Source: Escherichia phage vB_vPM_PD06
Length of the DNA: 64,000 nucleotides
Sequence record: NC_052653.1
Reading direction: 5' to 3' (one strand)
In this document: in pieces, positions 1 through 64,000 of the stretch
Numbering within the stretch: the stretch's first letter is position 1
Layout of the letters: the number at the start of each line of letters is the position of its first letter
Program-made: the position numbers and the translations under genes
The notes under the pieces: model-generated
Seen by the model: the letters and a program-made list of their open reading frames with translations, nothing else
Told to the model about the DNA's origin: nothing
Database searches by the model: none

Positions 1-99
1 CAACAAATAGGATAACTATGGGGGCAATAGTATGAAAAACCATCTATTCAGATGTAAATAATTTTGCGCAATAATGGTAATATTTTTCTTGACAAGAAA

Positions 100-140
100 G
101 ATTTCTTTGTGTTCACATAGCGCCCCCTGGAAGGTGGCGC
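100..140 (+). repeat. Inverted-orientation copy of the conserved box+hairpin element
   Basis: TTCACATAG box at 112-120 followed by GCGCC...GGCGC hairpin 120-140; same motif as the elements between leftward genes but reading on the + strand. Confidence 0.3.
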
Positions 141-1011
141 ATTATGATCATCAGGGTAATTATTCACTATGTTTATTATTGGATAGCTTATATTATAGCC
201 AATGTTCCAAACATTAGCTAATAATAACGCACCGCAACAATGTAAGGGAATACAATATACCATGTATATTGTTGCGCTTGCAATTGTTGCAAGCTACATA
301 AGCACAGATAATAACTATCGGTGATGGTTATTATGTGGGGTGTGTAGTTGCGTTATTATTAGCCGCCTATGTGTCCGGCATAGGCTGCTAATGATACGCT
401 TGCGAATTATATTTCTTGTTATAATTATTGTATGAAATGATTATTTAGGTAATAGATAGTAAGGTAAAGATTAGATCATAAATAGATAGGATATTAATTA
501 TTTAGTAATGTTACTAACAATTTAATAGTTACTTTGTGCAACAATTCGATAGATTATAGTTATAGTTTTAAAGGTTAGATAGATTATATTTAGCTTGGTA
601 ATGATTTATATTAGTTATTGTTGTTTAATATAAGGTTATCAATGAGATAATAACAGTAAGTTATAAATAAAAGTGAGATAATTAGCTTTAATTTAGTTAG
701 ATAGCTTATTATTTTATATGTTAGATGGCCTTAAGTTAAGAATGATTATCATTATTACATTATTCAGTTTATTGCATAAATAATCAGCTATAAATCAGAA
801 TGATTATTATTTAAGAGGAAAGAGAAGAAAAAGGCTGTTTTTGCCAGATAGTTGCATGAAGAAATTAAAAATAAGCGGTCTAAAACACGCTGTAAGCGCC
901 TTATGATCTTCATGGTATGGTTATTCATCTGCTCCTTGATTAGCTCGATACCGCGATCTATTCACTTTTTCGGTGAACGTTTTTGATAGGTAAAAGATAT
1001 CATCTTTATTG

Positions 1012-1042
1012 AGGTAAAAAGAAAGGGCGCTTATTGCGCCCT
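1012..1042 (-). terminator. Intrinsic terminator ending the leftward early-like array
   Basis: Hairpin AGGGCGC-TTATT-GCGCCCT at 1024-1042 with A-run on + (U-run on - strand) just downstream of the stop at 1058; identical hairpin recurs at 7470-7488. Confidence 0.5.
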
Positions 1043-1057
1043 TGTGTGAAATGTTAT

Positions 1058-1441
1058 TTACTTATAAGCCGGATCGTTTGTTATATCAAGCCAATGAGCT
1101 AAATTAATTTTATTTTTTGCTTTCATTTTCTCGATCAAACGTTCGGCTAATGTTTCTGAACGAATATAAACATAATCGCTAAAATCTTGCCCGGTTTCCT
1201 CGTCGATCATCTCGCGATATTCAATTTTCCCGATAAACGCATGATTCAGCGCATAAGTTTTACCCGTGTACCAGTTGTGCAAATGAATCTCACATTTATA
1301 ATCGTCGCTATAACCTTCGGTTGTTCTAACTTCAACCAAGTCACCTTTGAACACGGATAAGCACCACATAGGATCACGATCTACAGCGCCATTAAAATCT
1401 TTACCGTTTACAGTAGCCGCCAGGTTGATGATATTGCTCAT
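1058..1441 (-). CDS. Hypothetical protein (127 aa)
   Basis: Six-frame ORF; last gene of compact leftward array. Confidence 0.6.
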   Translation of the reverse strand: MSNIINLAATVNGKDFNGAVDRDPMWCLSVFKGDLVEVRTTEGYSDDYKCEIHLHNWYTGKTYALNHAFIGKIEYREMIDEETGQDFSDYVYIRSETLAERLIEKMKAKNKINLAHWLDITNDPAYK

Positions 1442-1474
1442 GGAGATTCCTCGTTTACCGTTTAAAATTGCTTG

Positions 1475-1501
1475 CCCTACACGATAACTATAAATTAACA
1501 G
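1475..1501 (-). repeat. Box-only copy of conserved intergenic element (no hairpin)
   Basis: CCCTACACGATAACTATAAATTAACAG resembles the box CCCTATGTGATAAACTATACCAG of the element at 8907-8947. Confidence 0.3.
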
Positions 1502-1516
1502 AGGCTATAAAGCAAG

Positions 1517-1825
1517 TTATTTTTCATAGAATTTTTCTACTGTGATATTCTTCCCGGTGGGATTAGCTACTTTCAAAATTTTATCATGTACTGGACGCCC
1601 AAAAGAATAAGATCCGTATACAGTAAACCAATAATCACCGTCAGGCTGTACTATCACCGCTGCATAAGGTACGCCTTTTTCGTTATTGCTGACAGAATAG
1701 ATCACATTGCCGTTAATAGCCTCAGCGCGTTTAATTTGTTCGATCATGATATGATTCCTATATTGAGCGGGAAACCACTTCCCGCCTACGTGATAAATAA
1801 TAGTGTAAGCGTGATCCGGTGTCAA
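1517..1825 (-). CDS. Hypothetical protein (102 aa)
   Basis: Six-frame ORF in leftward array. Confidence 0.6.
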   Translation of the reverse strand: MTPDHAYTIIYHVGGKWFPAQYRNHIMIEQIKRAEAINGNVIYSVSNNEKGVPYAAVIVQPDGDYWFTVYGSYSFGRPVHDKILKVANPTGKNITVEKFYEK

Positions 1826-1961
1826 TAGGTAGAATTGTAAAGATTTGATAGTTTATACCTTTGATGTTTTGTCGTTTGATAGGTATTAGCTATCAATATA
1901 TAGCGGGGTCTTCCGGTGATTACCTCCCCCCGTCACCAGGTGCCGCCCGTTCAATAAGCAT

Positions 1962-1990
1962 AACAAAAAACAGGACAAAAACAAGCCCTG
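1962..1990 (-). terminator. Putative intrinsic terminator (weak stem)
   Basis: CAGGAC...GCCCTG stem at 1971-1990 followed on - strand by T-run (plus-strand AACAAAAAA). Confidence 0.3.
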
Positions 1991-2001
1991 TTTTGTAAAG
2001 A

Positions 2002-2205
2002 TTAGATGATCTGCATATCCTCCATGATAATTTCTAATTTCCAAACAAGATGATCTAAGCTCCCTGATAAAAATGATTCCGATACATAACCGCCATCGGA
2101 CACCGTAGCAAGGATCTCGCCATTTGCTTGCTCTTTGATTTGAACATCCAGGCGGTTAGCCTTTGCTTTATTCAGGACGGCGATCAGGCGGTTAGCTGTA
2201 GTCAT
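2002..2205 (-). CDS. Hypothetical protein (67 aa)
   Basis: Six-frame ORF; box+hairpin element immediately upstream. Confidence 0.5.
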   Translation of the reverse strand: MTTANRLIAVLNKAKANRLDVQIKEQANGEILATVSDGGYVSESFLSGSLDHLVWKLEIIMEDMQII

Positions 2206-2227
2206 GGTGTTTTCCTTCCAGTTGTGA

Positions 2228-2264
2228 GCGGCACCATTGCCGCCCTACGTGATACATCTTACAC
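2228..2264 (-). repeat. Conserved box+hairpin intergenic element
   Basis: Hairpin GCGGCA-CCAT-TGCCGC then box CCTACGTGATACATCTTACACT; on - strand reads TAAGATGTATCACGTAGGGCGGCA. Confidence 0.6.
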
Positions 2265-2289
2265 TATCCGATACATTGTGCAAGCTATT

Positions 2290-2481
2290 TTAGATCTCGT
2301 CACCTATATAATCAGATCTATTCTTTTCTGTCATACGCTTAAGCAATTTTTGCATATGGCTTATGGCTTGCAATGTATCTTCTTCCAGGCTTGAATCGAG
2401 ATAATCAGGATCATTCTTTACCTTGCTATGATTGTGATACCGCAACGCTGCTAATACCTTTCTAACTTGTTCTGCATTCAT
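2290..2481 (-). CDS. Hypothetical protein (63 aa)
   Basis: Six-frame ORF in leftward array. Confidence 0.5.
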   Translation of the reverse strand: MNAEQVRKVLAALRYHNHSKVKNDPDYLDSSLEEDTLQAISHMQKLLKRMTEKNRSDYIGDEI

Positions 2482-2630
2482 TTTTATTACTCCTTAAAAC
2501 CAGGTGCCAACCGTTTCCAATAGGTCACTGACTACCAGGACAACATTAATCAGCACATATTCAACCAGGAAGGGAATAAGCGCCAGCGTTGCTACTACGA
2601 TCCCCATTGTGATGATTACCTTTCTCATGG

Positions 2631-2915
2631 TTAGCGGTTTACCTGGGCTTTACCGTTTACGGTCATCGGTATGGCCTCAAGGTCTGGATCTTCCTTAAGG
2701 TCGCGTGCAAGCTCACCGCACCGGACACCCTCGAATCCGTAGTACTCTGTTGTGCCGTCCTGGAAAGTTTTAGCGGCAAGGCATAGGCGATAATTAACGC
2801 CGATCCGGTTTATTGCGTTGATATCGGTTAGCGTGATGGATTCTGGCAACTCATTAGCCAGTACAGGCGCGTTAATACCAACAACCAGGGCAACTACTGC
2901 GATCATCTTTTTCAT
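2631..2915 (-). CDS. Hypothetical secreted protein (94 aa)
   Basis: N-terminus MKKMIAVVALVVGINAPVLA looks like a signal peptide. Confidence 0.6.
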   Translation of the reverse strand: MKKMIAVVALVVGINAPVLANELPESITLTDINAINRIGVNYRLCLAAKTFQDGTTEYYGFEGVRCGELARDLKEDPDLEAIPMTVNGKAQVNR

Positions 2916-2944
2916 GCGTCTATCCTCTTCCTATTGCGTTTAAT

Positions 2945-2960
2945 GGGGCGTTACCGCCCC
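2945..2960 (-). repeat. GC-rich intergenic hairpin (element family, hairpin only)
   Basis: GGGGCG-TTAC-CGCCCC. Confidence 0.45.
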
Positions 2961-2969
2961 GCTTATGGT

Positions 2970-3206
2970 TTATTGATTGATGTTATGATGAAAGTTATTT
3001 TCTTCAATAGCTTTTAAAATAAAAGCCGTGATCGCTTTCGTATCTACTTGTTCGAACGTATCAGAATAAGCCCAATAATAATCATCCCCTACTTTCGGCG
3101 GGTAAACCTGGACAAGGAGATCGCCACCTGGTTGATCTATAAGCTCAACATGCAAGCCGGATGATTCAGCGGTTTTAACGGCGTTTAATACTGTTGCAAT
3201 ACTCAT
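2970..3206 (-). CDS. Hypothetical protein (78 aa)
   Basis: Six-frame ORF. Confidence 0.55.
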   Translation of the reverse strand: MSIATVLNAVKTAESSGLHVELIDQPGGDLLVQVYPPKVGDDYYWAYSDTFEQVDTKAITAFILKAIEENNFHHNINQ

Positions 3207-3226
3207 AATCTTTTCCTTTCTGATGT

Positions 3227-3242
3227 GGGGCGTTGCCGCCCC
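3227..3242 (-). repeat. GC-rich intergenic hairpin (element family, hairpin only)
   Basis: GGGGCG-TTGC-CGCCCC. Confidence 0.45.
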
Positions 3243-3250
3243 TTTGTTGA

Positions 3251-3550
3251 TTAGATCGCTGTTTCCAGTAGTTCGGCTAACGTCTTACCGCCTGATAGTT
3301 GGTCTAACGTTTGCTCTTCTGGCAAGAAATTAGCTGATATTAAACCGACTTGATTCCCTTTGTGCCAGTTAGCCTGGCGGATGATTCCATCCTTTAAAGA
3401 TTTTACCGCCATTGTGCAACCGTCGCCAAATGATTCATTTTTATGATCCATTACTTCATAAGCGCCCAGCTTGCTGCTGTTAGGCACCATTAACGCGAAT
3501 ACATCACCAACAACCAGTTTTTCTACGGTAACAATAGCGATAGTTTCCAT
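3251..3550 (-). CDS. Hypothetical protein (99 aa)
   Basis: Six-frame ORF. Confidence 0.6.
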   Translation of the reverse strand: METIAIVTVEKLVVGDVFALMVPNSSKLGAYEVMDHKNESFGDGCTMAVKSLKDGIIRQANWHKGNQVGLISANFLPEEQTLDQLSGGKTLAELLETAI

Positions 3551-3568
3551 TTTACTTTCCTCATTATC

Positions 3569-3607
3569 GGCGGCACCATTGCCGCCCTACGTGGTAAATA
3601 TTAGCAC
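3569..3607 (-). repeat. Conserved box+hairpin intergenic element
   Basis: GGCGGCA-CCA-TTGCCGCC then CTACGTGGTAAATATTAGCAC. Confidence 0.6.
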
Positions 3608-3631
3608 ACTGGCGATCTGTGTCAATACTTT

Positions 3632-4018
3632 TTATTCAATATAAATCAAATTATCTTCACCAATGTAAGCCGACACGTTCGGCATAAACTTAGCTGCATT
3701 GGTTAGGCGGTTCGCCGTGTTAGTGGTGTATATTTCAGGGCGATCCCAAAAGCCTACGCCGTGACCGTTACGGGTAAAATGTAAATCATTCCCGATCTGG
3801 TTGGCTGTTGCGCCGTCGCTCATTGCCTCAGAGATAGCGGCAAGATTAGCATTAATAAAGGCTGTTACATCCTGGGCGATCCGTTCGTCCGCGCTAGGAG
3901 AAAAATCATAATCGTCTAAGTTTTCAATAAAATTACCTTCATGATCCCTTGCTGATTCAGCAAAAATAAAGGCTTCTTTATAACCGTTGATGATTTCAAT
4001 AATCATTTCTGTTTTCAT
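3632..4018 (-). CDS. Hypothetical protein (about 128 aa; start uncertain, track ORF extends to 4105)
   Basis: Internal ATG at 4018 (MKTEMIIEI) preferred because the longer N-terminal extension overlaps a separate small ORF. Confidence 0.5.
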   Translation of the reverse strand: MKTEMIIEIINGYKEAFIFAESARDHEGNFIENLDDYDFSPSADERIAQDVTAFINANLAAISEAMSDGATANQIGNDLHFTRNGHGVGFWDRPEIYTTNTANRLTNAAKFMPNVSAYIGEDNLIYIE

Positions 4019-4067
4019 GCTGTACGCTCGACAATAATAATAGTTTGCGGGATCTCGTTTTCTACTA

Positions 4068-4229
4068 CTAACAAGGCTTTTTCTGTGTGATAGATATTTT
4101 AACACGTTGTAAAGTAGCGGTAAAATCTTTCATTTCATTATGCGCGGATTTAGTACAATGCCAGATCTCAGGTTTACCAATTTGCAAGCCGCGTAAAAAT
4201 TCCGTTTTACCTGTCTTATTCGTGATCAT
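4068..4229 (-). CDS. Small hypothetical protein (53 aa; not in ORF track)
   Basis: ATG at 4229 preceded by AAGGTG RBS; hand translation MITNKTGKTEFLRGLQ... has no internal stop. Confidence 0.3.
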   Translation of the reverse strand: MITNKTGKTEFLRGLQIGKPEIWHCTKSAHNEMKDFTATLQRVKISITQKKPC

Positions 4230-4239
4230 TTGTTTCACC

Positions 4240-4344
4240 TTAGCCGATACCGTGGGAAGATAGGATCATATTAGCCATAGTTGCAACCATTCCAACCGAT
4301 AATGCCATGCCAACTACTACAACCGTGAAAATTTTTTCTAACAT
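4240..4344 (-). CDS. Small hydrophobic peptide (34 aa)
   Basis: Track ORF 4240-4440 overlaps the element; internal ATG at 4344 has GAGGATGG RBS; MLEKIFTVVVVGMALSVGMVATMANMILSSHGIG is one predicted TM helix. Confidence 0.35.
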   Translation of the reverse strand: MLEKIFTVVVVGMALSVGMVATMANMILSSHGIG

Positions 4345-4362
4345 GATTCCATCCTCATTAAT

Positions 4363-4406
4363 GGGCGTTGCCTTATTGCCCCGCCCTATGTCGTACACTT
4401 TACCAG
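4363..4406 (-). repeat. Conserved box+hairpin intergenic element
   Basis: GGGCG...CGCCC hairpin then CTATGTCGTACACTTTACCAG. Confidence 0.55.
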
Positions 4407-4507
4407 ATCCGCGCCTGGTGTCAACAATTATTTTGTACATTCTGAGATTGTCAAGGTTTTTGATAAAACAACAGAATTGAGAGTTTTTCCCATCTTCTGA
4501 TCCTCTG

Positions 4508-4771
4508 TTAGCATACGATAGCGATCACGCCGCCACAAATAAAAGGTAAATCAAAACGGTCTAACTTGCAAGCTATTTTTAAACGAAAGGCAACATAAAA
4601 GAAAAGTTGCAAACAATCGATCATTGTGTTAGCTGTTGAAACGCTGCCAGCATTAAACACCACCACGCCCACGGCGTTAAACGTTGCGTTACTCACGAAA
4701 GCGAAAAGGCAAGCGATCACGGTGGCGATCATAATGTTGCGTTTTGTCAATCTGTAAATGATGTTTTTCAT
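4508..4771 (-). CDS. Hypothetical membrane protein (87 aa)
   Basis: Six-frame ORF; hydrophobic segments. Confidence 0.55.
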   Translation of the reverse strand: MKNIIYRLTKRNIMIATVIACLFAFVSNATFNAVGVVVFNAGSVSTANTMIDCLQLFFYVAFRLKIACKLDRFDLPFICGGVIAIVC

Positions 4772-4782
4772 TCTGTCATGTT

Positions 4783-4820
4783 GGCGGCATCATTGCCGCC
4801 CTACGAAATACATTCTACCC
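4783..4820 (-). repeat. Conserved box+hairpin intergenic element
   Basis: GGCGGCA-TCA-TTGCCGCC then CTACGAAATACATTCTACCC. Confidence 0.6.
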
Positions 4821-4840
4821 GATTTATAATTGTTGTCAAA

Positions 4841-5110
4841 CTATTTTTTCAAGCTCGACCAGTCAAAACACGGGGCGATCTCGTTAAAACTTGTGCCCTG
4901 TAAAGCACATAATTTTTTAGCAATAGCCGCCGTAACCTGGCGCTGTACGCGCGGATCTGCTACTGATTGGAGAAAGTAGGCGGTTTTATATGTGATCATG
5001 CTTTCGCCTGTTTCCTTGTTAACGTGATGCACTATTTTAGCCTTATCATCTTTTACCAGGGTGTAACCGGATTCGATGGCCTTGATTGCAACGTCCAATG
5101 ATATTTTCAT
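4841..5110 (-). CDS. Hypothetical protein (89 aa)
   Basis: Six-frame ORF. Confidence 0.6.
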   Translation of the reverse strand: MKISLDVAIKAIESGYTLVKDDKAKIVHHVNKETGESMITYKTAYFLQSVADPRVQRQVTAAIAKKLCALQGTSFNEIAPCFDWSSLKK

Positions 5111-5129
5111 GATTTACCTCTTTATTGAC

Positions 5130-5150
5130 GGCGGGGAATACTCCCCCGCC
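5130..5150 (-). repeat. GC-rich intergenic hairpin (element family)
   Basis: GGCGGGG-AATACT-CCCCCGCC. Confidence 0.45.
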
Positions 5151-5157
5151 TCATTAA

Positions 5158-5328
5158 TTATTCTTCATCGTCGCCGTTATAGTATTCAATGCCATTTTCA
5201 TCGGTTACGGTGATGTTAACACCACCGATAGTAACACGATCACGGGCAAATGTCATGGCTTCATTTAAATCTTCAGACCAAAAAATATTGTGACCTTTGC
5301 GCGATACGTAAAACATAGTCGGGATCAT
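5158..5328 (-). CDS. Small hypothetical protein (56 aa; not in ORF track)
   Basis: Hand translation MIPTMFYVSRKGHNIFW...NGDDEE with no internal stop; ATG at 5328 after AAAAGAGAAACAAATC; fills an otherwise empty gap. Confidence 0.4.
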   Translation of the reverse strand: MIPTMFYVSRKGHNIFWSEDLNEAMTFARDRVTIGGVNITVTDENGIEYYNGDDEE

Positions 5329-5351
5329 GATTTGTTTCTCTTTTGTTGTGA

Positions 5352-5393
5352 GCGGGAAACCATTTCCCGCCCTATGTGGTAAACTTTACTACG
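5352..5393 (-). repeat. Conserved box+hairpin intergenic element
   Basis: GCGGGAAA-CCA-TTTCCCGC then CCTATGTGGTAAACTTTACTAC. Confidence 0.65.
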
Positions 5394-5412
5394 TTGTTTG
5401 CGTGCTGTCAAA

Positions 5413-5697
5413 TTATTTTTTAATGTTTTGCCCTACAAAATTGATCACTTCCTTAAGCTGTCTCTCTGTCATGATCGTACCTGGTAACTCTTCTTTAATT
5501 TCTTCCGGTAAATAGATATTACCGCGCCAGGTTAACAAACAACCGTTTTGATCTTCGCAGATAGAATAAGAAAACATCCACTCGCAATCATTTTCAAGCT
5601 CCCAAAAACACAAAAAGTCTTCTTTCCCTAAGTTTTCAACGGTTAAACATAATCCGCGACGTGCTGCATAATTAGTTAGGCTTTTTGTGATTTTCAT
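5413..5697 (-). CDS. Hypothetical protein (94 aa)
   Basis: Six-frame ORF. Confidence 0.6.
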   Translation of the reverse strand: MKITKSLTNYAARRGLCLTVENLGKEDFLCFWELENDCEWMFSYSICEDQNGCLLTWRGNIYLPEEIKEELPGTIMTERQLKEVINFVGQNIKK

Positions 5698-5718
5698 GAT
5701 TTTTCTCTCTTCTGTTAG

Positions 5719-5761
5719 GCGGGGAAACCATTTCCCCGCTCTATGAGATACAATATATTAC
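5719..5761 (-). repeat. Conserved box+hairpin intergenic element
   Basis: GCGGGGAAA-CCA-TTTCCCCGC then TCTATGAGATACAATATATTAC. Confidence 0.65.
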
Positions 5762-5780
5762 TTATCAGGTGTGCTGTCAA

Positions 5781-6104
5781 TCAATAATCTTTAAGATTTT
5801 CTACATTTACAAAAGGGCGTTTATTTTCTAAGTTTTCGCCGTACCATTGCCCCATGTTGATTTCTGCGGTGCGCAACCAGGACATGCCGCGTTCTATCTT
5901 TTTGCTCGCAATGTCGATCCGGCTTTTGCATAGTGCTTTCGCTTGCAATGTAAAAACACTATTGCCCTGTAATGCTTCCAGGTCATCATGTGCAAGGCGG
6001 TATTCTTTAAAGCCTGATTCTATCATTTCAATCGCATCAAGGAAACGCGCACGATGATAGAAAAAATCAGAGTTATCCAAATAAACACCGATCACAGATT
6101 TCAT
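5781..6104 (-). CDS. Hypothetical protein (107 aa; start moved to internal ATG)
   Basis: ATG at 6104 (MKSVIGVYL) preceded by AAAAGGG RBS. Confidence 0.55.
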   Translation of the reverse strand: MKSVIGVYLDNSDFFYHRARFLDAIEMIESGFKEYRLAHDDLEALQGNSVFTLQAKALCKSRIDIASKKIERGMSWLRTAEINMGQWYGENLENKRPFVNVENLKDY

Positions 6105-6204
6105 AATTTTACCCTTTTGTTTGCGGCCTTTGCCGTTTTCAAGATATAGTTTAAAGCATAACAAAAAATTATCAAGCCTTTAAAGCGTACAACTATAAAA
6201 CCTA

Positions 6205-6324
6205 TTAAAACACAATGTATAATAACATGGCTATAGTAGCAATACAACATAAAACCATGCTTGTTTTCCTTCCTTCCTCATATGCTGGATTTATTACGCT
6301 ATACTGTACGGGAATAATTTTCAT
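6205..6324 (-). CDS. Small membrane peptide (39 aa; not in ORF track)
   Basis: ATG at 6324 after TTAAGGAAACAGC RBS; hydrophobic C-terminus CCIATIAMLLYIVF. Confidence 0.35.
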   Translation of the reverse strand: MKIIPVQYSVINPAYEEGRKTSMVLCCIATIAMLLYIVF

Positions 6325-6333
6325 GCTGTTTCC

Positions 6334-6429
6334 TTAATGTCTTAAAACGTGGTTTACAATAGAAACAAGCATACAGAAGAAAAAAGATCCTGTCAATAAG
6401 ATACCGAAAAATAAATGTAAATAGGGCAT
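6334..6429 (-). CDS. Small membrane peptide (31 aa; not in ORF track)
   Basis: ATG at 6429 after TTTAAGGAGTAAAACC RBS; MPYLHLFFGILLTGSFFFCMLVSIVNHVLRH. Confidence 0.35.
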   Translation of the reverse strand: MPYLHLFFGILLTGSFFFCMLVSIVNHVLRH

Positions 6430-6433
6430 GGTT

Positions 6434-6736
6434 TTACTCCTTAAAAAAATCATTGACAATTAAACTGATAACGCCCAGCACCAGATCACCAGGTAGCGCC
6501 GCGCTTTCGTTGTTGCTTGTTTGCACTTCCTCACTAGTACCCGCATGATAGATCGCATGGTAAGCAATAGTATAATAACCTTTCGTTATTTCTTTAAGAT
6601 TAATGATTAGCACGTTATTTGTTTCATCTTGAAACAATTTAGCGGTGATAGTATTGTTTTCTTTTACACTATCGACTTTTATTGATGGATCATTTACACC
6701 AGAAAAAAGAAAAAACGTTTTAGCTATGCCGTTCAT
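6434..6736 (-). CDS. Hypothetical protein (100 aa)
   Basis: Six-frame ORF. Confidence 0.6.
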   Translation of the reverse strand: MNGIAKTFFLFSGVNDPSIKVDSVKENNTITAKLFQDETNNVLIINLKEITKGYYTIAYHAIYHAGTSEEVQTSNNESAALPGDLVLGVISLIVNDFFKE

Positions 6737-6783
6737 GTAGTTCTCCTTTGTTGGGTGTATCTTATAACGTGCTTTCTATATTG

Positions 6784-7185
6784 TCAACCTTTTATCTCGG
6801 TACATTTTGCTAGGGTATACGTTGCAAGTGCTGACACTAGTTTTTCATTGCTACGATCTGCGGCGGTGCTGTGTACCTTTTGAATACTTTTTAGCCACGG
6901 CGTAAAATTTTGAGTCGTTAGCACACTGGTAATAATTTCACATGGTACATCTTCATTTAAGCCATTAACAATAGATTTATCTATTTTTGCCGTTAATTGT
7001 GTAACAGCACCATAAGCGATCATGTGTGAATCCTCCATGATTTCATCGGGGATCGCGTTATTAATGATCATGACGTTTTCCATTGCATCAACGGCGCTTA
7101 ATTCTGCTACTGTGGAGGATATCGCCGCGCTAGATGTTCCAACCATGCCAAAAGAGATTAAACCAGCGATCAATAATTTTTTCAT
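6784..7185 (-). CDS. Hypothetical secreted protein (133 aa)
   Basis: Start MKKLLIAGLISFGMVGTSSAA (signal-peptide-like) with GAGG RBS. Confidence 0.6.
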   Translation of the reverse strand: MKKLLIAGLISFGMVGTSSAAISSTVAELSAVDAMENVMIINNAIPDEIMEDSHMIAYGAVTQLTAKIDKSIVNGLNEDVPCEIITSVLTTQNFTPWLKSIQKVHSTAADRSNEKLVSALATYTLAKCTEIKG

Positions 7186-7193
7186 TTCTTGCC

Positions 7194-7376
7194 TCATATA
7201 TGTTTTATTGAGATTATATTGTCACTATATACAACGTTTTTCAACGTGTCAATAAAAATTTTATTGCCTTCAATCCCCAGGATCACGCCGCTAGTTATGA
7301 AACCATATTGATCACGATATCGGGCGCATAACCTTTGTCCCTGGGCTAGTGCCTTGCTTATTTCGTCTAATTTCAT
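7194..7376 (-). CDS. Hypothetical protein (60 aa)
   Basis: ATG after ACAGGAGC RBS. Confidence 0.55.
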   Translation of the reverse strand: MKLDEISKALAQGQRLCARYRDQYGFITSGVILGIEGNKIFIDTLKNVVYSDNIISIKHI

Positions 7377-7465
7377 TTTTAAAGCTCCTGTAAAGCTGTC
7401 TAACGTGGTTTATAGGCTTATCCTGGCGTTACCCTTGCCTATAAGCAACAAGCCTCTATATAAGC

Positions 7466-7494
7466 TAAAAGGGCGCTTATTGCGCCCTTTTTGT
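7466..7494 (-). terminator. Intrinsic terminator (bidirectional in form)
   Basis: AGGGCGC-TTATT-GCGCCCT hairpin 7470-7488 flanked by A-run and T-run; same hairpin sequence as at 1024-1042. Confidence 0.5.
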
Positions 7495-7631
7495 TATTCG
7501 TTCCAGTATCTTTTGCTGCTGCGATCTCTTTTTGTTTTGTTCCGCTTATCGCCTTTCTTGGTGATCTCTTCGTTCCAATCTTTACGCGCTTTATTGCGGT
7601 TGAATTTTTCGATCTGCTGTGATGCGTTCAT
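7494..7631 (-). CDS. Small basic protein (45 aa; not in ORF track)
   Basis: ATG at 7631 after GAGAGGAAAAAC RBS; MNASQQIEKFNRNKARKDWNEEITKKGDKRNKTKRDRSSKRYWNE. Confidence 0.4.
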   Translation of the reverse strand: MNASQQIEKFNRNKARKDWNEEITKKGDKRNKTKRDRSSKRYWNE

Positions 7632-7645
7632 GTTTTTCCTCTCGA

Positions 7646-8005
7646 TTACGCTACGTTATGATATTTTGCCAAAGTTACGATCATGCTTGCAATATATAAC
7701 CAATAATTTTCCCGCTCACGGGTAACGGTTGTTTCTTTGCTTGTTTCTTTTATGTACTTCCATTCAATTAATAATTGATCGATCTCGTTATAATTAAAAG
7801 CGATATTGATATCTGACGGTAAACCTTGTAACCAGCTTTTAACAGCTTGTACCATATTGTTATTATAACGATCACGATTAGATTGATACCAGTATTCAGA
7901 GTTAAAACGGCGCATCAGTTCGGTGATTTTTTCTTTTTCGGTTGTAGTACCATCAAAAGAAATAGCCGACAAAATGTAAGTTTTAATTGCTTTTACTGAT
8001 TTCAT
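7646..8005 (-). CDS. Hypothetical protein (119 aa)
   Basis: Six-frame ORF. Confidence 0.6.
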   Translation of the reverse strand: MKSVKAIKTYILSAISFDGTTTEKEKITELMRRFNSEYWYQSNRDRYNNNMVQAVKSWLQGLPSDINIAFNYNEIDQLLIEWKYIKETSKETTVTRERENYWLYIASMIVTLAKYHNVA

Positions 8006-8025
8006 AATCTTATCTCTTTATTGAT

Positions 8026-8046
8026 GGCGGGAAACCATTTCCCGCC
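8026..8046 (-). repeat. GC-rich intergenic hairpin (element family)
   Basis: GGCGGGAAA-CCA-TTTCCCGCC, same hairpin as at 5352 and 8907. Confidence 0.55.
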
Positions 8047-8091
8047 GTTGTTGTTACTTTACTTATAAATGATGCTACTGTCAAGCGGATA

Positions 8092-8262
8092 TTATTTATT
8101 TTTTAACGTTAATGTTCCCAGCTTATCAGCGTGACGCAGACCAGGAAAGATCCATTTTCCTGATTCATCTTTCACCGGGGCTTTAAGCGTAGCGCCCAGG
8201 TTGGCGGCGTTAACTTTACGTGCAACGTTGCGAGCGGCTTCACGGGTGGCGAAAGTGATCAT
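8092..8262 (-). CDS. Small hypothetical protein (56 aa; not in ORF track)
   Basis: Hand translation MITFATREAARNVARKVNAANLGATLKAPVKDESGKWIFPGLRHADKLGTLTLKNK; RBS AAGAGAAGAGGAAA. Confidence 0.4.
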   Translation of the reverse strand: MITFATREAARNVARKVNAANLGATLKAPVKDESGKWIFPGLRHADKLGTLTLKNK

Positions 8263-8285
8263 GATGTTTCCTCTTCTCTTTGTTA

Positions 8286-8307
8286 GGCGGTGGGCTATTC
8301 CACCGCC
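8286..8307 (-). repeat. GC-rich intergenic hairpin (element family)
   Basis: GGCGGTGG-GCTATT-CCACCGCC; compensatory changes keep the stem. Confidence 0.5.
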
Positions 8308-8352
8308 TTAATGAATATAGTTTACTTTATTTTACCAGGTTTGCAAGTAGTT

Positions 8353-8568
8353 TTATGAAATAATTGTCAAAGTAAAATCATAATCTTTTGACAATTTATA
8401 TTGCACCTTGTTACCGTATATGTCACCTTTACGTAAAGATCCACGGATACCGATAACATCCTTCACGTCTTTTAAATTTTTCACGCCTGTAATGTCTTTG
8501 TTGAAATACTCGTCATCTGAAAATAAAACTTGACTTGCATTTTTTAACAGTGTGCGGATATTAGCCAT
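8353..8568 (-). CDS. Hypothetical protein (71 aa; start moved to internal ATG)
   Basis: Track ORF start overlaps the element; ATG at 8568 (MANIRTLLKN) has GAGAGAG RBS. Confidence 0.5.
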   Translation of the reverse strand: MANIRTLLKNASQVLFSDDEYFNKDITGVKNLKDVKDVIGIRGSLRKGDIYGNKVQYKLSKDYDFTLTIIS

Positions 8569-8588
8569 TTTGATAATCTCTCTCACTA

Positions 8589-8629
8589 GGGGCGGCACTA
8601 TTGCCGCCCTATGCATTACATTTTACTGA
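8589..8629 (-). repeat. Conserved box+hairpin intergenic element
   Basis: GGCGGCA-CTAT-TGCCGCC then CTATGCATTACATTTTACTGA. Confidence 0.6.
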
Positions 8630-8655
8630 TTTTAGTTATCTTGTCAATATTATTT

Positions 8656-8883
8656 TTAGTTTAATTGATCCAGGCACAACAAGCGATCAACATTTAGATC
8701 GGTTAGGCTAATCGTTGGCACCTGGTAGGATTCGATGTACTCAACGCTCGACCATTGCCCGAAATTAGCGACCGCCCAGCTATTCAAGGAAGAGTGAAGA
8801 TCATCGCCTTTCTTCTCGGTGATAACTGCTACTACCTGGGAGATTCCAACCGTACCGGATACGCGAACAATAACGATAGCCAT
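8656..8883 (-). CDS. Hypothetical protein (75 aa)
   Basis: Six-frame ORF. Confidence 0.6.
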   Translation of the reverse strand: MAIVIVRVSGTVGISQVVAVITEKKGDDLHSSLNSWAVANFGQWSSVEYIESYQVPTISLTDLNVDRLLCLDQLN

Positions 8884-8906
8884 AATGATAACCTTTCTTT
8901 GATTTG

Positions 8907-8947
8907 GCGGGAAACCATTTCCCGCCCTATGTGATAAACTATACCAG
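8907..8947 (-). repeat. Conserved box+hairpin intergenic element
   Basis: GGCGGGAAA-CCA-TTTCCCGCC then CTATGTGATAAACTATACCAG. Confidence 0.65.
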
Positions 8948-8974
8948 ATTAAAAAACGTTGTCAACTGTTTTTA

Positions 8975-9214
8975 TTACATTCCTACCATAGCGGCACGGA
9001 TTGCAGTTTTACTATACTTGAAACCATCAGGTGTATGAGTGATTCCGTCCTGTTTTAATCTGTAGCACATTAGATCCGCCGCTTTATCTTTATTGCCACA
9101 CTCATTTATTAAACCTACAGCGTATAAGTATAACGATTCATCGTTATTAATCCAAAGGCTTACATTCCAATGAGTTTTGTTTTTGTGACCGTTGTACATT
9201 TTAGATTTAGCCAT
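8975..9214 (-). CDS. Hypothetical protein (79 aa; start moved to internal ATG)
   Basis: ATG at 9214 (MAKSKMYNGHK); longer track ORF overlaps the element. Confidence 0.5.
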   Translation of the reverse strand: MAKSKMYNGHKNKTHWNVSLWINNDESLYLYAVGLINECGNKDKAADLMCYRLKQDGITHTPDGFKYSKTAIRAAMVGM

Positions 9215-9237
9215 GATGTTAATCTCTTTTTCAGTGA

Positions 9238-9278
9238 GGCGGGAACTATTCCCGCTCTCTATGTAATACATTTTACGC
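9238..9278 (-). repeat. Conserved box+hairpin intergenic element
   Basis: GCGGGA-ACTA-TTCCCGC then TCTCTATGTAATACATTTTACGC. Confidence 0.6.
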
Positions 9279-9303
9279 TTTTTATTCGTGCTGTCAATGC
9301 TTT

Positions 9304-9669
9304 TTATAAATCTTTTTTACGTTTAACATCGCTTGCATGACTGTATACAGCGATCCCATTATCACGGCAAAAACGGGAAAGATACGCGCCGCGTGAAAAC
9401 TCTTTACCTTCCATATTAACAACCTTGCTAAACTCTTCCAGGGCAACGGTATCAAAATGATCACCATAACCATATTGAAACGGAACGTTAACGACTTCAA
9501 TCAGTTTACCGCCGATCTCAACGTCAACCATCAAAGAGAAATAAGTATTACCATACGACTTTTGAAACCAGCGACGGGCGCTAATATGTACCGCTTCAAT
9601 GCTGGATAGCTCAATTTTAGCAGTGTTAGCCAGGGTAGCATAAGCAGAAACATTGATATTTTTAGCCAT
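9304..9669 (-). CDS. Hypothetical protein (121 aa)
   Basis: Six-frame ORF with consensus sigma70 promoter upstream. Confidence 0.65.
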   Translation of the reverse strand: MAKNINVSAYATLANTAKIELSSIEAVHISARRWFQKSYGNTYFSLMVDVEIGGKLIEVVNVPFQYGYGDHFDTVALEEFSKVVNMEGKEFSRGAYLSRFCRDNGIAVYSHASDVKRKKDL

Positions 9670-9706
9670 GATTTTATTCCTTAGTAACGCTTTAATTTAT
9701 ATAAGC

Positions 9707-9734
9707 ATTATAGCTTACTGATTTCAGGTGTCAA
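9707..9734 (-). promoter_or_regulatory. Consensus sigma70-type promoter (leftward)
   Basis: On - strand: TTGACA (9734-9729), 16-bp spacer, TATAAT (9712-9707). Confidence 0.6.
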
Positions 9735-9756
9735 GTGATTTTTTATTTCACTTTAT

Positions 9757-9792
9757 GGGGCGTTGCCCCGTTCTATGTGGTATATATTACGG
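9757..9792 (-). repeat. Conserved box+hairpin intergenic element
   Basis: GGGGC-GTT-GCCCC then GTTCTATGTGGTATATATTACGG; lies upstream of the sigma70 promoter, i.e. at the 3' side of the preceding gene. Confidence 0.55.
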
Positions 9793-9815
9793 TGCTTGTT
9801 TGCATATGTCAAGCC

Positions 9816-10370
9816 TTACACAATGCAATTTTCATAATTTTTTAAGGCTTGTCTTTTTTCCTCTTCCGTCGGCATGTATGGCTGGATCTCTTCCTCTTCC
9901 AGGGTAGGCATGATTTCTTCCTCTTCCTCCTGGTCGCCCTGGTCTTCCTCTTGCGCTATGGTAACAAGTTTATTGATCTTCTCCTGGGCTTTAATTAGTT
10001 TTGCATCTAGCACCATTTTAGCGGTGTTGTATACAGTCCATGCCATGCGCTTTTCTGCGTATGCCTTATCTAGTGCGGCTAATTTAGCGGGATACTCTTC
10101 CAACACCTTAAAAGCCGGATCAATGCTGTACAAGGGATTATTTTTAGCGTCATCGCTTGGATCTGCGGCGCTTGCAATGTCAGCGTTACCATTCGCCAGC
10201 CATCCAGGGCGAACGGATCTCGTCCTGGTGTTGCCGTTGCTCTTTGCCGCTCGATTTCCTATCTGCTCCCCGCTATACCCTACCATGTGATCGATCATGT
10301 CATCTGGTATTATGCGCGGATCATTTGCGTCATGCTTTACCCAGGACTGGATCACATATTCACGCCCCAT
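9816..10370 (-). CDS. Hypothetical acidic protein (184 aa)
   Basis: Six-frame ORF; Glu-rich C-terminal region. Confidence 0.65.
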   Translation of the reverse strand: MGREYVIQSWVKHDANDPRIIPDDMIDHMVGYSGEQIGNRAAKSNGNTRTRSVRPGWLANGNADIASAADPSDDAKNNPLYSIDPAFKVLEEYPAKLAALDKAYAEKRMAWTVYNTAKMVLDAKLIKAQEKINKLVTIAQEEDQGDQEEEEEIMPTLEEEEIQPYMPTEEEKRQALKNYENCIV

Positions 10371-10371
10371 G

Positions 10372-10632
10372 TTAGTTCGCCTCTTCTGTTAGTAGTTTAC
10401 ATACCTTAAACATGCTTGCCGCGTCTTTTGACGGTAGCCAGCCTATCCGATACACTCCAGGATCTGGATTAGTTACATCAGTCAGTTGCGCGTTACGATG
10501 ATTAAAAATAGTGTAACCGCCGCCAGCACGGGGATAAACATTATCTTTAAACCTGATAGCGTATCTCGCCAGGTCGAACGTTGTAGCATGTTCAAAAGCG
10601 ATCACATTATCAAAAACTTTTAGAAAAAACAA
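10372..10632 (-). CDS. Hypothetical protein (86 aa; TTG start)
   Basis: TTG start at 10632 preceded by GGGGAGGATAATC RBS. Confidence 0.55.
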   Translation of the reverse strand: MFFLKVFDNVIAFEHATTFDLARYAIRFKDNVYPRAGGGYTIFNHRNAQLTDVTNPDPGVYRIGWLPSKDAASMFKVCKLLTEEAN

Positions 10633-10668
10633 GATTATCCTCCCCAGCGTTTAAAGCCCGTTGCACGG

Positions 10669-10782
10669 TTATTTTTTAACTCTCGTTTTAGTCTCTTGCA
10701 ACGGTTTACAAGTGCAAACCGTGCCGGAGTCGTAACAGTAGCGCCGTTTTTGGTGTGGATACTCATTACATATTGTTTCATA
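10669..10782 (-). CDS. Small basic peptide (37 aa; not in ORF track; weak)
   Basis: ATG at 10782; MKQYVMSIHTKNGATVTTPARFALVNRCKRLKREVKK; weak RBS. Confidence 0.2.
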   Translation of the reverse strand, partial: YETICNEYPHQKRRYCYDSGTVCTCKPLQETKTRVKK

Positions 10783-10790
10783 AAGTTTTA

Positions 10791-10835
10791 CCCTATGTAA
10801 GCGGGAACAATTCCCGCTTTAAGATAGCTTATCAG
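10791..10835 (-). repeat. Variant box+hairpin element (hairpin splits the box)
   Basis: CCCTATGTAA + GCGGGAACAATTCCCGC + TTTAAGATAGCTTATCAG. Confidence 0.45.
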
Positions 10836-10859
10836 GTTTTAGTGCAATGTCAACCGTTT

Positions 10860-11222
10860 TTATTCGTAAATTTTACCGCTTTCTACCCATACCATAACAC
10901 GGCGCATGTTATCCCATGCATCTTGTCGCAGATTTAAGGCATGCAATTCTTCCGTGGTGCTCATACCTGGAACGGGCTTGCTATATGTTACAAAGAGATC
11001 GCCAGCATATTCATAAGCCAGGGTAAGATCACATTGAATCATCTTTTTAATCATAGCATCAAGCATCATATTAGCGGCATGTTGATCACGTTTCAGCGGT
11101 AACGTTGCGATCTGTGTGCGATAGCTTTCGATCCGTGCATCCACTGCATCACGCGAAAGGTTTTTCACGTCATCGCGGAAAGATACCAGATTAAACATGA
11201 TAGTATTGATTTGCTTGCTCAT
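10860..11222 (-). CDS. Hypothetical protein (120 aa; start moved to internal ATG)
   Basis: ATG at 11222 (MSKQINTIMFN) with AAGGG RBS; longer track ORF overlaps the element. Confidence 0.55.
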   Translation of the reverse strand: MSKQINTIMFNLVSFRDDVKNLSRDAVDARIESYRTQIATLPLKRDQHAANMMLDAMIKKMIQCDLTLAYEYAGDLFVTYSKPVPGMSTTEELHALNLRQDAWDNMRRVMVWVESGKIYE

Positions 11223-11244
11223 TGCATTACCCTTTTTTTGTTTT

Positions 11245-11287
11245 GGCGGGGAAGTATTCCGCCGCCCTATGTGATACATCTTATCAG
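11245..11287 (-). repeat. Conserved box+hairpin intergenic element
   Basis: GGCGGGG...CCGCC hairpin then CTATGTGATACATCTTATCAG. Confidence 0.6.
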
Positions 11288-11325
11288 TTTAAAAAACGTT
11301 GTCAAGAATATTTTTAAAAATAATT

Positions 11326-11607
11326 TTAGCTGTATGATCCGCACCGCTCGCAATAGTGATCATCGTCGTCATCTGCCACCTGGCTGATAAAATGATCTAC
11401 CTTTGTTTTTAGGTTATTGTAATTGTTTTCTACTTCCTTTAGTCGTTCCTGGTAGTATTCCAGGGCTTCAATATACGCCGCCTCTTCTGTTTTTTCACGC
11501 ATAGCTAAATTCATGCCGCGCGTATCATCATACAGCCAAAAGCCATCGGTGCACTCACTCATTGAAAGAGTAGGGCTTAACTCTTTATGACTAATTACCT
11601 TGCTCAT
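11326..11607 (-). CDS. Hypothetical protein (93 aa)
   Basis: Six-frame ORF; C-terminal CERCGSYS. Confidence 0.6.
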   Translation of the reverse strand: MSKVISHKELSPTLSMSECTDGFWLYDDTRGMNLAMREKTEEAAYIEALEYYQERLKEVENNYNNLKTKVDHFISQVADDDDDHYCERCGSYS

Positions 11608-11617
11608 AGTGTGCGCC

Positions 11618-11722
11618 TTATAGAATGATTGAAATAATAACTGACACTACAATCCAAAAGGGAACGGCAAGAATGATAGCGTTAATCGTTCCAACCGTCA
11701 AGCTATTCTCTTTCTTGATCAT
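11618..11722 (-). CDS. Small hydrophobic leader peptide (34 aa; not in ORF track)
   Basis: MIKKENSLTVGTINAIILAVPFWIVVSVIISIIL; first ORF downstream of the leftward sigma70 promoter. Confidence 0.3.
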   Translation of the reverse strand: MIKKENSLTVGTINAIILAVPFWIVVSVIISIIL

Positions 11723-11850
11723 CGTTATCAACCTTTTATAAGTAATGTTATTGTGACGGTGGATTGTGGAGATCCTCACCTTTGCCCGTCTTGCATTGCA
11801 CCCGCCTATTGTTTATTGTCGTTGTGCCTTGCCCCCCCTCGACAAGATGA

Positions 11851-11879
11851 ATACTACGCTACCAGGTGAGGAACGTCAA
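11851..11879 (-). promoter_or_regulatory. Sigma70-type promoter driving the leftward array
   Basis: On - strand: TTGACG (11879-11874), 17-bp spacer, TAGTAT (11856-11851). Confidence 0.5.
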
Positions 11880-11989
11880 CCATTTTTTTAATCTTTTTTC
11901 ATTTCTTTTTTGCTTGCTATATATGAAGGAAACGGCTATCATCTTTCTACCGCGCCAACCAGGGCGCACAACAAAGAAAGGGCGATACC

Positions 11990-12256
11990 ATGACAAATAC
12001 TCCTTTACATCTCATGTACTCACTGGGCTGGCAAGGCGGCACGGTGCACCAGGTAGCAAGCGCAACGGGCTTAAAGGTTGAAACCGTTCTCAACCTGGGC
12101 GATCATAAGGTGGAAGAGATAGATCATTTTGATACGTTCGCAAATGGTTATCTATGGGCTTGCAGTGGCGGCGGGGAAAGCAAGATCCCACCAGGGGCGC
12201 GGGGCGACATGTATTTTTGGTTAGGTGTCCTATCCTGGCAAGAAAACAAAAAATAA
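11990..12256 (+). CDS. Possible small protein (88 aa), uncertain
   Basis: Six-frame ORF in the divergent control region; weak RBS; overlapping alternative frames. Confidence 0.2.
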   Translation: MTNTPLHLMYSLGWQGGTVHQVASATGLKVETVLNLGDHKVEEIDHFDTFANGYLWACSGGGESKIPPGARGDMYFWLGVLSWQENKK

Positions 12257-12258
12257 TC

Positions 12259-12287
12259 TTGACAAGCCCAGGGATCGGGCTTATACT
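12259..12287 (+). promoter_or_regulatory. Consensus sigma70-type promoter (rightward) with no obvious ORF downstream
   Basis: TTGACA (12259-12264), 17-bp spacer AGCCCAGGGATCGGGCT, TATACT (12282-12287). Confidence 0.55.
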
Positions 12288-12520
12288 GTTTTACATACAG
12301 AAGAGGAAACGCCACCCCCACGGCGTAAAGGCGGGGCTAACATACCAGGGGGGGCACTGGTTGGAAGGTTGATCGCCGGTAGCTCGTCTAAAATAAATTT
12401 GTAAAGAAATGTAAAGATAAAAATAATCGCTTGCTTTTGTTGTTGGTTATGCTATTCTTATTGTATGGCGAGGGGACACGGGAGCGCGAGACAAACACCG
12501 CCCCTGCGCGTTATTCTGTA

Positions 12521-12631
12521 AATGAGAAAAATTCTCATTTGCTAATGATTCTCATTCTCTTAGTGAGAATGCTTATCATTTACATAATTAAATGATAATG
12601 ATTCTCATTTACAAATGAGAATGATTATCAT
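12521..12631. repeat. Cluster of three palindromes sharing a GAGAAT/ATTCTC core
   Basis: AATGAGAA-aaa-TTCTCATT (12521-12539); CATTCTC-ttagt-GAGAATG (12553-12571); ATGATAATGATTCTCAT...ATGAGAATGATTATCAT (12592-12631). Confidence 0.6.
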
Positions 12632-12655
12632 ACGCATACCCATAAAAACACGAAA

Positions 12656-12857
12656 TTGAACTTTTCATTTTTGATTTTTCTACGGAAAAAGGCAAAAAAA
12701 CTTTAAATAAACTGGGGAATTTTTAAAAAATTGAAGTTTTCATTTTCAAAATCTGGATAGAAATACGTACAAAAACTTTAAATAATTTTGACCAAACTTG
12801 AACTTTTCATTTTCAAAATTTGTACCCAAAAATCTGTAAAAACTTTAAATAATTTTG
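12656..12857. repeat. Three tandem ~67-75 bp direct repeats
   Basis: Units start at 12656, 12731, 12798; each TTGAAC/G-TTTTCATTTTCAAAAT...AAAAACTTTAAATAATTTTG. Confidence 0.6.
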
Positions 12858-13071
12858 TACTTTTTATAAAAATGATTTTACTGTTCTGTTATAAGTAGTA
12901 GTTAAGAGATAGTATGTCTTTTAAAGATCAGATACCATAGTCCAACAAACAAATTAAATACTTTATTAACAGGGTGTAGAATACTACTTACTCTGGATAT
13001 ACTGTGCAGAGGGTGAATTTCCGTACATGAAACCCACACCCCTTTTTATAAAAATAAAAATTTTCAAAATA

Positions 13072-13623
13072 TCAGGAAATATCAGATTGTGCTTTTAGAT
13101 AAACAGCAAGGTCTGTATGCCATTTTCCTAAAAGATTTTGTCCTTTCCAACAATCCTTATTTTCCACGTCCCGATCCCACATCCCCATTTTGATACCATA
13201 AATAGAATCATAAGGGCTTGCCTCTACGAACTCCTTATCTGCGTAAGCGATAAGTTTATTTTTGAGATCTTCATTTTGTGTGTATTTAAGATACAAACCA
13301 CGCTTGACAATCTTCTCCCGTAAAGAAGTCCAAGTAGCTTCATCGTAATCTTTAACTAATCTGCCTAGTCGTTTATAATATGCTTGTTCTTTTTCTCCTG
13401 TATATCTTAGATCTCCGGTTAAAATAGAAGATGCAATACTGTAATCATAAAACAAACATGCTTTTCTCCACATCATATATTGTTCCACACAAGTAAATTC
13501 AACAGAACTTGTAATAGAATTATTATACTTGGGAGCTAAAGGTTCAATAAAAGATGATAGATACCAGTTGCTAAATTCATCTTTTGCCGAGAAGAAGAAC
13601 ACATACTTATCAGTAATCCGCAT
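13072..13623 (-). CDS. NADAR (YbiA/DUF1768-like) domain protein
   Basis: FFFSAKDEFSNWYLSSF...EQYMMWRKA and GLYLKYTQNEDLKNKLIAYADKEFVEASPYDSIYGIKMG align with E. coli YbiA as recalled. Confidence 0.7.
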   Translation of the reverse strand: MRITDKYVFFFSAKDEFSNWYLSSFIEPLAPKYNNSITSSVEFTCVEQYMMWRKACLFYDYSIASSILTGDLRYTGEKEQAYYKRLGRLVKDYDEATWTSLREKIVKRGLYLKYTQNEDLKNKLIAYADKEFVEASPYDSIYGIKMGMWDRDVENKDCWKGQNLLGKWHTDLAVYLKAQSDIS

Positions 13624-14817
13624 TTACATCTCCTTATTATATACTAATTTGCCACCATGTTGTGTAATAATTTCTTGAAGATTTTCCAAATCAGAAACAC
13701 TTACTGTTTCTGTATAACCGTCTTTCAACTCTCTTTCCGTTAAAATACCAGTTTTTAATTTTTTCTTTATAGCTCTTTCAGCAGCCTTACATTGTTTCAC
13801 TGTGCTAAAATCATATAAACAAATACGCTCCATAAAAAACATATTACAACTATTTTGACTATTTAATCGCCTATCACTATCTTTAGCTATACCAAACTTA
13901 AGAGCCACTATAATATCATTATCTTTAACAATATTAATATATAATTGCTGTTGATTATGACCAGCACACTGTGGACAACCTTGACCGAGGCTTAATAAGT
14001 TATTAGCCCTCCCTGTCTGTTCCCCATGCACAAGACAAAGATATTTAAACTTACCGTGACTTCTAGACGGTTTACCGATCCAACCTACCCAGACATACCC
14101 TTGCCCTTCTACTTCCTTTTTTACCCTATAGGTGATCTGGTCTTCTGTATACCGATAGTTCCCACAACGACACGGAATGCACCCTCGTTTAAGGTTATTT
14201 CCTTCAGAGTAAAATTTACCATCACAAACACCTGCTTGAACATATTCATCATGAGAGCAAACAGGACATTCAACCATCCAGATACTATGCCTGCATCCTT
14301 TACTCCGTGTTCCTGTGTTAGTGAAGATAGTGCCTTCCTTAAATTTCCCTGTAGAAAAGAAATCTGCAATATGTTGATCGTCGGACATTGTTAGTGCCTT
14401 CCTTGTATTCTCCCCCCTACATTGTGGACAACCTCGACCGCCTTTAAATTGATGAATTGCTGTACTTTGCCATCTATTCCCACAATGGCACAACAAATCA
14501 AGTTTTGTTTTATTCCCTTTCCATTCTCCAACGTACCCTAACACCTGATACCCCTTCTTCTGTGCTATCTCTTCCAAGATCGGCAATTCTGTTTCCCATG
14601 TTAACGGCTTCTTACCAGAACAGATAGGACAACTGTTACCGTGCTTGAAATTACTAATACTACAAGTCTTCCATTCATGTTCCTGCCTACAGCGTAGAAT
14701 CATTTTCGTATCACAACCTATAAACGGTTCAACATATCCTAGGATCTCAATCCCTTTATTATTCGCAATAGGTTGACACTCTTCTTTATATTGTTCCCAT
14801 GATTTTGGTGCTGCCAT
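13624..14817 (-). CDS. Multi-zinc-ribbon protein with C-terminal T5orf172-like domain
   Basis: Five CPxC knuckles (SCPICSG, GCPQCRG, ECPVCSH, GCIPCRCG, GCPQCAGH); C-terminal ALKFGIAKDSDRRL resembles T5orf172/GIY-YIG-like. Confidence 0.5.
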   Translation of the reverse strand: MAAPKSWEQYKEECQPIANNKGIEILGYVEPFIGCDTKMILRCRQEHEWKTCSISNFKHGNSCPICSGKKPLTWETELPILEEIAQKKGYQVLGYVGEWKGNKTKLDLLCHCGNRWQSTAIHQFKGGRGCPQCRGENTRKALTMSDDQHIADFFSTGKFKEGTIFTNTGTRSKGCRHSIWMVECPVCSHDEYVQAGVCDGKFYSEGNNLKRGCIPCRCGNYRYTEDQITYRVKKEVEGQGYVWVGWIGKPSRSHGKFKYLCLVHGEQTGRANNLLSLGQGCPQCAGHNQQQLYINIVKDNDIIVALKFGIAKDSDRRLNSQNSCNMFFMERICLYDFSTVKQCKAAERAIKKKLKTGILTERELKDGYTETVSVSDLENLQEIITQHGGKLVYNKEM

Positions 14818-14891
14818 CTACTACTCCTCTTATTAAATCTGGCATTAATGCAAGAAAACCCGCCGAAGCGGGTTTTTATTTGCTGGCTTAC

Positions 14892-16019
14892 TTAAAACAC
14901 ACTTGCCAAAGTTGCACCATTGGTGATAGTTGGTTCCAGAACAATACGGAAAGAATCTTCTGGATTATCACTAAACACAACGATTTTACCGCCTGTAATA
15001 AGATCTGCTTTCATTTTTGTCGCATTCAATGGAATTCGAGCATCTCCTTCATCATCAAAAACCACGTAAGAGCTATTAGCAAGGGCTTCTTTAGAGTCTG
15101 CATCACTTGGAGATGACAAGTACACGTCTAGTGTGCACGAACCACCTAAAAAGATTGCAGGTGTGAAGTTATGCCAACTAGATACCCAGCTAACTTTCTG
15201 AAGTTTCCCATTAATAACAACGCTGCTGATATCCCATTTGTTACCACCACCCAAAGAAACGCCCATCATAGAGATGCATTCTTTAAAGGACAAATCAGGG
15301 TAGAAATTAAGTTCTTCTACTATACCTTGGATCACATCAAAGGACAACTCTAAACTTACATCCCAAAGCCTTTGGAAATTATCAAAGTGTGCTTTGTTAT
15401 CCAGGTTTTTATCTAAATAGTCAATCATAGTTTCTAGTGAGATTTTATCATAATTAAAATTATAAAACACACGACTAGGACGATTTAAAAAGAATTCAGA
15501 GATAAAACCACTGTTTTTAGTCAGAATAAACAGTTTATTACCACTGCCAGTACCATCTAACAAAGTGAGAAGTGCTTCTTGATCTTGTTTCTTCTCATAT
15601 ACTTTATCAAACTCGTCAAAAATAATCACTGCTTTGTCGGTGATCTTGCTAATAAGTTCAATGAAATTAGCATCACTGTAGGCTTGAGTAACCATAATAG
15701 TTGGAATACCTTCTTCTACAAGGTCACGACTAATGAGCTTGGCTAACATAGTTTTACCACTGCCCTTAGTTCCTGTCAGAAGCAAACCTGTATTTTTACC
15801 TTGTGCACTCCGGCGATGGAATGTACGGATAACGTGATTTGCTCGTTTTTCTGTTTCACCATACAGAACATCCGGTACACCTGTTAGATTACCACGGCTT
15901 AAAAAATAATTGCCAAGGGGATCACGACTAACAGTATAGAATCCAGGTGGAAGATAATTAGATTCCACACCCATATCTTTATTTACACTTACAATATCAC
16001 CATAAATCGTGTATTTCAT
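14892..16019 (-). CDS. AAA-type ATPase, paralog A
   Basis: Walker A GTKGSGKT, Walker B IIFDEFDK, LLTLLDG; paralog of 31305-32465. Confidence 0.7.
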   Translation of the reverse strand: MKYTIYGDIVSVNKDMGVESNYLPPGFYTVSRDPLGNYFLSRGNLTGVPDVLYGETEKRANHVIRTFHRRSAQGKNTGLLLTGTKGSGKTMLAKLISRDLVEEGIPTIMVTQAYSDANFIELISKITDKAVIIFDEFDKVYEKKQDQEALLTLLDGTGSGNKLFILTKNSGFISEFFLNRPSRVFYNFNYDKISLETMIDYLDKNLDNKAHFDNFQRLWDVSLELSFDVIQGIVEELNFYPDLSFKECISMMGVSLGGGNKWDISSVVINGKLQKVSWVSSWHNFTPAIFLGGSCTLDVYLSSPSDADSKEALANSSYVVFDDEGDARIPLNATKMKADLITGGKIVVFSDNPEDSFRIVLEPTITNGATLASVF

Positions 16020-16030
16020 TTTAACCCCTT

Positions 16031-16468
16031 TTATTTTTGTTGAGATGAACGAATTAAATCAGCAGCAAATTCAATCAGATACACTTTTGGTGCAATAATG
16101 ATTTTTAGCCAATCAAAATTCGAAAAGAAAATAACAAATCCTAAAAAGAAAAAGAAAGCACAGACAACAAGACCAACAATAGGTAAAGCAGATACTTCAC
16201 CATAGCGATCTCGTGACCACAGGCATTCTTTATCTTTAATTGCTTTTACGAGGTTCCGCACAGCAATAAAAGTAATAAACATAAAGCAAATACTAAAAAG
16301 TTGCCATAAACCTGCGGATACTGCTTTCCACACTAGTAATTGATGGATTACTTCTGGAATTTGTTGTTTTCCAAACTCTACAACATCACTCATTGTTTGA
16401 ATAGTGACGTTAACCATATTCAGAAGTACATCCGTTGCTTTATCTGCAATTGCGTTTGTTTTACTCAT
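16031..16468 (-). CDS. Hypothetical membrane protein (145 aa)
   Basis: Two or three hydrophobic helices. Confidence 0.6.
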   Translation of the reverse strand: MSKTNAIADKATDVLLNMVNVTIQTMSDVVEFGKQQIPEVIHQLLVWKAVSAGLWQLFSICFMFITFIAVRNLVKAIKDKECLWSRDRYGEVSALPIVGLVVCAFFFFLGFVIFFSNFDWLKIIIAPKVYLIEFAADLIRSSQQK

Positions 16469-16482
16469 TCTTTATTCCTCAC

Positions 16483-16656
16483 TTACCTTTTAAGGAAACC
16501 AATCATAATGAAGAACCACATCCAGGCAGGAGAGATAATAAAGCCAAAGAAACCGCAAATAACCGCTTTCTTAATCTCTTCCAGACAACCCACCAGGAAA
16601 AGAACGAGTGAGACTACAATCCAGATAGCCATAAATACTGTAACAAAGAAACTCAT
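16483..16656 (-). CDS. Small membrane protein (57 aa; not in ORF track)
   Basis: ATG at 16656 after GGGAGAAAGG RBS; MSFFVTVFMAIWIVVSLVLFLVGCLEEIKKAVICGFFGFIISPAWMWFFIMIGFLKR. Confidence 0.45.
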   Translation of the reverse strand: MSFFVTVFMAIWIVVSLVLFLVGCLEEIKKAVICGFFGFIISPAWMWFFIMIGFLKR

Positions 16657-16676
16657 ACCTTTCTCCCGTCTGTATT

Positions 16677-16928
16677 TTAAAATTCAACCACTACTTTATC
16701 GAGGTGCTCTGCTTCAACTTGATCTAATGTTAACACCTCAACTAAACCCTTGTCAATACCTAATTTAATAACATCAACATATTGTCCAAACAGATCCTGG
16801 ATAGATATCTTGTGTTCGACAACAACAACCACTTCATTTCCTTTTGTGAATTCTCTCCATACACGTCCACATTTGAAAATAAAGTCTGCTTCATCTTCCG
16901 TTATCATTTTAGGTTTGATACTTAACAT
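16677..16928 (-). CDS. Hypothetical protein (83 aa)
   Basis: Six-frame ORF in leftward cassette. Confidence 0.55.
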   Translation of the reverse strand: MLSIKPKMITEDEADFIFKCGRVWREFTKGNEVVVVVEHKISIQDLFGQYVDVIKLGIDKGLVEVLTLDQVEAEHLDKVVVEF

Positions 16929-17266
16929 TACATACTCCCGTACTCTGGTTCAATATTATGCTTACGACAAATGGCATCCCAACGCTCATTACCAAAACTT
17001 CTTCCATGTAGTGCATCGTATGCGAAATGTTCTGCCAACCACATTACTACACCATCTGGTTCAGTGTCAAGCGGAATTCGAAACTCTCGATCATAACGCA
17101 TACGGAGAACAAACTCATTACCGTCTTCCAGCAGGTACATATGACTTTTAGCTCGTGATGCCAAATCGAAGAAAGGAGGTTCATCGTTCCAAACGTGACG
17201 CTCAACTTCAACACCATGATCAACTACCAAAGTGGCAATTACTTCTCTCATTTCTTTACTAAACAT
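16928..17266 (-). CDS. Hypothetical protein (112 aa)
   Basis: Six-frame ORF. Confidence 0.6.
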   Translation of the reverse strand: MFSKEMREVIATLVVDHGVEVERHVWNDEPPFFDLASRAKSHMYLLEDGNEFVLRMRYDREFRIPLDTEPDGVVMWLAEHFAYDALHGRSFGNERWDAICRKHNIEPEYGSM

Positions 17267-17267
17267 A

Positions 17268-17519
17268 TTAAAGTCCTCCTAATTTAATAGTCCACTCAAC
17301 ACCTGTTGGGTAACTTCCACGGCAAATCTTACCATCAGAATGCCAATTGATACTATCAGGAAAGGTGTGGTTGGCTATTTTTTCATGTGGAAGCCAAGCC
17401 GTAGGCTTCTCTCCGCCGTTGATCCACACAAAACCTGCATCTTCGAGAAGTTCAAGTGCAAATTCCATATCTTTTGCGTCGTATACCGTCATCTTTTGAC
17501 CTTTTTGAAACTGAATCAT
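17268..17519 (-). CDS. Hypothetical protein (83 aa)
   Basis: Six-frame ORF. Confidence 0.55.
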   Translation of the reverse strand: MIQFQKGQKMTVYDAKDMEFALELLEDAGFVWINGGEKPTAWLPHEKIANHTFPDSINWHSDGKICRGSYPTGVEWTIKLGGL

Positions 17520-17595
17520 ATCTTCCCCTTAATTAGACCGATAACTTCTTTACACAAGTATACTAAGAACATATAAGTGATTTTACCAGATATGT

Positions 17596-17949
17596 TTAGC
17601 TCCACAAATTATGGAAATACTTAGCAAACAAAATACGACCTTCTAAACGCTCTTGCCGTTGTTTTTCATTAACTTCTTCCGGTGGAGTTGAATCTTTAAA
17701 AGAGGACTCCATTTTTTCAAGAATTTCTAACCAGTGTTCTGCTGCTCGTTCTTCCATATAAGGTAGATAGTCACCTTTAGCGTGTGGGTACATCCGACGA
17801 AGTAACCCACTAGGAATTTTAACATTGTTTGTGGCTATCACTTTTGCACGATATGCAGAAAGTGCGTTGTAGATCAGTTTACTTAGTGTCACATCCAGAT
17901 CAAGAAGATCACTGTCTTCAAATTGAATTTCATCGTGTACAATTTTCAT
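17596..17949 (-). CDS. Hypothetical protein (117 aa)
   Basis: Six-frame ORF. Confidence 0.6.
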   Translation of the reverse strand: MKIVHDEIQFEDSDLLDLDVTLSKLIYNALSAYRAKVIATNNVKIPSGLLRRMYPHAKGDYLPYMEERAAEHWLEILEKMESSFKDSTPPEEVNEKQRQERLEGRILFAKYFHNLWS

Positions 17950-17960
17950 ATCACTCTCCT

Positions 17961-18251
17961 TTATAGTAAAACACGTTTTGCACTGCTTGGTGCATTGTCG
18001 AACATGTTTATCACTTTGTCAAGTTTGTGTATTAACTCGTTCGTAATGTTCCACTCTTTGTATGATCTCCATTGTTTCTTATTCTCACCTACCTGGTGTA
18101 AAACTTTGATTGGTGCATTCAAACGTACATTGCGTTCTTTGTCCTCTTCAAAAGAGGCTAACCATTTTTCGTTATGCCCATGAACAGCAATAATAATGCC
18201 AAAACCATCAAAAGTTTCTGTAATATTCTTAGTTGCTAGTGTGATGTTCAT
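17961..18251 (-). CDS. Hypothetical protein (96 aa)
   Basis: Six-frame ORF; first gene of leftward cassette. Confidence 0.6.
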   Translation of the reverse strand: MNITLATKNITETFDGFGIIIAVHGHNEKWLASFEEDKERNVRLNAPIKVLHQVGENKKQWRSYKEWNITNELIHKLDKVINMFDNAPSSAKRVLL

Positions 18252-18310
18252 ATCTAACCTCTTTTGTTACGATACACACAGAGTACCAGAAACTAATTTC
18301 AAATCAAGTA

Positions 18311-18339
18311 TTGACATACATTTTTATTTTGTTAAGATT
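18311..18339 (+). promoter_or_regulatory. Sigma70-type promoter for the rightward block
   Basis: TTGACA (18311-18316), 16-17 bp spacer, TAAGAT. Confidence 0.45.
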
Positions 18340-18369
18340 AGCGCATACCAAATGAAAGGAGAAAAACAA

Positions 18370-18549
18370 ATGCAAAACATCGAACTAACTTCTATCGAAG
18401 CTAAAGAAGCAATGAAGGAAGATAGACGTGTTGAACATAGCCGTTTTTGCGGTGGTGAGTGGTTTGAGATGGAATTCAGATCGGAAGTTTGGCAAGGGAG
18501 TGATGGGGCTGTAATCAAAAAGGAAAGAAGAAATGATCTACAAAAATAA
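18370..18549 (+). CDS. Hypothetical protein (59 aa)
   Basis: ATG after AAAGGAGAAAAACAA; C-terminal part of track ORF 18196-18549. Confidence 0.5.
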   Translation: MQNIELTSIEAKEAMKEDRRVEHSRFCGGEWFEMEFRSEVWQGSDGAVIKKERRNDLQK

Positions 18550-18685
18550 GTTCACTGGCTGTCTGCGTAAATTTATTGACAAAAAAGGGTATGTTTCTGT
18601 TGACAATGGTGTTACGTGGGTGCAAAATGGCACTTCAGAACAACTGATCAAGGCTTTACCTTACTACGAGGAGTTTACAAAATGA
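18533..18685 (+). CDS. Small hypothetical protein (50 aa; not in ORF track)
   Basis: ATG after AAAGGAAAGAAGAA; stop overlaps next start. Confidence 0.4.
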   Translation: MIYKNKFTGCLRKFIDKKGYVSVDNGVTWVQNGTSEQLIKALPYYEEFTK

Positions 18686-18882
18686 CAGGATGGGTAAAAG
18701 TAGAAGATCCATACGATATCCCACTAGGTGAGTATGTGGTGGTAATGGAAGATGGTGGAAAAGGGTATTGTGAAGTGCATAAAAGTATGTCTGGTAAGAT
18801 TATTGTGGTGAACCATCATTTTCACTTTGATTACCCTCCTATTGTGGCATATATGCCTTTACCTAAATATGAAGGGGATTAA
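18682..18882 (+). CDS. Hypothetical protein (66 aa)
   Basis: ATG (MTGWVKV) after GAGGAG RBS. Confidence 0.55.
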   Translation: MTGWVKVEDPYDIPLGEYVVVMEDGGKGYCEVHKSMSGKIIVVNHHFHFDYPPIVAYMPLPKYEGD

Positions 18883-19029
18883 ATGTTATTCTTTAGACTT
18901 AATATTGCTTTTTGTTTGTTTGCAAACATTGCATTCTGGGTATTGGGTAGTGTAAAATTAGGCTACTTCTTTATTGTACTACAAGCTATTTGTTTAGCTG
19001 GTCAAATAATCACTAAGGGGCGAGTATGA
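18883..19029 (+). CDS. Small membrane peptide (48 aa; not in ORF track)
   Basis: ATG after GAAGGGGATTAA; hydrophobic; stop overlaps next ATG. Confidence 0.4.
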   Translation: MLFFRLNIAFCLFANIAFWVLGSVKLGYFFIVLQAICLAGQIITKGRV

Positions 19030-19454
19030 CGCAACAAATCCAAGACAAATTTAATGAACTCTATCCAGCAAGCGAAAGCGGCACTCATAACGTGCGTAAA
19101 TCGCTCTATAACGTCTTTAAAGCAGGATGGGAGGCTTGCCTTCAGGCTCAAGAAGAACCAGCGTCAGGGACGCGTAACGGCTTTTATATCCCGATTGTTG
19201 AAAGTGAGGAAGGATGGGGTAGCAAACATGATGGTTATATGGTAGGATTCACCATAGAAGATCTTGAAGAACGCCGTAAAGTCTTTGAGGCAGCTAATAC
19301 AGAAAAGTATGGCTACTATTATGAACGACCTGTTCGTTACATTCCTGTTGTGCTTAGTCCTAAAGCTGTTGAAACAATGTCTGCAACAGAAAAAGAAAGG
19401 ACTCGCCATTGTGTATGGTTTGATGATATTGACGATTTTCGATTTGGAGAATAA
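19026..19454 (+). CDS. Hypothetical protein (142 aa)
   Basis: Six-frame ORF. Confidence 0.65.
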   Translation: MTQQIQDKFNELYPASESGTHNVRKSLYNVFKAGWEACLQAQEEPASGTRNGFYIPIVESEEGWGSKHDGYMVGFTIEDLEERRKVFEAANTEKYGYYYERPVRYIPVVLSPKAVETMSATEKERTRHCVWFDDIDDFRFGE

Positions 19455-19457
19455 ATT

Positions 19458-19730
19458 ATGAAAAATAAACACCCTTACTATGAATTATTGTATGTACTGC
19501 GCCGTTTGCGTAACAGACAGATTGAAGATTTCCGTCACTTCAAGCGTGATCGGGTGAATCGTCAATGGATGGATCATCGTTTCTTCTCTCTAACTGTACG
19601 TAAGTTCCGTGAAGAGATTAAGAAGACAGACCAGGTAATTGCAGGTGTTAAACGTGCAATCTCTATGTCAAAAATCACAGGTGTAAATCATATGTACGAC
19701 TTCAAAACAGATTCTGTTGTACCTATGTAA
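19458..19730 (+). CDS. Hypothetical protein (90 aa)
   Basis: Six-frame ORF. Confidence 0.6.
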   Translation: MKNKHPYYELLYVLRRLRNRQIEDFRHFKRDRVNRQWMDHRFFSLTVRKFREEIKKTDQVIAGVKRAISMSKITGVNHMYDFKTDSVVPM

Positions 19731-19894
19731 AAGTATTTTGTAAAGTTTTGTGGAGAGTATTGACTTTTTCAGAAAAACATGCTACCCTAAACCTGAAAGG
19801 TGACGAGCGAAGCGAGTTAGTATTCTCTATAGATATTGTTCCTGTCACTCATGGAGGGGCAGGAACAGAGTATATTACTGTATAGGAGAATACT

Positions 19895-20161
19895 ATGGAT
19901 GTTACTACACTAAGGTTTATACTTCTCTTCTTACTTATAGTTATAGGATTAATTGTTATACCCTATCTATATGTCTACATGTTATCTCGTAAGTATGGTT
20001 ATGATCGTATACCATTTTACTATTTAATACCTGTCTTAATTATCTATCTATTTCTCTTTTGTAGATATTGCCCTGAATTAGTCCCTGAACACTGGAAGTT
20101 AGAACCTGTTGAAGTTTACCATTGTGAATGGAAGACAGAATACAGATCTAACAGTAATTAG
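19895..20161 (+). CDS. Hypothetical membrane protein (88 aa)
   Basis: Two hydrophobic helices. Confidence 0.6.
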   Translation: MDVTTLRFILLFLLIVIGLIVIPYLYVYMLSRKYGYDRIPFYYLIPVLIIYLFLFCRYCPELVPEHWKLEPVEVYHCEWKTEYRSNSN

Positions 20162-20164
20162 TTA

Positions 20165-20193
20165 TTGACTCTATCTACTAAATAATCTAGACT
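20165..20193 (+). promoter_or_regulatory. Sigma70-type promoter
   Basis: TTGACT, 17-bp spacer, TAGACT. Confidence 0.45.
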
Positions 20194-20221
20194 CTATGTA
20201 AAATTTACTAAGGAGACTACT

Positions 20222-20386
20222 ATGCAAAACATTTCTATCACTAAAACAAAAAGATCTGTACCTAAACTTACTCACTCTACATATCCTGTTATCATCCGTA
20301 AAGGAAAAGAATGGATTAAAGATGATCATGGTGGTTATGTAGAAGTGTCAAAGCTGAAAGAAGCAGAAGTTAACTTTGTACGCTAA
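20222..20386 (+). CDS. Small hypothetical protein (54 aa; not in ORF track)
   Basis: ATG after AAGGAGAC RBS; hand-translated without internal stop. Confidence 0.45.
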   Translation: MQNISITKTKRSVPKLTHSTYPVIIRKGKEWIKDDHGGYVEVSKLKEAEVNFVR

Positions 20387-20396
20387 GGAGTAGATT

Positions 20397-20669
20397 ATGA
20401 CCGAAGAATTTAAGCAATGGTTTGATAAAACCTTCCCACCACATATGTGGCCTAACGAAGAAGAACGTCAAGAGATGATGATCTACACTTGGCTTGCCTG
20501 GCGGGATGGTATCCGTAGCAAAGAAGCCCAGGAAGAGGAACCTATTGCCTACATCTTTAAACATCCAGCAGGTAAGTTGTTTTGGGCTTTAACAGATGAA
20601 AGTAATAAAGATCACGATGATGTTAATTCCTGTGTATACCAAGAGCAATGTAAAGGATCAATCAGATGA
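20397..20669 (+). CDS. Hypothetical protein (90 aa)
   Basis: AAGGAG RBS. Confidence 0.65.
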   Translation: MTEEFKQWFDKTFPPHMWPNEEERQEMMIYTWLAWRDGIRSKEAQEEEPIAYIFKHPAGKLFWALTDESNKDHDDVNSCVYQEQCKGSIR

Positions 20670-21148
20670 CAATGTACAGCATATGGGGTAGAATGGGCGA
20701 AGACCATGATTACTATTGCTTGAAAAGTAATGTTGAACAGGCAGATGTTGATAAAATTATAAAGCACTACCTAAAAACATGGCGTGAAGTGGAGTTTAGA
20801 GAGTTCGCTATCCTCCATAGTCAAGAAGGAGAAAAGGAGATAGACATGAGTACACTAACTAAAGCAGTACAAACGCATAAGGAGTATGAGGAAGCAGTTA
20901 AAGATGAAGTGAACCCTACTTCACTGACGTTCGAAAACCTCACCCCTTTGTTTTGGTCATATGATGGTAATGAAATTTTTACACATGATACACCAGAGGC
21001 TGTTAAAAATTGGGAAGGCTGTTGTAATTCCTATGAGGTGTTATATGTTGTAGAAGAAGATGATACGTACATTATGTTCCGCATAGATAACGGTTGTGGT
21101 GATCAGTGGGATATTGTTCTTTCTAAACATTTGCAATTGGGTGGTTAA
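20666..21148 (+). CDS. Hypothetical protein (160 aa)
   Basis: ATGA start-stop overlap with upstream gene. Confidence 0.65.
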   Translation: MTMYSIWGRMGEDHDYYCLKSNVEQADVDKIIKHYLKTWREVEFREFAILHSQEGEKEIDMSTLTKAVQTHKEYEEAVKDEVNPTSLTFENLTPLFWSYDGNEIFTHDTPEAVKNWEGCCNSYEVLYVVEEDDTYIMFRIDNGCGDQWDIVLSKHLQLGG

Positions 21149-21149
21149 A

Positions 21150-21512
21150 ATGCTAAAGTACCTGATGATCACTTGGTTATGTTTACTTTCATTTGCGGGG
21201 CATGCAACAGAAGGTTTTAAACTTGGTGCTGACGGTACTAAATTCTTTACATATTGGGGTGGGAAAGCCTTATACCAAGAAGAAAAGAATAGCATAGAAT
21301 GTACGGTTAGTAAGAAGATTAAATCAGTAGATCAATATGGGGATGCCTATACTGGTGTAGGTTTTAACTGTGGAAAAGATTTATTTCTATTTGTTAAGAA
21401 GTATTTAGATGTTAACCTTGTATTGCTTATTGTTGTAGATCCTGCTAAGTTTGAAGAGCGTAAAGCATATCGTGCAGATATGTTCCTAGAATATGATGAT
21501 AAGGAGAAATAA
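21150..21512 (+). CDS. Hypothetical secreted protein (120 aa)
   Basis: Start MLKYLMITWLCLLSFAGHA is signal-peptide-like. Confidence 0.6.
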   Translation: MLKYLMITWLCLLSFAGHATEGFKLGADGTKFFTYWGGKALYQEEKNSIECTVSKKIKSVDQYGDAYTGVGFNCGKDLFLFVKKYLDVNLVLLIVVDPAKFEERKAYRADMFLEYDDKEK

Positions 21513-21863
21513 ATGCTTGATGTAACTATTAATGGTGTTAAATATATTCCTTATGTAGAGAAAAGCAATCCTGATGCCCTGGATGTTATGTTTGAGGATT
21601 CAGATCTTGGTACTGTCACTGTACGGGAATATTTCCGACAACTACTCTCTACGTTATGGAGAGAAGAAGAGTGTTTTAATGGTAAACGTCCATTTGGTAA
21701 TTCATGCTGGCAATTTGACATGATCCGTGCCTTAATTGAGGCAGGGTATATTGAAGGTACAGTTGTGTACGATGAAGATGGATATCCAGAAGAAACTGAT
21801 TACGACAGTAAAGAAGCTAATAAATTTATACAGGGCTTGATTGCACAGATGTGTTTGGGTTAA
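21513..21863 (+). CDS. Hypothetical protein (116 aa)
   Basis: AAGGAG RBS. Confidence 0.65.
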   Translation: MLDVTINGVKYIPYVEKSNPDALDVMFEDSDLGTVTVREYFRQLLSTLWREEECFNGKRPFGNSCWQFDMIRALIEAGYIEGTVVYDEDGYPEETDYDSKEANKFIQGLIAQMCLG

Positions 21864-21864
21864 T

Positions 21865-22251
21865 ATGAAAGTATTAAATTTCTACCATTTAGGTAAAGTA
21901 ATACCTGAAGGTGCAGTGTACATTGGCAGAGCTATGCCTCATATGGGGTTAAAAGCCTCAAAGTTTGCAAATCCTTTTAAGTTAAAGGATGATGAACCAC
22001 GAGGATCAACTATACAAAGATATAAAGAGTGGTTGTGGGAACAAATTCGTTGTGGTAAAATCACTCTTGAGGATTTGTTAGAATTAGAAGGGAAAGACTT
22101 AGTTTGCTTCTGCTCACCTCAACCTTGTCATGGTGATGTATTGGTAGCAGCGGTTGCTTGGGCTAGAACAGAGTGGGATAAAAGGCATCCTACTTACACA
22201 GATGATTATTGGATTTGGGAGGATATTTATGAAGACTACACAAGAAATTAA
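21865..22251 (+). CDS. Hypothetical protein, DUF4326-like (128 aa)
   Basis: GAVYIGR...KFANPF pattern. Confidence 0.5.
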   Translation: MKVLNFYHLGKVIPEGAVYIGRAMPHMGLKASKFANPFKLKDDEPRGSTIQRYKEWLWEQIRCGKITLEDLLELEGKDLVCFCSPQPCHGDVLVAAVAWARTEWDKRHPTYTDDYWIWEDIYEDYTRN

Positions 22252-22594
22252 CGTATTTGATCTGTCAGGTTTAGATATGGAAAAAGCAACCCTGTATCAT
22301 CACGATAAAGATAACATTACGTACATCTACATCGGAGCAGATAAATATAACATTCCTGAAAACTCCCTGGCAGTAATGAAGGAAGGGGATATGCCTTTGC
22401 AAGAGAAGATGCTTGGTTTTTCCTTTCGTCAAGATGTTAAGATGGACGGTGTTATTGCTGTCTTCCAGGTAGACGAGTTTTATATGGTTACTTTTGTCAC
22501 ACCAAATTTCACCAATATCAATGGGGAAGAGGCAGCAAACGATGTTATTGTTCTAACGTTGGGTAATGCCTTAAAAGATTTAGAAAACGTTTAA
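22229..22594 (+). CDS. Hypothetical protein (121 aa)
   Basis: ATG at 22229 overlapping upstream gene end. Confidence 0.55.
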   Translation: MKTTQEINVFDLSGLDMEKATLYHHDKDNITYIYIGADKYNIPENSLAVMKEGDMPLQEKMLGFSFRQDVKMDGVIAVFQVDEFYMVTFVTPNFTNINGEEAANDVIVLTLGNALKDLENV

Positions 22595-22615
22595 CAAACC
22601 AATAAGGAAAATATA

Positions 22616-23131
22616 ATGTTTTTTGATGCTCAATCTCCACTTGTTGACTCTGTAAGCAGGGCGGTAATATATCCAGACTTTGATGAAAGAGAAATATGGC
22701 TTAAGGAACACCACTATGATCCAGAAAATGTCAACTGGTGTAATCTGGATGTTGGTAAGTATCCGCGAGATAAGGGCATCTTGAAATATTATGCTTGCTA
22801 TACGGTGGATAACATCTATGAATACTACGTGTTTCGTAGTTTGATTATCCATCTAAATAAATTGGGTGCTCTAACAGGGGATTCTCAATTCACTCTAGGC
22901 CACTATAAACCATTTAAGAAAGGTGGAGAGCACTTTCCAAGCAATTGGATTATACAAACATTAAAAGATAATTCTCGTGCTAGTGATGTTATCCCGGACA
23001 AAAAAGAAAAGTGGACATGGCATGAGCAAATGGAGTATATTATACAACATATGCCACAACGTGTATTGTACGATGAAAAGTTGGTCAACCGTTGTGCCGA
23101 GTTAATACAAATTGTTAAGGGGTTTTACTAG
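22616..23131 (+). CDS. Hypothetical protein (171 aa)
   Basis: AAGGAA RBS. Confidence 0.65.
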   Translation: MFFDAQSPLVDSVSRAVIYPDFDEREIWLKEHHYDPENVNWCNLDVGKYPRDKGILKYYACYTVDNIYEYYVFRSLIIHLNKLGALTGDSQFTLGHYKPFKKGGEHFPSNWIIQTLKDNSRASDVIPDKKEKWTWHEQMEYIIQHMPQRVLYDEKLVNRCAELIQIVKGFY

Positions 23132-23139
23132 GGGGAAAT

Positions 23140-23616
23140 ATGTCTAAACGTTTTGGTCGTAATCAAAAAAGAAAGTTAAGTGCTCAACTAGCAGCTTTGC
23201 AAAAAGAGGTTAACACTTTACAAAAAAGTGTTTGTGAACTTAAGGAACAAAACCAACTTGAAAAAGAGTGTATTCAGCTTACACAGGAAGTTATTGGGGA
23301 GTATTTCCCTTCACTAATTCCTAAGAAGGTGGCTCTTAGGGAAAATCTACCTTTTACCTTATCCTTGATGCAAACAAGGGATAGATTCCAAACTGAAACT
23401 GATGATTTGATGTTTGCAATGCATCAATTACGTGGTTTAGAATATACAGCACAAGTGGATAAACTTCGCAACATGTTATATGTGCGGGTAGAAACACCTA
23501 AAGGTGAAACAGTAGCGTTTAATTATAATTTCCAACAGCTACCTGATCATATTATTGAACAAATTTTAAAACGAGATTTTGTTCCTATGCTTGTTAAACA
23601 AATTAAGAGAGGTTGA
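23140..23616 (+). CDS. Hypothetical coiled-coil protein (158 aa)
   Basis: Six-frame ORF. Confidence 0.65.
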   Translation: MSKRFGRNQKRKLSAQLAALQKEVNTLQKSVCELKEQNQLEKECIQLTQEVIGEYFPSLIPKKVALRENLPFTLSLMQTRDRFQTETDDLMFAMHQLRGLEYTAQVDKLRNMLYVRVETPKGETVAFNYNFQQLPDHIIEQILKRDFVPMLVKQIKRG

Positions 23617-23617
23617 A

Positions 23618-26392
23618 ATGGCTAAGAAAGAGTTGAGTTTTACTCCAACAGAAGAGCAAACAGCTATTAAGGAGGCTTTTCCAGATCATCGGTTTTTAAC
23701 TATCCAAGCTAAATCTGGATCAGGAAAAACGTCAACACTTTATTTGCTGGCTAACAGTACAGAAGATCGCATTCTTTACTTAGCTTTCAATAAAAGCATG
23801 GCAGAAGAAGCACGGCGTAAGATGCCACCAAATGTAGAATGCCGTACATTGCATTCCATTTGCTATCAATTCCTGGATCATCGTTTACGTGCAAAACTGT
23901 CCCGACCAGAAGGACAGTATGTTAACGTTGCAGGTACAGGTAGTGAGATAGCAAAGAAATTTAAGATTAATAATCTTATTGATAAACGAGGGAAAACACT
24001 TTTAACTCGTGCTATGATTGGTTTAATGATCAAGCAAACCGTAGGTAAGTTTGAATTTTCGGATGATCCTTTTATCAGCCGTAAACATTTTCCTAGTGTA
24101 CATCTTGCAGATATTAAAAGAAAAGGTATTAACGAACACAAACTAATTACAGAAGTAGTTAAGTATGCAAAACAATTGTGGCGAGAGCGCATTGATCCTA
24201 ACACAGATACTTTGATGACGCATGACACCTATGTAAAATTGTTTGAATTGTCTGGTGCTGATCTTGGTTATGACATTATTTTTGGGGATGAATTCCAGGA
24301 TGTTAACCCTGCATTCTTGTCTATTCTGCGGAATGCTAAATCTGCCAAACAAATTGTGGTAGTTGGTGATGAATTCCAATGTGTATCAGAAAACACGGTA
24401 CTTAATACCGAAAATGGTCAGGTTACAATGAAAGACCTGCAAATCGGTGATAAGGTAGAGTCTTATTCTAACGGTAAAGTTACATTTAGAAAAGTAACAA
24501 ATAAGACTTTATCTACACGTACAAAAGGTAGGAATATTATTACTGCTAAAGGTAAGACTTTAGATATGACACATAACCATCGTATTTGGGCTTCACCTTA
24601 TGTTCTGAAAGATGATCAGATGGTGGTATACCTAATGTGGAGAAAAGATTTAGGTTTCCGAGTAGGGATCACTAACAAATTCGATGATAAAGAAGGTTTT
24701 TCTAAACTGGGGCAACGTACACGTTCTGAAAAAGCACAGAAGTTGTGGGTGTTGGATATTGTTGAAAACCGTGAAGCTGCTATGGAAAAAGAAATGGCAT
24801 ACAGTTTACAATATGGCATTCCTACTTGTGTATTTGAAGCAAGTTCACGCGGTATTAATCAAGAAAGGATCAACAATATCTTTGAACAATTCGGACAAAA
24901 TGGTTTTAAACTTTTAGAGGATAAAGACTATCATTTTGCTTATCCACATTGGCACAGCATCAATTGTGCAGTAGATGCAAGAAAAATGTTAACAGTGACT
25001 TTGCGAGCACAAGGTTGTAAAGGAACACAAGTTAGCTTTGAGTGGACAGAAAGTGAAATGCCAATCTATGCCTCACTCATTGAAGCAGGTGTAAGCGTAA
25101 GTGTTGCTAAATTGGAAGGTCGTTACCGTGTACGTAAATATTTCAATTCTTATCGTGAAGCATTGAGTTTTGCACAAAAGATCCTTGAAATAGTTCCGTT
25201 TGCATCTTTAAAAGAATGCATGTCCTCTGTGAACACTGCCAAATATAATTTAATTCCGGCAGCGGGTTTGTTTAAAGGCATGTCTGTGTTAGTAAAAGAT
25301 GGTGATACTGTAACGGCAGAAGAGATTGTGGACATTGTAGATAGTGAGGGTATCTATTATGATATTGAAGTAGAAGATACTGCTAACTTTTTTGGCAATG
25401 AAATTCTTAGCCACAACTGCATTTATCAATTTAGAGGTAGCTCTAATATGATGATTGAAACAGCTAAGTATGGGGCAGAGCTTCCATTAACTGCTTGCTT
25501 CCGTTTTGGCCCCAAAGTGGCAAACATTGCAAATATGATTTTAAGTGATAAAGAACCTTTGCGTCATCCTTTGGTTGGTAAAGGCTTTGATACTGTAGTA
25601 GGTAGCTACAAATCAGATGTTGTAGACTATACAAAACCTTACACTATCATCTTTCGCAAGAATTTAACCTTGCTTATGGAGGCAATGGATCGTATTGCAG
25701 ATGGGGAAGAAATTATTATTAACGTAGATACCAGGGATTTTATCTCTATGGTGGATAGTGTTAATGCCCTTCGGAGAGGAGATATTGAGAAAGTAAAACA
25801 TGAAACTGTATTACCTTACGCAGACTGGAATGAATTTGTTGAATGTGCAGAGGCTGATCCAGATGCTAAACGCTTGTTAAACATTGTAGTTTCTGGTAAG
25901 GCAAATACTATAGCACATACACTTAGAACGCATAGAAATTCTCCTACAGCAAAAGTCACACTGACTACAGCACATAAGTCTAAAGGTTTGGAGTGGGATC
26001 AGGTTATTGTTGCTAATGATTTTCCTTCCAACTATGATAAAAAGACTGGTGAATGGGTAGGACTAGAAGAGGCAGAGCGAAACCTACTGTATGTAGCGCA
26101 CACCCGTTGTGTTAAATGCTTACAATGGAATACAACCGTACAGGAGATTATAGATATCAACCGTGTTGCAACAGAGAAAGTACCCACAAGCCCTACTTTA
26201 CCGATCAATGGTATTAAACTTGGTGTATTTGGCGCTGGCACATCTCGAAAAACTGTAGAAAAATTTGTTGCAGATTCTTTTGATGGTAACTATAATCATG
26301 CACAAGCATATGAGAGTTGGCTAGAGGAAGGTGAAGGTGATTTCTTAGGTGAAATAAATCTTTTACCAGACATAAATAAACTGGTAAACTAA
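23618..26392 (+). CDS. SF1 UvrD/Rep-like DNA helicase, intein-containing precursor
   Basis: Walker A AKSGSGKT; DEFQD; motif III split (VVGDEFQ / CIYQFRGSS); motif V TTAHKSKGLEWD; motif VI LLYVAHTRC. Confidence 0.8.
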   Translation: MAKKELSFTPTEEQTAIKEAFPDHRFLTIQAKSGSGKTSTLYLLANSTEDRILYLAFNKSMAEEARRKMPPNVECRTLHSICYQFLDHRLRAKLSRPEGQYVNVAGTGSEIAKKFKINNLIDKRGKTLLTRAMIGLMIKQTVGKFEFSDDPFISRKHFPSVHLADIKRKGINEHKLITEVVKYAKQLWRERIDPNTDTLMTHDTYVKLFELSGADLGYDIIFGDEFQDVNPAFLSILRNAKSAKQIVVVGDEFQCVSENTVLNTENGQVTMKDLQIGDKVESYSNGKVTFRKVTNKTLSTRTKGRNIITAKGKTLDMTHNHRIWASPYVLKDDQMVVYLMWRKDLGFRVGITNKFDDKEGFSKLGQRTRSEKAQKLWVLDIVENREAAMEKEMAYSLQYGIPTCVFEASSRGINQERINNIFEQFGQNGFKLLEDKDYHFAYPHWHSINCAVDARKMLTVTLRAQGCKGTQVSFEWTESEMPIYASLIEAGVSVSVAKLEGRYRVRKYFNSYREALSFAQKILEIVPFASLKECMSSVNTAKYNLIPAAGLFKGMSVLVKDGDTVTAEEIVDIVDSEGIYYDIEVEDTANFFGNEILSHNCIYQFRGSSNMMIETAKYGAELPLTACFRFGPKVANIANMILSDKEPLRHPLVGKGFDTVVGSYKSDVVDYTKPYTIIFRKNLTLLMEAMDRIADGEEIIINVDTRDFISMVDSVNALRRGDIEKVKHETVLPYADWNEFVECAEADPDAKRLLNIVVSGKANTIAHTLRTHRNSPTAKVTLTTAHKSKGLEWDQVIVANDFPSNYDKKTGEWVGLEEAERNLLYVAHTRCVKCLQWNTTVQEIIDINRVATEKVPTSPTLPINGIKLGVFGAGTSRKTVEKFVADSFDGNYNHAQAYESWLEEGEGDFLGEINLLPDINKLVN
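24380..25417 (+). mobile_element. Intein (346 aa) in helicase motif III
   Basis: Starts Cys after DEFQ with N-terminal splicing blocks (CVSENTVLNTENG..., TxxH in DMTHNH); ends SHN followed by Cys of CIYQFRGSS. Confidence 0.7.
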
Positions 26393-26402
26393 GGGGGTTA
26401 AA

Positions 26403-26654
26403 GTGGCAGGGTATCATTTGAAGGAGATTAGCAAAGAGGAATATGGTTCTGTTGCTAAGATTCAAGAAGAGCTTTATGAACTTCAAGATGCTATTGATCA
26501 AGATTGCAAGCTGATGCAACTTATTGAGTTATCAGATATTGTAGGCGCTGTTGAAGGTGTTCTTGAACAGCATTTTCCTGAGATGACGCTTCAAGATTTG
26601 ATCACTATGTCAAACATTACTAAACGTGCATTCCGCAGCGGAGGTCGATCATGA
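26403..26654 (+). CDS. MazG-like NTP pyrophosphohydrolase (small)
   Basis: GTG start after AAGGGGG; helical EExxE/D pattern. Confidence 0.45.
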   Translation: MAGYHLKEISKEEYGSVAKIQEELYELQDAIDQDCKLMQLIELSDIVGAVEGVLEQHFPEMTLQDLITMSNITKRAFRSGGRS

Positions 26655-27223
26655 ATGTTGCAGTAATAGCTCAAGCTATTGATTACTATGGTCGGTTTGC
26701 ACAAATGTTGGAAGTTCCATATCTCGTGGATGCTGATATACTGGCGTACACACTACCAGAAAATAAAGAGGATCGCCCGTTAGGGCATCCTAACGGTAAA
26801 TACTATGTAGCTAGTGCAGAACAATCTTTCCTGCAAATGGAGAAGGATGGTTTTGAATTTGCAGCAGGTAATCCATATATGGCACTAACGCCATGTTACC
26901 GTACAGAAGAAAATTTAGATGATACCCATTTTAATATTTTCTTGAAATTGGAGTTGATTGAGTTCTACCCTGATGCTACAATTGAAGAGTATGCTAACGC
27001 TATGCGTTGTTTCTTCTCTACTTATTATGGAGTTAAAACATATTTAGTACCCACTAATATTGGGGTTGACGTAGAGGATGAATATGGTTTAGAATTAGGT
27101 TCATTCGGTATGAGGGAGTCTCCAAAAGGTCATCCTTATATCTATGCAACAGGTATTGCAGAGCCTAGGGCTTCACTGGCAATAAACCGTGTTGTAAATA
27201 ACATTCAAAGCATTAGCAAATAA
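26651..27223 (+). CDS. Hypothetical protein (190 aa)
   Basis: Six-frame ORF. Confidence 0.6.
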   Translation: MNVAVIAQAIDYYGRFAQMLEVPYLVDADILAYTLPENKEDRPLGHPNGKYYVASAEQSFLQMEKDGFEFAAGNPYMALTPCYRTEENLDDTHFNIFLKLELIEFYPDATIEEYANAMRCFFSTYYGVKTYLVPTNIGVDVEDEYGLELGSFGMRESPKGHPYIYATGIAEPRASLAINRVVNNIQSISK

Positions 27224-27235
27224 GAGGAGAATAGA

Positions 27236-27670
27236 ATGTCTATTGTGACACAAATGAAAGCAGATCGTATCTTAGCACGCACAACCGATAAAGGTGCTTT
27301 TGCTTTGTTAACTAATATTATTGGTGAGTTTGACCTTGCTCGTACTCAAAAGGCAAATCTAAACAAATCAGAAGACGATATTATGATTAACATTGTTAAG
27401 ATTGGTATTGCACACGCTAAAGAGGAACTAGACTCGCTTAAGAAAGTTAATGCCTCCATTAGCAAATGTGAGCGAGCTATGCGTGATATCACCACTCTGG
27501 AAAAATATTTACCAGAAATGCTATCTGAAGATGATCTTCGCGCTATTGCTGAAGAATTTGCCTTGACAGGCAAGAAAATGCCAGATATGATGAAACACCT
27601 TAAAGCAGAGTATCCGAATCAATATGATGGAAAACTTGCTTCTACCATTGCAAAAGAAATTTTAAACTAA
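27236..27670 (+). CDS. GatB/YqeY-domain protein
   Basis: LEKYLPEMLSEDDLRAIAEE...DGKLASTIAKEIL resembles YqeY. Confidence 0.5.
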   Translation: MSIVTQMKADRILARTTDKGAFALLTNIIGEFDLARTQKANLNKSEDDIMINIVKIGIAHAKEELDSLKKVNASISKCERAMRDITTLEKYLPEMLSEDDLRAIAEEFALTGKKMPDMMKHLKAEYPNQYDGKLASTIAKEILN

Positions 27671-27687
27671 TTTAGAAGGAGAACATA

Positions 27688-28638
27688 ATGATTGCATTTT
27701 ACGCTAATAAACTGGAAGTTAAAAAAGCAGCAGAAGAGATGGGTATCCTGCATATTCTTAACGAAGCAATTCACAAGAGTTTTGGCTACACAACTGAAGC
27801 AGAAATCAATGATCTGATTCACAGTGTTAATGATTTGTTCTTCTACCCTAACTTTCTACAGCAGTTAGATGGTTGTGGATTTGAATATATGGAACTTCAT
27901 CCTGAATATACATTTATGGAAGTAACACCTGAAAATTTTCTGGAGATTATTCGTACTGAATATCTTGCTAAAGAGGATAAAGAAAAAGATATGGCTGAAA
28001 AAGTACAACTGACTGTGCATAATACGTGTTTCGTGGATACTGATGCCACGGAAGAAGATATTAGTTATCTGCTTTCCGTTTGTAATCCTCGTTGTCCACA
28101 ACCACATTGGAAAAATGCAGATCATTATCTAATGTATTCAAATGAAGAAAACATTACTTTCTTCGATGAAAACAGTGGTATTAATGGTGCACATAAGAAT
28201 TCTCCATATCGGAAAGATCGGTTTGTAGTTGATGTAAAAACATTTACTAAACTGTTTGAGGAGTATTATTCAAAAGATGAAAGTAAAACTGAATCTTCAC
28301 CAAAACCACGTTTTCGCCGACCGCGTAAACCTGTACCTACTCGTTCTGTAAGTTATGTTCGTATCATTTACACTACACAGCAGGTATATACTCTTAAGAA
28401 CGTAAGTGTTCTTACTGTACAAGAAGATGCAATTAATATTGTGCGCAATAATGTTATTACAGAGGGTATTGAGGAAAAGATTATGTCTGTTATCGATCCT
28501 AAACTTGTTATGGCAATCATTATTAATGAACCAAAAGGTGTAACAACATTGTTCCGAAATATTCATGGTACTTGGGAAACTCAAGTTGACGGTTTGACTT
28601 CTGATGGTTGTACACGTATTACCAAAAACCTTGACTAA
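27688..28638 (+). CDS. Hypothetical protein (316 aa)
   Basis: GAAGGAG RBS. Confidence 0.65.
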   Translation: MIAFYANKLEVKKAAEEMGILHILNEAIHKSFGYTTEAEINDLIHSVNDLFFYPNFLQQLDGCGFEYMELHPEYTFMEVTPENFLEIIRTEYLAKEDKEKDMAEKVQLTVHNTCFVDTDATEEDISYLLSVCNPRCPQPHWKNADHYLMYSNEENITFFDENSGINGAHKNSPYRKDRFVVDVKTFTKLFEEYYSKDESKTESSPKPRFRRPRKPVPTRSVSYVRIIYTTQQVYTLKNVSVLTVQEDAINIVRNNVITEGIEEKIMSVIDPKLVMAIIINEPKGVTTLFRNIHGTWETQVDGLTSDGCTRITKNLD

Positions 28639-28686
28639 GATCAAGGACAATCTTACGAAAAAGATTTAAAATAAAGATCCACCCTA

Positions 28687-28716
28687 AAGCCAGCTTAATG
28701 CTGGCTTTTATTTTCC
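28687..28716 (+). terminator. Intrinsic terminator
   Basis: AAGCCAGC-TTAAT-GCTGGCTT then TTATTTTCC. Confidence 0.55.
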
Positions 28717-28727
28717 ACGGAGGATTA

Positions 28728-29585
28728 ATGACCCAAAAACTATATGAGGATGTAATCGGATTCCTCGAACAAACATCCGAAGAATTTACTCGTGAAAATG
28801 CAAACAAACCTGCAATGATTGTTAATACTCACCGAGACTTACTAGCAGGTATCCTAAGCAAGCACATGGCAATGACCCATATTTTACCGGAAGATCTGGC
28901 AGAATGGCATAAAAGCGGGTATGGTCACATTCACGATTTAGATTATTTACTCTCACCTCTAACTAACTGTTGCCTGGTAAATTACCAAGATATGCTTGAG
29001 AACGGTTTCCGTATTGGTAATGCACATATTGAAAAACCAAAATCTATCGGTGTAGCAACTACTGTCCTAACTCAAATTATTCAAGCAGTGGCTTCTAGCC
29101 AATATGGTGGACAAACTTGTGCACATATTGATACTGGGCTTAGTCAATACGTTAAAGCAAGTTTTAATAAAATCTATGCTGATGTTGGTGATTATGATAT
29201 TGCTATGCGTATGGTAGATAAACAGGTGTACGATGCAATGCAAACTTTAATCTACCAGGTGAACACCCTAATGAGTGTAAATGGTCAGTCACCTTTTATA
29301 ACAATTAGTTTAGGTTTGGATACCTCTGCTTTTGGTAGAATGATCACTAAAAACTACCTAATGGTGCACAAACAAGGTTTAGGGAAAGATAGGGTAACTC
29401 CTGTATTTCCTAAAGTTATCTTCTTCTTGGAAGATGGTGTTAACATGAAAGCTGGCGATCCAAACTATGATTTGAAGCAACTGGCAATGGAGTGTTGTGC
29501 TGAACGCATTTATCCTGATTTTATCTCTGTACCTTTAAACAAAGAAGTTACAGGATCTTCAGATGGTCGCGTCACAAGCATGGGT
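28728..29585 (+). CDS. nrdD: Anaerobic ribonucleoside-triphosphate reductase, exon 1
   Basis: ATG at 28728 after GGAGGA RBS; class III RNR N-terminal half; exon ends ...VTSMG at U29585. Confidence 0.8.
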
Positions 29586-29875
29586 AAACTATAACTGCTC
29601 ATGTAAAATCTGCCTAAACGGGGGAACTCTCAACGAGACAATCCCGTGCTAAACGTAACAGAACTCCCAACACAGAAGAAGGGTTATGATTATGAGTTCT
29701 GTTACGAAATGCCTAACGACTAGCTGTGATGAATGTAGCAGCGTAGGGTGTAAGCCTATGACACCCCAAATGGTAGACATGCTTTAAGCATGAAGATATA
29801 GTCTGATCTGCATGGTGACATGCAGCAGCACGTAATGGTGCGAGAGTGGCCTTGCGAACCACTTTGAACATAATG
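29586..29875 (+). mobile_element. Group I self-splicing intron (290 nt, no ORF) in nrdD
   Basis: P1 exon CAUGGGU pairs with internal guide GCUCAUG (29597-29603) with U-G at splice site; P7 GACUA (29718-29722) / UAGUC (29799-29803); S-like AAGATATAGTC; P9 hairpin CTGCATG-GTGA-CATGCAG (29808-29825); terminal G at 29875. Confidence 0.75.
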
Positions 29876-30817
29876 TGTAGAAGTTTCTTGTCATACTATG
29901 CAACAGAGCAAGGTGAAAAATATGATGGTCGTTTCAACTTAGGCGTAGTTTCTTTAAACTTACCTATCATTGCAGCGGAGTCCCGTGAAAAGGGCATCTT
30001 ATTTACTGAACTGTTGGAACAACATATGGAGATGGCGTATAAGGCACATATGCTACGTGTTAACCGTATTAGACATACCAAAGCATCTCAAAACCCTACA
30101 TTGTTTATGGAAGGGGCTTTAGCTCGACTAGAAGCTAATGAAGAGATTGGTAAACTATTTGAAGGTGGTTATGCCTCTATTAGTATCGGTTATGTAGGTT
30201 TAGCAGAAGCTATGGAGATTTTATACCCAAATAACACCAATCCAAAAGCAATGGGTAAAAACATCCTTCAATATATGAAGGATATCTGTTGCACATTTAA
30301 AGAACGTTCTGGTTTAGCTTTTAGTTTGTATGGAACACCAGCAGAATCCTTGTGCTATAAATTTGCCAAAGCGTTAAATGATCGCTACCCTGGTTCTATT
30401 GATCGTGACTACTTGACAAACTCTTTCCATCAACCTGTATGGATGCACACTACCCCGTTCCAAAAATGGGATTATGAGGAAGGTTTTGCACAAATTAGTA
30501 ATGGTGGGAACATAGGTTATGTAGAAACACCGAACCTTAAAAATAACTTGCAAGCACTGGAAACTCTTGTAGATTATGCCTACAATAAAATTCCTTATTT
30601 TGGCGTGAACCAACCTGTAGATCAGTGTTTCAAATGTGGTTTTCATGGTGAATTTAAAGCAACGGCTAAAGGCTTCGAGTGTCCAAGTTGCGGTAATCAT
30701 GAAGAAGAATCCATATCTGTGATCAGAAGAGTGTCAGGATACCTTTCTGCCCCTAACTCTCGCCCTTATAACAAAGGTAAAATGCAAGAGGTACTAGAAA
30801 GGGAGAAACATTTTTGA
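29876..30817 (+). CDS. nrdD: Anaerobic ribonucleoside-triphosphate reductase, exon 2
   Basis: Frame resumes at CRSFLS...DGRFNLGVVSLNLP; C-terminal CxxC zinc site (CFKCGF...CPSCG). Confidence 0.8.
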   Translation, partial: CRSFLSYYATEQGEKYDGRFNLGVVSLNLPIIAAESREKGILFTELLEQHMEMAYKAHMLRVNRIRHTKASQNPTLFMEGALARLEANEEIGKLFEGGYASISIGYVGLAEAMEILYPNNTNPKAMGKNILQYMKDICCTFKERSGLAFSLYGTPAESLCYKFAKALNDRYPGSIDRDYLTNSFHQPVWMHTTPFQKWDYEEGFAQISNGGNIGYVETPNLKNNLQALETLVDYAYNKIPYFGVNQPVDQCFKCGFHGEFKATAKGFECPSCGNHEEESISVIRRVSGYLSAPNSRPYNKGKMQEVLEREKHF

Positions 30818-31284
30818 ATTACGCCGGATATGAACCTGTTGACATGCTCAACGGTGACGGTGTAAGATGCTCTTTGTGGGTGAGCGGTTGTAGCCACGGT
30901 TGCCGTGGCTGCTTTAACCAGAAAGCCTGGTCGTATAATTACGGACAAGAGTTCACTGCTGAAACATTAGATCTTATCTTGGAAGATTTATCTCGACCTT
31001 TCATTAAAGGATTAACAGTTTTAGGTGGTGAACCTCTTGACAAAGAGAACATTGACACTGTAGAGTATGTTCTTGAGAAGGTAAGAGATTGTTTTGGAAA
31101 CAAAAAAGATATTGTCTTATATACAGGATATCTTTTTGAAGAAATTCCAGAGAAAATTAAAAAACTGGTTGACATAGTGATAGATGGTAAGTATGATATG
31201 AATCAACCAACAACGAAACGTTATAGAGGTTCAGATAATCAACGAATGTGGGTTAAGAAAGACAACATTTGGGAATCTGACTAA
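30814..31284 (+). CDS. nrdG: Anaerobic RNR activating protein (radical SAM)
   Basis: NYAGYEPVDMLNGDGVRCSLWVSGCSHGCRGCFNQKAW; TTG start overlapping nrdD stop. Confidence 0.8.
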   Translation: MNYAGYEPVDMLNGDGVRCSLWVSGCSHGCRGCFNQKAWSYNYGQEFTAETLDLILEDLSRPFIKGLTVLGGEPLDKENIDTVEYVLEKVRDCFGNKKDIVLYTGYLFEEIPEKIKKLVDIVIDGKYDMNQPTTKRYRGSDNQRMWVKKDNIWESD

Positions 31285-31304
31285 ATTAAATAGAGGAGAA
31301 AACT

Positions 31305-32465
31305 ATGTTTACAGTATTCGGCAATCAAATCTTCCTGCGTCAGAAGTCTGGTACAGATATTGAAGAAATTCCAGCAGGAACTTTTGGTGTAGGTGTTACT
31401 CAAAGTGGCGAGTTCTTCTTGTATCCTAAAAACGATATGGAAGTCCCTTCAGTAACATACGGTGATACTGATGATAAATCAGAACGTATTATCAAGACGT
31501 TCCTTAGCCGCAAAGGTAAAAACACAGGTGTTCTCCTTGAGGGTACGAAAGGTAGTGGTAAAACTTTGCAAGCTAAAATGTTGTCTTCTGCTCTTCGTGA
31601 AATGGGTATTCCTACTATTTCTATCGGTAGTGCTTTTAATGGTGAAGGCTTTATCAACTTTATGTCTAAAATCACACAACCTGTGATGATTATGATCGAT
31701 GAATTTGATAAACTGTATGCTGAAAAAGATGCACAAGATGGTTTGCTTACCCTGCTGGATGGTGTTGGTGGTTATGACAAGCTGTTTGTATTGACTAAAA
31801 ATGATGGTTATGTATCAGAATTTTTGCGTAATCGTCCTAGCCGTATTTTCTACAGTTTTAGCTATAAGAAACTACCTAAAGCTACTATGGATGATTATCT
31901 GGCTAAAAATCTGGAGAACAAAGCCTTCTTGCCAGATTTTGAAACGCTTTATAATCTTTCTGTGGACTTGAACTTTGATATTGTTCAGTCATTAGTAGAA
32001 GAACTTAACCGTTATCCTAATGACAAATTCTCTGATGCACTTGCATTAATGGGTATCAGTATTACTGAACACGGCTATGCTGCAAAAGAAGTTAAACTTC
32101 TGAAAGTTAACGGTGTAGATCGTACAGCAGATGTTTCGTCAGATACCGATATTGACGGTATGACAGCACAAGGTTTGTTTAGCGGTAATCGTTATGTTGT
32201 AGCTGTAGATCATAAGTCAGGAGAAGAGCATCTTCCTGAAATGGAAGGGATTGTTACCGTAGAAGATAAAGATGAAGAAGGTGACTACTACTGGGGTGTA
32301 GACCGTATCTTGCTAACGTATGATGAAAAACACATTCGTACAATGGGTGGTGACGGTTATCACTTTATGTTCACCGATGATAAAGGTAACAACATTGAAG
32401 TTGTTATTAAAAACAAAGAACGTAAAAACTACACAGAGTATGTGTTTGGTGGTCGTTCTTACTAA
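31305..32465 (+). CDS. AAA-type ATPase, paralog B
   Basis: Walker A GTKGSGKT, Walker B IMIDEFDK, LLTLLDG; paralog of 14892-16019. Confidence 0.7.
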   Translation: MFTVFGNQIFLRQKSGTDIEEIPAGTFGVGVTQSGEFFLYPKNDMEVPSVTYGDTDDKSERIIKTFLSRKGKNTGVLLEGTKGSGKTLQAKMLSSALREMGIPTISIGSAFNGEGFINFMSKITQPVMIMIDEFDKLYAEKDAQDGLLTLLDGVGGYDKLFVLTKNDGYVSEFLRNRPSRIFYSFSYKKLPKATMDDYLAKNLENKAFLPDFETLYNLSVDLNFDIVQSLVEELNRYPNDKFSDALALMGISITEHGYAAKEVKLLKVNGVDRTADVSSDTDIDGMTAQGLFSGNRYVVAVDHKSGEEHLPEMEGIVTVEDKDEEGDYYWGVDRILLTYDEKHIRTMGGDGYHFMFTDDKGNNIEVVIKNKERKNYTEYVFGGRSY

Positions 32466-32471
32466 GTGATA

Positions 32472-32497
32472 AAAGGAGGCGAAAGCCTCCTTTATTT
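32472..32497 (+). terminator. Intrinsic terminator (GNRA loop)
   Basis: GGAGGC-GAAA-GCCTCC then TTTATTT. Confidence 0.6.
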
Positions 32498-32511
32498 ATA
32501 TGGAGGGTATT

Positions 32512-32703
32512 ATGGATCATTATTTTGTTTTTAAAGATAAAGTTGATACAGCAGGTGGTCACGTTGCTAAAAATGATCGTGACATTAAAGAAGTATTAGG
32601 AGATCTGATTAACATTTTAGAACAAAAAGAGTTGCTTTTAGATAAGGATATTGCTAGACTTCTTGGTGTGGGGACAAGTGATATACAAAGATTACCATTC
32701 TAA
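32512..32703 (+). CDS. Hypothetical protein (63 aa)
   Basis: Second in-frame ATG with GGAGGG RBS. Confidence 0.5.
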   Translation: MDHYFVFKDKVDTAGGHVAKNDRDIKEVLGDLINILEQKELLLDKDIARLLGVGTSDIQRLPF

Positions 32704-32714
32704 AGGGGAAGAAA

Positions 32715-32870
32715 ATGCTTACAGATGATGAATATAAAGCTATCCAGGAAAAACTAACGGAGCTTGAAACTCTTGCTGCAAATCTTAAAGATCAATCACA
32801 TGCTGGAAAGTTACTACGTCAAGAGATTAATAAAATTAAGCAGATGATATTCTTTTGGACGGAGGATTAA
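32715..32870 (+). CDS. Small hypothetical protein (51 aa; not in ORF track)
   Basis: ATG after AAAGGGGAAGAAA; MLTDDEYKAIQEKLTELETLAANLKDQ... Confidence 0.4.
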   Translation: MLTDDEYKAIQEKLTELETLAANLKDQSHAGKLLRQEINKIKQMIFFWTED

Positions 32871-32872
32871 AA

Positions 32873-33529
32873 ATGACTGTTAAGCATATTTCTTTTGATG
32901 TATGGAATACTCTTATTACTGCTAATCCTTTGTATGCAGAAGAACGCAACAAGGTTATTGCCGAGTATACCTCTTGTTCTGAGGCAGAAGCAGCTACCGT
33001 ATATAAAGAGGTAAAAACTCTCCTGGATTTAAAAGCAGAAAAAGGCGTTTGTGGAACGTCTAGGAATGCTTGGGAAACACTTTCTACTCGTTTGAACATT
33101 GATCTTGATAAGGTGGATGGATTAAAAAGAGACTGTTTAGCAATGTTTATAAAACATCCTCCAATATTGAACCCTGAGCTTTGCAAGAAGTTGGAAGAGC
33201 TAAGTTCAACCTATTCTTTGAGTATTAAGAGCAATACTAATTTTGTACCAGGTAGTTTCTTAGCTGTATATTCTGGCTTAACAAAATTACCATTTGACTT
33301 TATGCATTTTTCTGATGAGTTTTGCTTGTGTAAACCAGATCCTAGGTTTTTTAAACTCTCTTTTGATGAAATGGTAACGTTTGATCTCGCACCAGAGGAG
33401 ATTTTACACGTTGGAGATAGTTTGATCTATGATGGAAAAGCTGTTGACATAGGGATGAAGTTCTGTCATATTATTAATCCAGAAGATTTGTTGGCTAAAC
33501 TTAAAAAAGAGGAACTTATTAATGCGTAA
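32873..33529 (+). CDS. HAD-superfamily hydrolase (haloacid-dehalogenase-like)
   Basis: Motif I FDVWNTL (DxYxT-type variant); motif IV VGDSLIYDG. Confidence 0.55.
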   Translation: MTVKHISFDVWNTLITANPLYAEERNKVIAEYTSCSEAEAATVYKEVKTLLDLKAEKGVCGTSRNAWETLSTRLNIDLDKVDGLKRDCLAMFIKHPPILNPELCKKLEELSSTYSLSIKSNTNFVPGSFLAVYSGLTKLPFDFMHFSDEFCLCKPDPRFFKLSFDEMVTFDLAPEEILHVGDSLIYDGKAVDIGMKFCHIINPEDLLAKLKKEELINA

Positions 33530-34379
33530 TCAAATTCAACATTTTGCTAATACTTTTACTAACCTGAAGGAAGCAAAATTTAACATTGCAGATTATTCCA
33601 AACTAAAGTTTGGTAGTAACCAGGCAGCAAAAAGAATGGGACGCATTCTGGCTGAAAGTTTCTTTTCTAAATATGAAGAACGACTAGTAAATGAAAGTTT
33701 TGTTGTTATTCCATCTCCATACAACTATGTGAAAAATGCAGCTACAGTGTTATCTGAACATTTTGTAGATCACCTCAACTACCTAATCTCTATCAAAGGA
33801 GGTAAAGCAGTAGAGTGGGATATCGTTCATCGTAAAGTGAGTTATATCAATGATTATGGATTTCTTAGCAAAGAAGATCGTAAGGCTTTGATCGATGGTG
33901 ACACTTTCTCTATCAATCGTGATTTCTGGGGTAATAAAACTCTGATTTTCATTGATGATGTTAATATTACAGGAACACACGAAGAAAAACTTATTGAAAT
34001 TTTAGACAAAGAAGGTGTTGAAAACGATACGTTTTTCCTGTACTTTGCAAAGTATGAAGGTACAGAAGCCAACACCGAAGCTGCGCTTAACTTCAACTAT
34101 ATCAATAACTTGGCAGCTTTTATTAAAATGATTAAGCAAGAAACTGATGCTAAATGTTTGGTTCGTCCTATTAAGTATCTAATGAGTCAAAGCGAAGTTG
34201 ATTTTAAAATTGCACTTTCACAACTTCCTTTGTATTATGTAGAACAACTGTTCTTTGGTTGCCTTGCAGAAGGTTACAATAATATTGAAAAATACAAAGA
34301 GAACTTTGATTTCCTGCGTCAATTTTTTGAAAGCAACATTATCAACAAATCTAATGTTAAAGGGGATTATTATGTCTAA
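33522..34379 (+). CDS. Phosphoribosyltransferase-like protein
   Basis: PRTase signature TLIFIDDVNITGTHEE. Confidence 0.55.
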   Translation: MRNQIQHFANTFTNLKEAKFNIADYSKLKFGSNQAAKRMGRILAESFFSKYEERLVNESFVVIPSPYNYVKNAATVLSEHFVDHLNYLISIKGGKAVEWDIVHRKVSYINDYGFLSKEDRKALIDGDTFSINRDFWGNKTLIFIDDVNITGTHEEKLIEILDKEGVENDTFFLYFAKYEGTEANTEAALNFNYINNLAAFIKMIKQETDAKCLVRPIKYLMSQSEVDFKIALSQLPLYYVEQLFFGCLAEGYNNIEKYKENFDFLRQFFESNIINKSNVKGDYYV

Positions 34380-35088
34380 TAAAGTGACGACTTTCGGAGA
34401 TCCTATCACCAATATTACAGAAAAAGATTTTGGGCGTGTAGCAACAGATAAAGATGGTGTCTTAAGAATTCGTGTACAAGGCATTACAGCACAGGATGAA
34501 TATGCTGTGTATGTTTCAGGTCTTAATTATATTGATGATCGCATTACACAAAACTTTGCACTGATCGGTGGTGTAGAGAAAATGTACTGGGAAGATGAAA
34601 TTGTAACAAGTTATCCAGCAGGTATCATTGAGGTACACGGTGATCTTTTAGCAGCAGCCGAGAGAGGCGATATAGACGCTATAGCACACTGCTGTAACTG
34701 TTTTTGCACTATGGGTAGTGGTATTGCACCAAAAATTAAAAGCAAGTGGCCTGGTGCGTTTAAAGCAGATTGTGCCACTAAGCGTGGTGATTATAAAAAA
34801 TTAGGTACGTTTACTAAGTATACAGAAAACAATTTGACAATTTATAATTTATATGGACAATATGGTTATAGTCGTCGTGAGGAAGGTAAGCGTGACCTGA
34901 ATTATGAAGCTATCTACAATGCGTTAGATAGTATGGGAGACGATGTTGTATCTTCAGGCGGTAAAATTGTAGGTTTACCAATGCTTGGTTGTGGTTTGGC
35001 TGGAGGTTCTTGGAATATTGTAAAACTTATGATCGAAGAAACTCTAGTGAACAAAGGTTTAAATGTAATTGTTTACAAACTGAAATAA
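34372..35088 (+). CDS. Macro-domain (ADP-ribose binding/processing) protein
   Basis: GDIDAIAHCCNCFCTMGSGIA aligns with macro consensus DAIVNAANxxLxxGGGV. Confidence 0.55.
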   Translation: MSNKVTTFGDPITNITEKDFGRVATDKDGVLRIRVQGITAQDEYAVYVSGLNYIDDRITQNFALIGGVEKMYWEDEIVTSYPAGIIEVHGDLLAAAERGDIDAIAHCCNCFCTMGSGIAPKIKSKWPGAFKADCATKRGDYKKLGTFTKYTENNLTIYNLYGQYGYSRREEGKRDLNYEAIYNALDSMGDDVVSSGGKIVGLPMLGCGLAGGSWNIVKLMIEETLVNKGLNVIVYKLK

Positions 35089-35097
35089 GGAGAAAGT

Positions 35098-35304
35098 ATG
35101 GCAGGTGTTTTAGCAGTATTAGGTTGTTTTATTGTTGTATTCTTGATTGTGTTAATCCCTAGTTGGCTACTGCTTTTAGCATACAACTATATGATTGACA
35201 TTATCGGTTTAGACTGGCATCATGTTCCTGTAACGTTTTGGAGTGTAGTCTGTGTGACGTTCATTCTTGCGGTACTTCGTGGTATCTTTCAATCTAACAA
35301 ATAA
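35098..35304 (+). CDS. Small membrane protein (68 aa)
   Basis: AAGGAG RBS; two hydrophobic helices. Confidence 0.6.
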   Translation: MAGVLAVLGCFIVVFLIVLIPSWLLLLAYNYMIDIIGLDWHHVPVTFWSVVCVTFILAVLRGIFQSNK

Positions 35305-35318
35305 GAGAGGATCTTTAT

Positions 35319-35567
35319 ATGCGTAAAGTAAATGTTGAAGTGCTTGAAAAATTTAAAAACACTCGTGATTGTACTATTGGTAAGGTTTATGAGGCTATTC
35401 TCCTTGAAGATGGAGATATTGTTCCTGCCCCGTATCACGCCTTTAATGGTCAGGTTAGCAAAGTGGAAGGTGGTCTTGCTGTTTGCTTTATTGATGATGT
35501 AGGTGATGCTGTAGCTTTCCCTATCATTAACAAAGAAGATAAACTTAAAATTACAGAACTGAACTAG
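35319..35567 (+). CDS. Hypothetical protein (82 aa)
   Basis: Six-frame ORF. Confidence 0.6.
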   Translation: MRKVNVEVLEKFKNTRDCTIGKVYEAILLEDGDIVPAPYHAFNGQVSKVEGGLAVCFIDDVGDAVAFPIINKEDKLKITELN

Positions 35568-35644
35568 TTGACTTTCTTTAAAAACAGTTTATAGTATACG
35601 ACATATAGCGGAGGATTGTCCTCCGCATTAAAGAGGAGAAAAGA

Positions 35645-36622
35645 ATGCAACTGGGTTTCCCAATTATTGATGTGGTTGTTTTAGTGGGTATTTTAGTCTT
35701 GTCGATTTGTATTGATTTCTTCGGACACAGAGAAAACAAAGAAATCTCATTTAAATCTGCAATTGGCTGGTCAATTTTCTGGATTGGGGTATCATTAGCC
35801 TACTATGGTTTTGTATACTTCCAACACGGTGCTGATTTCGCGAGCTTGTTCTTGAGTGGGTATGTGTTGGAGAAATCTCTTTCTGTAGATAACTTAGTAG
35901 TATTTGTGGCAGTATTCGCAAGTTTTGGTATTAAAAGCACACACTTGCAACACAAGATTCTACTTTGGGGTATTGCAGGTGCGATTGTCTTCCGAGGTGT
36001 GTTTGTAGCAGTAGGCACTTACTTGTTGAGTTTGGGCTGGTATGTTAATATCTTCTTCGGTGCTGTCATCCTTTTCTGTGCAGCTAAAATGGTATTCGCT
36101 GGAGATAATGACGCAGAAGTTGATTACTCTAAACACTGGGCTACTCGCATTGTTCGTAAGCTGTTCCCTGTATCTGATCAGATGGATGGTGAGAAGTTCT
36201 TCACAATCAAAAATGGTGTTCGTGTAGCAACTCCTGCATTGGTTTGTGTGTTTGTAATGGAAATGGTTGACGTAATCTTTGCAGTAGACTCTGTTCCAGC
36301 AGTAATTGCAGTGACACAAGAACCTCTGCTTGTATTTTCTTCAATGCTGTGTGCAATTTTAGGTCTACGTGCTCTGTTCTTTGTCCTTAGTGTTGCACTG
36401 AAATATTTGGTTCATCTGGAGAAAGCAGTTATCGTAGTCCTGGTATTTGTGGGTGTAAAACTGATGTATCACCCGTTTGCAGAAACTCTGCACGCAAAAG
36501 TGAGTTTCCTGCCAGCACACATTGATCCGACGATCAGTATGTATATTGTGTTAGGTACTCTGGGGCTGGGTGTTATTGCAAGTTTAATCTTCCCTGAAAA
36601 AGAAGACCAGGCTGTTGCTTAA
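35645..36622 (+). CDS. TerC-family integral membrane protein
   Basis: Duplicated TerC motifs EKSLSVDNLVVF and VDVIFAVDSVPAVIAV; multiple TM helices. Confidence 0.75.
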   Translation: MQLGFPIIDVVVLVGILVLSICIDFFGHRENKEISFKSAIGWSIFWIGVSLAYYGFVYFQHGADFASLFLSGYVLEKSLSVDNLVVFVAVFASFGIKSTHLQHKILLWGIAGAIVFRGVFVAVGTYLLSLGWYVNIFFGAVILFCAAKMVFAGDNDAEVDYSKHWATRIVRKLFPVSDQMDGEKFFTIKNGVRVATPALVCVFVMEMVDVIFAVDSVPAVIAVTQEPLLVFSSMLCAILGLRALFFVLSVALKYLVHLEKAVIVVLVFVGVKLMYHPFAETLHAKVSFLPAHIDPTISMYIVLGTLGLGVIASLIFPEKEDQAVA

Positions 36623-36628
36623 TTCATT

Positions 36629-36650
36629 AAGCCCCTTCGGGGGCTTTGTT
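36629..36650 (+). terminator. Intrinsic terminator (UUCG loop)
   Basis: AAGCCCC-TTCG-GGGGCTT then TGTT. Confidence 0.55.
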
Positions 36651-36661
36651 GAGGTGATCTG

Positions 36662-36868
36662 ATGGTGGTTTTACGTGTTCTTTGGATTCTGTTTGAAAAT
36701 ATTTGTTTTGCTTTAGGGTTATTTTGTTTGATTTTTATCTTGACAACATACATTGATAACCATACAATTACTATCAACAGGAACGGAGAACAGATGTATT
36801 GTTTCTCTAGGGATTTTAAAAATTGTGTCGAGACTTTAAATGAGAGGGTTACAAATGAAAAACATTAA
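36662..36868 (+). CDS. Small membrane protein (68 aa)
   Basis: GAGGTG RBS; hydrophobic N-terminus. Confidence 0.5.
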   Translation: MVVLRVLWILFENICFALGLFCLIFILTTYIDNHTITINRNGEQMYCFSRDFKNCVETLNERVTNEKH

Positions 36869-37445
36869 ATCTTTTATTGTTGCAGTTGTTTTAGGTAGTG
36901 CATTGCTGGTAGGTTGTGATGATTCTGAAAATGTACAAAACCAACGTTACCAACAAACACCAAATCAGATGGTAGATGAACAATATGTAAATCAACCTGC
37001 ACCTCAAGTTGTTCAAGCAGCACCTGCACAACCTTCAACAGTTGTTGTGCAAGGAGGCGGTAGTGGTTCTTCTGGTGTAGGTGAATTTGCTACAGGTATG
37101 CTTCTTGGTCATATGTTGAGTGGTAATAGTGGCGGTGGTGGTTATAGAGATGGCGGTAGCAATACAACAATTATTAATAACAACGCTGCTCCTACAACTA
37201 ACAGTAAATCATATACAACACAAAAGCATAGTTTTTATGATAAACAAGGGAATACATATACAACAACTAAACAAAACACAATTAAGCAGCAAAGTGTACA
37301 AACGTATTCACGCCCATCAACAACAAAAGTGAATAGTGATTACTCTGCTCGTAAGTCTTACTCAAGCCCTATTAGCTCTTATAGTAAGTCTTCGAAAAGT
37401 TATTCTTCGTCGAAACGTAGTTTTAGTAGCTCACGTCGTCGTTAA
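36855..37445 (+). CDS. Lipoprotein, Gly/Ser-rich (196 aa)
   Basis: MKNIKSFIVAVVLGSALLVGC with lipobox LVGC. Confidence 0.6.
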   Translation: MKNIKSFIVAVVLGSALLVGCDDSENVQNQRYQQTPNQMVDEQYVNQPAPQVVQAAPAQPSTVVVQGGGSGSSGVGEFATGMLLGHMLSGNSGGGGYRDGGSNTTIINNNAAPTTNSKSYTTQKHSFYDKQGNTYTTTKQNTIKQQSVQTYSRPSTTKVNSDYSARKSYSSPISSYSKSSKSYSSSKRSFSSSRRR

Positions 37446-37480
37446 TAATTTAATACAGATTAAATAAGAAGGAGAAACAG

Positions 37481-38332
37481 ATGAAACTAGAAGTTGGTAA
37501 AGTGTATCGCCTGGAAGGTTGGATCTTTAATCAAGAAATTCTTGAGAAGAATAAAGATGGTTTTGAGTTTGTTGGTACTACCAAAGAAAGTATGCACGAT
37601 GACGAATACTGTAAATTCGTTGGTAAAAATACAGGTCAAGAACAATTTTGCTTTAAAAGCGCAATCGGTGATTATGCTTCTGTAATGCCAACGCCAGAAA
37701 AAACTTCGAAACAATATACTGTCTTTGGTGTAAAACTTGAAGAGCTTGTAGAACACCCACGTTTTGAAGAGTTTAAGGTTGCTGCAATGTGCAAGCATTC
37801 TGAAATTAAGATACATAATTTGTTTGATTTAGAAGATCGGTTTGATATCTTTATGTATGATCGCAGGGGAAAGCATTTTGATGCAACGACTTCAAAATTT
37901 GCTGCAACAGAGGATATTAAAATCCTTGATGTTGATACCTTTCTTGAGAGTGTATCGTTTGTATTCATTCCTAAATACAAAAAACGTAGTGATCATAAAC
38001 GTGTGAAAGGAACTCCTCGTAAAAAACGTACTGTAAACAAAGCAACTTTGCACTTCACTTCTGGTGATAAATATACTCTCAAAGGGTTTGAAAGTGTTTT
38101 GTATGATGCGGGAACGGGTAATATCAAGTTTATCATTAAGGCAACCTACAAAGGTACGGTATTGCACGAAGAGGCTGTTACACTACCTGTATTCGATATC
38201 TCTCGTGTTGAGGTACGGGGTGTTAAAGAGTCCTTCGATCTGGATTTCTTAACCACTAATGCTACTGGTTATGTTAACCTGGAAGCAGATGGAGCATTTA
38301 TTACTACAAATTATTTAGATATGTTTGTTTAA
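37481..38332 (+). CDS. Hypothetical protein (283 aa)
   Basis: AAGGAG RBS. Confidence 0.65.
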   Translation: MKLEVGKVYRLEGWIFNQEILEKNKDGFEFVGTTKESMHDDEYCKFVGKNTGQEQFCFKSAIGDYASVMPTPEKTSKQYTVFGVKLEELVEHPRFEEFKVAAMCKHSEIKIHNLFDLEDRFDIFMYDRRGKHFDATTSKFAATEDIKILDVDTFLESVSFVFIPKYKKRSDHKRVKGTPRKKRTVNKATLHFTSGDKYTLKGFESVLYDAGTGNIKFIIKATYKGTVLHEEAVTLPVFDISRVEVRGVKESFDLDFLTTNATGYVNLEADGAFITTNYLDMFV

Positions 38333-38400
38333 TACTTAATTTGTGTTATGATGGTGGTACAGAGGTATCACCATCTACTAAAGAATATGGAGGAAATTGA

Positions 38401-39504
38401 ATGTCCAGTCCTTTTATCAGTGCCGTAAAAAGCAAACCGTCTGAAACGAGTGTATTCACGGCAACAACAGAAAAAAGTAAGTCTTTGTTTGCTCCAAGTG
38501 CTATGGATGCAAGCCCTGTATATGCCCCTGCTGTTGCACGACCTGTACAAATGCTGCCTCCAATGTCTCGTGAAGAGATTGAACAGGTTGGTGCTGATGC
38601 AGGACTTACTCTTCGTAACCTTAATGCGGAAGTGCTTAAACACCAGCGTTCATCTCAGGGAGATGAAATGAGTGAGCGTTTAACCGCACTTATTAAGCAA
38701 GCAAAGCAACTTGATCCTAATTCTATTAAACAATCTAAAGGTTTAGGTAAGCTAGTTAAGAAAGTATTAGGTATGAAAGAAGATTTGTTTGGAGAATTTG
38801 ACACCATCAATAATCGTATTGAAGGTTTGGTAAAGACACTCCAAACAGACTTGAAAAAAGAAGAAGATTCTTTACGATATCTGCAACGTTTAGAAGAGGC
38901 TATTGCAAAATATGCTCTTAGCTTAAACAGGGATATAGAGCTTCTAACAGCTACTTATGAAAAAGAAGAAGTTCACCTTAATACACTACCTGAAAATGAA
39001 GTAGAAGAGCGTCAACGTACTCGTGATACTATGGATCTGCTTGAAATTCGTATTGCAGACCTGAAAGCCTTGCGTTTACTGTGTGTTCAGATGGGGCCAC
39101 GTGTACAAAGTATGCAGAAAGTATCTGCAAGTTTGATGCGATCAGCCCGTAATATTGTGAATAATGTTATTCCTGCTTACTCTGCAAACTTTTCTATGTA
39201 TATTGAAAGTCTACGCCAGAAGAAAGCAGCCGATACACAGAACAATGTACTGAATGAATTTAATGCTGCTATTGCAATGGGTAGTGATCTGGCTGCACAA
39301 AACCAAATTGAAGCTACACAACTTGCTAATCGTCAAGTATTGGATATTGAGACATTACGTCGCGATCAAGAAAACTTAGTTAAAATGTTGGAAGAAACTA
39401 ATCGGATCAACACTGAAGCCCGTGCTGCTCGTATTGATTACATTCAAGAAGTGCAATCTCTTGAAGATGGTATGATTCAAACTGTTAAACGTGGTCTACT
39501 TTAA
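38401..39504 (+). CDS. TelA-like (toxic anion resistance family) coiled-coil protein
   Basis: About 367 aa, extended coiled-coil, size and pattern resemble TelA/KlaA; GGAGG RBS. Confidence 0.45.
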   Translation: MSSPFISAVKSKPSETSVFTATTEKSKSLFAPSAMDASPVYAPAVARPVQMLPPMSREEIEQVGADAGLTLRNLNAEVLKHQRSSQGDEMSERLTALIKQAKQLDPNSIKQSKGLGKLVKKVLGMKEDLFGEFDTINNRIEGLVKTLQTDLKKEEDSLRYLQRLEEAIAKYALSLNRDIELLTATYEKEEVHLNTLPENEVEERQRTRDTMDLLEIRIADLKALRLLCVQMGPRVQSMQKVSASLMRSARNIVNNVIPAYSANFSMYIESLRQKKAADTQNNVLNEFNAAIAMGSDLAAQNQIEATQLANRQVLDIETLRRDQENLVKMLEETNRINTEARAARIDYIQEVQSLEDGMIQTVKRGLL

Positions 39505-39517
39505 GGAGAAATATATT

Positions 39518-39724
39518 ATGAATATTAAAATTTACAAACTGTCTGGTTCTATGATCGCTGTCCAGTACGACAATGAAGATCGTTATGTTCTCCTCCAGGA
39601 TGCTTGGTTAGATGATCCTAATGTATTTACTGTCCTGCGAGAACTACGTTCTGTCTATACCTATTCTTCTAAAGATGGTTTTGATAGTTCAACGATGGAT
39701 TTGGTAAAAGAGGAGAATGTGTAA
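39518..39724 (+). CDS. Hypothetical protein (68 aa)
   Basis: AAGGAG RBS. Confidence 0.55.
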   Translation: MNIKIYKLSGSMIAVQYDNEDRYVLLQDAWLDDPNVFTVLRELRSVYTYSSKDGFDSSTMDLVKEENV

Positions 39725-39927
39725 TGAATAAAGATATTCACTTAACTCGTGAAGAATTACAAACCATTATGGAAGATGCTTTCATTGATGGTTGGAAACA
39801 ATGTCAAGAGTCAAATTGGTATGATGCCGAAAACTTTTTGTATTATCATATGACTGCACCTGTAGACGAGCCAACACATTCTGAAACAACTTTGGCCTTA
39901 ATTGATCTTAAGGCTGGTGTATTTTAG
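39724..39927 (+). CDS. Hypothetical protein (67 aa)
   Basis: Start overlaps upstream stop. Confidence 0.55.
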   Translation: MNKDIHLTREELQTIMEDAFIDGWKQCQESNWYDAENFLYYHMTAPVDEPTHSETTLALIDLKAGVF

Positions 39928-40011
39928 TTGTAACTATCTCTTTAAACGAGTTACAAAAGATCACCAGAGAGGCTTTCTATTTAGGCTGGAGGGCAGGTAA
40001 AGGAGAAGACA

Positions 40012-40281
40012 GTGCTTAAATTTAATATCAAAGACGATAAATCAGATGAACCTAAATGTTTTGGAGAACTTGACGCAGGTGATACATTCGTATATTATGT
40101 TGCGTATCAAGATTCTGGTTTAGATACGTTCAGAAACTTAGTGTTTATTAAAGTTAATACAAACCAAGCAATGTGTCTGAACGGTTCACAAAGAGGTCAA
40201 CTTAGCTGTATTTCATATGATACAGAAATGGTAGAAGTGGATTTAGAAGTTACTAACATTACACTCAGAAAGGAGAAATAA
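40012..40281 (+). CDS. Hypothetical protein (89 aa; GTG start)
   Basis: GTG after AAAGGAGAAGACA. Confidence 0.55.
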   Translation: MLKFNIKDDKSDEPKCFGELDAGDTFVYYVAYQDSGLDTFRNLVFIKVNTNQAMCLNGSQRGQLSCISYDTEMVEVDLEVTNITLRKEK

Positions 40282-40282
40282 T

Positions 40283-41077
40283 ATGTCCAATAAAATCAGT
40301 CTTAAAAAACGTCAAGAAACTCTTACTGTATCTCTGCGTAAGAAAAAGATTAACGATGTTGTTCTTCGTGTCGGTAGCGCCTTAGATATTTCGGGTAGTA
40401 TGTGTGAGCTGTATCGTGATGGCACTGTTAGTGATTTTGTAGGTAAACTGCTGCCGTTTGGTATGAAGTTTGATGACAATGCACAGATTGACATGTGGGC
40501 TTTCAATAGTTCTTCTTTTGAACTGCCTCCTGCAACGGCTGATGTGTATGATGATTATGTCGGCTCTTGCATGTCTAATGTTTGCATCAACGGTGGTACT
40601 GCTTATGCTCCAGTAATGCAAGAGATCTATGATACATACTTCGGTAGTGTACCTATGAAAAATATTACACGCGAAGTCGTTGAGTATGAAGAAGTCCCGG
40701 CTAAGGGTTTCCTTGCTAAACTAACTGGTAAAAAAGAACTTGTAGAAGTAACACGTACTATTGTAGAACAGGTTGTAGATACTGATGCACAAGTTGATCG
40801 TACTCCTGCAATGATTTTCTTCCAAACTGACGGGGAAAACATGGATACTTCAGCAGTACGTAGCTTACTGAACAAACACCGCAATACGCCTGTTTACTGG
40901 TTTATGGTTGGTGTAGGTAATGCAAACTTTAAATTCCTGAAAGACTTGGCAAAAGAGTACGATAATGTTGATTTTATCGGTATTGCAGATTTGTCCTTGT
41001 CTGATGAAGAACTTTACGATAAACTGTTATCCGAAGAGTTTGGTGAGTGGGTTAAAAAATTCGGAGCAAAAGCGTAA
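40283..41077 (+). CDS. vWA-domain protein (TerY-like) with TerD-like N-terminal strand
   Basis: MIDAS DISGSM, GGTAY, FFQTDGEN; N-terminus ISLKKRQETLTVSLRK. Confidence 0.6.
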   Translation: MSNKISLKKRQETLTVSLRKKKINDVVLRVGSALDISGSMCELYRDGTVSDFVGKLLPFGMKFDDNAQIDMWAFNSSSFELPPATADVYDDYVGSCMSNVCINGGTAYAPVMQEIYDTYFGSVPMKNITREVVEYEEVPAKGFLAKLTGKKELVEVTRTIVEQVVDTDAQVDRTPAMIFFQTDGENMDTSAVRSLLNKHRNTPVYWFMVGVGNANFKFLKDLAKEYDNVDFIGIADLSLSDEELYDKLLSEEFGEWVKKFGAKA

Positions 41078-41084
41078 AAAACGC

Positions 41085-41112
41085 TTGACTTTGTAGAAAA
41101 GATTAGTAAAAT
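41085..41112 (+). promoter_or_regulatory. Sigma70-type promoter
   Basis: TTGACT, 16-bp spacer, TAAAAT. Confidence 0.5.
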
Positions 41113-41149
41113 AGACAACGTAAATTAACAACAAAGGAGATAATAAATT

Positions 41150-41746
41150 ATGACTCAGAAAATTTCCCTGAAAAAAGGTTCTAGCGAAAAAGTTTCTCTG
41201 AAAAAGATCGCACCAGCACTGAAACGCATTCGTCTGGAATTCTCTTGGAAATCTAACGAAAAACTGGATCTGGATGTTAGTGCTCTGATTTGCCGACACA
41301 ATGCATCTGGTCTGCCGGAACTGTTGTCTCCTCGTCACCTGGTGTGCTACGCGCAGAAATTTGATCCTGAACGTTCTACTTTTGCAGGTGAAGATGTTCG
41401 TGATGGTGTAGGACAGATGGAGCAGATTGATGTTACACTGGATAATATCTCTGCTGAAGCACAGGAAATTGCATTCGTAATTACTATTGATGACGAAACG
41501 GGTAAGAAACGCCTTGGTCACGCTACCGAAGGTTTCCTTAAAATCTTCGATGATGAACGTAATGTTGAACTGCTGGACTTTGACTTCTTGGCTCCAGAAC
41601 TTGCAGGTAACACCATTTGCCACGTTGCCTCCCTGGTGCGAGAAGATAGCGAATGGAAACTGAAAGCGTATGGTGTAGGTAAAGCTGGGCTTGACATTTA
41701 CGATGTAGTTAAAGCGTTTGGCGCTGGCGACGATTGGTTCGAGTAA
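41150..41746 (+). CDS. TerD-domain protein
   Basis: MTQKISLKKGSSEKVSLKK...DLDVSAL...FVITIDD...WKLKAYGVG matches TerD layout; own promoter and terminator. Confidence 0.75.
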   Translation: MTQKISLKKGSSEKVSLKKIAPALKRIRLEFSWKSNEKLDLDVSALICRHNASGLPELLSPRHLVCYAQKFDPERSTFAGEDVRDGVGQMEQIDVTLDNISAEAQEIAFVITIDDETGKKRLGHATEGFLKIFDDERNVELLDFDFLAPELAGNTICHVASLVREDSEWKLKAYGVGKAGLDIYDVVKAFGAGDDWFE

Positions 41747-41767
41747 TACGTCAAGTAATAAATCATA

Positions 41768-41790
41768 GCGCCCTTCGGGGCGCATATTTT
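41768..41790 (+). terminator. Intrinsic terminator (UUCG loop)
   Basis: GCGCCC-TTCG-GGGCGC then ATATTTT. Confidence 0.6.
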
Positions 41791-41810
41791 AAATAAAAGA
41801 GGAGAAAACA

Positions 41811-42413
41811 ATGGGTATTACTTTAGAAGGTCAAAAACTTATTCGTAGCGGCAATTTTCTTGTAGATATTGACAACAATGAAGATTATGCTTTAGAAGTT
41901 AGTGATGTGCTGTTTGATGCTTTGCAGTCTGGTTTCAATTTTGAAGTTTATGAAGTAATCCGTGGAACTAAACTCAGAGAAACCCTTGGATCATCTAGTG
42001 ATGTTTATCCGGCAATCTGGCAATATTTCGGGTTGATGGAGGGTAAGACATATCTTACTGATAGTTATTCTGAAGATGTTGTTTATCTTGATATGGAAGA
42101 GTTTCGTCGTCTGTTCAAAAGTGAAGAAAATGAAGAAGAGGGTGAACTTTTTGAAGGAATTACTCTCGAAGGTAATGTTGAAATTGTGTACAAAGCAGGA
42201 AAAACATTCCACCTACGCGAAAACGGTAAAGCAAAAGTTGATTTTGTAAACAAGACAGTGACAACTGAACATAATTATCTTAAAGATGGTCAACCAGCTT
42301 TTGAGCGTGTAAAAATTAAATTTAAAGTGTTGTCTGCACTAGTTACGGATCAAGAACGTATTGATTTTGTAGAAGATGGTGTAGTAACTCATACAAAGGT
42401 TTACAATATCTAA
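41811..42413 (+). CDS. Hypothetical protein (200 aa), possibly Ter-module associated
   Basis: GAGGAG RBS; adjacent to TerD gene. Confidence 0.6.
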   Translation: MGITLEGQKLIRSGNFLVDIDNNEDYALEVSDVLFDALQSGFNFEVYEVIRGTKLRETLGSSSDVYPAIWQYFGLMEGKTYLTDSYSEDVVYLDMEEFRRLFKSEENEEEGELFEGITLEGNVEIVYKAGKTFHLRENGKAKVDFVNKTVTTEHNYLKDGQPAFERVKIKFKVLSALVTDQERIDFVEDGVVTHTKVYNI

Positions 42414-42423
42414 CAGAGTGTAA

Positions 42424-42442
42424 GAGGGGGATAATCCCCCTC
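42424..42442 (+). other. GC hairpin without U-tract
   Basis: GAGGGGG-ATAAT-CCCCCTC. Confidence 0.3.
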
Positions 42443-42505
42443 CACTTGCAAAATAGCCTCTTCTGTGTTACAATAAAAGTTCGTTTAACAAAATAGGAGG
42501 CAAGT

Positions 42506-43015
42506 TTGTCAATAAAAACCTTTGTCGCAATTGCGTTACTATCCTTAACTGCTTTTACATTTACACCTGTTGTGGCGCAAGCCGAAGCTGCAAACGTAAA
42601 AACTGCTAAAGTAGTTCACAAGTGTACAAAGCGTGATAGTAAAGAAAATCTATTAGCTTGTGCAATCTATGCAGAAAGTCGTAATCAAGGAAAGCGCGGT
42701 ATGTCTGCTGTTGGTAATGTAGTATTGAATAGGGCTAGAGATTCATATTTCCCTGATACTATAAAAGAAGTTTTGTTTCAGAAAGGACAATTCTCTTACA
42801 CGAAGACATTCAACGTTATGGAACACGATAAGTGGAAGGAAGCTAAGGCTATAGCAGAACGTCTACTTTATCTCGATAACCATTTTCCAGAACTACGAAT
42901 TGCATTAGATATTACAAAAGGAGCATTATACTTTAAAAAATCTACAATAAGAGCACACTGGGAAAAAGATATGGTTCTAGTGTACCGCTACAAAGAACAT
43001 CAATTCTATCGCTAA
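42506..43015 (+). CDS. Secreted cell-wall hydrolase (SleB-like); candidate endolysin
   Basis: TTG start after AGGAGG; signal peptide; LACAIYAESRNQGKRGMSAVGNVVLNRA...QKGQFS. Confidence 0.55.
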   Translation: MSIKTFVAIALLSLTAFTFTPVVAQAEAANVKTAKVVHKCTKRDSKENLLACAIYAESRNQGKRGMSAVGNVVLNRARDSYFPDTIKEVLFQKGQFSYTKTFNVMEHDKWKEAKAIAERLLYLDNHFPELRIALDITKGALYFKKSTIRAHWEKDMVLVYRYKEHQFYR

Positions 43016-43025
43016 GGAGATATAG

Positions 43026-43304
43026 ATGAAAGATGGCGTTATCGTTGCAAGTTATCTTGTTATTGGTCTTACAGAAGAGGATGTACATTACATTAGGAAA
43101 CATTTAGAACAGTTTGCAATGATGTTCATCGAAGACGAAGACAATGTGGATGTTTATTCAATTGAAATGATCAATGATAACGTCTATCCTTGTATAGCTT
43201 TACGAGTCGATGAAGATGTTTGGGAACGTTTTTCACGTAGTCACGATAATGTTGAATGTTCTATGGTTATGTCACAAAACAACATACTGGGAGTGTTACA
43301 CTGA
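43026..43304 (+). CDS. Hypothetical protein (92 aa)
   Basis: AAGGAG RBS. Confidence 0.6.
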   Translation: MKDGVIVASYLVIGLTEEDVHYIRKHLEQFAMMFIEDEDNVDVYSIEMINDNVYPCIALRVDEDVWERFSRSHDNVECSMVMSQNNILGVLH

Positions 43305-43534
43305 TGGCTGATGTTATTGAAGTTAACTTTAAAACAAAAAAGAAAGTTGATAAGTATACAATCTTAAAAAATATTTGCGTTGTGTGCTTCAATTCTGTAA
43401 TATATGACTCACGTAAGGGCGAAGATGAAAATGAACCTTACATCCAGATTTCTAAAGGTAAAGGGCAGTGTATCTGCAAAAACTGTGCTGTAGCAATTAA
43501 GGAGGTTGTAGATGAAAACCATTGGGATCAATGA
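43304..43534 (+). CDS. Small zinc-binding protein (76 aa)
   Basis: ATG overlapping upstream stop; CVVCFNS...CICKNC. Confidence 0.5.
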   Translation: MADVIEVNFKTKKKVDKYTILKNICVVCFNSVIYDSRKGEDENEPYIQISKGKGQCICKNCAVAIKEVVDENHWDQ

Positions 43535-43706
43535 TACTGGTGAAGTTGTAAAATCTTGGGATGATCTTAGTGGTATCCCTACAGATAAACTGATTAAACT
43601 GCGTGATGTTTGTCGTGATCATCTTAATGAAACATATAAAGAGTATATGGAAGCACGAGATCACAGTTTAGCTATCCAAATGGAACTCGCAAAACGTAAT
43701 CAATAG
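43512..43706 (+). CDS. Hypothetical protein (64 aa)
   Basis: GGAGG RBS. Confidence 0.55.
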   Translation: MKTIGINDTGEVVKSWDDLSGIPTDKLIKLRDVCRDHLNETYKEYMEARDHSLAIQMELAKRNQ

Positions 43707-43763
43707 GTAAAACCATTTGGACTTTTTAGTCTAAAAATGCTAAAGTAATAATACGGAGGGAGT

Positions 43764-44327
43764 ATGATATTTCACATAACTCCCTATCTTTCTGGAGATA
43801 TTGGAAAAGGTATCAATGACACAATAAGTGTCTTACCAGAAGATAGTTGGATTTGCCTAAGAGACATTGATACAATGTTTCTTCTTCCAGAACAACCTGC
43901 TTGGTTGGAATCAATAGTCCGTTCAAATCCTGATTTTGATGTTCTTGGTGCATCTTGTAATAGATTGGGATCAACATATCAATTATTTAATAATGAAAGA
44001 AGTGAAGATCCAAATATATTACACCACATTGAGATTGCAAAAAGAGCACATCTAGAATGGGGAAACTCAATAGAGGAAGTACCTACAGATGCTATCTTAG
44101 CAGGATTCTTTCTTCTCTTTCGTAAGAGTCTGTGGAATGAAATCCCTTTTGAGGAAAGATCAATACAGTTTGATATAATTTTCTCTAAAGCATTACACGC
44201 TAACAATAAAAGGCTAGGTTTACTACGTGGGTTATATTTATTTCACACATACCGTTTAGGTAATGATGATCCTAGAAAAGCTGTTTCACACCTTTTACAT
44301 TGTCAAGACATGAATAAAATTATTTAA
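43764..44327 (+). CDS. Hypothetical protein, possibly glycosyltransferase-like (187 aa)
   Basis: GGAGGGAG RBS; first gene of GT cluster. Confidence 0.4.
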   Translation: MIFHITPYLSGDIGKGINDTISVLPEDSWICLRDIDTMFLLPEQPAWLESIVRSNPDFDVLGASCNRLGSTYQLFNNERSEDPNILHHIEIAKRAHLEWGNSIEEVPTDAILAGFFLLFRKSLWNEIPFEERSIQFDIIFSKALHANNKRLGLLRGLYLFHTYRLGNDDPRKAVSHLLHCQDMNKII

Positions 44328-44336
44328 GGAGTTATT

Positions 44337-45023
44337 TTGGAAAATACAAAAATTGGTGTTGGTGTTATTACTGTAGGTAAGCGTCCTCTTAAAGATTATC
44401 TTGTGACTGATCCTAATGCTACTTTTGTTGTGCAGTATGATCGGGAACGAAAAGGTGTTGCATATGCCCGTAATGAACTGATGAAAAAGTTTTATGATGA
44501 AGGGTATGATTACTGGTTTATTTTTGATGATGATTGCTATCCGGTTGTGCCAGGTTGGGAAACATATTTTGTAAAACAGGCTAAGGAAAATGGTTGGGAT
44601 TTCTTTGGTATGCCTGAATATTTTAAAGATAAAGTAAAAGGTATTGAGGGTGAAGTGGTTATTTGGGAACTAGGTATGTGTCAGTTTGGTATGTATTCCC
44701 GTGCAGTTATTGAGAAAGCTGGCTATTTCCGCTCATACACCCACGGTTATGGATATGAAGATGCAGAGTGGATTCAGCGCGTTCCACTGGCAGGTTTGAA
44801 CCGAGGTATTCAGGGCGTACCATGTCCTATTCGAATTATGGCGTTTATCCATCCTGACGATGTGTTTGGAGATAATCCTTTACCTTTTGCGAATCTGTCA
44901 AAAGAAGAGAAAGAACAGGGGATTGGTGTAAACTGGGAACAATATAAACAATCACTGGAGGATCTTCGCAATGGTAAAACTTTTATCTCTTATGAGGAGG
45001 CTCAAAAATATGGTAAGTGCTAA
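44337..45023 (+). CDS. Glycosyltransferase, GT-A fold (GT2-like)
   Basis: TTG start after AAGGAG; GVAYARNELMK and FIFDDDCYP. Confidence 0.55.
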   Translation: MENTKIGVGVITVGKRPLKDYLVTDPNATFVVQYDRERKGVAYARNELMKKFYDEGYDYWFIFDDDCYPVVPGWETYFVKQAKENGWDFFGMPEYFKDKVKGIEGEVVIWELGMCQFGMYSRAVIEKAGYFRSYTHGYGYEDAEWIQRVPLAGLNRGIQGVPCPIRIMAFIHPDDVFGDNPLPFANLSKEEKEQGIGVNWEQYKQSLEDLRNGKTFISYEEAQKYGKC

Positions 45024-45984
45024 TACTCCTGTACTTAAGTGTGATAATAAGTTAGGCAGTGGTTGTGATTACCATCGTATTGTAATGCCGTTTGCGGGAA
45101 ATACGTTCAAACCTAAGAAAGACGTTTTAGTTTTTAATAGAGTGTACTCTCGTGGATCAGACGAGGTTAAACGCCTGAAGGCACAAGGTGTTAAGATTAT
45201 TGTTGACTTAGATGACTTTTATTCACTTAATCCTGAACATTATATGGCTGGCGTATTTACTAATCACTCAAAGACTATTGTAGAGATGGTTAAGTTAGCA
45301 GATGTTGTTACAGTAACAACAGAATACCTGGCTTACAAAATTCGTCATTTAAACCGTAATGTTGTCGTTATTAGAAACGCACTACCTTACGACGAAGGTC
45401 AATTTACTTTGACAAAAGACCGTTATTCTGACACGCCTATTATTTGGGCTGGAGGAGCAAGCCATGAACCTGATTTATCTCTTGTAGCTAATACATTTGA
45501 TGATACACTATTGACAATTGCAGGGTATGAAGTGTATCCTTCTGCACCTGTTGGAAATAATAGTCAGTATCTAACTACTGCGGAGTGGGTTAAAATAAAA
45601 CGTAAAATTCCAAATGCACAGTATAAACCAGCTATTAAAAATTTAGGTGAGTATATGTCTGTGTATGACGGTCACAGTATTGCAATTGCTCCTCTGGTAG
45701 ATAATGACTTCAACAACTGTAAAAGCAATTTGAAGATTTTGGAAGCAGGTGCAAAGGGTCTTCCTATTATCTGTTCTCCTGTGCTGCCGTACTTCAATCC
45801 GGTAGATGCAAAGGCTGTTATTTATGCAGACTCTAAAGCATCTTGGCATTATGAAGTTGTCAAGCTAATGAGGAACCCTAGATACACAGAAGATCGTGGT
45901 ATGATGCTTGCAGAACACGTTCGTCTTAATTATAATCTTGCAGATGCCAATGAACTGCGTCGTCAAGTTATTGAAAGTCTTTAA
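45010..45984 (+). CDS. Glycosyltransferase, GT-B fold, paralog 1
   Basis: C-terminal NLKILEAGAKGLPIICSP; GAGGAGG RBS. Confidence 0.5.
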   Translation: MVSANTPVLKCDNKLGSGCDYHRIVMPFAGNTFKPKKDVLVFNRVYSRGSDEVKRLKAQGVKIIVDLDDFYSLNPEHYMAGVFTNHSKTIVEMVKLADVVTVTTEYLAYKIRHLNRNVVVIRNALPYDEGQFTLTKDRYSDTPIIWAGGASHEPDLSLVANTFDDTLLTIAGYEVYPSAPVGNNSQYLTTAEWVKIKRKIPNAQYKPAIKNLGEYMSVYDGHSIAIAPLVDNDFNNCKSNLKILEAGAKGLPIICSPVLPYFNPVDAKAVIYADSKASWHYEVVKLMRNPRYTEDRGMMLAEHVRLNYNLADANELRRQVIESL

Positions 45985-45995
45985 CAAGGAGCCAT

Positions 45996-46940
45996 ATGCC
46001 TAATATTATTCTTGACACACGTGGACATGAGAGGTATAGTGTATGTGATTTTCATAGAATCATTTTGCCATATAAACGCAAACTGACCATTAATCCTAAG
46101 CATAATATTTTTGTGTTCAATGGAGTACCAACTCGTGGAAAGCCAGGTTTCCTGGCTCTTAAACAACTTGGGTTTAAATTGGTAATGGATCTGGATGATT
46201 CTTTAATTATTCCTGAAGGGCATATGCTTGAAGGATTATTTGAAAATCAAATCCGAGATGACCTAAAATGGTTCCTTGAAAGAAGCGATCTTGTAACTAC
46301 AACAACTCCAGCATTAAAGGTTGAATTAAGCCAATACAATGATAATGTACATATTGTGCCTAACGGACTACCTTTTGATGAAGGACAGTTTGTTCTTACG
46401 AAAGATCGTTATTCTAAAAGTCCACTGGTTTGGGCGGGAAGTGAAACACATAAACATGATTTAGCAATTCTCCCTGCTTTTGGTAAAGAGTTAACTTTAT
46501 GTGGATTTCGTAGAGATCACGAAGAGTTAAGTAGTGCTCAATGGTTGCAAATTAAAGAAGAGATTCAACCAGATTGTGTTTATGAAGGTATTCGTCCTTA
46601 TGAGTGTTATATGGAAGCATACGATGGTCATCAAATCTCCATAGCTCCATTAGTAAATAATCATTTTAATAATGCCAAAAGTAATTTAAAAATTCTTGAA
46701 GCTGGTGCTAAAGGTTTGCCACTCGTTTGTTCACCAAGAGAGAACTATTATACTGAAGAGTTTAAAGATCTAATCTTCTTTGCTGATTCAGTTAAAGAGT
46801 GGAAAGATATTGTAGAATACTTAATCGAATCTCCTGATGTTTGTATTGAGAAAGGATTGGCTCTTGCTAAGTATGTAAGAGATAACTACAATATTGATGA
46901 TTTAAATGAAACCCGCAGACTGCTTATCGAGGATTTATAA
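45996..46940 (+). CDS. Glycosyltransferase, GT-B fold, paralog 2
   Basis: Tandem paralog; NLKILEAGAKGLPLVCSP. Confidence 0.5.
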   Translation: MPNIILDTRGHERYSVCDFHRIILPYKRKLTINPKHNIFVFNGVPTRGKPGFLALKQLGFKLVMDLDDSLIIPEGHMLEGLFENQIRDDLKWFLERSDLVTTTTPALKVELSQYNDNVHIVPNGLPFDEGQFVLTKDRYSKSPLVWAGSETHKHDLAILPAFGKELTLCGFRRDHEELSSAQWLQIKEEIQPDCVYEGIRPYECYMEAYDGHQISIAPLVNNHFNNAKSNLKILEAGAKGLPLVCSPRENYYTEEFKDLIFFADSVKEWKDIVEYLIESPDVCIEKGLALAKYVRDNYNIDDLNETRRLLIEDL

Positions 46941-47209
46941 TGAACACTTTTGATTTTGAGTATAAACAAGATAATAAAGAACCTATTATTGTTGAAGTAG
47001 ATTACTATTATGAAGAACCTAATCCTTTCTCACGAGAAAGTGATTGGGATTATTATGGTGGCCTTATTGTTGATGGTATTAGGTTCTATTCTGGTACAAA
47101 AGAACTTTTTGATATAGATATTTCCCCATCGGAAATTGTTTACCAATTTAAGAAACATATGGAAGATTTGGAAATGCAATATATTATGGAGACAAACGAA
47201 TCATTTTAG
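46940..47209 (+). CDS. Hypothetical protein (89 aa)
   Basis: ATG overlapping upstream stop. Confidence 0.55.
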   Translation: MNTFDFEYKQDNKEPIIVEVDYYYEEPNPFSRESDWDYYGGLIVDGIRFYSGTKELFDIDISPSEIVYQFKKHMEDLEMQYIMETNESF

Positions 47210-47221
47210 TAGGAGAATCAT

Positions 47222-48994
47222 GTGTCTTATGTTGTAAATAAATATGGGTATAACATTGACCTAAGTCAAGAAGGACATACTGGGTGTCCTCGTTGTATGA
47301 AAGGAGGGCGTGATCGATCACAAAACAATTTGATGGTATACGGCTTAGATGCCGATGAAGACCATCGAGGCGCACATTGTTTTTCTTGTGGCTTTACTAT
47401 CCCTGATCAAAAATGGTTAAATGCACACGGCGAAGAAATTGAAGAGGAGGATATCTTGGGTAGTGAGTTTAATCCAGAAGTACATGATAAACTAAAAGCC
47501 AGCACTGGAACTAATCCAAAAGGTTATCGCGGTATTCGTGAAGATATCTCTAAACCTTTCGGTGTACGCTATATGTACGATGAAGCTACTGGCGAAGTAA
47601 TTTCAACACTATACCCTACAACTAAAGATTACAATATTGCTGGGTATAAACAACGTATTGATCCAAAAGATTTTTCGCATCCTATCGGTGAAACAGGAAA
47701 GGATTGTGATCTCTTTGGGGAGTTTAAATATCGTAACCACAGCGGTACTATTCTAATCGTTGGTGGTGAACACGATATGCTGGCTGCAACACAGATGCTA
47801 AAAGATTATAACAAGGGCGGTAAATATCCTGTTCCTGCTGTAGTATCTGGTACTTGTGGCGAAACATCTCTGCATAAGCAGCTTCAACATCGTTATAAAT
47901 TCTTAGATCAATTTAAAAAGATTGTTCTGTGTATGGATAATGATGAAGCTGGACGTGCAGCAGTTGAGAAATGTGTTAAAATCTTACCACGTAATAAAGT
48001 TTACGTGATGGAACTAACAGATGTTAAAGATCCTAACCAGGCACTAGTAGAAGGAAAAATTGATCACTTTCTTGATCGCTTTTTCAAAGCTAAACTGTAC
48101 ACACCTGCTGGTGTTTATGCTTCTAACGTACTGTATGAAGCAGCCTTGGAATGTCTGGAAGCTAAAATGATTACTCTTCCTCCATTCATGCGTGTTGCTT
48201 CTAATATGTTAGGTGGAGGCTTGGTAGAAGAAGAAATTACTGTTATACTTGCAAAAACAAGTATTGGTAAGACACTGTTGGTTAACGAGATTACGAAACA
48301 CATTATTCTTGCACACCCAGAACATACTCTTGGTATTTTATCTTTGGAGGCAACGTATAAGAAGTATTCTCGTAACTTACTGTCTTCATTCTTGCACATC
48401 CCTCTTCACCGTAAAACAAAAGAAGAGAAGGAAAAGATTTTAAAAGATAATGAAGAAAAGATTCGTGATTTTTACGAACGAGAAGATGGAACACCACGTT
48501 TCTATGTTTGTGATGATCGTGGAGCTAACGTAGATGTGATTAAAGAGAAGGTTCTGGAAATGATTATTTATTTCGGAGTAACCATTCTTGTTATCGACCC
48601 TTATTCTGATTTGCTTTCTGGTATGGACGTGTCACAACAAGAGGAACTTGCGACGTGGCTCAAACGCATTATGAAAGAGTACGCAATTACCATTGTTGTA
48701 ATTTCACACGTTAAAAAGTCTTCTAACAATAGTAATGAACATATTGTAGAAGATGATGCAATGGGTAGTAGCTTCCTTGCTAAAGGTGCTGGTATCACAA
48801 TTGCGCTGGAGCGTGATAAACAAGCTGAAGATCCTATGGAACGTAACCGCACATATTGCTACATTCTAAAGAACCGTGAGTTCTCAGAGACTGGTGCAGC
48901 AGGTAGTTTCTTCTATGAGATTAAAACAGCTACACTTCACGATTACGATCAATACACAAGTAACCCAGAGAATATTCCTGATGGTTCTTATTAA
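47222..48994 (+). CDS. Bifunctional primase-helicase (T7 gp4-like)
   Basis: Zinc ribbon CPRCMKGG...CFSCGF; helicase Walker A ILAKTSIGKT; GTG start after TAGGAGAA. Confidence 0.75.
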   Translation: MSYVVNKYGYNIDLSQEGHTGCPRCMKGGRDRSQNNLMVYGLDADEDHRGAHCFSCGFTIPDQKWLNAHGEEIEEEDILGSEFNPEVHDKLKASTGTNPKGYRGIREDISKPFGVRYMYDEATGEVISTLYPTTKDYNIAGYKQRIDPKDFSHPIGETGKDCDLFGEFKYRNHSGTILIVGGEHDMLAATQMLKDYNKGGKYPVPAVVSGTCGETSLHKQLQHRYKFLDQFKKIVLCMDNDEAGRAAVEKCVKILPRNKVYVMELTDVKDPNQALVEGKIDHFLDRFFKAKLYTPAGVYASNVLYEAALECLEAKMITLPPFMRVASNMLGGGLVEEEITVILAKTSIGKTLLVNEITKHIILAHPEHTLGILSLEATYKKYSRNLLSSFLHIPLHRKTKEEKEKILKDNEEKIRDFYEREDGTPRFYVCDDRGANVDVIKEKVLEMIIYFGVTILVIDPYSDLLSGMDVSQQEELATWLKRIMKEYAITIVVISHVKKSSNNSNEHIVEDDAMGSSFLAKGAGITIALERDKQAEDPMERNRTYCYILKNREFSETGAAGSFFYEIKTATLHDYDQYTSNPENIPDGSY

Positions 48995-49004
48995 GGAGAG
49001 AAAT

Positions 49005-49400
49005 ATGAAAGACAACGAAAATATCCTCTATGGGGTATCCCCTTCTGCGTTAGGGTATGATTATACGAAAACTGTTGCTAAGTTTAAATTTCAAGATGGA
49101 TCGGAGTTAGAACCATATGGTTATGCTTATGGTGAACATTTGTGGTTTGAGGATGGTTGCCTATACCTTCTCATTCAAACTACCAGTGGTTTTGTGGGAG
49201 AGCTTGTAGATCGTATGCTGAAAAATGTTAGTGATAAAGTTGTTCTTGATATCGCTAGTAAGGATGAAAACATTAATAACATTGTTTCCACTTTTAGTGG
49301 CTTAACAGGGACAGTTAAAATTGACCGTGTAGGCTTGAGAAATACCAATGGTGTCCCTAATTGCCTTATTAAAGTACAATTAAGTGCTGACAATAAATAA
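49005..49400 (+). CDS. Hypothetical protein (131 aa)
   Basis: ATG after AAGGAGAG; track ORF begins upstream inside primase gene. Confidence 0.6.
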   Translation: MKDNENILYGVSPSALGYDYTKTVAKFKFQDGSELEPYGYAYGEHLWFEDGCLYLLIQTTSGFVGELVDRMLKNVSDKVVLDIASKDENINNIVSTFSGLTGTVKIDRVGLRNTNGVPNCLIKVQLSADNK

Positions 49401-49404
49401 CAAG

Positions 49405-49425
49405 AAGGGGCGAAAGCCCCTTTAC
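49405..49425 (+). terminator. Intrinsic terminator (GNRA loop)
   Basis: GGGGC-GAAA-GCCCC then TTTAC. Confidence 0.55.
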
Positions 49426-49490
49426 AAAACAATTAATTTATGGTACAGTATTAACAAATTAAGACTTTAGAAATATTTTAAGGAGGGAGA

Positions 49491-52400
49491 ATGGGAGCTT
49501 TTACTTTCGACATTGAAAGTAACAACTTGCTTAATGACGAAAGTGTAGATTACTTGGCAAGTCCATATCGTTTAAAAGATAGTTTTGCAATGCACTGTAT
49601 TGTGTGCGAAAGTCATGATACTGGAGAGATTATTGCTTTCCATGATGGTGATAAATATCTTTTCGATGGTCGTCCGTATATTGAGACTGACGGAAAGTAT
49701 GAATACCGACTGGAGGAATATGAGCATTTAGAATATACCCATTTCCCTCTTAAAGATTTTCCTGATTTTGTAAATGGAACAGGTAAATTTAAAGGTAATT
49801 CAAACTATAAAATTACCAAAGTAGTTGGACACAACATCATTAACTTCGACTTACTGGCAATTAAATTATTTTTTAAACTCAACTACAGTATTAAGTACAA
49901 TACTTGGGGTAATAGTAACATTGAAATTTGTGATACTATGATCTTAAGTAAGACACTAAACCCTGATCGCTTCGGTGGTCATAGTCTGGCAGAGTTATCT
50001 AAGAAAGCTGGAGGGGATGTTAAAATTGATTTTAGAAAAAACATTCCTGAAACTGAAAGATTTAGAACATTTGCAGCAGATATGCTGTATTACTGTATTT
50101 ACGATAACAAAGCTAACACCGCAGTGTTCCGTTATTTGATGGAAGAGTGGGGTGATTATAACAAGTGGTCTGAACCATTTAACTTAGAACAACGTGTAGC
50201 TGATATTATTACACGTCAAGAGCACCGTGGCTTTGCTTTCAATATGAAACAAGCAGAAGATAATATTCGTGATCTGGATGCTCGAATGGAAGCATGTCGT
50301 TTAGAGGCAGAACCTGTGCTACCTCCTAAACCTGCTACTAAAGGTTATTTGAAATCATTCATTCCACCTAAACTACAGTTTAAAAAGAATGGTGAGCCTT
50401 CAAGTAACATGATAAAGTTTGCAGAGAAACATTCTGGTGAACTTGTACAAAAAGAAGATGGTTGGTGGTTATTTGCATTAGGTAAAGAGTTTAAACTACC
50501 TATTCCAGCAGAAGAACCTATTTGTGATCCTACAGTACCTGCTACTTTAGACGACACTACACATATTAAAAATTGGTTAGTTGGTTTAGGTTGGAGTCCA
50601 TCTGAATATAAAGATAAAGATATCACTCTTAAATCTGGCACTAAGATTAAGAAAGATGAAGCACAAATGGAGAAAGCTATTCGTGACTATGTTGATCAAA
50701 CATTAGCATCTAACTTCTGCCAGGATAGATGTGATCATCTGGAGTGCACACCAGAAACTTTGGAATGGAAACTAAGAGATCGTATTGCTAAAGCTAAAGG
50801 TCGTGGTGTTAAAGTGCTTACTAACCCTTCCTTTACAAAAGGGCAAGAGAAGGATATTTGTCCTAACTTGGAAGCACTGGGTGAAAAGTTCCCTTATGCT
50901 ACGCAGATTGTGCAGTATCTTACGTATAAACATCGTAGAAACTCTATTCTAGGTGGTGGTGCTGATTGGGAAGAGGATGAAGAGGATTACGATAAAGGTT
51001 ATCTGGCGGCAGTAAGAGCTGATGGTCGTATACCAACTCCTGCTGCAACGTGTGATGCAGCTACGTCTCGTATGAAACATAGGTTAGTAGCAAATATCCC
51101 ACGTGTAACATCTCTGTACGGATATGAAATGCGTAACTTATTTGGTGTAGAAGTTCCAAAATACTTCCAAATTGGTTATGACTTTGATTCTCTTGAGGCA
51201 AAAATAGAATCACACTACTGTGTACCTATGGATGCACAAGCACTAACCCGTAAAGGTTGGGTTGGTTATCACGATCTACAAGAAGGGGATGAAATCTTAG
51301 GATATAACCCAGAAACAGGACTTAAAGAATGGACTAAAGTAAAAGGTAAGGTCTTCTATAAAAATAGTAAGACGTTTGAGATTAAAGGAAAATCCCATAC
51401 TTATCGTGCAACAGCAGATCACCGTTGGTATGTTAATACTCGTAGTACAGGGAATACTTATGTGCCTAAAGTCAGAACAACTGCCGAGCTTTGCACAGGA
51501 GATAACATTATTTGTAATGCTCCATTTAACATGGAACAAGATCAAGTAAATAGTTTAACTTCTGTTCAACAAGGTAAATGGGATGTTCCGTGGGTAGAAC
51601 GTGTAGTTAATATGTCTCATGCCGAGCGTGTGGCTTTCTTGGAAGGTTTTTTGATTGCGGATGGTTACTGGCACAAACATAAACAAAAACCTGTTTGGCG
51701 CTGGGCGCAGAACCCAGGAGAACTTTTTGAAGCAGCCTTAACTGCCTCATACCTGGTTCATGGGGGTAATATTTCTGTAGCCTTCAATACGAAAGACCAG
51801 AAAGTAAAAGTGGCAACGTTGGCTAACCGCTCTCACATCCCTGTTCAAAGTCTGACTATTGAAGAATGGGGTGTAGAAGATGTTTGGTGTCCACAAACAG
51901 AACTCGGTACATGGGTTATGCGTCAGAAAGACTGCATCACGATTACAGGGAATTGTTGGCGGTACGAGCAGGAACCACACGAATATTGTAATGCTCTATT
52001 GTTGGAAAAACCTAATGATGTTCATACAATGATGGCTCGACGTATTTCTGACACTATTGGTCGTAAGTTTGAACGAAGCCCTGCTAAATCTGTTAAGTAT
52101 GGTATTACTTATGGTGCTCAAGCTGCAAAAGTAGCAAAAACTATAGGTAGTGATATGTATACAGGACAGCTTGTATACGATGCTTTCTGGGAAGCTGCAA
52201 AACCTCTTGCGCTTCTTAAAGAACGTCTGCATGACTTTTGGGTTAAAACAGGTAAGAAATACATTCTTGGTATTGATGGTAGGAAAGTACCTACACGATC
52301 TGCACACGCAATACTTAACTCTCTGTTCCAGAGTGGTGGTGTTATTTGTGCAAAAAGAGCAATGGTTATCTACGATGATCTTATCGAAGAAGAAGGATTA

Positions 52401-52805
52401 GCTGTTGACTTTTTTGTTGATGACTGGAAAAATAAGTCATTCGTTCAACAAATGATTGCATATCACGATGAAGCACAGCTTGAAGTAACTCGTGATCTGG
52501 TGCATTTTAAATGGTTCTCTAAAGAATCTTTAGGTTGGACTCAAGTTGATGATCCAGAAGAACAAAAGAAAATTGATAAAGAATGTTTGGATAAAGTTAA
52601 TGCCTGGAAAGAAGAGGAAGAGAAACGTACTGGCAAGATTTGGGCTAACGTACATGAATCTCCGAAAGGTGGTTGGTTTACAGCCTACAGTCGTGCTGGA
52701 GAATTAGCATCTATCGCTGTTAATAAAGCTGGTGAGTATTACAATCTTAATGTACCTCTAACTGCTGGTTACGATGTTGGTAGTTCATGGTCAACTTGTC
52801 ACTGA
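49491..52805 (+). CDS. Family A DNA polymerase, intein-containing precursor
   Basis: Exo I TFDIES; motif A GYDFDSLEAKIESHY; motif B RSPAKSVKYGITYGAQ; motif C IAYHDEAQ. Confidence 0.85.
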   Translation: MGAFTFDIESNNLLNDESVDYLASPYRLKDSFAMHCIVCESHDTGEIIAFHDGDKYLFDGRPYIETDGKYEYRLEEYEHLEYTHFPLKDFPDFVNGTGKFKGNSNYKITKVVGHNIINFDLLAIKLFFKLNYSIKYNTWGNSNIEICDTMILSKTLNPDRFGGHSLAELSKKAGGDVKIDFRKNIPETERFRTFAADMLYYCIYDNKANTAVFRYLMEEWGDYNKWSEPFNLEQRVADIITRQEHRGFAFNMKQAEDNIRDLDARMEACRLEAEPVLPPKPATKGYLKSFIPPKLQFKKNGEPSSNMIKFAEKHSGELVQKEDGWWLFALGKEFKLPIPAEEPICDPTVPATLDDTTHIKNWLVGLGWSPSEYKDKDITLKSGTKIKKDEAQMEKAIRDYVDQTLASNFCQDRCDHLECTPETLEWKLRDRIAKAKGRGVKVLTNPSFTKGQEKDICPNLEALGEKFPYATQIVQYLTYKHRRNSILGGGADWEEDEEDYDKGYLAAVRADGRIPTPAATCDAATSRMKHRLVANIPRVTSLYGYEMRNLFGVEVPKYFQIGYDFDSLEAKIESHYCVPMDAQALTRKGWVGYHDLQEGDEILGYNPETGLKEWTKVKGKVFYKNSKTFEIKGKSHTYRATADHRWYVNTRSTGNTYVPKVRTTAELCTGDNIICNAPFNMEQDQVNSLTSVQQGKWDVPWVERVVNMSHAERVAFLEGFLIADGYWHKHKQKPVWRWAQNPGELFEAALTASYLVHGGNISVAFNTKDQKVKVATLANRSHIPVQSLTIEEWGVEDVWCPQTELGTWVMRQKDCITITGNCWRYEQEPHEYCNALLLEKPNDVHTMMARRISDTIGRKFERSPAKSVKYGITYGAQAAKVAKTIGSDMYTGQLVYDAFWEAAKPLALLKERLHDFWVKTGKKYILGIDGRKVPTRSAHAILNSLFQSGGVICAKRAMVIYDDLIEEEGLAVDFFVDDWKNKSFVQQMIAYHDEAQLEVTRDLVHFKWFSKESLGWTQVDDPEEQKKIDKECLDKVNAWKEEEEKRTGKIWANVHESPKGGWFTAYSRAGELASIAVNKAGEYYNLNVPLTAGYDVGSSWSTCH
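51219..51953 (+). mobile_element. Intein (about 245 aa) with LAGLIDADG-like motif, after Pol motif A
   Basis: Begins CVPMDAQALTRKGW; TxxH block TADH; LEGFLIADGYW; ends ITITGN + Cys (non-canonical GN; C-terminal boundary approximate). Confidence 0.65.
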
Positions 52806-52832
52806 CATCTCTTTGATTTTAAAGGAGTTTTT

Positions 52833-53429
52833 ATGCTTACCGTGTATGGTGAAGGTATTAATGATTTGGAAGGCGAGAGTACACTACCTGGTAGTAAGAA
52901 ACTAACGCCGCATTATATGAAATGGATGGCTATGTTGGGGAGGTGTTACTCCCCTTGTCAACAAGAACGTGATCCTTGTTATAAGGGGGTGACGGTTTGT
53001 GAAGAATGGAAGTTGTTCTCCAATTTCTATTCCTGGTTGCAAACTTGGGATAACTGGGAAAACTTAGAACTTGATAAAGATATTATAGGAGGGAGAGTTT
53101 ACTCTCCCGATACCTGTCTTTTAGTAACAGGAGATCTTAATAAGTTCTTAGCTTATAGAGTAAGTAAAAGATCTCATGGGACTATGGTAGGCTGTAGTTA
53201 CGAGAAAGATCGTAAAAAGTATAAAGCCAACATAAAAGTAGGCAGTCGCATGAAAACGCTGGGACGTTTTAATACTGAAATTGAAGCGCATCTTTGCTGG
53301 TTGAAAGCTAAGGCAGAGCAGCTTACAAAATTCTTTGAAACTGAAGATGAAAGAGTTGTTCCACATCTTAAAGCACTATGTAATGAAATGCTTGAGCATG
53401 TAGAACAACATAAAGAGTGGACACGATAG
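52833..53429 (+). CDS. AP2-like DNA-binding protein, possible homing-endonuclease relative
   Basis: KYKANIKVGSRMKTLGRFNTEIEAHLCWLKA resembles AP2 domain; no catalytic motif identified. Confidence 0.4.
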   Translation: MLTVYGEGINDLEGESTLPGSKKLTPHYMKWMAMLGRCYSPCQQERDPCYKGVTVCEEWKLFSNFYSWLQTWDNWENLELDKDIIGGRVYSPDTCLLVTGDLNKFLAYRVSKRSHGTMVGCSYEKDRKKYKANIKVGSRMKTLGRFNTEIEAHLCWLKAKAEQLTKFFETEDERVVPHLKALCNEMLEHVEQHKEWTR

Positions 53430-53437
53430 GAGAAAAT

Positions 53438-54031
53438 ATGAATATTGAAGATCAAAAAGTACGAGCTTTAGAAGTATTACGTATGTGCCAACTGGTAGAT
53501 CCGTTTGCAATTGTAGCTGGCGGCGCTGTACGCGACTGGCGATTAGAAACACCTGCGCAAGATATTGACATTTACTTGCGTATGCCTAACCACAATACAA
53601 CCGTACTGGTAGAGAAATTTTTGATGTTGGGTGTTGGTGCACGTAATGTTAAACAACTTACTAAGCAAACAGAACACACTTATGCCGAACTACCACATTT
53701 GAAATGGGTATTTGAAGCATACTATAAAGATCTTAAGTTTAACTTTATGATCATGGAAGAAGGTGTACGCAGTGAAATCGTATGGAACTTTGACGTAGCT
53801 ATTTGCCTGTGTTACTGGGATGGTCTAAATTATGTATATCATCCAGATTTTGAATTTGCATTGAAAACTAATATTTGCACTATTAATCACCGATACACAG
53901 GTAAAGAAGCACACGTCCGTAAAATGGCAGAACGTTTCCCTATGTTCCGCTTTGTAAAAGACGTTTTCATTCCCAAAGAACCAGAAGTACGTACACTGGA
54001 TTCGTTTAACAACGAAGAATTTAAGATTTAA
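53438..54031 (+). CDS. Small nucleotidyltransferase (poly(A) polymerase/CCA-adding head-domain-like)
   Basis: GGAVRD...DIDIY motif. Confidence 0.5.
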   Translation: MNIEDQKVRALEVLRMCQLVDPFAIVAGGAVRDWRLETPAQDIDIYLRMPNHNTTVLVEKFLMLGVGARNVKQLTKQTEHTYAELPHLKWVFEAYYKDLKFNFMIMEEGVRSEIVWNFDVAICLCYWDGLNYVYHPDFEFALKTNICTINHRYTGKEAHVRKMAERFPMFRFVKDVFIPKEPEVRTLDSFNNEEFKI

Positions 54032-54034
54032 GTG

Positions 54035-54064
54035 TTGACAAACCTTACAATTATGTGTTATTAT
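54035..54064 (+). promoter_or_regulatory. Sigma70-type promoter with extended -10
   Basis: TTGACA, 18-bp spacer, TGtTATTAT. Confidence 0.55.
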
Positions 54065-54074
54065 GAGGACTTGA

Positions 54075-54473
54075 ATGACAGACAATCGTTCTAAAATCTT
54101 AGTCGAGACGTTCTACAGTAGAGAAACTAATCGTCTTGAACTAACTAAAAAAGATGTTGAACCTCAAGATAATACCTTTTTTATTCAAATACTATGTCTC
54201 TTTGGTGGATACAACCGTTTAACAGTGCGGGTAGAAGACAAAGAGATATCTGAAACCACTATCACAAAACGTGAACTAATGCTACTACAGGACACAATAC
54301 GAGATGTTTTGGACAATCCTGGAAAAGCAAAAGTAATTAACCTTGGTGGAGAAAAGATACAAATTCTCCATTTTGAAAGTGGTGAAATAGGATTTGGTAT
54401 TGGTCTTGGTAAATACCTGTTGGAAGAAACTGACGCTACTCTTTTACGAGAGTTTTGTGTTAAAGTAATGTAA
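54075..54473 (+). CDS. Hypothetical protein (132 aa)
   Basis: Six-frame ORF downstream of promoter. Confidence 0.6.
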   Translation: MTDNRSKILVETFYSRETNRLELTKKDVEPQDNTFFIQILCLFGGYNRLTVRVEDKEISETTITKRELMLLQDTIRDVLDNPGKAKVINLGGEKIQILHFESGEIGFGIGLGKYLLEETDATLLREFCVKVM

Positions 54474-54489
54474 TTATAGAGGAGAATTT

Positions 54490-55437
54490 ATGCCAGTAAT
54501 TAATTCTGAAATCGACCGTCGTACTAAAAAAGAAGCATTCTGGGCTGAAGGTATTGTCGAATATGTCAAACTAGATAAGTTTGATGAAATGAAAGTCTCT
54601 TATATTAAGGTTGCAGGTCAACCAGATAAGAAAATTGAATCAACTCACAAAGCATCTCTGCTTATTAAAGAGAAAGGTGCTGGTGCTGATGATAAAGGTG
54701 TTTGGGTTAGCCTAGGTGAAGTTAAACTGCACCCAGAACATGAAAACCTGCAAGTTAAAGATGGTGATAAGTGGGTTACTATCGAAAAAGGTGTAGAATT
54801 AACTATGGATGTTAAACCTTCCGAATGGAATGGCAAAACATACTACAATTCCTCTAAAGGTAAAATCACTATTCTTTCAACAGAAGGTGTTCAGCAAGCA
54901 CAATCCTCTTCAAAAGGTGGAAATAAGCCATCTAATAATGACGGTAGCAAGCCTAACTACAAAAAACGTGATACCGTAGGGATTGAAACAGGACACGCTG
55001 TAAACGGCGCTCTGGAGCTTCTACGTGCTGGTGTGAAAGGTGATGCTTTCGACTTGGCTGGTGTGGTACAATCTGCAACTGTTACTCTGAAAGCTGAAAT
55101 TGCTAAAGATCGTGGCGTTGATGTGACTGATTATGATCTTGGTGCTTCAGTTGGACACGCAATTCTTAACGCTTGTCGTGATCATACAGGTAAAACTGTA
55201 ACGGCAGAAGAGATTATTGAAGCTGCTCGTGAAGTTCTTGCTTTGTCTGATAAAGTAGCTGCTGCTATCCGTGGAATGTCTACTCCAGTACAAGAAGTTA
55301 AGAAAGAAACTAAAAAAGTAGAGAAGAAAGAGCCAGCACCGAAAGAACCAGAACCTGTTGTTCAAGATTTCGATGATGATATCCCATTTGCTCCTATTGG
55401 TTTGCAATATGGTCGAAACTTCCTGCACTGTTTCTAA
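54490..55437 (+). CDS. SSB-like protein with acidic DFDDDIPF motif
   Basis: DFDDDIPF near C-terminus, followed by 15 more residues ending in Phe; N-terminal region not clearly a canonical OB fold. Confidence 0.4.
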   Translation: MPVINSEIDRRTKKEAFWAEGIVEYVKLDKFDEMKVSYIKVAGQPDKKIESTHKASLLIKEKGAGADDKGVWVSLGEVKLHPEHENLQVKDGDKWVTIEKGVELTMDVKPSEWNGKTYYNSSKGKITILSTEGVQQAQSSSKGGNKPSNNDGSKPNYKKRDTVGIETGHAVNGALELLRAGVKGDAFDLAGVVQSATVTLKAEIAKDRGVDVTDYDLGASVGHAILNACRDHTGKTVTAEEIIEAAREVLALSDKVAAAIRGMSTPVQEVKKETKKVEKKEPAPKEPEPVVQDFDDDIPFAPIGLQYGRNFLHCF

Positions 55438-55460
55438 TAGTTAAATATTGTGTGAATATA

Positions 55461-55485
55461 AGGAGCCTAACGGCTCCTTTTCTTT
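55461..55485 (+). terminator. Intrinsic terminator
   Basis: AGGAGCC-TAAC-GGCTCCT then TTTCTTTG. Confidence 0.6.
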
Positions 55486-55497
55486 GAAGGAGATATA

Positions 55498-56229
55498 ATG
55501 AGCGAATTTGTAAACAACACTGCATTAAACTACCTGCAAACCCTCGAAAGCAATAGTGTAGATTTGATTCTTACTGACCCACCATATGCTATTTCTCGTG
55601 ACACAAATTTTCAATCTGGAGAGCCTACTGGAAAAGATACGGATAGATTCCGTGTATCTTACAACTTTGGTGACTGGGACGTTGTAGATATTCCTTACTT
55701 TAAAGAAGTATTCAAAGAAGCCTATAGGGTGCTTAGAAAAGGTGGTACTTGCATAGTTTGGTATGATATCTGGAAGATCCAGGAGCTACGTGAAATCCTT
55801 GAACCGCTTGGTTTTCGTATGTTCCGTACTATTGAATGGATTAAAACAAACCCTGTACCCATCAACAGTGGTGTTAACTACCTTAGTAACGCTAAAGAGA
55901 TGGCTATTGTTTGTGTTAAAGGTTCGAAGCCAACCTTCAATGCTTCCTACCATAAGGGTGTGTTTGAGTATCCTATCTATCAAGGAGCAGATCGTTTTCA
56001 TCCGACACAAAAACACTTGACTTTGTTTTGTGACCTTATTAATATACATACCAACGAAGGAGATGTAGTCTTAGACTTCTTCTCTGGAAGTGCAACAACA
56101 CAAGTTGCGGCACTTTTAACAGGTAGAGAATACTTAGGCTGTGAAGCCGATGTAAATATTTTTAAGCAAGCGGAGGAACGACTAAATGAGTACACTGAAC
56201 AGCAAAATCACCCTGAAAGCACTGATTAA
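55498..56229 (+). CDS. DNA N6-adenine (or N4-cytosine) methyltransferase
   Basis: LILTDPPYAIS (DPPY) and FFSGSATT. Confidence 0.7.
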   Translation: MSEFVNNTALNYLQTLESNSVDLILTDPPYAISRDTNFQSGEPTGKDTDRFRVSYNFGDWDVVDIPYFKEVFKEAYRVLRKGGTCIVWYDIWKIQELREILEPLGFRMFRTIEWIKTNPVPINSGVNYLSNAKEMAIVCVKGSKPTFNASYHKGVFEYPIYQGADRFHPTQKHLTLFCDLINIHTNEGDVVLDFFSGSATTQVAALLTGREYLGCEADVNIFKQAEERLNEYTEQQNHPESTD

Positions 56230-56617
56230 CAACGGTATGAATTTGGACTCTGGTCTGTCTCCAAAGATTTCTATGGCACGACTGGAACAAGTTACTGGTC
56301 TTCGTCAAGTAAGTAATGGCGGTAAGATTATTCGTGATGACGCTGTACCTTTTAATAAATTTCAGATTGAACGTCACTACGATCCTGTAACTGCAAGTCT
56401 TACTGGTGTAACTTTCTCAGGTTATCGTACTGCTGGATACCAACGTAAGGTTGTAGCTGAACGTATTAAGAGTCGCAAACAGAAAATTGCAACATTGAAG
56501 AAACTGGTAGAGAAAGATGTTTCAGAACTTCTTAACTTGTATGAAACTCTTGAAACAAAAGGTGAAAATCATAAACTCTTCTCTAAAGAAGATGTGAGCG
56601 TAATTTTCACTGATTAA
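56186..56617 (+). CDS. Hypothetical protein (143 aa)
   Basis: ATG after GGAGGAACG; 44-nt out-of-frame overlap with MTase 3' end. Confidence 0.55.
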   Translation: MSTLNSKITLKALINNGMNLDSGLSPKISMARLEQVTGLRQVSNGGKIIRDDAVPFNKFQIERHYDPVTASLTGVTFSGYRTAGYQRKVVAERIKSRKQKIATLKKLVEKDVSELLNLYETLETKGENHKLFSKEDVSVIFTD

Positions 56618-56620
56618 GAT

Positions 56621-56655
56621 AAAAGAAAAGGAGCCAATAGGCTCCTTTTTGTTTA
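56621..56655. terminator. Bidirectional terminator between convergent units
   Basis: A-run, GGAGCC-AATA-GGCTCC, T-run. Confidence 0.6.
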
Positions 56656-58539
56656 TGTAACATTGACTGTAAATCTGACAAGAGGTGATAACACGTCATT
56701 ATCAGCATCATAATGTGCAACATCAAACACTGCTGTACCTGCTGCAAACCCGTATTGTTCAACCTGATCTGCATAAGTAAATGTGTAAGTGTTAGTATCA
56801 AGAGTTTGTTCTGTAAGAATTGCTGCTGTGAGGACGTTTACATTTCGGAAGTAATGTTTGGTATATCCTGCTGGTTCCCAAGAAATAATTGCATCTTGGT
56901 TAGCTTGTCTTACAGCGGCTCCTCCTGTTGGAACAGCCATATCAACCCAAACAGGTGACGTTGATGTTAGGTCTGTACCGTCTGCTGCTGATTTAGCAAG
57001 TTTTGTAGCTGCTGTCTGGTATATAGAAGAAATATAATGGATACGACCATCAATACCTTCTTCATAAACATAACCACTGTAGCGTTCAGCACCATCCACC
57101 CAAGAACCAATGATAACATCGTCACGTGCTGTAGAGATGGTTCTTTGTACATTTCTGTATTTCTGCCAATCCACACCATTAACTTCTACACCATATAGAT
57201 AAGAACGTCCTAGGATCTGCCAAACAATTTTTGCTTGAGAAGCAGGAACTATTGTACGCATCTTATCAAAGATAGCTATCGTAGCATCATGGTAACGTGT
57301 AGTGTTACTGTATCTACCTGCAACAGTCGAAGATGCTGATACAGCATCATTTTCACCTTGTCCCCAAATAATTGCTTTAACCTTACTTGCATAAGGTGTG
57401 ACTTTAGTGATAAAGTTAGTTAAGCATGGCCCGTCTGCTGTGTTATCCAGATCATACCAGTAGTTGTCTGGTGTACCTGTTCCGGCTTTATCATCTGCAT
57501 ATTTATCTGCTGCTGACGATCCAGAAGCTGCATTTAACGGAAGAACTTCAGCATTTGCTAAACCACGTTGCGTAGCATATGCATTACGGGTTGTTGTGCT
57601 ACTCATTGCTGCTTTATTTGCACCAGATAATTCTGTAAAGTGTGCATTTACGTTATCTTGTCCAGCAAAGACAATAACTTCTTTAATGAATGAATCATCT
57701 GTAGCTATTGAGTTATTAAAGATAACGGCTGCTGCTTTGGTGCTCTTAACGCTAATTTTAAGGTATGTTGGAGCAAACCCATAAAGAGGAATAGAGTCAG
57801 AGATATCAAAGTAGGCGTAAGTATTCGTGGTTGTTGTAGTCCACTGGACACTGTTATTACTTAAATCTAATACTTCTACAGTATAAGTATCACCATCTAG
57901 CGGATCAGCTACATCCCAAGCAACACGAATGTCTCCATAGCTGTTTGCCACGGCTGTTACATTAGAAATAACAGGAACAGCATTAACACCTAAATAAGAA
58001 CTATCAGAGGCCACCACTGTTCCTTGATAAGTTGCAGTGCAACCTATACGGCAACTGCCATCTTTAAGAGCAGTTATTAATCCTGTAGGACTTACAGTAG
58101 CTACTTCTGGATCTGTTGTGGTGTACGTAATTACCATATCTGGAAGGTCTTTAGCACCTTCTGGACTGATTGTAGCAACCAATTGTTGAGTAGTTCCTGC
58201 ATCCATAGCAGACAGACTTTCAGTGTACACACTTAATTCTGAAGCATAGCCACCAGATTGATCAGTTAAGACAGCACCTAAATTATTTTTAGCTGTCATT
58301 ATTGCATCAAAACCGCCTTCAGCAACAAACTCCATCATACCGTTATTATCTATAACCATTTTGGTATTATCTGAAGATGAAAAAGCTATATCAAATAACG
58401 CACCATCTTCTGGTGAAACTGTGTATGTCAGTTGCTTTTTACTACCAACTATTGCAATACCAATAGAGGAAGTGGTTATAGATGTAGCTGTTACTACTGA
58501 AGCTGATGTTGTTGACATAAATAAAGGAATAGGATACAT
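56653..58539 (-). CDS. Tail fiber/tailspike protein with Ig-like and SGNH/SASA esterase-like domains
   Basis: Big_2-like repeats; GQDN and WGQGEND resemble sialate O-acetylesterase motifs. Confidence 0.55.
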   Translation of the reverse strand: MYPIPLFMSTTSASVVTATSITTSSIGIAIVGSKKQLTYTVSPEDGALFDIAFSSSDNTKMVIDNNGMMEFVAEGGFDAIMTAKNNLGAVLTDQSGGYASELSVYTESLSAMDAGTTQQLVATISPEGAKDLPDMVITYTTTDPEVATVSPTGLITALKDGSCRIGCTATYQGTVVASDSSYLGVNAVPVISNVTAVANSYGDIRVAWDVADPLDGDTYTVEVLDLSNNSVQWTTTTTNTYAYFDISDSIPLYGFAPTYLKISVKSTKAAAVIFNNSIATDDSFIKEVIVFAGQDNVNAHFTELSGANKAAMSSTTTRNAYATQRGLANAEVLPLNAASGSSAADKYADDKAGTGTPDNYWYDLDNTADGPCLTNFITKVTPYASKVKAIIWGQGENDAVSASSTVAGRYSNTTRYHDATIAIFDKMRTIVPASQAKIVWQILGRSYLYGVEVNGVDWQKYRNVQRTISTARDDVIIGSWVDGAERYSGYVYEEGIDGRIHYISSIYQTAATKLAKSAADGTDLTSTSPVWVDMAVPTGGAAVRQANQDAIISWEPAGYTKHYFRNVNVLTAAILTEQTLDTNTYTFTYADQVEQYGFAAGTAVFDVAHYDADNDVLSPLVRFTVNVT

Positions 58540-58555
58540 TTAATCTCCTTAAATA

Positions 58556-58578
58556 ATAAGCCCCCGAAGGGGCTTTGA
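58556..58578 (-). terminator. Intrinsic terminator (leftward)
   Basis: GCCCC-CGAA-GGGGC followed on - strand by TTATTATTT. Confidence 0.45.
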
Positions 58579-60549
58579 TTATGTGCGTTTAGCAACAATA
58601 GCATCCACGTAATCGCCAACACCACAATATGTTAGTTGTAGTATTGTTACTCCGTTAGGATCTGTATTAATATCACTGGAACCAATTACTTTGTAAGATG
58701 GATCTAAAGTAACAGTACGACCTCCAGTGGCATCTTGGATAAGATAAACTATTGCAGAGAATGGTTTAGGTTTTGTACTATCTTCGACACCAGGCCATGC
58801 TTTTATAGTAGCGTTACCAGTAAGATTCAACACATTCATGTTATGTGTTCCTGGAGGTGTCCAGTCCCCTGTAACAGAATTGTTGGTATATGCTGTAACC
58901 TCTATAAAATTAGTTGTTACTTTTGTTGGAACTATATCTTGACCATCTACAGAATTAGTGAGTTCTTCCCATGCCCCATCTTTACGAGCATAAGTCTTAC
59001 CATCACTAGGTGCATCTGTGATACTAGGTAGTGTACCTTGAGAAGTCCAGACAGTTGCAGATGTTTTTAAGAACACCTCGCCAGTGGAGATATTAAAGGC
59101 ATAATCACCTTGTTTACCATCACTAGAGATTGGATCTGTTGTTTTAACAATCCAAGTTGCACCGTCTGTACCGTTAGTACCAGCGTCACCTTTCTCACCT
59201 TTTTCACCCTTATCACCTTTCAAACTACCCATATCTACATATTCAGCAGTTTGAGTTTGTTCATTATAGGTGTAAATGTAAAGATGACCTGTATCTTCCG
59301 TCAGATAAGCATCACCGTAATTGGCTGTAGGAGGAAGCGCACTTGCAGACGCAACGTGTCCTTTTGCAGTGATTGGAGTACCAGCTAAACGACCAACATT
59401 TGTCCACTCTGTGGCTCCTTGCAACCAGACCCAAAGTTCATTATTGATCAGATAACCATCACCCTCTTCTCCAGTTTGTGGTAGTTCAGAAGTGTTAGTC
59501 AGAATGTCAATAATGGTCAACCCTGCACCAGTTGGCCCCGTCAAGCCTTGTATACCCTGTGCACCTTGATCACCCTTGTCTCCCTTATCACCTTTTTCTC
59601 CTTTCAGAGAGGCAATATATTCGTCAATAGTACCAACGTTACCAGCATTTAACCAGACTTGATAAGCTGAATCACCAGTGTTACCCTTATCACCTTTGTC
59701 GCCTTTATCTCCTTTTGGCCCCACTATAGCACCCATATTGATCCATTCTACACCGTTTGACACGTATAGATATGTACCAACACTCCATGCTTGAGATGTG
59801 TTTCCATGAGATGCAGAAGGAAGATCTGAAACGGAATTAGCTGCGCCTTGGTAATCAAAACCATTAGCATTATTACCTGGCACACCTTGTGGCCCCTCTG
59901 GGCCAGGCTCCCCTTTATCACCTTTAATTGAAGCAAGATAATCTAGTTCTGTACCTTCATTTCCTGCTGCAAGCCATACTTCATAAGCAGATTTACCTTC
60001 TGGCCCCTGTGAGTTTACTTTTCTCCAAGCAGTACCATCCCAAGCATACATATTCTCGCCTACAATCCATGCATCCCCTGCATTGTTTCCACTTGTAGGT
60101 AATTGGTTGGTATTAGATAGTGTCCCTAATAGCTTTAATGGAGCACCTGGATCACCTTTTAAAGAAGCCAACCACTGTGTCTCAGTACCTTGGAAACCAT
60201 TGTCTACGGCAATCTGGTAAGCTGATTTACCAGCTTCTGGGATGGATTCTCTAAGATCTTCAATTTCAGCTTCAATAGCATCTAATTCTGATTCTATTTG
60301 AGCAATGTCATCTGCATTACCCACATTTTTCCAAGCTGTATCTGAAATCCCTCCAGTAGATGTAGGAGTAGAGTTAGCAGGTACAACTTTAGGTAGAGAA
60401 CCTTTCCACTGATAGTAGTTACCGTCAGCTTCAAAGAGCAATGCTTCACGAGCATCTCTTAAGGTAAAACCACTTGCAAAACTTCTACGCTTTCTATAGC
60501 GAGACTCTACCATGTCTGCAATGGCACTATTTGGACGTGTTAAAATCAC
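58579..60549 (-). CDS. Tail fiber protein with collagen-like Gly-X-Y repeats
   Basis: GDKGEPGPEGPQGVPG, GPKGDKGDKGDKGNTG, KGEKGDKGDKGDQGAQGIQGLTGPTG, GDKGEKGEKGDAGTNGTDG. Confidence 0.7.
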   Translation of the reverse strand: MILTRPNSAIADMVESRYRKRRSFASGFTLRDAREALLFEADGNYYQWKGSLPKVVPANSTPTSTGGISDTAWKNVGNADDIAQIESELDAIEAEIEDLRESIPEAGKSAYQIAVDNGFQGTETQWLASLKGDPGAPLKLLGTLSNTNQLPTSGNNAGDAWIVGENMYAWDGTAWRKVNSQGPEGKSAYEVWLAAGNEGTELDYLASIKGDKGEPGPEGPQGVPGNNANGFDYQGAANSVSDLPSASHGNTSQAWSVGTYLYVSNGVEWINMGAIVGPKGDKGDKGDKGNTGDSAYQVWLNAGNVGTIDEYIASLKGEKGDKGDKGDQGAQGIQGLTGPTGAGLTIIDILTNTSELPQTGEEGDGYLINNELWVWLQGATEWTNVGRLAGTPITAKGHVASASALPPTANYGDAYLTEDTGHLYIYTYNEQTQTAEYVDMGSLKGDKGEKGEKGDAGTNGTDGATWIVKTTDPISSDGKQGDYAFNISTGEVFLKTSATVWTSQGTLPSITDAPSDGKTYARKDGAWEELTNSVDGQDIVPTKVTTNFIEVTAYTNNSVTGDWTPPGTHNMNVLNLTGNATIKAWPGVEDSTKPKPFSAIVYLIQDATGGRTVTLDPSYKVIGSSDINTDPNGVTILQLTYCGVGDYVDAIVAKRT

Positions 60550-60560
60550 TTTACTACTCC

Positions 60561-60592
60561 TTTTATAAAGGGGCGAAAGCCCCTTTTAATTA
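60561..60592. terminator. Terminator hairpin (GNRA loop)
   Basis: GGGGC-GAAA-GCCCC flanked by A/T runs. Confidence 0.5.
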
Positions 60593-63004
60593 AGCATTAT
60601 TGACAGTAACAAAAGTAACAGGGTTCAGAGCTTTAATTTGTGTATTCTCTGCTGTAGGTGTTACAATTGGATCTGCAATATCTATTGTGTACAAACTATT
60701 TGTCACATATGTAGCACGTGCTATAGTTGTCACAAGATCGCCGCCATTTGCACCTGCACCTGGAATAACAATCTTAGTACCTGCTGCTTTAGCGTAGCCA
60801 TTACTAGCCCAGTTTAAAGCATTAGACTGTAGATAGGTTTGACCTGTAACAGTTGCTTTTATTTTCTCATTATCACTAAAGAAAGCACCACCTGCTGTAA
60901 CAACGTGTTTTTTACCGCTTGCACAATGAATAACTGTTCCAGTAGGGAAGTCACGCCCACCTGGGAATTCATCATAATCTGTAAAATATTGTTCAGAAAT
61001 AGTGGTTAAGACTGGCCCACGATGACCTGTACCATCAACAGCAGTTGGAACACCAAAGTTATTTCCAACCTGATCGCAACGATCCGTGTAGATTTTAGCA
61101 AAAGAAACTGTTGTTTCATCTCCGCTAAGTGCTGTACATCCTACCCACTTCATATAAGTGAATTGGCTGCGAGTATAGAAACCGCCACCACTTCCTTCTC
61201 CGCTCCCGTGTTGACCAATAAAGTCAATACTACGGCAACGAATATTATTAAAAGTAGAGCTAGATGGTAGCCCACGCCATTTAAAATCATTACAATTGAT
61301 GTTACTAACAATTGTAGAGTTTTCCCAGGCGTCTGATCCAGCCGTTGCAATCTCAATCGAAGATTCTGGAATATCCAAATTCTTAATTGTAAAGTTAATT
61401 GGTGGCCCCGCATATCTTCCACCGTTAACACCCCAGTCAATAAAGACCATGCGTGTTGAAACAGACGGATCATTAAGCAGATAACCAGTTAAACCATCAA
61501 CTTCAAAGTCTTGGCATCCGTATAATGCAACACCACAAGTAGTTAAACCTGTACCTGTTGAAACTGCTGTGTTAGGATAAACTTCGTTATCACGTATTGT
61601 GAAGTTTTTACCCATTTCAACGTGTAGACATTGACGGCAATTGTAAACTCTATTTCCAACGATACTGAAGTTACGTACATATTGTGAATCAGGAGCATCA
61701 ACACCATATGGGCCACTACCTGCTACACCAATACCAATACCCCAGTTTGCACCTTGTCCAGAAGCATCTACGTTAGCAATGTGGTTATTCTCGATGATCA
61801 AACCTTCAGTGTAGTGTCTTTGAACTACGTTAAGTTCAATAGCATCACCTTTAATATCGTGAATATAGTTGTTAGAGTAACGCCCATAGGTCATTACTTC
61901 TCCAGTACCTTGTTGCAGGATCGCATATTTACAACCATACATTTCGTTGTAACTGAAGTCCAACGTACCTTCACTTGTCATTGCTTGCATTAAAAATGCT
62001 GCTGTAGATGTTGCGTTGGAGAAGATATTACGATAGAATCGGCAATCACCACCTAACATCTTAACATAACATTTTTCAAAGCGAACGTTTTCAATCCAAC
62101 AGGACACAGTAGAAATCATTGTTCCACCGTTACCAGTGAATGTACCACCATACCAACGAATACCAGACATAGCAATTGAGCTTGTGAATCTATAATTCTT
62201 ATCTGCACGTACTTGAATGTTATTCGTGTTAGCGAAAGTAATGGTTTTTAGAATTGCTTGAGTATCATCGGTAACTCCATCACCAATTGCACCAAACTGC
62301 TCAGGCGTTACAAAGTATTGAGCTTGTAACAGGTTGCCTCCAGATGGAAGACCAACCATTGCTGCACCAGTGGTAGATGACAAAAGGTTTTTCTCTACGT
62401 AAGAAGTAGAGGCTGTTGTTTTACCAATAAAAGCAAACAATTTGTTAGGTAGACCAGTAGACGGATCTAAACCTAATGGTTCTGCCAGAATAATTTTACT
62501 ATCTTTGATAGTAAATGCTTCACCTTGAATCTGAATTACACCGTTAATGGTGACAATAGCATTATCAAAGATATAAGGAGGACTGATTTCTGTTTCATAT
62601 CCTGTAGCACCTTTAAAATACCAAGGATACACATCTGAAGCTAACTGTTCAGTTTTAAGAGCGTACAGAGTCCAGTTACTGTCCCCTACAGGTGTGCCCC
62701 GCATAGGTACAGGGTTCGCAGTAGTGGCAGATGGGGCATAATAGTACCCACTCAAGATACCGTTTTCAAAATAACGTAACTGGTTAAATACAGTTTCAGT
62801 TGATCCTGCTGACCAAGCAACAGGACTCTTAAAGAAGAAGTTATCAACAAGTGCTTTACGCAGTGTAGGTATTAAACCTGTTTCGGTTTCTACAGTTGCT
62901 GTAGCATCCCCATTAATAACATCATGCATCTGGTTAGACGAGAATATAACCAGATCAACACCTTGTTCTAGTGTCGTAGCAGGATATGTTGGAAAATTCG
63001 CCAT
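60590..63004 (-). CDS. Large tail fiber/tailspike protein (804 aa), beta-helix-like
   Basis: Gly/Asn/Thr-rich repetitive beta-strand composition typical of receptor-binding proteins. Confidence 0.5.
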   Translation of the reverse strand: MANFPTYPATTLEQGVDLVIFSSNQMHDVINGDATATVETETGLIPTLRKALVDNFFFKSPVAWSAGSTETVFNQLRYFENGILSGYYYAPSATTANPVPMRGTPVGDSNWTLYALKTEQLASDVYPWYFKGATGYETEISPPYIFDNAIVTINGVIQIQGEAFTIKDSKIILAEPLGLDPSTGLPNKLFAFIGKTTASTSYVEKNLLSSTTGAAMVGLPSGGNLLQAQYFVTPEQFGAIGDGVTDDTQAILKTITFANTNNIQVRADKNYRFTSSIAMSGIRWYGGTFTGNGGTMISTVSCWIENVRFEKCYVKMLGGDCRFYRNIFSNATSTAAFLMQAMTSEGTLDFSYNEMYGCKYAILQQGTGEVMTYGRYSNNYIHDIKGDAIELNVVQRHYTEGLIIENNHIANVDASGQGANWGIGIGVAGSGPYGVDAPDSQYVRNFSIVGNRVYNCRQCLHVEMGKNFTIRDNEVYPNTAVSTGTGLTTCGVALYGCQDFEVDGLTGYLLNDPSVSTRMVFIDWGVNGGRYAGPPINFTIKNLDIPESSIEIATAGSDAWENSTIVSNINCNDFKWRGLPSSSTFNNIRCRSIDFIGQHGSGEGSGGGFYTRSQFTYMKWVGCTALSGDETTVSFAKIYTDRCDQVGNNFGVPTAVDGTGHRGPVLTTISEQYFTDYDEFPGGRDFPTGTVIHCASGKKHVVTAGGAFFSDNEKIKATVTGQTYLQSNALNWASNGYAKAAGTKIVIPGAGANGGDLVTTIARATYVTNSLYTIDIADPIVTPTAENTQIKALNPVTFVTVNNA

Positions 63005-63345
63005 TAATTTTTGTCCTTACTTTGTGTGCGCTTTGTAATCTCCTCTAGCATTAATTGAACAGGAGCATTTTTTAAATCCATTATTTTTTCAATCTTCTGT
63101 TCTAAGGCAGTATTATTTGCCATTAATGTAGAGTTGATCTGGTTAAGCATTTGAGCAAGTTCTGCTTTGGTAGCATAAGTGGATTCAACAAACACCAACT
63201 TCTTTTCTAGTTCACGGTATTTCTCTTCCATTTTGTCCAAATCACTTGCCATATCATCTATCTTCTGTTTGAAGACCACCCAGATTACACCAATAAGAGG
63301 GATAATCGCCTCTTTAGCGATATCCCATACTTCTGTTAGCTCCAT
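63004..63345 (-). CDS. Hypothetical coiled-coil protein (113 aa)
   Basis: N-terminal hydrophobic segment then coiled coil. Confidence 0.5.
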   Translation of the reverse strand: MELTEVWDIAKEAIIPLIGVIWVVFKQKIDDMASDLDKMEEKYRELEKKLVFVESTYATKAELAQMLNQINSTLMANNTALEQKIEKIMDLKNAPVQLMLEEITKRTQSKDKN

Positions 63346-63354
63346 ACATTACCC

Positions 63355-63906
63355 CTATTTCTTAGGTCTTGTAGGCCAAGTTATATTAGGTGCATCTTCA
63401 ACGTTAATTTGAATCAGTGTTGCACGATATAGTTTAACTTTTCCTAACCAATCTTTTTGTTCTTGAGATAAACCTTGTAATTCCTCTAAATCTTGAATCG
63501 CAGACACTTGATTCGTAGCCCAAGTTAACTCCTTTTCTAACTTAAGAGTAGCATCTTCAATAGCAAGACTATTGTGAGGAACAAATTTACCTTCAACATA
63601 TTGCCAAGAGCCAATATTACTTTCATCTTCTATTTTATCTGGTGCATTATATGTAACTAAAATAGATTGTCCGGCAGGGAAATAGGTAGTAACATCTTTA
63701 GTAGCACCACGTACAATATTATTATCATCTAAGGTAATGAAATAAGCGTCGGGATATTCAGCCATCAAAGTTTTTTGAAGTTGATACCAATCATTACCAT
63801 CCTTGTCTTGCAAAAAACCACCGCCAACAGAAAGATAAAGAATGTTCTCCTCTGTTAATTCCGGTTCGTACAATTCAAAACCTGTAAAAATAACATCTTT
63901 TTTCAT
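63355..63906 (-). CDS. Putative tail fiber assembly/chaperone protein
   Basis: AAGGAGAG RBS; C-terminal region resembles Tfa-like chaperones. Confidence 0.45.
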   Translation of the reverse strand: MKKDVIFTGFELYEPELTEENILYLSVGGGFLQDKDGNDWYQLQKTLMAEYPDAYFITLDDNNIVRGATKDVTTYFPAGQSILVTYNAPDKIEDESNIGSWQYVEGKFVPHNSLAIEDATLKLEKELTWATNQVSAIQDLEELQGLSQEQKDWLGKVKLYRATLIQINVEDAPNITWPTRPKK

Positions 63907-63915
63907 AGACTCTCC

Positions 63916-64000
63916 TTATGAAACGTTGGTTACTGTTATCCAGCTACCATTAATATAATATTGTAGCGGGGCTGACCAATACCAAGCACCACGAAGTTCT
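63916..64000 (-). CDS. C-terminal fragment of a leftward gene truncated by the window edge
   Basis: Open frame from window end to TAA at 63918-63916 (...YYINGSWITVTNVS*). Confidence 0.4.
   Translation of the reverse strand, partial: ELRGAWYWSAPLQYYINGSWITVTNVS

Follow-up and report, generated by a model that had tools for sequence, protein, structure and literature searches.

A putative IPA-HNH homing-endonuclease-type gene and a predicted Gad2-family nucleotidyltransferase lie downstream of the DNA polymerase gene of a phi92-like Escherichia coli phage

The window analysed here is a stretch of 64,000 nucleotides from Escherichia phage vB_vPM_PD06 (NC_052653.1), a phi92-like E. coli myophage (Justusliebigvirus). 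Its interval 52833-54031 holds two unrelated genes, located 3' of the DNA polymerase gene (polA) and both encoded on the plus strand. ORF A (52833..53429, 198 aa) is a predicted free-standing IPA-HNH/AP2 gene between polA and the nucleotidyltransferase gene, recognised by its open reading frame, a PHROG match, homology to gp209 of phage ICP1 and its patchy presence among relatives. ORF B (53438..54031, 197 aa) is the putative nucleotidyltransferase itself, a minimal class-II-type enzyme of the Gad2 family (PF26128), consisting of a head and a short neck. An earlier sequence-only reading of this DNA had placed two such genes in this interval, and both open reading frames are real. No paralogs of either gene are present within the 64-kb window. 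DNA methyltransferases are encoded near the locus, both in the window and in L010, and a 315-aa neighbour protein of ORF B carries the C-terminal tail DFDDDIPF of the SSB type.

The domain structure of ORF A comprises two parts, both on the plus strand. The N-terminal part, residues about 20-110 (52890..53162), is a divergent HNH-like (IPA-HNH) domain, predicted from invariant columns, modelled structure and PHROG matches, while residues about 119-168 (53187..53336) form a C-terminal AP2/ERF-fold DNA-binding domain which, judging by the model, is real. PHROG 953, annotated as 'HNH endonuclease', matches ORF A with E=2e-73, and HNH-annotated PHROG families cover residues 22-109. The sequence-only reading had found no recognisable nuclease motif in this protein. 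This holds for Pfam, as neither ORF A nor any of 94 homologs has an HNH match there, and ORF A gives no match of any kind in Pfam or NCBIfam; the predicted divergent HNH-like domain at the N-terminus had been missed. Searches of PDB sequences with phmmer, conducted for both ORF A and ORF B, gave chance matches only.

The closest characterised relatives of ORF A belong to the IPA-HNH family, whose founding members are gp59, gp115-116 and gp209 of ICP1 (Barth, Dunham & Seed 2023, PMC10448857). ICP1 gp209 aligns with ORF A at 32% identity over 178 aa (BLASTP, E=6e-23), hhalign supports the pairing at 99.8% with E=7.7e-30, and ICP1 ORF209 was also recovered by tblastn. As a clear homolog of gp209, ORF A is thus assigned by homology to this published family of putative homing endonucleases. 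The kinship of the IPA-HNH domain with HNH nucleases rests on the HHsearch analysis of the same authors (PMC10448857). The family of ORF A is large, with 2637 copies in 1551 phage records and often several copies per genome. Because the match covers only positions 198-399 of the 420-column PHROG 953 profile, a homing endonuclease gene (HEG) that has lost its N-terminal part was weighed as an explanation of ORF A; this idea was rejected, as nearly all homologs are 190-220 aa long.

The putative active site is located in a beta-beta-alpha core formed by residues 78-106 (53064-53150, plus strand), as delineated by the secondary structure of a model with a pLDDT of 92. Six residues of this core, namely D81, K82, D83 (53073-53081), Y90, C95 and N103 (53139-53141), are invariant in the alignment of 94 homologs, down to about 30% identity, and this speaks for a conserved active site. 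In the model, N103 sits in helix 100-106, at the place occupied by the metal-binding Asn/His of HNH nucleases. At the end of the first strand, no conserved His is found in the family alignment, and D81-K82-D83 stands there instead. When the ORF A profile was compared by hhalign with a home-made profile of 8 canonical HNH_3-AP2 proteins, the two were collinear, with a non-significant E=0.22. In this non-significant alignment N103 pairs with the last Asn of HNH_3, and its register would put the invariant Lys82 or Asp81 where canonical HNH proteins have their catalytic His.

Comparison with known systems shows both similarities and differences. Like the IPA-HNH proteins of ICP1, ORF A combines a predicted N-terminal divergent HNH-like domain, missed by Pfam HNH_3, with a C-terminal AP2 domain; it is likewise free-standing, variable between isolates and encoded beside a DNA polymerase gene, and 29% of IPA-HNH genes adjoin such genes (PMC10448857). 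On the other hand, its identity to gp209 is only 32%, its clade has a loop after the DKD motif that is two residues shorter, and it resides in the polA-nucleotidyltransferase spacer of an E. coli Justusliebigvirus. The classical HNH_3-AP2 homing endonucleases, reported from phages, cyanobacteria and ciliates (Magnani et al. 2004, as cited in PMC10448857), share the domain order of nuclease followed by AP2. The collinear, non-significant match to them comprises the second strand, the helix Asn, a linker of about 15 residues and the first AP2 strand with 'GV'. Their motif D-H-x-D-G-N...N-N...N-L differs from L-D-K-D...Y-S-P-x-x-C of ORF A, in which the catalytic His is missing.

The distribution of ORF A is that of a patchy gene. 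Among 53 close relatives (Justusliebigvirus records), 26 carry it, and the remaining 27 have a degenerate remnant of it in the corresponding position. PHB05 is an example of a HEG-positive phage, and phi92 has the remnant type of junction. Of the gene, the 137-nt remnant in the HEG-less genomes preserves the RBS and the ATG together with 83 nt of decayed sequence from the 3' end. The corresponding 3' end of ORF A (53344..53429, plus strand), as identified in the alignments, contains the stop codon as well as the RBS that serves ORF B. Between 7 HEG-positive and 6 HEG-negative genomes there are 26 fixed differences, all of them within 53344-53424 and none in the flanks; a co-conversion tract tied to HEG status was looked for around ORF A, and none was seen. 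The intein of the polymerase gene and the HEG occur among relatives in all four combinations; in this respect ORF A acts like a mobile element that is not coupled to the intein next to it. Homologs directly 3' of polA are also found in Phapecoctavirus and Barbavirus, giving three phage genera in all. Where it is present, ORF A is probably under purifying selection, given synonymous to non-synonymous codon differences of 17:6 and 11:5. The AP2-type DNA-binding domain of the free-standing homing-endonuclease kind, proposed in the sequence-only reading, is borne out by the AP2 fold, the homology to IPA-HNH proteins and the presence of the gene in 26/53 relatives.

These features are consistent with a homing mechanism. 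The AP2 domain would recognise DNA, and the beta-beta-alpha domain (D81-K82-D83...N103) would cleave the allele that lacks the HEG, close to where polA and the nucleotidyltransferase gene meet, after which repair of the cut allele would copy the ORF A gene in. In such a history, the gene would have invaded the intergenic spacer between polA and the nucleotidyltransferase gene and then decayed to the 137-nt remnant in about half of the relatives. The alternative is that ORF A is a domesticated AP2 DNA-binding regulator whose nuclease was lost or never existed, its patchiness reflecting ordinary accessory-gene turnover. The replaced catalytic His and the missing co-conversion tract are compatible with this, as is purifying selection, which fits any function. 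Phage AP2-domain proteins can be sequence-specific repressors, such as the AP2/CapR-containing CasPR repressors, and the authors of the IPA-HNH study state that nuclease or homing activity has not been demonstrated for any member of the family (PMC10448857). However, a regulator of this kind does not readily explain the invariance of six beta-beta-alpha residues in 94 homologs, or the classic HEG signatures, which include multiple copies, patchy occurrence beside essential genes, exact occupation of the spacer and degenerate remnants. The regulator is therefore regarded as distinctly unlikely, and a gene of the homing-endonuclease type is preferred.

ORF B is a stand-alone class-II Pol-beta-type head domain with a neck stub, bearing the GG...DxD metal-binding motif A. 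This motif, defined from the family alignment, extends from A27-G28-G29-A30-V31-R32-D33-W34 to D42-I43-D44 (53516..53569, plus strand), and G28, G29, W34, D42 and D44 are invariant across the family. It aligns with GGAVRD...DxD of E. coli Cca, PcnB and the CCA-adding enzymes in the PDB, and among solved structures poly(A) polymerase I and CCA-adding enzymes, of 344-517 aa, come closest. The sequence-only reading had recognised the head-domain motif of tRNA nucleotidyltransferase/poly(A) polymerase in only ~197 aa, and both fold and motif agree with it. It had also proposed the PolyA_pol profile as a check; Pfam PolyA_pol (PF01743) is indeed seen on ORF B, at 19.2 bits and thus below the gathering threshold of 23, and ORF A has no Pfam match. 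NCBIfam CCA equivalogs reach 13.7 against cut-offs of 281-290, and the ORF B profile gives marginal motif-A matches to CCA enzymes in the PDB (E~0.1).

In comparison with class-II CCA-adding and poly(A) polymerases, ORF B is half their size or less and is devoid of their body and tail domains. The hhalign comparison of its family with E. coli Cca/PcnB covers only 24-52 columns around motif A, and these alignments show neither motif B (RRD) nor motif D (EDxxR). As only motif A is reached, motifs B-E and the third carboxylate are not mappable by sequence in ORF B; on the basis of secondary structure, Gln/Asn seems to take the place of the usual third catalytic carboxylate, with N102 in ORF B and Q in 80% of the family. 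A word-indexed search for homologs gave one protein, and exhaustive representative and profile searches gave the rest. The relatives number in the hundreds and are 'head-only' nucleotidyltransferases of about 190 aa. The stand-alone head-domain protein NP_344798.1 of S. pneumoniae (PDB 2la3, 191 aa) and small nucleotidyltransferases of Autographiviridae, Pectobacterium and Dickeya phages mostly share only 9-20% identity with ORF B.

The family of ORF B is suggested by P0001, a protein 98% identical to it. PF26128 'Gad2' is a precomputed match (E<=1e-5) for P0001 and for distant homologs, and by way of P0001 ORF B is a predicted member of the Gad2 family. Moreover, the ORF B family profile aligns with the verified Gad2 of Brevibacillus laterosporus over residues 22-148 and 110 columns (hhalign, 88.8%, E=2.5e-6), and BLASTP against the same protein gives E=2e-4. 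Gad2 inhibits the Gabija defence system, as established by knockout and expression experiments, and a nucleotidyltransferase domain is predicted in it (Yirmiya et al., bioRxiv 10.1101/2023.05.01.538930). Gad2, known from SPbetaL7 and from a Brevibacillus prophage, shares AGG...D-x-D-x-Y, the Q-containing strand and F-D-x-x-x-C with ORF B, and has I-T-S where ORF B keeps R-D-W of the GGxxRD motif of the CCA/PAP type. Gad2 is 394-400 aa long, in contrast to the 197 aa of ORF B. The two genes also differ in their setting, that of Gad2 being an anti-defence locus in a temperate Bacillus phage and that of ORF B the replisome operon of a coliphage that is lytic. The end of ORF B is equivalent to about residue 170 of Gad2, and since the C-terminal ~230 residues of Gad2 are missing, the anti-Gabija activity may not carry over.

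Across diverse phages, ORF B is typically encoded among replication genes rather than beside tRNA genes or genes for RNA repair. In raw counts over 80 ORF B-related IMG/VR loci, a gp4-like primase-helicase, as in T7, is encoded within 8 kb at 58 and PolA at 37, mostly on the same strand in both cases; tRNA genes are found within this distance at only 10 of the 80. ORF B is conserved as an accessory gene in replisome modules of the T7 type, which comprise the primase-helicase, PolA and an SSB-like protein. In the proposed mechanism, ORF B would use an NTP as donor and attach its nucleotide to a 3'-OH or some other acceptor, and this transfer would protect or assist phage DNA replication. The most plausible target would be a Gabija-type defence, as for Gad2.

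Other roles of ORF B have to be weighed against this proposal. The sequence-only reading had suggested tRNA repair, in which a minimal CCA-adding or poly(A)-type enzyme would repair or mature tRNA 3' ends after a host tRNA-targeting attack, or add CCA to phage tRNAs. The nearest solved structures would fit this, as would the GGAVRD...DxD motif, which is typical of CCA-adding and poly(A) enzymes, and homologs of ORF B are often annotated as 'tRNA nucleotidyltransferase'. In the relative PHB05, genes for an RNA ligase and a phosphoesterase are located at 43-45 kb, which indicates that RNA repair exists in the phage group; one distant homolog lies about 2.8 kb from RtcB, and one related locus has 11 tRNA genes nearby. 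Against this, the body/tail domain by which class-II enzymes hold tRNA is absent from the 197-aa protein, only motif A aligns, and the PolyA_pol and NCBIfam CCA scores are below threshold. No tRNA gene was found in the 64-kb window, the loci with tRNA are few (10/80, versus 58/80 with primase-helicase), and in relatives the ORF B gene is about 50 kb away from the RNA ligase module. With the membership in PF26128, these observations leave tRNA repair as quite an improbable function, and the identification of ORF B as a CCA-adding tRNA repair enzyme as unlikely.

A MenT-like enzyme for host shutoff, which would block translation by adding nucleotides to the acceptor ends of host tRNAs or to other RNAs, is considered highly improbable. 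Toxicity is known in distant homologs at high induction only, the conserved placement in a replisome operon is atypical of early host-takeover genes, and ORF B is closer to class-II enzymes than to MenT. A direct role in DNA replication or modification would involve the extension or capping of gp4-primase/PolA primers or DNA 3' ends, or the activation of a modification nucleotide. The tight synteny with primase-helicase, PolA and SSB-like protein genes across diverse phages is in line with it, as are the methyltransferases near ORF B in the window and in L010, and a similar suggestion has been published for the nucleotidyltransferase of Gordonclarkvirinae replication loci. A modification role is opposed by the window, where no other hypermodification genes adjoin ORF B. 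To our knowledge, T7 replicates without an ORF B-type gene, and this counts against the replication role; on balance, a direct part in replication or modification is seen as doubtful.

The preferred explanation of the locus, which we consider probably correct, joins ORF A as a homing-endonuclease-type selfish gene of the IPA-HNH family with ORF B as a Gad2-family replisome-accessory nucleotidyltransferase. Both genes belong to kinds already described, and neither is conceptually new. A more far-reaching interpretation may also be formulated. Head-only nucleotidyltransferases may correspond to the smallest catalytic unit of Gad2 and constitute a distinct, replisome-embedded enzyme class of T7-type modules. 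By attaching nucleotides to a defence protein, or to the ends of DNA or primers, they may shield replicating DNA from Gabija-like immunity that senses ends or nucleotides. IPA-HNH proteins, in turn, may cut DNA with a His-less D-K-D...N beta-beta-alpha-metal site. Taken jointly, the Gad2-core replisome shield and His-less IPA-HNH cutting form a tentative and rather unlikely reading.

For the biology of these phages, the locus presents two selfish elements, the polA intein and the downstream HEG, in all four combinations among phages that are otherwise >95% identical. This natural presence/absence set is directly usable to test whether IPA-HNH genes home. The earlier suggestion of tRNA repair is corrected as plausible but poorly supported, and a gene that dozens of candidate therapeutic coliphages carry under no other label than 'nucleotidyltransferase' or 'hypothetical' is now tied, by predicted family membership, to the anti-Gabija Gad2 family. 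If the Gad2-core reading were true, anti-Gabija activity would be far commoner in lytic coliphages than is now recognised.

The two genes that follow the DNA polymerase lie where the sequence-only reading had placed them, on the + strand, in a region with 93-98.5% identity to the phi92-like myophages of E. coli (Justusliebigvirus, Stephanstirmvirinae), with vB_vPM_PD114 as its best match. A T7 gp4-like primase-helicase gene (47222-48994) is followed by a small ORF and by the family-A DNA polymerase gene, polA (49491-52805). ORF A (52833-53429, 198 aa) starts 27 nt past the polA stop with its own AAGGAG, and its stop codon shares bases with the AGGAG that serves ORF B (53438-54031, 197 aa), whose ATG is at 53438. 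Between these three genes there is no terminator, and no sigma-70-like promoter scores above chance; the whole of 52300-54600 is free of terminator-like sites. Directly past the ORF B stop, ahead of a 132-aa ORF (+), lies a strong, near-consensus sigma-70-type promoter-like site (54035-54064; TTGACA, 18-nt spacer, TATTAT, extended TG). Two genes downstream of ORF B, a 315-aa protein (54490-55437, +) ends in DFDDDIPF, the acidic C-terminal tail that is a hallmark of bacterial SSB. This protein, which matches SSB weakly in PHROG and whose annotation in phage JLBYU50 reads putative SSB, probably serves the phage as its single-stranded DNA-binding protein. A DNA N6/N4 methyltransferase gene (+) comes next.

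ORF A and ORF B are both ordinary representatives of kinds already known: the RefSeq entries of the relatives PHB05, alia, and VEcB carry them as 'HNH endonuclease' and 'nucleotidyltransferase', respectively. ORF A had been described as an AP2-type protein devoid of a recognisable nuclease motif, and the first part of this description stands. The protein itself has no match in Pfam or NCBIfam; of 94 aligned homologs, 13 match Pfam AP2. Among 5.8 billion proteins searched, 122 homologs were found, mostly of 190-220 aa, some with an AP2 match on record and some with extra N-terminal zinc-ribbon modules (DUF723, DUF4379). PHROG 953 'HNH endonuclease' is matched at E=2e-73, while further HNH-annotated PHROGs match residues 22-109 and 109-172 separately. 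In a confident AlphaFold model (pLDDT 92), the N-terminal part is helical, and residues 121-168 form three strands and a long helix, a layout which indicates that, as regards the fold, the AP2 assignment is correct. In the same model, strands 78-81 and 96-99 and helix 100-106 make up a beta-beta-alpha element that includes D81-K82-D83 and N103; these four residues, together with Y50, W59, F65, W68, Y90, C95, G120, are invariant in 94 family sequences. The nuclease motif thought to be missing is probably a divergent one. The canonical HNH_3 histidine is absent. Alignment with eight canonical HNH_3-AP2 proteins from related loci is collinear but not significant (E=0.22), with TCxFV...N opposite NLRxxT...N, then a linker to 'GV'; in the register of this non-significant alignment, the catalytic His is replaced by the invariant K82, preceded by D81.

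Such proteins correspond to the IPA-HNH homing-endonuclease genes (HEGs), defined from ICP1 gp59, gp115-116, and gp209 by Barth, Dunham and Seed (PMC10448857), with an HNH-like N-terminal domain visible only to HHsearch and a C-terminal AP2 domain. ORF A matches ICP1 ORF209 (BLASTP E=6e-23; hhalign 99.8%) and is therefore a member of this family. According to the same authors, 29% of IPA-HNH genes adjoin DNA polymerase genes, Barbaviruses are enriched in them, and their homing is without experimental verification (PMC10448857). Phapecoctavirus nieznany (73% identity) and a Rheinheimera Barbavirus also have a homolog of ORF A directly downstream of polA. In Rheinheimera phage vB_RspM_barba_12-6C (MT497241.1; 3962-4615 of comparison locus L005), the post-polymerase homolog bears the name 'tRNA nucleotidyltransferase', which was almost certainly transferred to it in error; elsewhere among Barbavirus records, this gene appears as an HNH endonuclease or as a DNA-binding protein.

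The distribution of ORF A resembles that of a mobile element. By tblastn, 2637 copies are spread over 1551 phage records, and a single genome often has several. Among 53 Justusliebigvirus records, 26 carry the full gene and 27 a remnant. The gene is absent from phi92, which keeps the RBS and ATG at the same site and an ~83-nt stretch, ~70% identical to the ORF A 3' end, with a frameshift and early stops. This remnant, essentially alike in phi92 and one metagenomic relative, includes the ORF B RBS, which may be a reason for its retention. Where the full gene is present, its codon differences (synonymous to non-synonymous, 17:6 and 11:5) point to purifying selection. When 7 genomes with the HEG were compared with 6 carrying the decayed form across 51954-55900, all 26 fixed differences fell inside the element (53344-53424), none in polA or ORF B, and no co-conversion tract was visible around it; the two alleles are thus old and freely shuffled against their flanks. 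A second element, a 245-aa intein with a LAGLIDADG-like motif (VAFLEGFLIADGY), interrupts polA at 51219-51953 (C577...N821, then C822). It is present in phi92 and absent from PHB05, VEcB, and others, whose polymerase has 860 aa. All four intein/HEG combinations occur: both in the window, intein only in phi92, HEG only in PHB05, and neither in comparison locus L011. The window and phi92 differ by 0-1 mismatches per 200 nt across 51100-52700 and by 2-10 elsewhere, which suggests a recently shared intein or a co-conversion tract. In the proposed mechanism, the AP2 domain of ORF A would bind a specific site, and during co-infection the D-K-D...N beta-beta-alpha centre would nick or cut genomes devoid of the HEG close to where polA meets ORF B; repair of the cut genome would then copy the ORF A gene in.

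In ORF B, the reported GGAVRD...DxD motif was confirmed as VAGGAVRDW-x7-DIDIY. The Pfam PolyA_pol head scores 19.2 bits (E=0.0016), under the cut-off of 23, and NCBIfam CCA models score 13.7 bits; PHROG 1614 'nucleotidyltransferase' is matched at E=6e-34. When 1.84 billion representatives were searched exhaustively, 460 relatives were obtained, almost all of them 175-230 aa long, with Q6, A10, A27, G28, G29, A30, R32, D33, W34, D42, D44, Y82, K162, and F167 invariant or nearly so. N102 is Q in 80% of the family, and secondary structure suggests that its strand is the usual Pol-beta third-carboxylate strand. PF26128 'Gad2' is the precomputed Pfam family both of a cluster representative 98% identical to ORF B and of distant homologs. 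The family profile matches residues 25-138 of the verified Brevibacillus Gad2 sequence, from the supplementary table of the Yirmiya et al. preprint, with 88.8% probability (E=2.5e-6), far better than Cca or PcnB. ORF B has the Pol-beta/class-II active-site scaffold and belongs to the Gad2 family; it lacks the C-terminal ~230 residues of Gad2 and keeps the R-D-W of the CCA/PAP-type motif that Gad2 has lost.

Gad2, a 400-aa protein in which a nucleotidyltransferase domain is predicted, is the second of the Gabija anti-defence proteins; its knockout sensitises SPbetaL7 to Gabija, the SPbetaL7 protein is toxic, and the Brevibacillus homolog blocks Gabija in trans (Yirmiya et al.). A 2026 review lists its mechanism as unknown. 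In P. putida phage Emajogi, a Gad2-family nucleotidyltransferase, cytotoxic on overexpression, adjoins the primase-helicase gene. ORF B would carry out an Mg-dependent nucleotidyl transfer from which phage replication benefits; its most plausible role would be a Gad2-type counter-defence.

As a function of ORF B, tRNA CCA repair is the weakest of the alternatives. The nearest BFVD viral structures, other phage proteins of 137-215 aa, are annotated as nucleotidyltransferase, poly(A) polymerase head, or tRNA nucleotidyltransferase, and similarly placed 'tRNA nucleotidyltransferase' genes are reported in 37 of 46 Pectobacterium Autographiviridae. PHB05 encodes an RNA ligase and a phosphoesterase, ~50 kb from its ORF B gene. 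However, E. coli Cca and PcnB align with ORF B at motif A only, and ORF B has no body or tail domains and lacks everything that class-II enzymes need for tRNA holding and CTP/ATP selection. Its companions are replisome rather than RNA genes: in 80 IMG/VR loci encoding relatives, a gp4-like primase-helicase lies within 8 kb in 58 and PolA in 37, mostly on the same strand, while an ORF A-type gene occurs at 15 and any tRNA gene at only 10. The 64-kb window has no tRNA genes. The earlier observation is confirmed, and its interpretation is partly supported.

Several further features were recorded. Outside the window, relatives have a possible RNA-repair module in which an ATPase clusters with an RNA ligase and a phosphoesterase (43050-44940 of locus L093, the PHB05 genome); they also encode a Sir2-like protein and a histidyl-tRNA-synthetase-like gene. 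One metagenomic phage contig (L010) encodes two paralogous Gad2-family nucleotidyltransferases (3636-4400 and 6001-6615; 254 and 204 aa), the first directly followed by a Dam-type DNA methyltransferase. In locus L008, from a 63-199-kb phage contig, an IS605 OrfB/TnpB-like gene (4906-5949) directly precedes a distant homolog of ORF B, with RtcB and a GIY-YIG gene ~3 kb downstream. The tail protein gene (56653-58539, - strand) has mosaic hot spots at 56500-57100 and 57700-58100, with up to 49 mismatches per 200 nt relative to PHB05 and an ~226-nt indel relative to phi92, in surroundings 97-99% identical; this is probably receptor-binding module exchange. Four records labelled as Campylobacter jejuni phages (MG065639, MG065645, MG065656, MG065689; 'Campylobacter phage A150/A145/C3/A110a') share 97-99% identity with phi92-like coliphages over the ORF A/ORF B locus, likely reflecting host mislabelling or contamination.

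The remaining interest of these genes lies in the His-less IPA-HNH active site and in the chemistry of head-only nucleotidyltransferases of the Gad2 type, which are very widespread.

Follow-up and report, generated by a model that had tools for sequence, protein, structure and literature searches.

A conserved phi92-type adsorption gene block in Escherichia phage vB_vPM_PD06 and its tail protein with a degenerate SASA-fold domain

Introduction

The closest described counterparts of the tail genes considered here are those of phage phi92, whose multivalent adsorption apparatus was reportedly characterised by Schwarzer et al. in 2012. The phi92 genes gp148–gp153 have been assigned to this apparatus, with fibre III attributed to the neighbouring gp147, and the gp150 enzyme cuts the β-1,4 Glc–Fuc bond of colanic acid (PMC13450770). 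In the same cryo-EM paper, published in 2026, gp150, gp151 and gp152/153 were not placed in the density (PMC13450770). The protein that binds the NGR receptor has been assigned to phi92 gp142 (bioRxiv 10.64898/2026.04.02.716166), and a pairing of fibre and chaperone like that of GpS and GpU in phage Mu has been described (PMC8594841).

Beyond phi92, two groups of proteins are relevant. The receptor-binding protein gp65 of phage N4 (PDB 9LC0, 9YF4; 1382 aa) joins gp64 in a non-contractile sheath around the tail of this podovirus. Its sequence contains two SASA-like copies and, at the N-terminus, an NGR-associated domain with a GMSHY motif, which lies in the segment of gp65 linked to NGR recognition (bioRxiv 10.64898/2026.04.02.716166). 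The second group is the SASA/DUF303 SGNH esterases, exemplified by 1ZMB from Clostridium acetobutylicum, 2APJ (Arabidopsis At4g34215) and 3PT5 (Escherichia coli NanS), in which the serine lies in a GQSN motif. An esterase tailspike is represented by G7C gp63.1 (PDB 4QNL), an O-antigen deacetylase tail fibre according to the account of Prokhorov 2017 given in PMC8594841.

Results

The window, a 64,000-nucleotide stretch of sequence record NC_052653.1, derives from a Justusliebigvirus, a phi92-like myophage of E. coli. Five ORFs, all on the minus strand, span positions 56653–63906, as the earlier note had placed them, and the architecture that it read from them, a late leftward block with a protein combining Ig-like and SASA-fold domains, a collagen-like fibre, a tailspike and a Tfa-like chaperone, is confirmed. 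Gene-by-gene synteny and protein comparison establish the five genes as orthologues of phi92 gp148–gp153, which have the same order and orientation, and in both genomes methyltransferase and intein-containing polymerase genes flank the block. The counterparts of gp149, gp150 and gp151 share 98% protein identity with those of phi92.

The region is 98.9% identical in nucleotide sequence to phage PD114, and at least 80% of it is covered at 95–99% identity in 52 of the 54 matching phage records. Because of this uniformity we regard the block as a constant, not a variable, part of the host-recognition kit. The suggestion that it sets host range therefore stands in the sense that these genes belong to a multivalent kit, but not in the sense of a variable determinant. 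The block forms the promoter-distal end of a late tail operon, transcribed leftward through the five genes, and encodes the conserved portion of the Justusliebigvirus multivalent adsorption apparatus.

At 56625–56650, where the late tail block converges on rightward early or middle genes, lies a predicted bidirectional intrinsic terminator with a stem of 10–11 pairs and T tracts on both strands. Within the block, reading of the minus strand reveals a GC-rich intergenic hairpin, GGGGCTTTCGCCCC, at 60550–60589, which is likely to be a terminator or an attenuator-like element; after it come a T-rich tail and then the ribosome-binding site for the following gene. A further terminator-like hairpin, AAGCCCCTTCGGGGGCTT, with a T-rich tail (58558–58575, minus strand; seven pairs, five of them GC) separates the fibre gene from the gene for a 628-aa protein. 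A sigma-70 promoter scan returned 21 sites against 21.6 expected, which is background level and uninformative for phage late genes. The gap equivalent to 60550–60589 in the Phapecoctavirus Schickermooser carries a terminator annotation.

The 3′ end of a gp147-type short tail fibre gene (phi92 fibre III) occupies 63916–64000 on the minus strand, with the remainder of the gene beyond the end of the window. Its translated tail, ELRGAWYWSAPLQYYINGSWITVTNVS, matches the C-terminus of phi92 gp147, and its position agrees by synteny with BME3, phi92 and ALITA. Directly downstream is the gene for a 183-aa tail fibre assembly chaperone (63355–63906, minus strand), the orthologue of gp148, which scores 39.1 bits with Pfam Caudo_TAP (PF02413; cutoff 22.1) and matches phrog_136, tail fiber assembly protein, with an E-value of 2e-39; phi92 gp148 is only 80% identical to it. 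The earlier reading of a Tfa-like chaperone is correct as to family; the gene adjoins that of the gp147 short fibre, not that of the tailspike. From its place immediately downstream of gp147 and its homology with the GpU/GpS pairing of Mu, the protein is, by analogy, most likely the chaperone of the gp147 short fibre. On the gp147/gp148 synteny and the Mu analogy, we reject a role as chaperone of the tailspike.

The next gene (63004–63345, minus strand), which the earlier note had left out, encodes a 113-aa protein that is 98% identical to its orthologue phi92 gp149 and belongs to phrog_15210 (E = 3e-70). With a hydrophobic stretch at its N-terminus and a predicted coiled coil, it may be a small membrane/coiled-coil protein; there is also a weak match to Rz-like spanins (E = 2.5e-4). 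Orthologues in relatives are annotated as ‘lipoprotein’; for the protein in the window this label is ruled out, as the sequence contains no cysteine.

The 804-aa product of 60590–63004 (minus strand), described previously as tailspike-like, is indeed a tailspike and can be identified more closely. It is 98.6% identical to phi92 gp150 over 804 aa, and its residues 180–804 match PDB 6E0V/6E0W, ‘Bacteriophage Phi92 gp150’, with E = 0. Further matches are to phrog_6117, colanic acid degradation (E = 3e-270), to TSP_Ig-like (E = 1e-14) and to WcaM (E = 6e-29). An N-terminal adaptor (approximately residues 1–180), a β-helix glycosidase and a C-terminal Ig-like domain can be delineated. Judged by its sequence, the protein is not a generic tailspike but the known colanic-acid glycosidase gp150, and it would cut the colanic-acid capsule.

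The gene at 58579–60549 (minus strand, GTG start) encodes the 656-aa orthologue of gp151, a collagen-like tail fibre that also matches phrog_15437 with E = 0. It is 98.3% identical to phi92 gp151, which has one in-register GEK triplet fewer in the fourth tract. At its N-terminus is a TSP1/Gp66-type anchor (residues 11–77, nt 60319–60519) that scores 75.2 bits against a cutoff of 25 for Pfam Tail_spike_N (PF18668) and matches tailspike N-domains in the PDB with E-values of 5e-14 to 5e-7; a coiled coil follows at approximately residues 79–105. There are, as previously counted, exactly four Gly-X-Y tracts, set within repeated modules: six triplets at residues 210–227 (nt 59869–59922), six at 277–294 (nt 59668–59721), nine at 317–343 (nt 59521–59601) and seven at 445–465 (nt 59155–59217). 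A foldon-like motif, DAPSDGKTYARKDGAWEEL, spans residues 512–530 (nt 58960–59016), and the C-terminal knob after it is the last domain; all these elements are on the minus strand. Fibritin_C scores 19.4 bits, under its cutoff of 21.

Pfam Collagen (PF01391) recognises the fibre at 35.2 bits against a cutoff of 27.2, and at least one tract of five or more triplets arose in only 35 of 2000 composition-preserving shuffles. Conservation of the tracts had been singled out beforehand as a point on which the assignment could fail. They are present in all 120 fibre homologues listed, with at least three tracts in 119, a set that may be tract-enriched because candidates were chosen by shared words. Homologues of about 60% identity mostly have four tracts with variable triplet counts, and a DG..Y.R..G.W motif occurs in 49 of the 120 listed. 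We infer that the fibre is a trimer whose chains are joined in the coiled coil, in the four collagen-like tracts as triple helices and in the foldon-like motif as nucleus, with the anchor at the N-terminus and the knob at the C-terminus.

The last gene (56653–58539, minus strand) encodes a modular predicted tail protein of 628 aa, the intact form of phi92 gp152 plus gp153. An N-terminal peptide, MYPIPLF, is followed by two Big_2 Ig-like domains (nt 57982–58497), an FN3-like domain (57709–57972), a SASA/SGNH-fold domain with a degenerate active site (56980–57681) and a C-terminal FN3-like domain (56659–56919). The Ig-like repeats noted earlier are supported by Big_2 matches in two stretches (E = 2e-12), and the AlphaFold model has three N-terminal β-sandwiches and one C-terminal β-sandwich. 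In phi92, a 226-nt deletion and a 2-nt insertion relative to the intact gene, with the resulting frameshift, split it into gp152 and gp153, which shows that at least one phage can do without the intact gene. The BME3 allele is long; that in the window is short and lacks a distal domain of about 310 residues found in BME3 and Phapecoctavirus. Pfam gave no match for this distal domain as taken from the long allele (311 aa).

The Phapecoctavirus Schickermooser encodes gp247 (891 aa) at the same locus, after a colanidase and a collagen-like fibre. The Phapecoctavirus protein in this third slot has the same N-terminal peptide and an Ig pair that is 62% identical, but an RCC1-like β-propeller and a distal C-terminal domain (CTD) ending in GLKYYD replace the FN3–SASA–FN3 unit. 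In myophages beyond Justusliebigvirus and Avunavirus, Phapecoctavirus included, the Ig part alone was matched. For the C-terminal 437 aa, a word-indexed search found five homologous proteins and an exhaustive HMMER search 75 representatives. In the 628-aa protein, the constant N-terminal peptide and two Ig domains carry an FN3–SASA–FN3 unit borrowed from the N4 gp65 family.

The 628-aa protein is related to N4 gp65 by sequence (phmmer E = 1e-24; profile E = 1e-105) and by modelled structure (Foldseek E = 1e-30, TM 0.59 of the query, 21% identity over some 480 aligned columns). The two share the FN3/SASA-like/FN3 repeat unit, and the catalytic motifs of gp65 are degenerate too. Unlike gp65, the 628-aa protein has a single SASA copy and an Ig pair at its N-terminus. 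GMSHY, found in gp65 at residue 410, does not occur in the 628-aa protein, nor in any of the six frames of the window. Justusliebigvirus genomes encode a gp64-like domain at another site, some 11 kb upstream and beyond the window.

Foldseek searches with the full-length 628-aa model returned, gp65 aside, mainly Ig/FN3 repeat proteins, and a domain-only model of the SASA region was therefore built (pLDDT 94.6). This has the α/β/α fold of SGNH hydrolases and finds N4 gp65 at a TM of 0.8, with SGNH esterases next. The Pfam SASA score of the 628-aa protein is 15.0 bits, under the gathering threshold of 24.8, which was passed by seven of ten family members scanned, remote ones included (PF03629). 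The family profile matches 1zmb (E = 1.5e-4), and its GQSN aligns with GQSNM of 2apj; a single-sequence PDB search with a canonical member (P0047) gave only gp65 and sub-threshold TesA matches.

The earlier note had read SASA-type motifs in the strings GQDN and WGQGEND. Both are present, at residues 293–296 and 392–398, and the model has the fold, but in the SASA family the first motif reads GQSN, so that the mismatch affects the catalytic residue itself. Asp295 (codon 57655–57657, minus strand) takes the nucleophile position and is, in the model, the first residue of the helix that follows strand 287–293. Among 80 domain copies this column holds serine in 58 and aspartate in eight, the latter comprising the window protein, P0006, five Avunavirus 18-1-2-type relatives and one unrelated copy. 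The window protein and its closest clade have the aspartate in GQDN or GGDN, GQDN being found in the window, BME3, J-01, ALITA and phi92, and Asp295 is retained in two myovirus genera at about 45% identity. In block III, Trp392, Gly395, Glu396 and Asp398 are each at least 90% conserved. In block V, His501 lies in IDGRIHY with glycine at −3 and aspartate at −4, in place of the canonical aspartate at −3. His501 and the QGEND block are kept in Justusliebigvirus; the histidine column is glutamine in the close relatives P0001 and P0003, which also have the aspartate. Ser305 is invariant in a 23-sequence alignment (A1) but not conserved across the wider SASA family, and dN/dS for the SASA-like domain is 0.06–0.11, a sign of purifying selection.

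The domain has thus kept the esterase fold, the QGExD block and the histidine, while the nucleophilic serine has become aspartate and the triad aspartate is displaced. It differs from the SASA/DUF303 esterases in this replacement and shift and in its setting between FN3-like domains of a phage tail protein; G7C gp63.1 is only a distant relative, and the serine is missing from the window protein. The spatial relation of Asp295, His501 and the oxyanion hole was read from sequence register and secondary structure. The earlier note had suggested deacetylation of an acetylated surface polysaccharide and had named catalytic residues absent on alignment as evidence against it, and the alignment does lack them: deacetylation by the standard serine mechanism is unsupported because the nucleophile position is aspartate, the block V aspartate is off −3 and the histidine is glutamine in two relatives. 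The first two of these changes lead us to read the domain, from its sequence, as probably not a classical serine O-acetylesterase.

Discussion

Overall, we consider it probable that the block consists of conserved phi92-type adsorption genes and that its SASA-fold domain serves as a non-catalytic module. Within an accessory side fibre, the domain would most likely bind carbohydrate or act as a spacer, much like pseudoenzymes of the ‘chi-lectin’ type that have lost catalysis. More specifically, and only tentatively, it may be a pseudo-esterase lectin that tethers the phage to an acetylated surface glycan without cleaving it or, less likely, the first SGNH hydrolase to use aspartate.

Three other accounts of the 628-aa protein have to be weighed. 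It could be a purely structural or decorative tail part with no specific receptor, an Ig decoration like Hoc or λ gpV combined with a spacer, whose SASA-like domain would serve as inert scaffolding, as it does in the sheath of N4. The Ig pair does resemble the Ig domains at the C-terminus of major tail proteins (phrog_341, phrog_885, phrog_41), the phi92 annotation of the Ig part is ‘lambda protein V like fold’, the broken gene leaves phi92 viable, the window allele does without the distal CTD, and the second SASA-like copy of the sheath-forming gp65 has glutamine and tyrosine for serine and histidine. A dN/dS of about 0.1 and a conserved aspartate in the former active site nevertheless suggest a ligand-facing function, and the swapping of modules at the locus (RCC1 propeller, SASA, distal CTD) is typical of receptor-binding proteins, so that we think this account unlikely. 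Less likely again, on the sequence evidence, is an active carbohydrate O-acetylesterase with Asp295 or Ser305 as non-canonical nucleophile or general base, acting on a surface polysaccharide such as O-acetylated colanic acid beside the colanidase. The aspartate, or a serine invariant in A1, could conceivably allow non-canonical hydrolysis, retention of His501 and QGEND would be unexpected in a fully dead site, and one GenBank record labels an orthologue ‘tail carbohydrate esterase’. Against this, the defining serine is absent here yet kept in most homologous copies, the block V aspartate is off −3, the histidine is glutamine in two aspartate-bearing relatives, and Ser305 is not conserved in the wider family. 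We know of no SGNH hydrolase described with an aspartate nucleophile.

A role as the NGR/NfrA receptor-binding protein of phi92-like phages seems very improbable. It draws on the gp65 homology and on the requirement of Justusliebigvirus phages for wecB/nfrB-dependent NGR on K-12 (PMC8669472, PMC11990801). The homology is, however, confined to the FN3–SASA–FN3 unit, whereas the NGR-linked segment of gp65 is the one that carries GMSHY. Vequintavirus phages also depend on NGR (PMC8669472; bioRxiv 10.64898/2026.04.02.716166), and myophages outside Justusliebigvirus and Avunavirus, such as Phapecoctavirus, match in the Ig part only. With the GMSHY domain absent and gp142 named in the literature, this candidate is largely ruled out; homology to gp65 does not make the 628-aa protein an NGR binder.

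The tail block adds no new system, since it has already been described as phi92 gp148–gp153, with a crystal structure for gp150, and its novelty is low. Phi92-like phages are among the coliphages of broadest host range and are candidates for therapy, and for these reasons correct labels for their tail genes matter. The chaperone correction places Tfa with the short fibre. The ‘carbohydrate esterase’ label that is spreading in annotations rests on a fold without the catalytic serine, and with that residue gone the label should not be taken to imply esterase activity. The third-slot gene illustrates cleanly how modules are exchanged in nature on a constant anchor, the parts concerned being an RCC1 propeller, a SASA domain that is dead and a distal CTD, and it could guide the engineering of receptor-binding proteins. 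If the pseudo-esterase reading is true, it would, together with the degenerate gp65 copies, define ‘dead esterase’ modules as a class of their own in phage tails, with receptor-binding or scaffold roles.

Identity and organisation of the tail block

Positions 56600–64000 matched 54 records in a megablast search of deposited phage genomes, all of them phi92-like myophages of the genus Justusliebigvirus (Stephanstirmvirinae); 52 span 80% or more of the interval at 95–99% identity, and Escherichia phage vB_vPM_PD114 is the closest at 98.9%. Base composition reveals a strand switch at about 56.6 kb, as expected. From these records and the strand switch, we conclude that 56653–63906 belongs to a phage type already known, as its right-hand late tail block, transcribed leftward. 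An earlier note on this DNA, whose description of the block is borne out and whose interpretation finds partial support, had proposed that the block sets host range. It does belong to host recognition but, being so highly conserved in 52 of the 54 records, supplies the constant element of it, not the variable one.

The ORF listing places five consecutive minus-strand genes at the expected coordinates, including a 113-aa gene that the earlier note had left out. Alignment with the phi92 record identifies the products as orthologues of gp148 (183 aa, 63355–63906, 80% identity), gp149 (113 aa, 63004–63345, 98%), gp150 (804 aa, 60590–63004, 98.6%), gp151 (656 aa, GTG start, 58579–60549, 98.3%) and gp152 plus gp153 (628 aa, 56653–58539, 96.8% at the nucleotide level). 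The window closes with 85 nt from the 3′ end of gp147. AGGAG-type ribosome-binding sites precede the 183-, 656- and 628-aa genes; the exceptions are the 113- and 804-aa genes, each of which starts just behind its predecessor or overlaps it. A GC-rich hairpin and a T-rich tail lie in each of the gaps between the 804- and 656-aa genes (60550–60589) and between the 656- and 628-aa genes (58558–58575). Equivalent gaps in the Phapecoctavirus Schickermooser are annotated as terminators, and the hairpins may be partial terminators tuning expression. At 56625–56650, a bidirectional terminator separates the block from the early genes that converge on it.

Elsewhere in the window, the DNA polymerase gene (49491–52805) contains a 245-aa in-frame insertion at 51219–51953 (+), with junctions HY/CVPMD and ITGN/CWRY. 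The polymerase of phage BME3 is without it and is 99.4% identical outside it; phi92 gp159 is equal in length to the product of the window gene. The insertion, which alone matched nothing in Pfam or PHROG, looks like an intein. A 198-aa ORF at 52833–53429 (+), between the polymerase and nucleotidyltransferase genes, has PHROG matches to families of HNH endonucleases (phrog_953, E 2e-73), and a test 40-mer from it was absent from the stretches of BME3, phi92 and ALITA spanning that spot. A free-standing homing endonuclease has probably inserted here.

Tailspike, chaperone and collagen-like fibre

The large tailspike proposed in the earlier note can be assigned more specifically, by its matches, as the colanidase gp150: residues 180–804 match crystal structure 6E0V/6E0W (E = 0), the PHROG 'colanic acid degradation' is matched at E 3e-270, and one segment is held in common with WcaM. 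The reported cleavage site of gp150 is the β-1,4 Glc–Fuc bond of colanic acid (PMC13450770). Two segments match PHROG 4549, a tail fibre family of 869 aa: the colanidase N-terminus (residues 9–116) and, in the collagen-like fibre, the C-terminal knob (529–656). The two types of segment appear to be joined in one protein in other phages, and the shared match is a hint that gp150 and gp151 are physically linked.

The 183-aa protein carries Caudo_TAP, in keeping with the Tfa-like chaperone proposed for it. Its gene comes right after that of the short fibre gp147, which cryo-EM has assigned to fibre III, and the gp147/gp148 pair has been likened to Mu GpS/GpU (PMC8594841). Most simply, therefore, the chaperone serves the short fibre; its position and the Mu comparison speak against a role as the chaperone of the tailspike. 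Its identity to gp148 is just 80%, against about 98% for the neighbouring genes, which suggests that short fibre and chaperone have been exchanged as an allelic pair. The 113-aa gene sits between the chaperone and tailspike genes; its product is labelled 'lipoprotein' in the records of many relatives, yet contains no cysteine. A hydrophobic N-terminus and a coiled coil are present, and Rz-like i-spanins are matched weakly.

The 656-aa protein begins with a TSP1/Gp66-type attachment domain (75 bits), also matched by tailspike N-domains in the PDB. A coiled coil follows, then repeated 'SAYQ...WL.SLKG' modules with a Gly-X-Y tract after each, a foldon-like motif DAPSDGKTYARKDGAWEEL (Fibritin_C 19.4 bits, slightly below cutoff) and a C-terminal knob. 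The four tracts comprise 6, 6, 9 and 7 triplets; since only 35 of 2000 shuffles of the protein gave a tract of at least 5 triplets, they are far beyond chance. Tract 4 has one extra GEK triplet relative to phi92, BME3 and ALITA, with the Gly register kept. Homologues at about 60% identity mostly retain four tracts, with 26 to 37 triplets. Tracts were present in all 120 listed homologues, a set that may be tract-enriched since the search selects candidates by shared words. The lack of conservation among the tracts that the earlier note had named as refuting is thus not seen, and the reading as a collagen-like fibre stands; the fibre would assemble as a trimer.

A modular third-slot gene

Behind the colanidase and collagen-like fibre genes lies a third slot, filled here by the 628-aa gene. 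In Schickermooser the slot encodes 891 aa, consisting of the peptide MFPIPIF, an RCC1-like propeller, an Ig pair (62% identical) and a distal domain ending GLKYYD. The long allele of BME3 and J-01 (939 aa) has the N-terminus, the Ig pair, an FN3–SASA–FN3 unit and a Schickermooser-type distal domain. ALITA encodes the 3′ part as an ORF of its own, and the short allele of the window and most close relatives ends after the second FN3. phi92 has a 226-nt deletion at codon 197 and a 2-nt insertion, leaving in frame only the Ig part (gp152). The positions compared are 56653–56960 (−) in the window and 6054–8873, 9001–11820 and 3714–6389 in comparison loci L001, L006 and L007. The distal domain common to the long alleles and the Phapecoctavirus has no match in Pfam. 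Over its last 100 codons, which encode the final FN3-like domain, the window gene differs greatly from the long alleles (dS about 1), and this indicates a boundary of mosaic recombination. A constant N-terminus with an Ig pair, combined with swappable distal modules, is characteristic of accessory fibres used for receptor binding or decoration, and the gene is dispensable, at least for phi92.

A SASA fold without its serine

The full-length AlphaFold2 model of the 628-aa protein, built from 23 sequences, has a mean pLDDT of 90.4. A disordered N-terminal peptide is followed by β-sandwiches at 15–100, 103–186 (on which Big_2 is detected) and 190–277, an α/β domain at 287–520 and a β-sandwich at 541–627. 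An exhaustive HMMER search found only 75 relatives among 1.84 billion representatives; seven of ten scanned exceed the Pfam threshold for SASA, the SGNH-type esterase family, and the window protein itself, at 15 bits, falls short of the cutoff of 24.8.

Catalytic residues were compared across 80 extracted domain copies. Their consensus, GQSN ... W.QGE.D ... (D..)H, is the SASA pattern, and its GQSN aligns with GQSNM of 2APJ, whose serine we take to be the nucleophile Ser31. This column holds Ser in 58 copies and Asp in eight: the window protein, the 94%-identical long allele P0006, five relatives of about 45% identity (Avunavirus phage 18-1-2 type, motif GGDN) and one unrelated copy. GQDN recurs in BME3, J-01, ALITA and phi92. 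In the model, Asp295 is the first helix residue after strand 287–293, the canonical nucleophile position. Block V reads IDGRIHY, with His501 kept, Gly at −3 and Asp at −4; Gln replaces His in two GGDN relatives. The earlier note had read an esterase, next to Ig-like repeats, from the strings GQDN and WGQGEND. The repeats and both strings (at 293–296 and 392–398) are there, but GQDN has Asp for the nucleophile Ser, and for this key residue we therefore find the absence on alignment that the note had itself named as refuting an esterase. What was taken for an esterase has the SASA fold but lacks the serine.

This domain is not decaying. Pairwise dN/dS over residues 275–525 is 0.06–0.11 (3–5 non-synonymous against 11–17 synonymous changes), and Asp persists at the nucleophile position over about 55% sequence divergence, which argues for a retained function other than classical serine catalysis. 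The domain most likely has a carbohydrate-binding or spacer role. A non-canonical catalytic mechanism is less likely, and an Asp-dependent SGNH hydrolase improbable.

On K-12, the N4 glycan receptor (NGR) is needed by Justusliebigvirus phages as it is by N4 (PMC8669472; PMC11990801), and this dependence, with the homology to N4 gp65, suggested the 628-aa protein as the NGR binder. The NGR-associated segment common to gp65 and the myophages, however, represents a small part of a poly-GlcNAc-deacetylase-like domain with the motif GMSHY, exemplified by phi92 gp142 (bioRxiv 10.64898/2026.04.02.716166). In gp65, GMSHY lies at residue 410, upstream of the SASA-like copies; it was found neither in the 628-aa protein nor anywhere in the window, which speaks strongly against the candidate. 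A gp64-like domain is present elsewhere in Justusliebigvirus genomes.

Neither SASA-like copy of gp65 (phage N4 locus L002, 8044–12192) has the complete catalytic set: copy 1 keeps Ser (GESQ) but lacks the His-bearing segment, and in copy 2 Gln replaces Ser and Tyr replaces His (GINQ, IYY). The domain of the 628-aa protein and the gp65 copies are alike degenerate, and SASA-like domains are therefore probably recurrent non-enzymatic building blocks in phage tails. The serine-less SASA fold is the single point worth keeping from this block; it may be a conserved pseudo-esterase working as a lectin or scaffold module.
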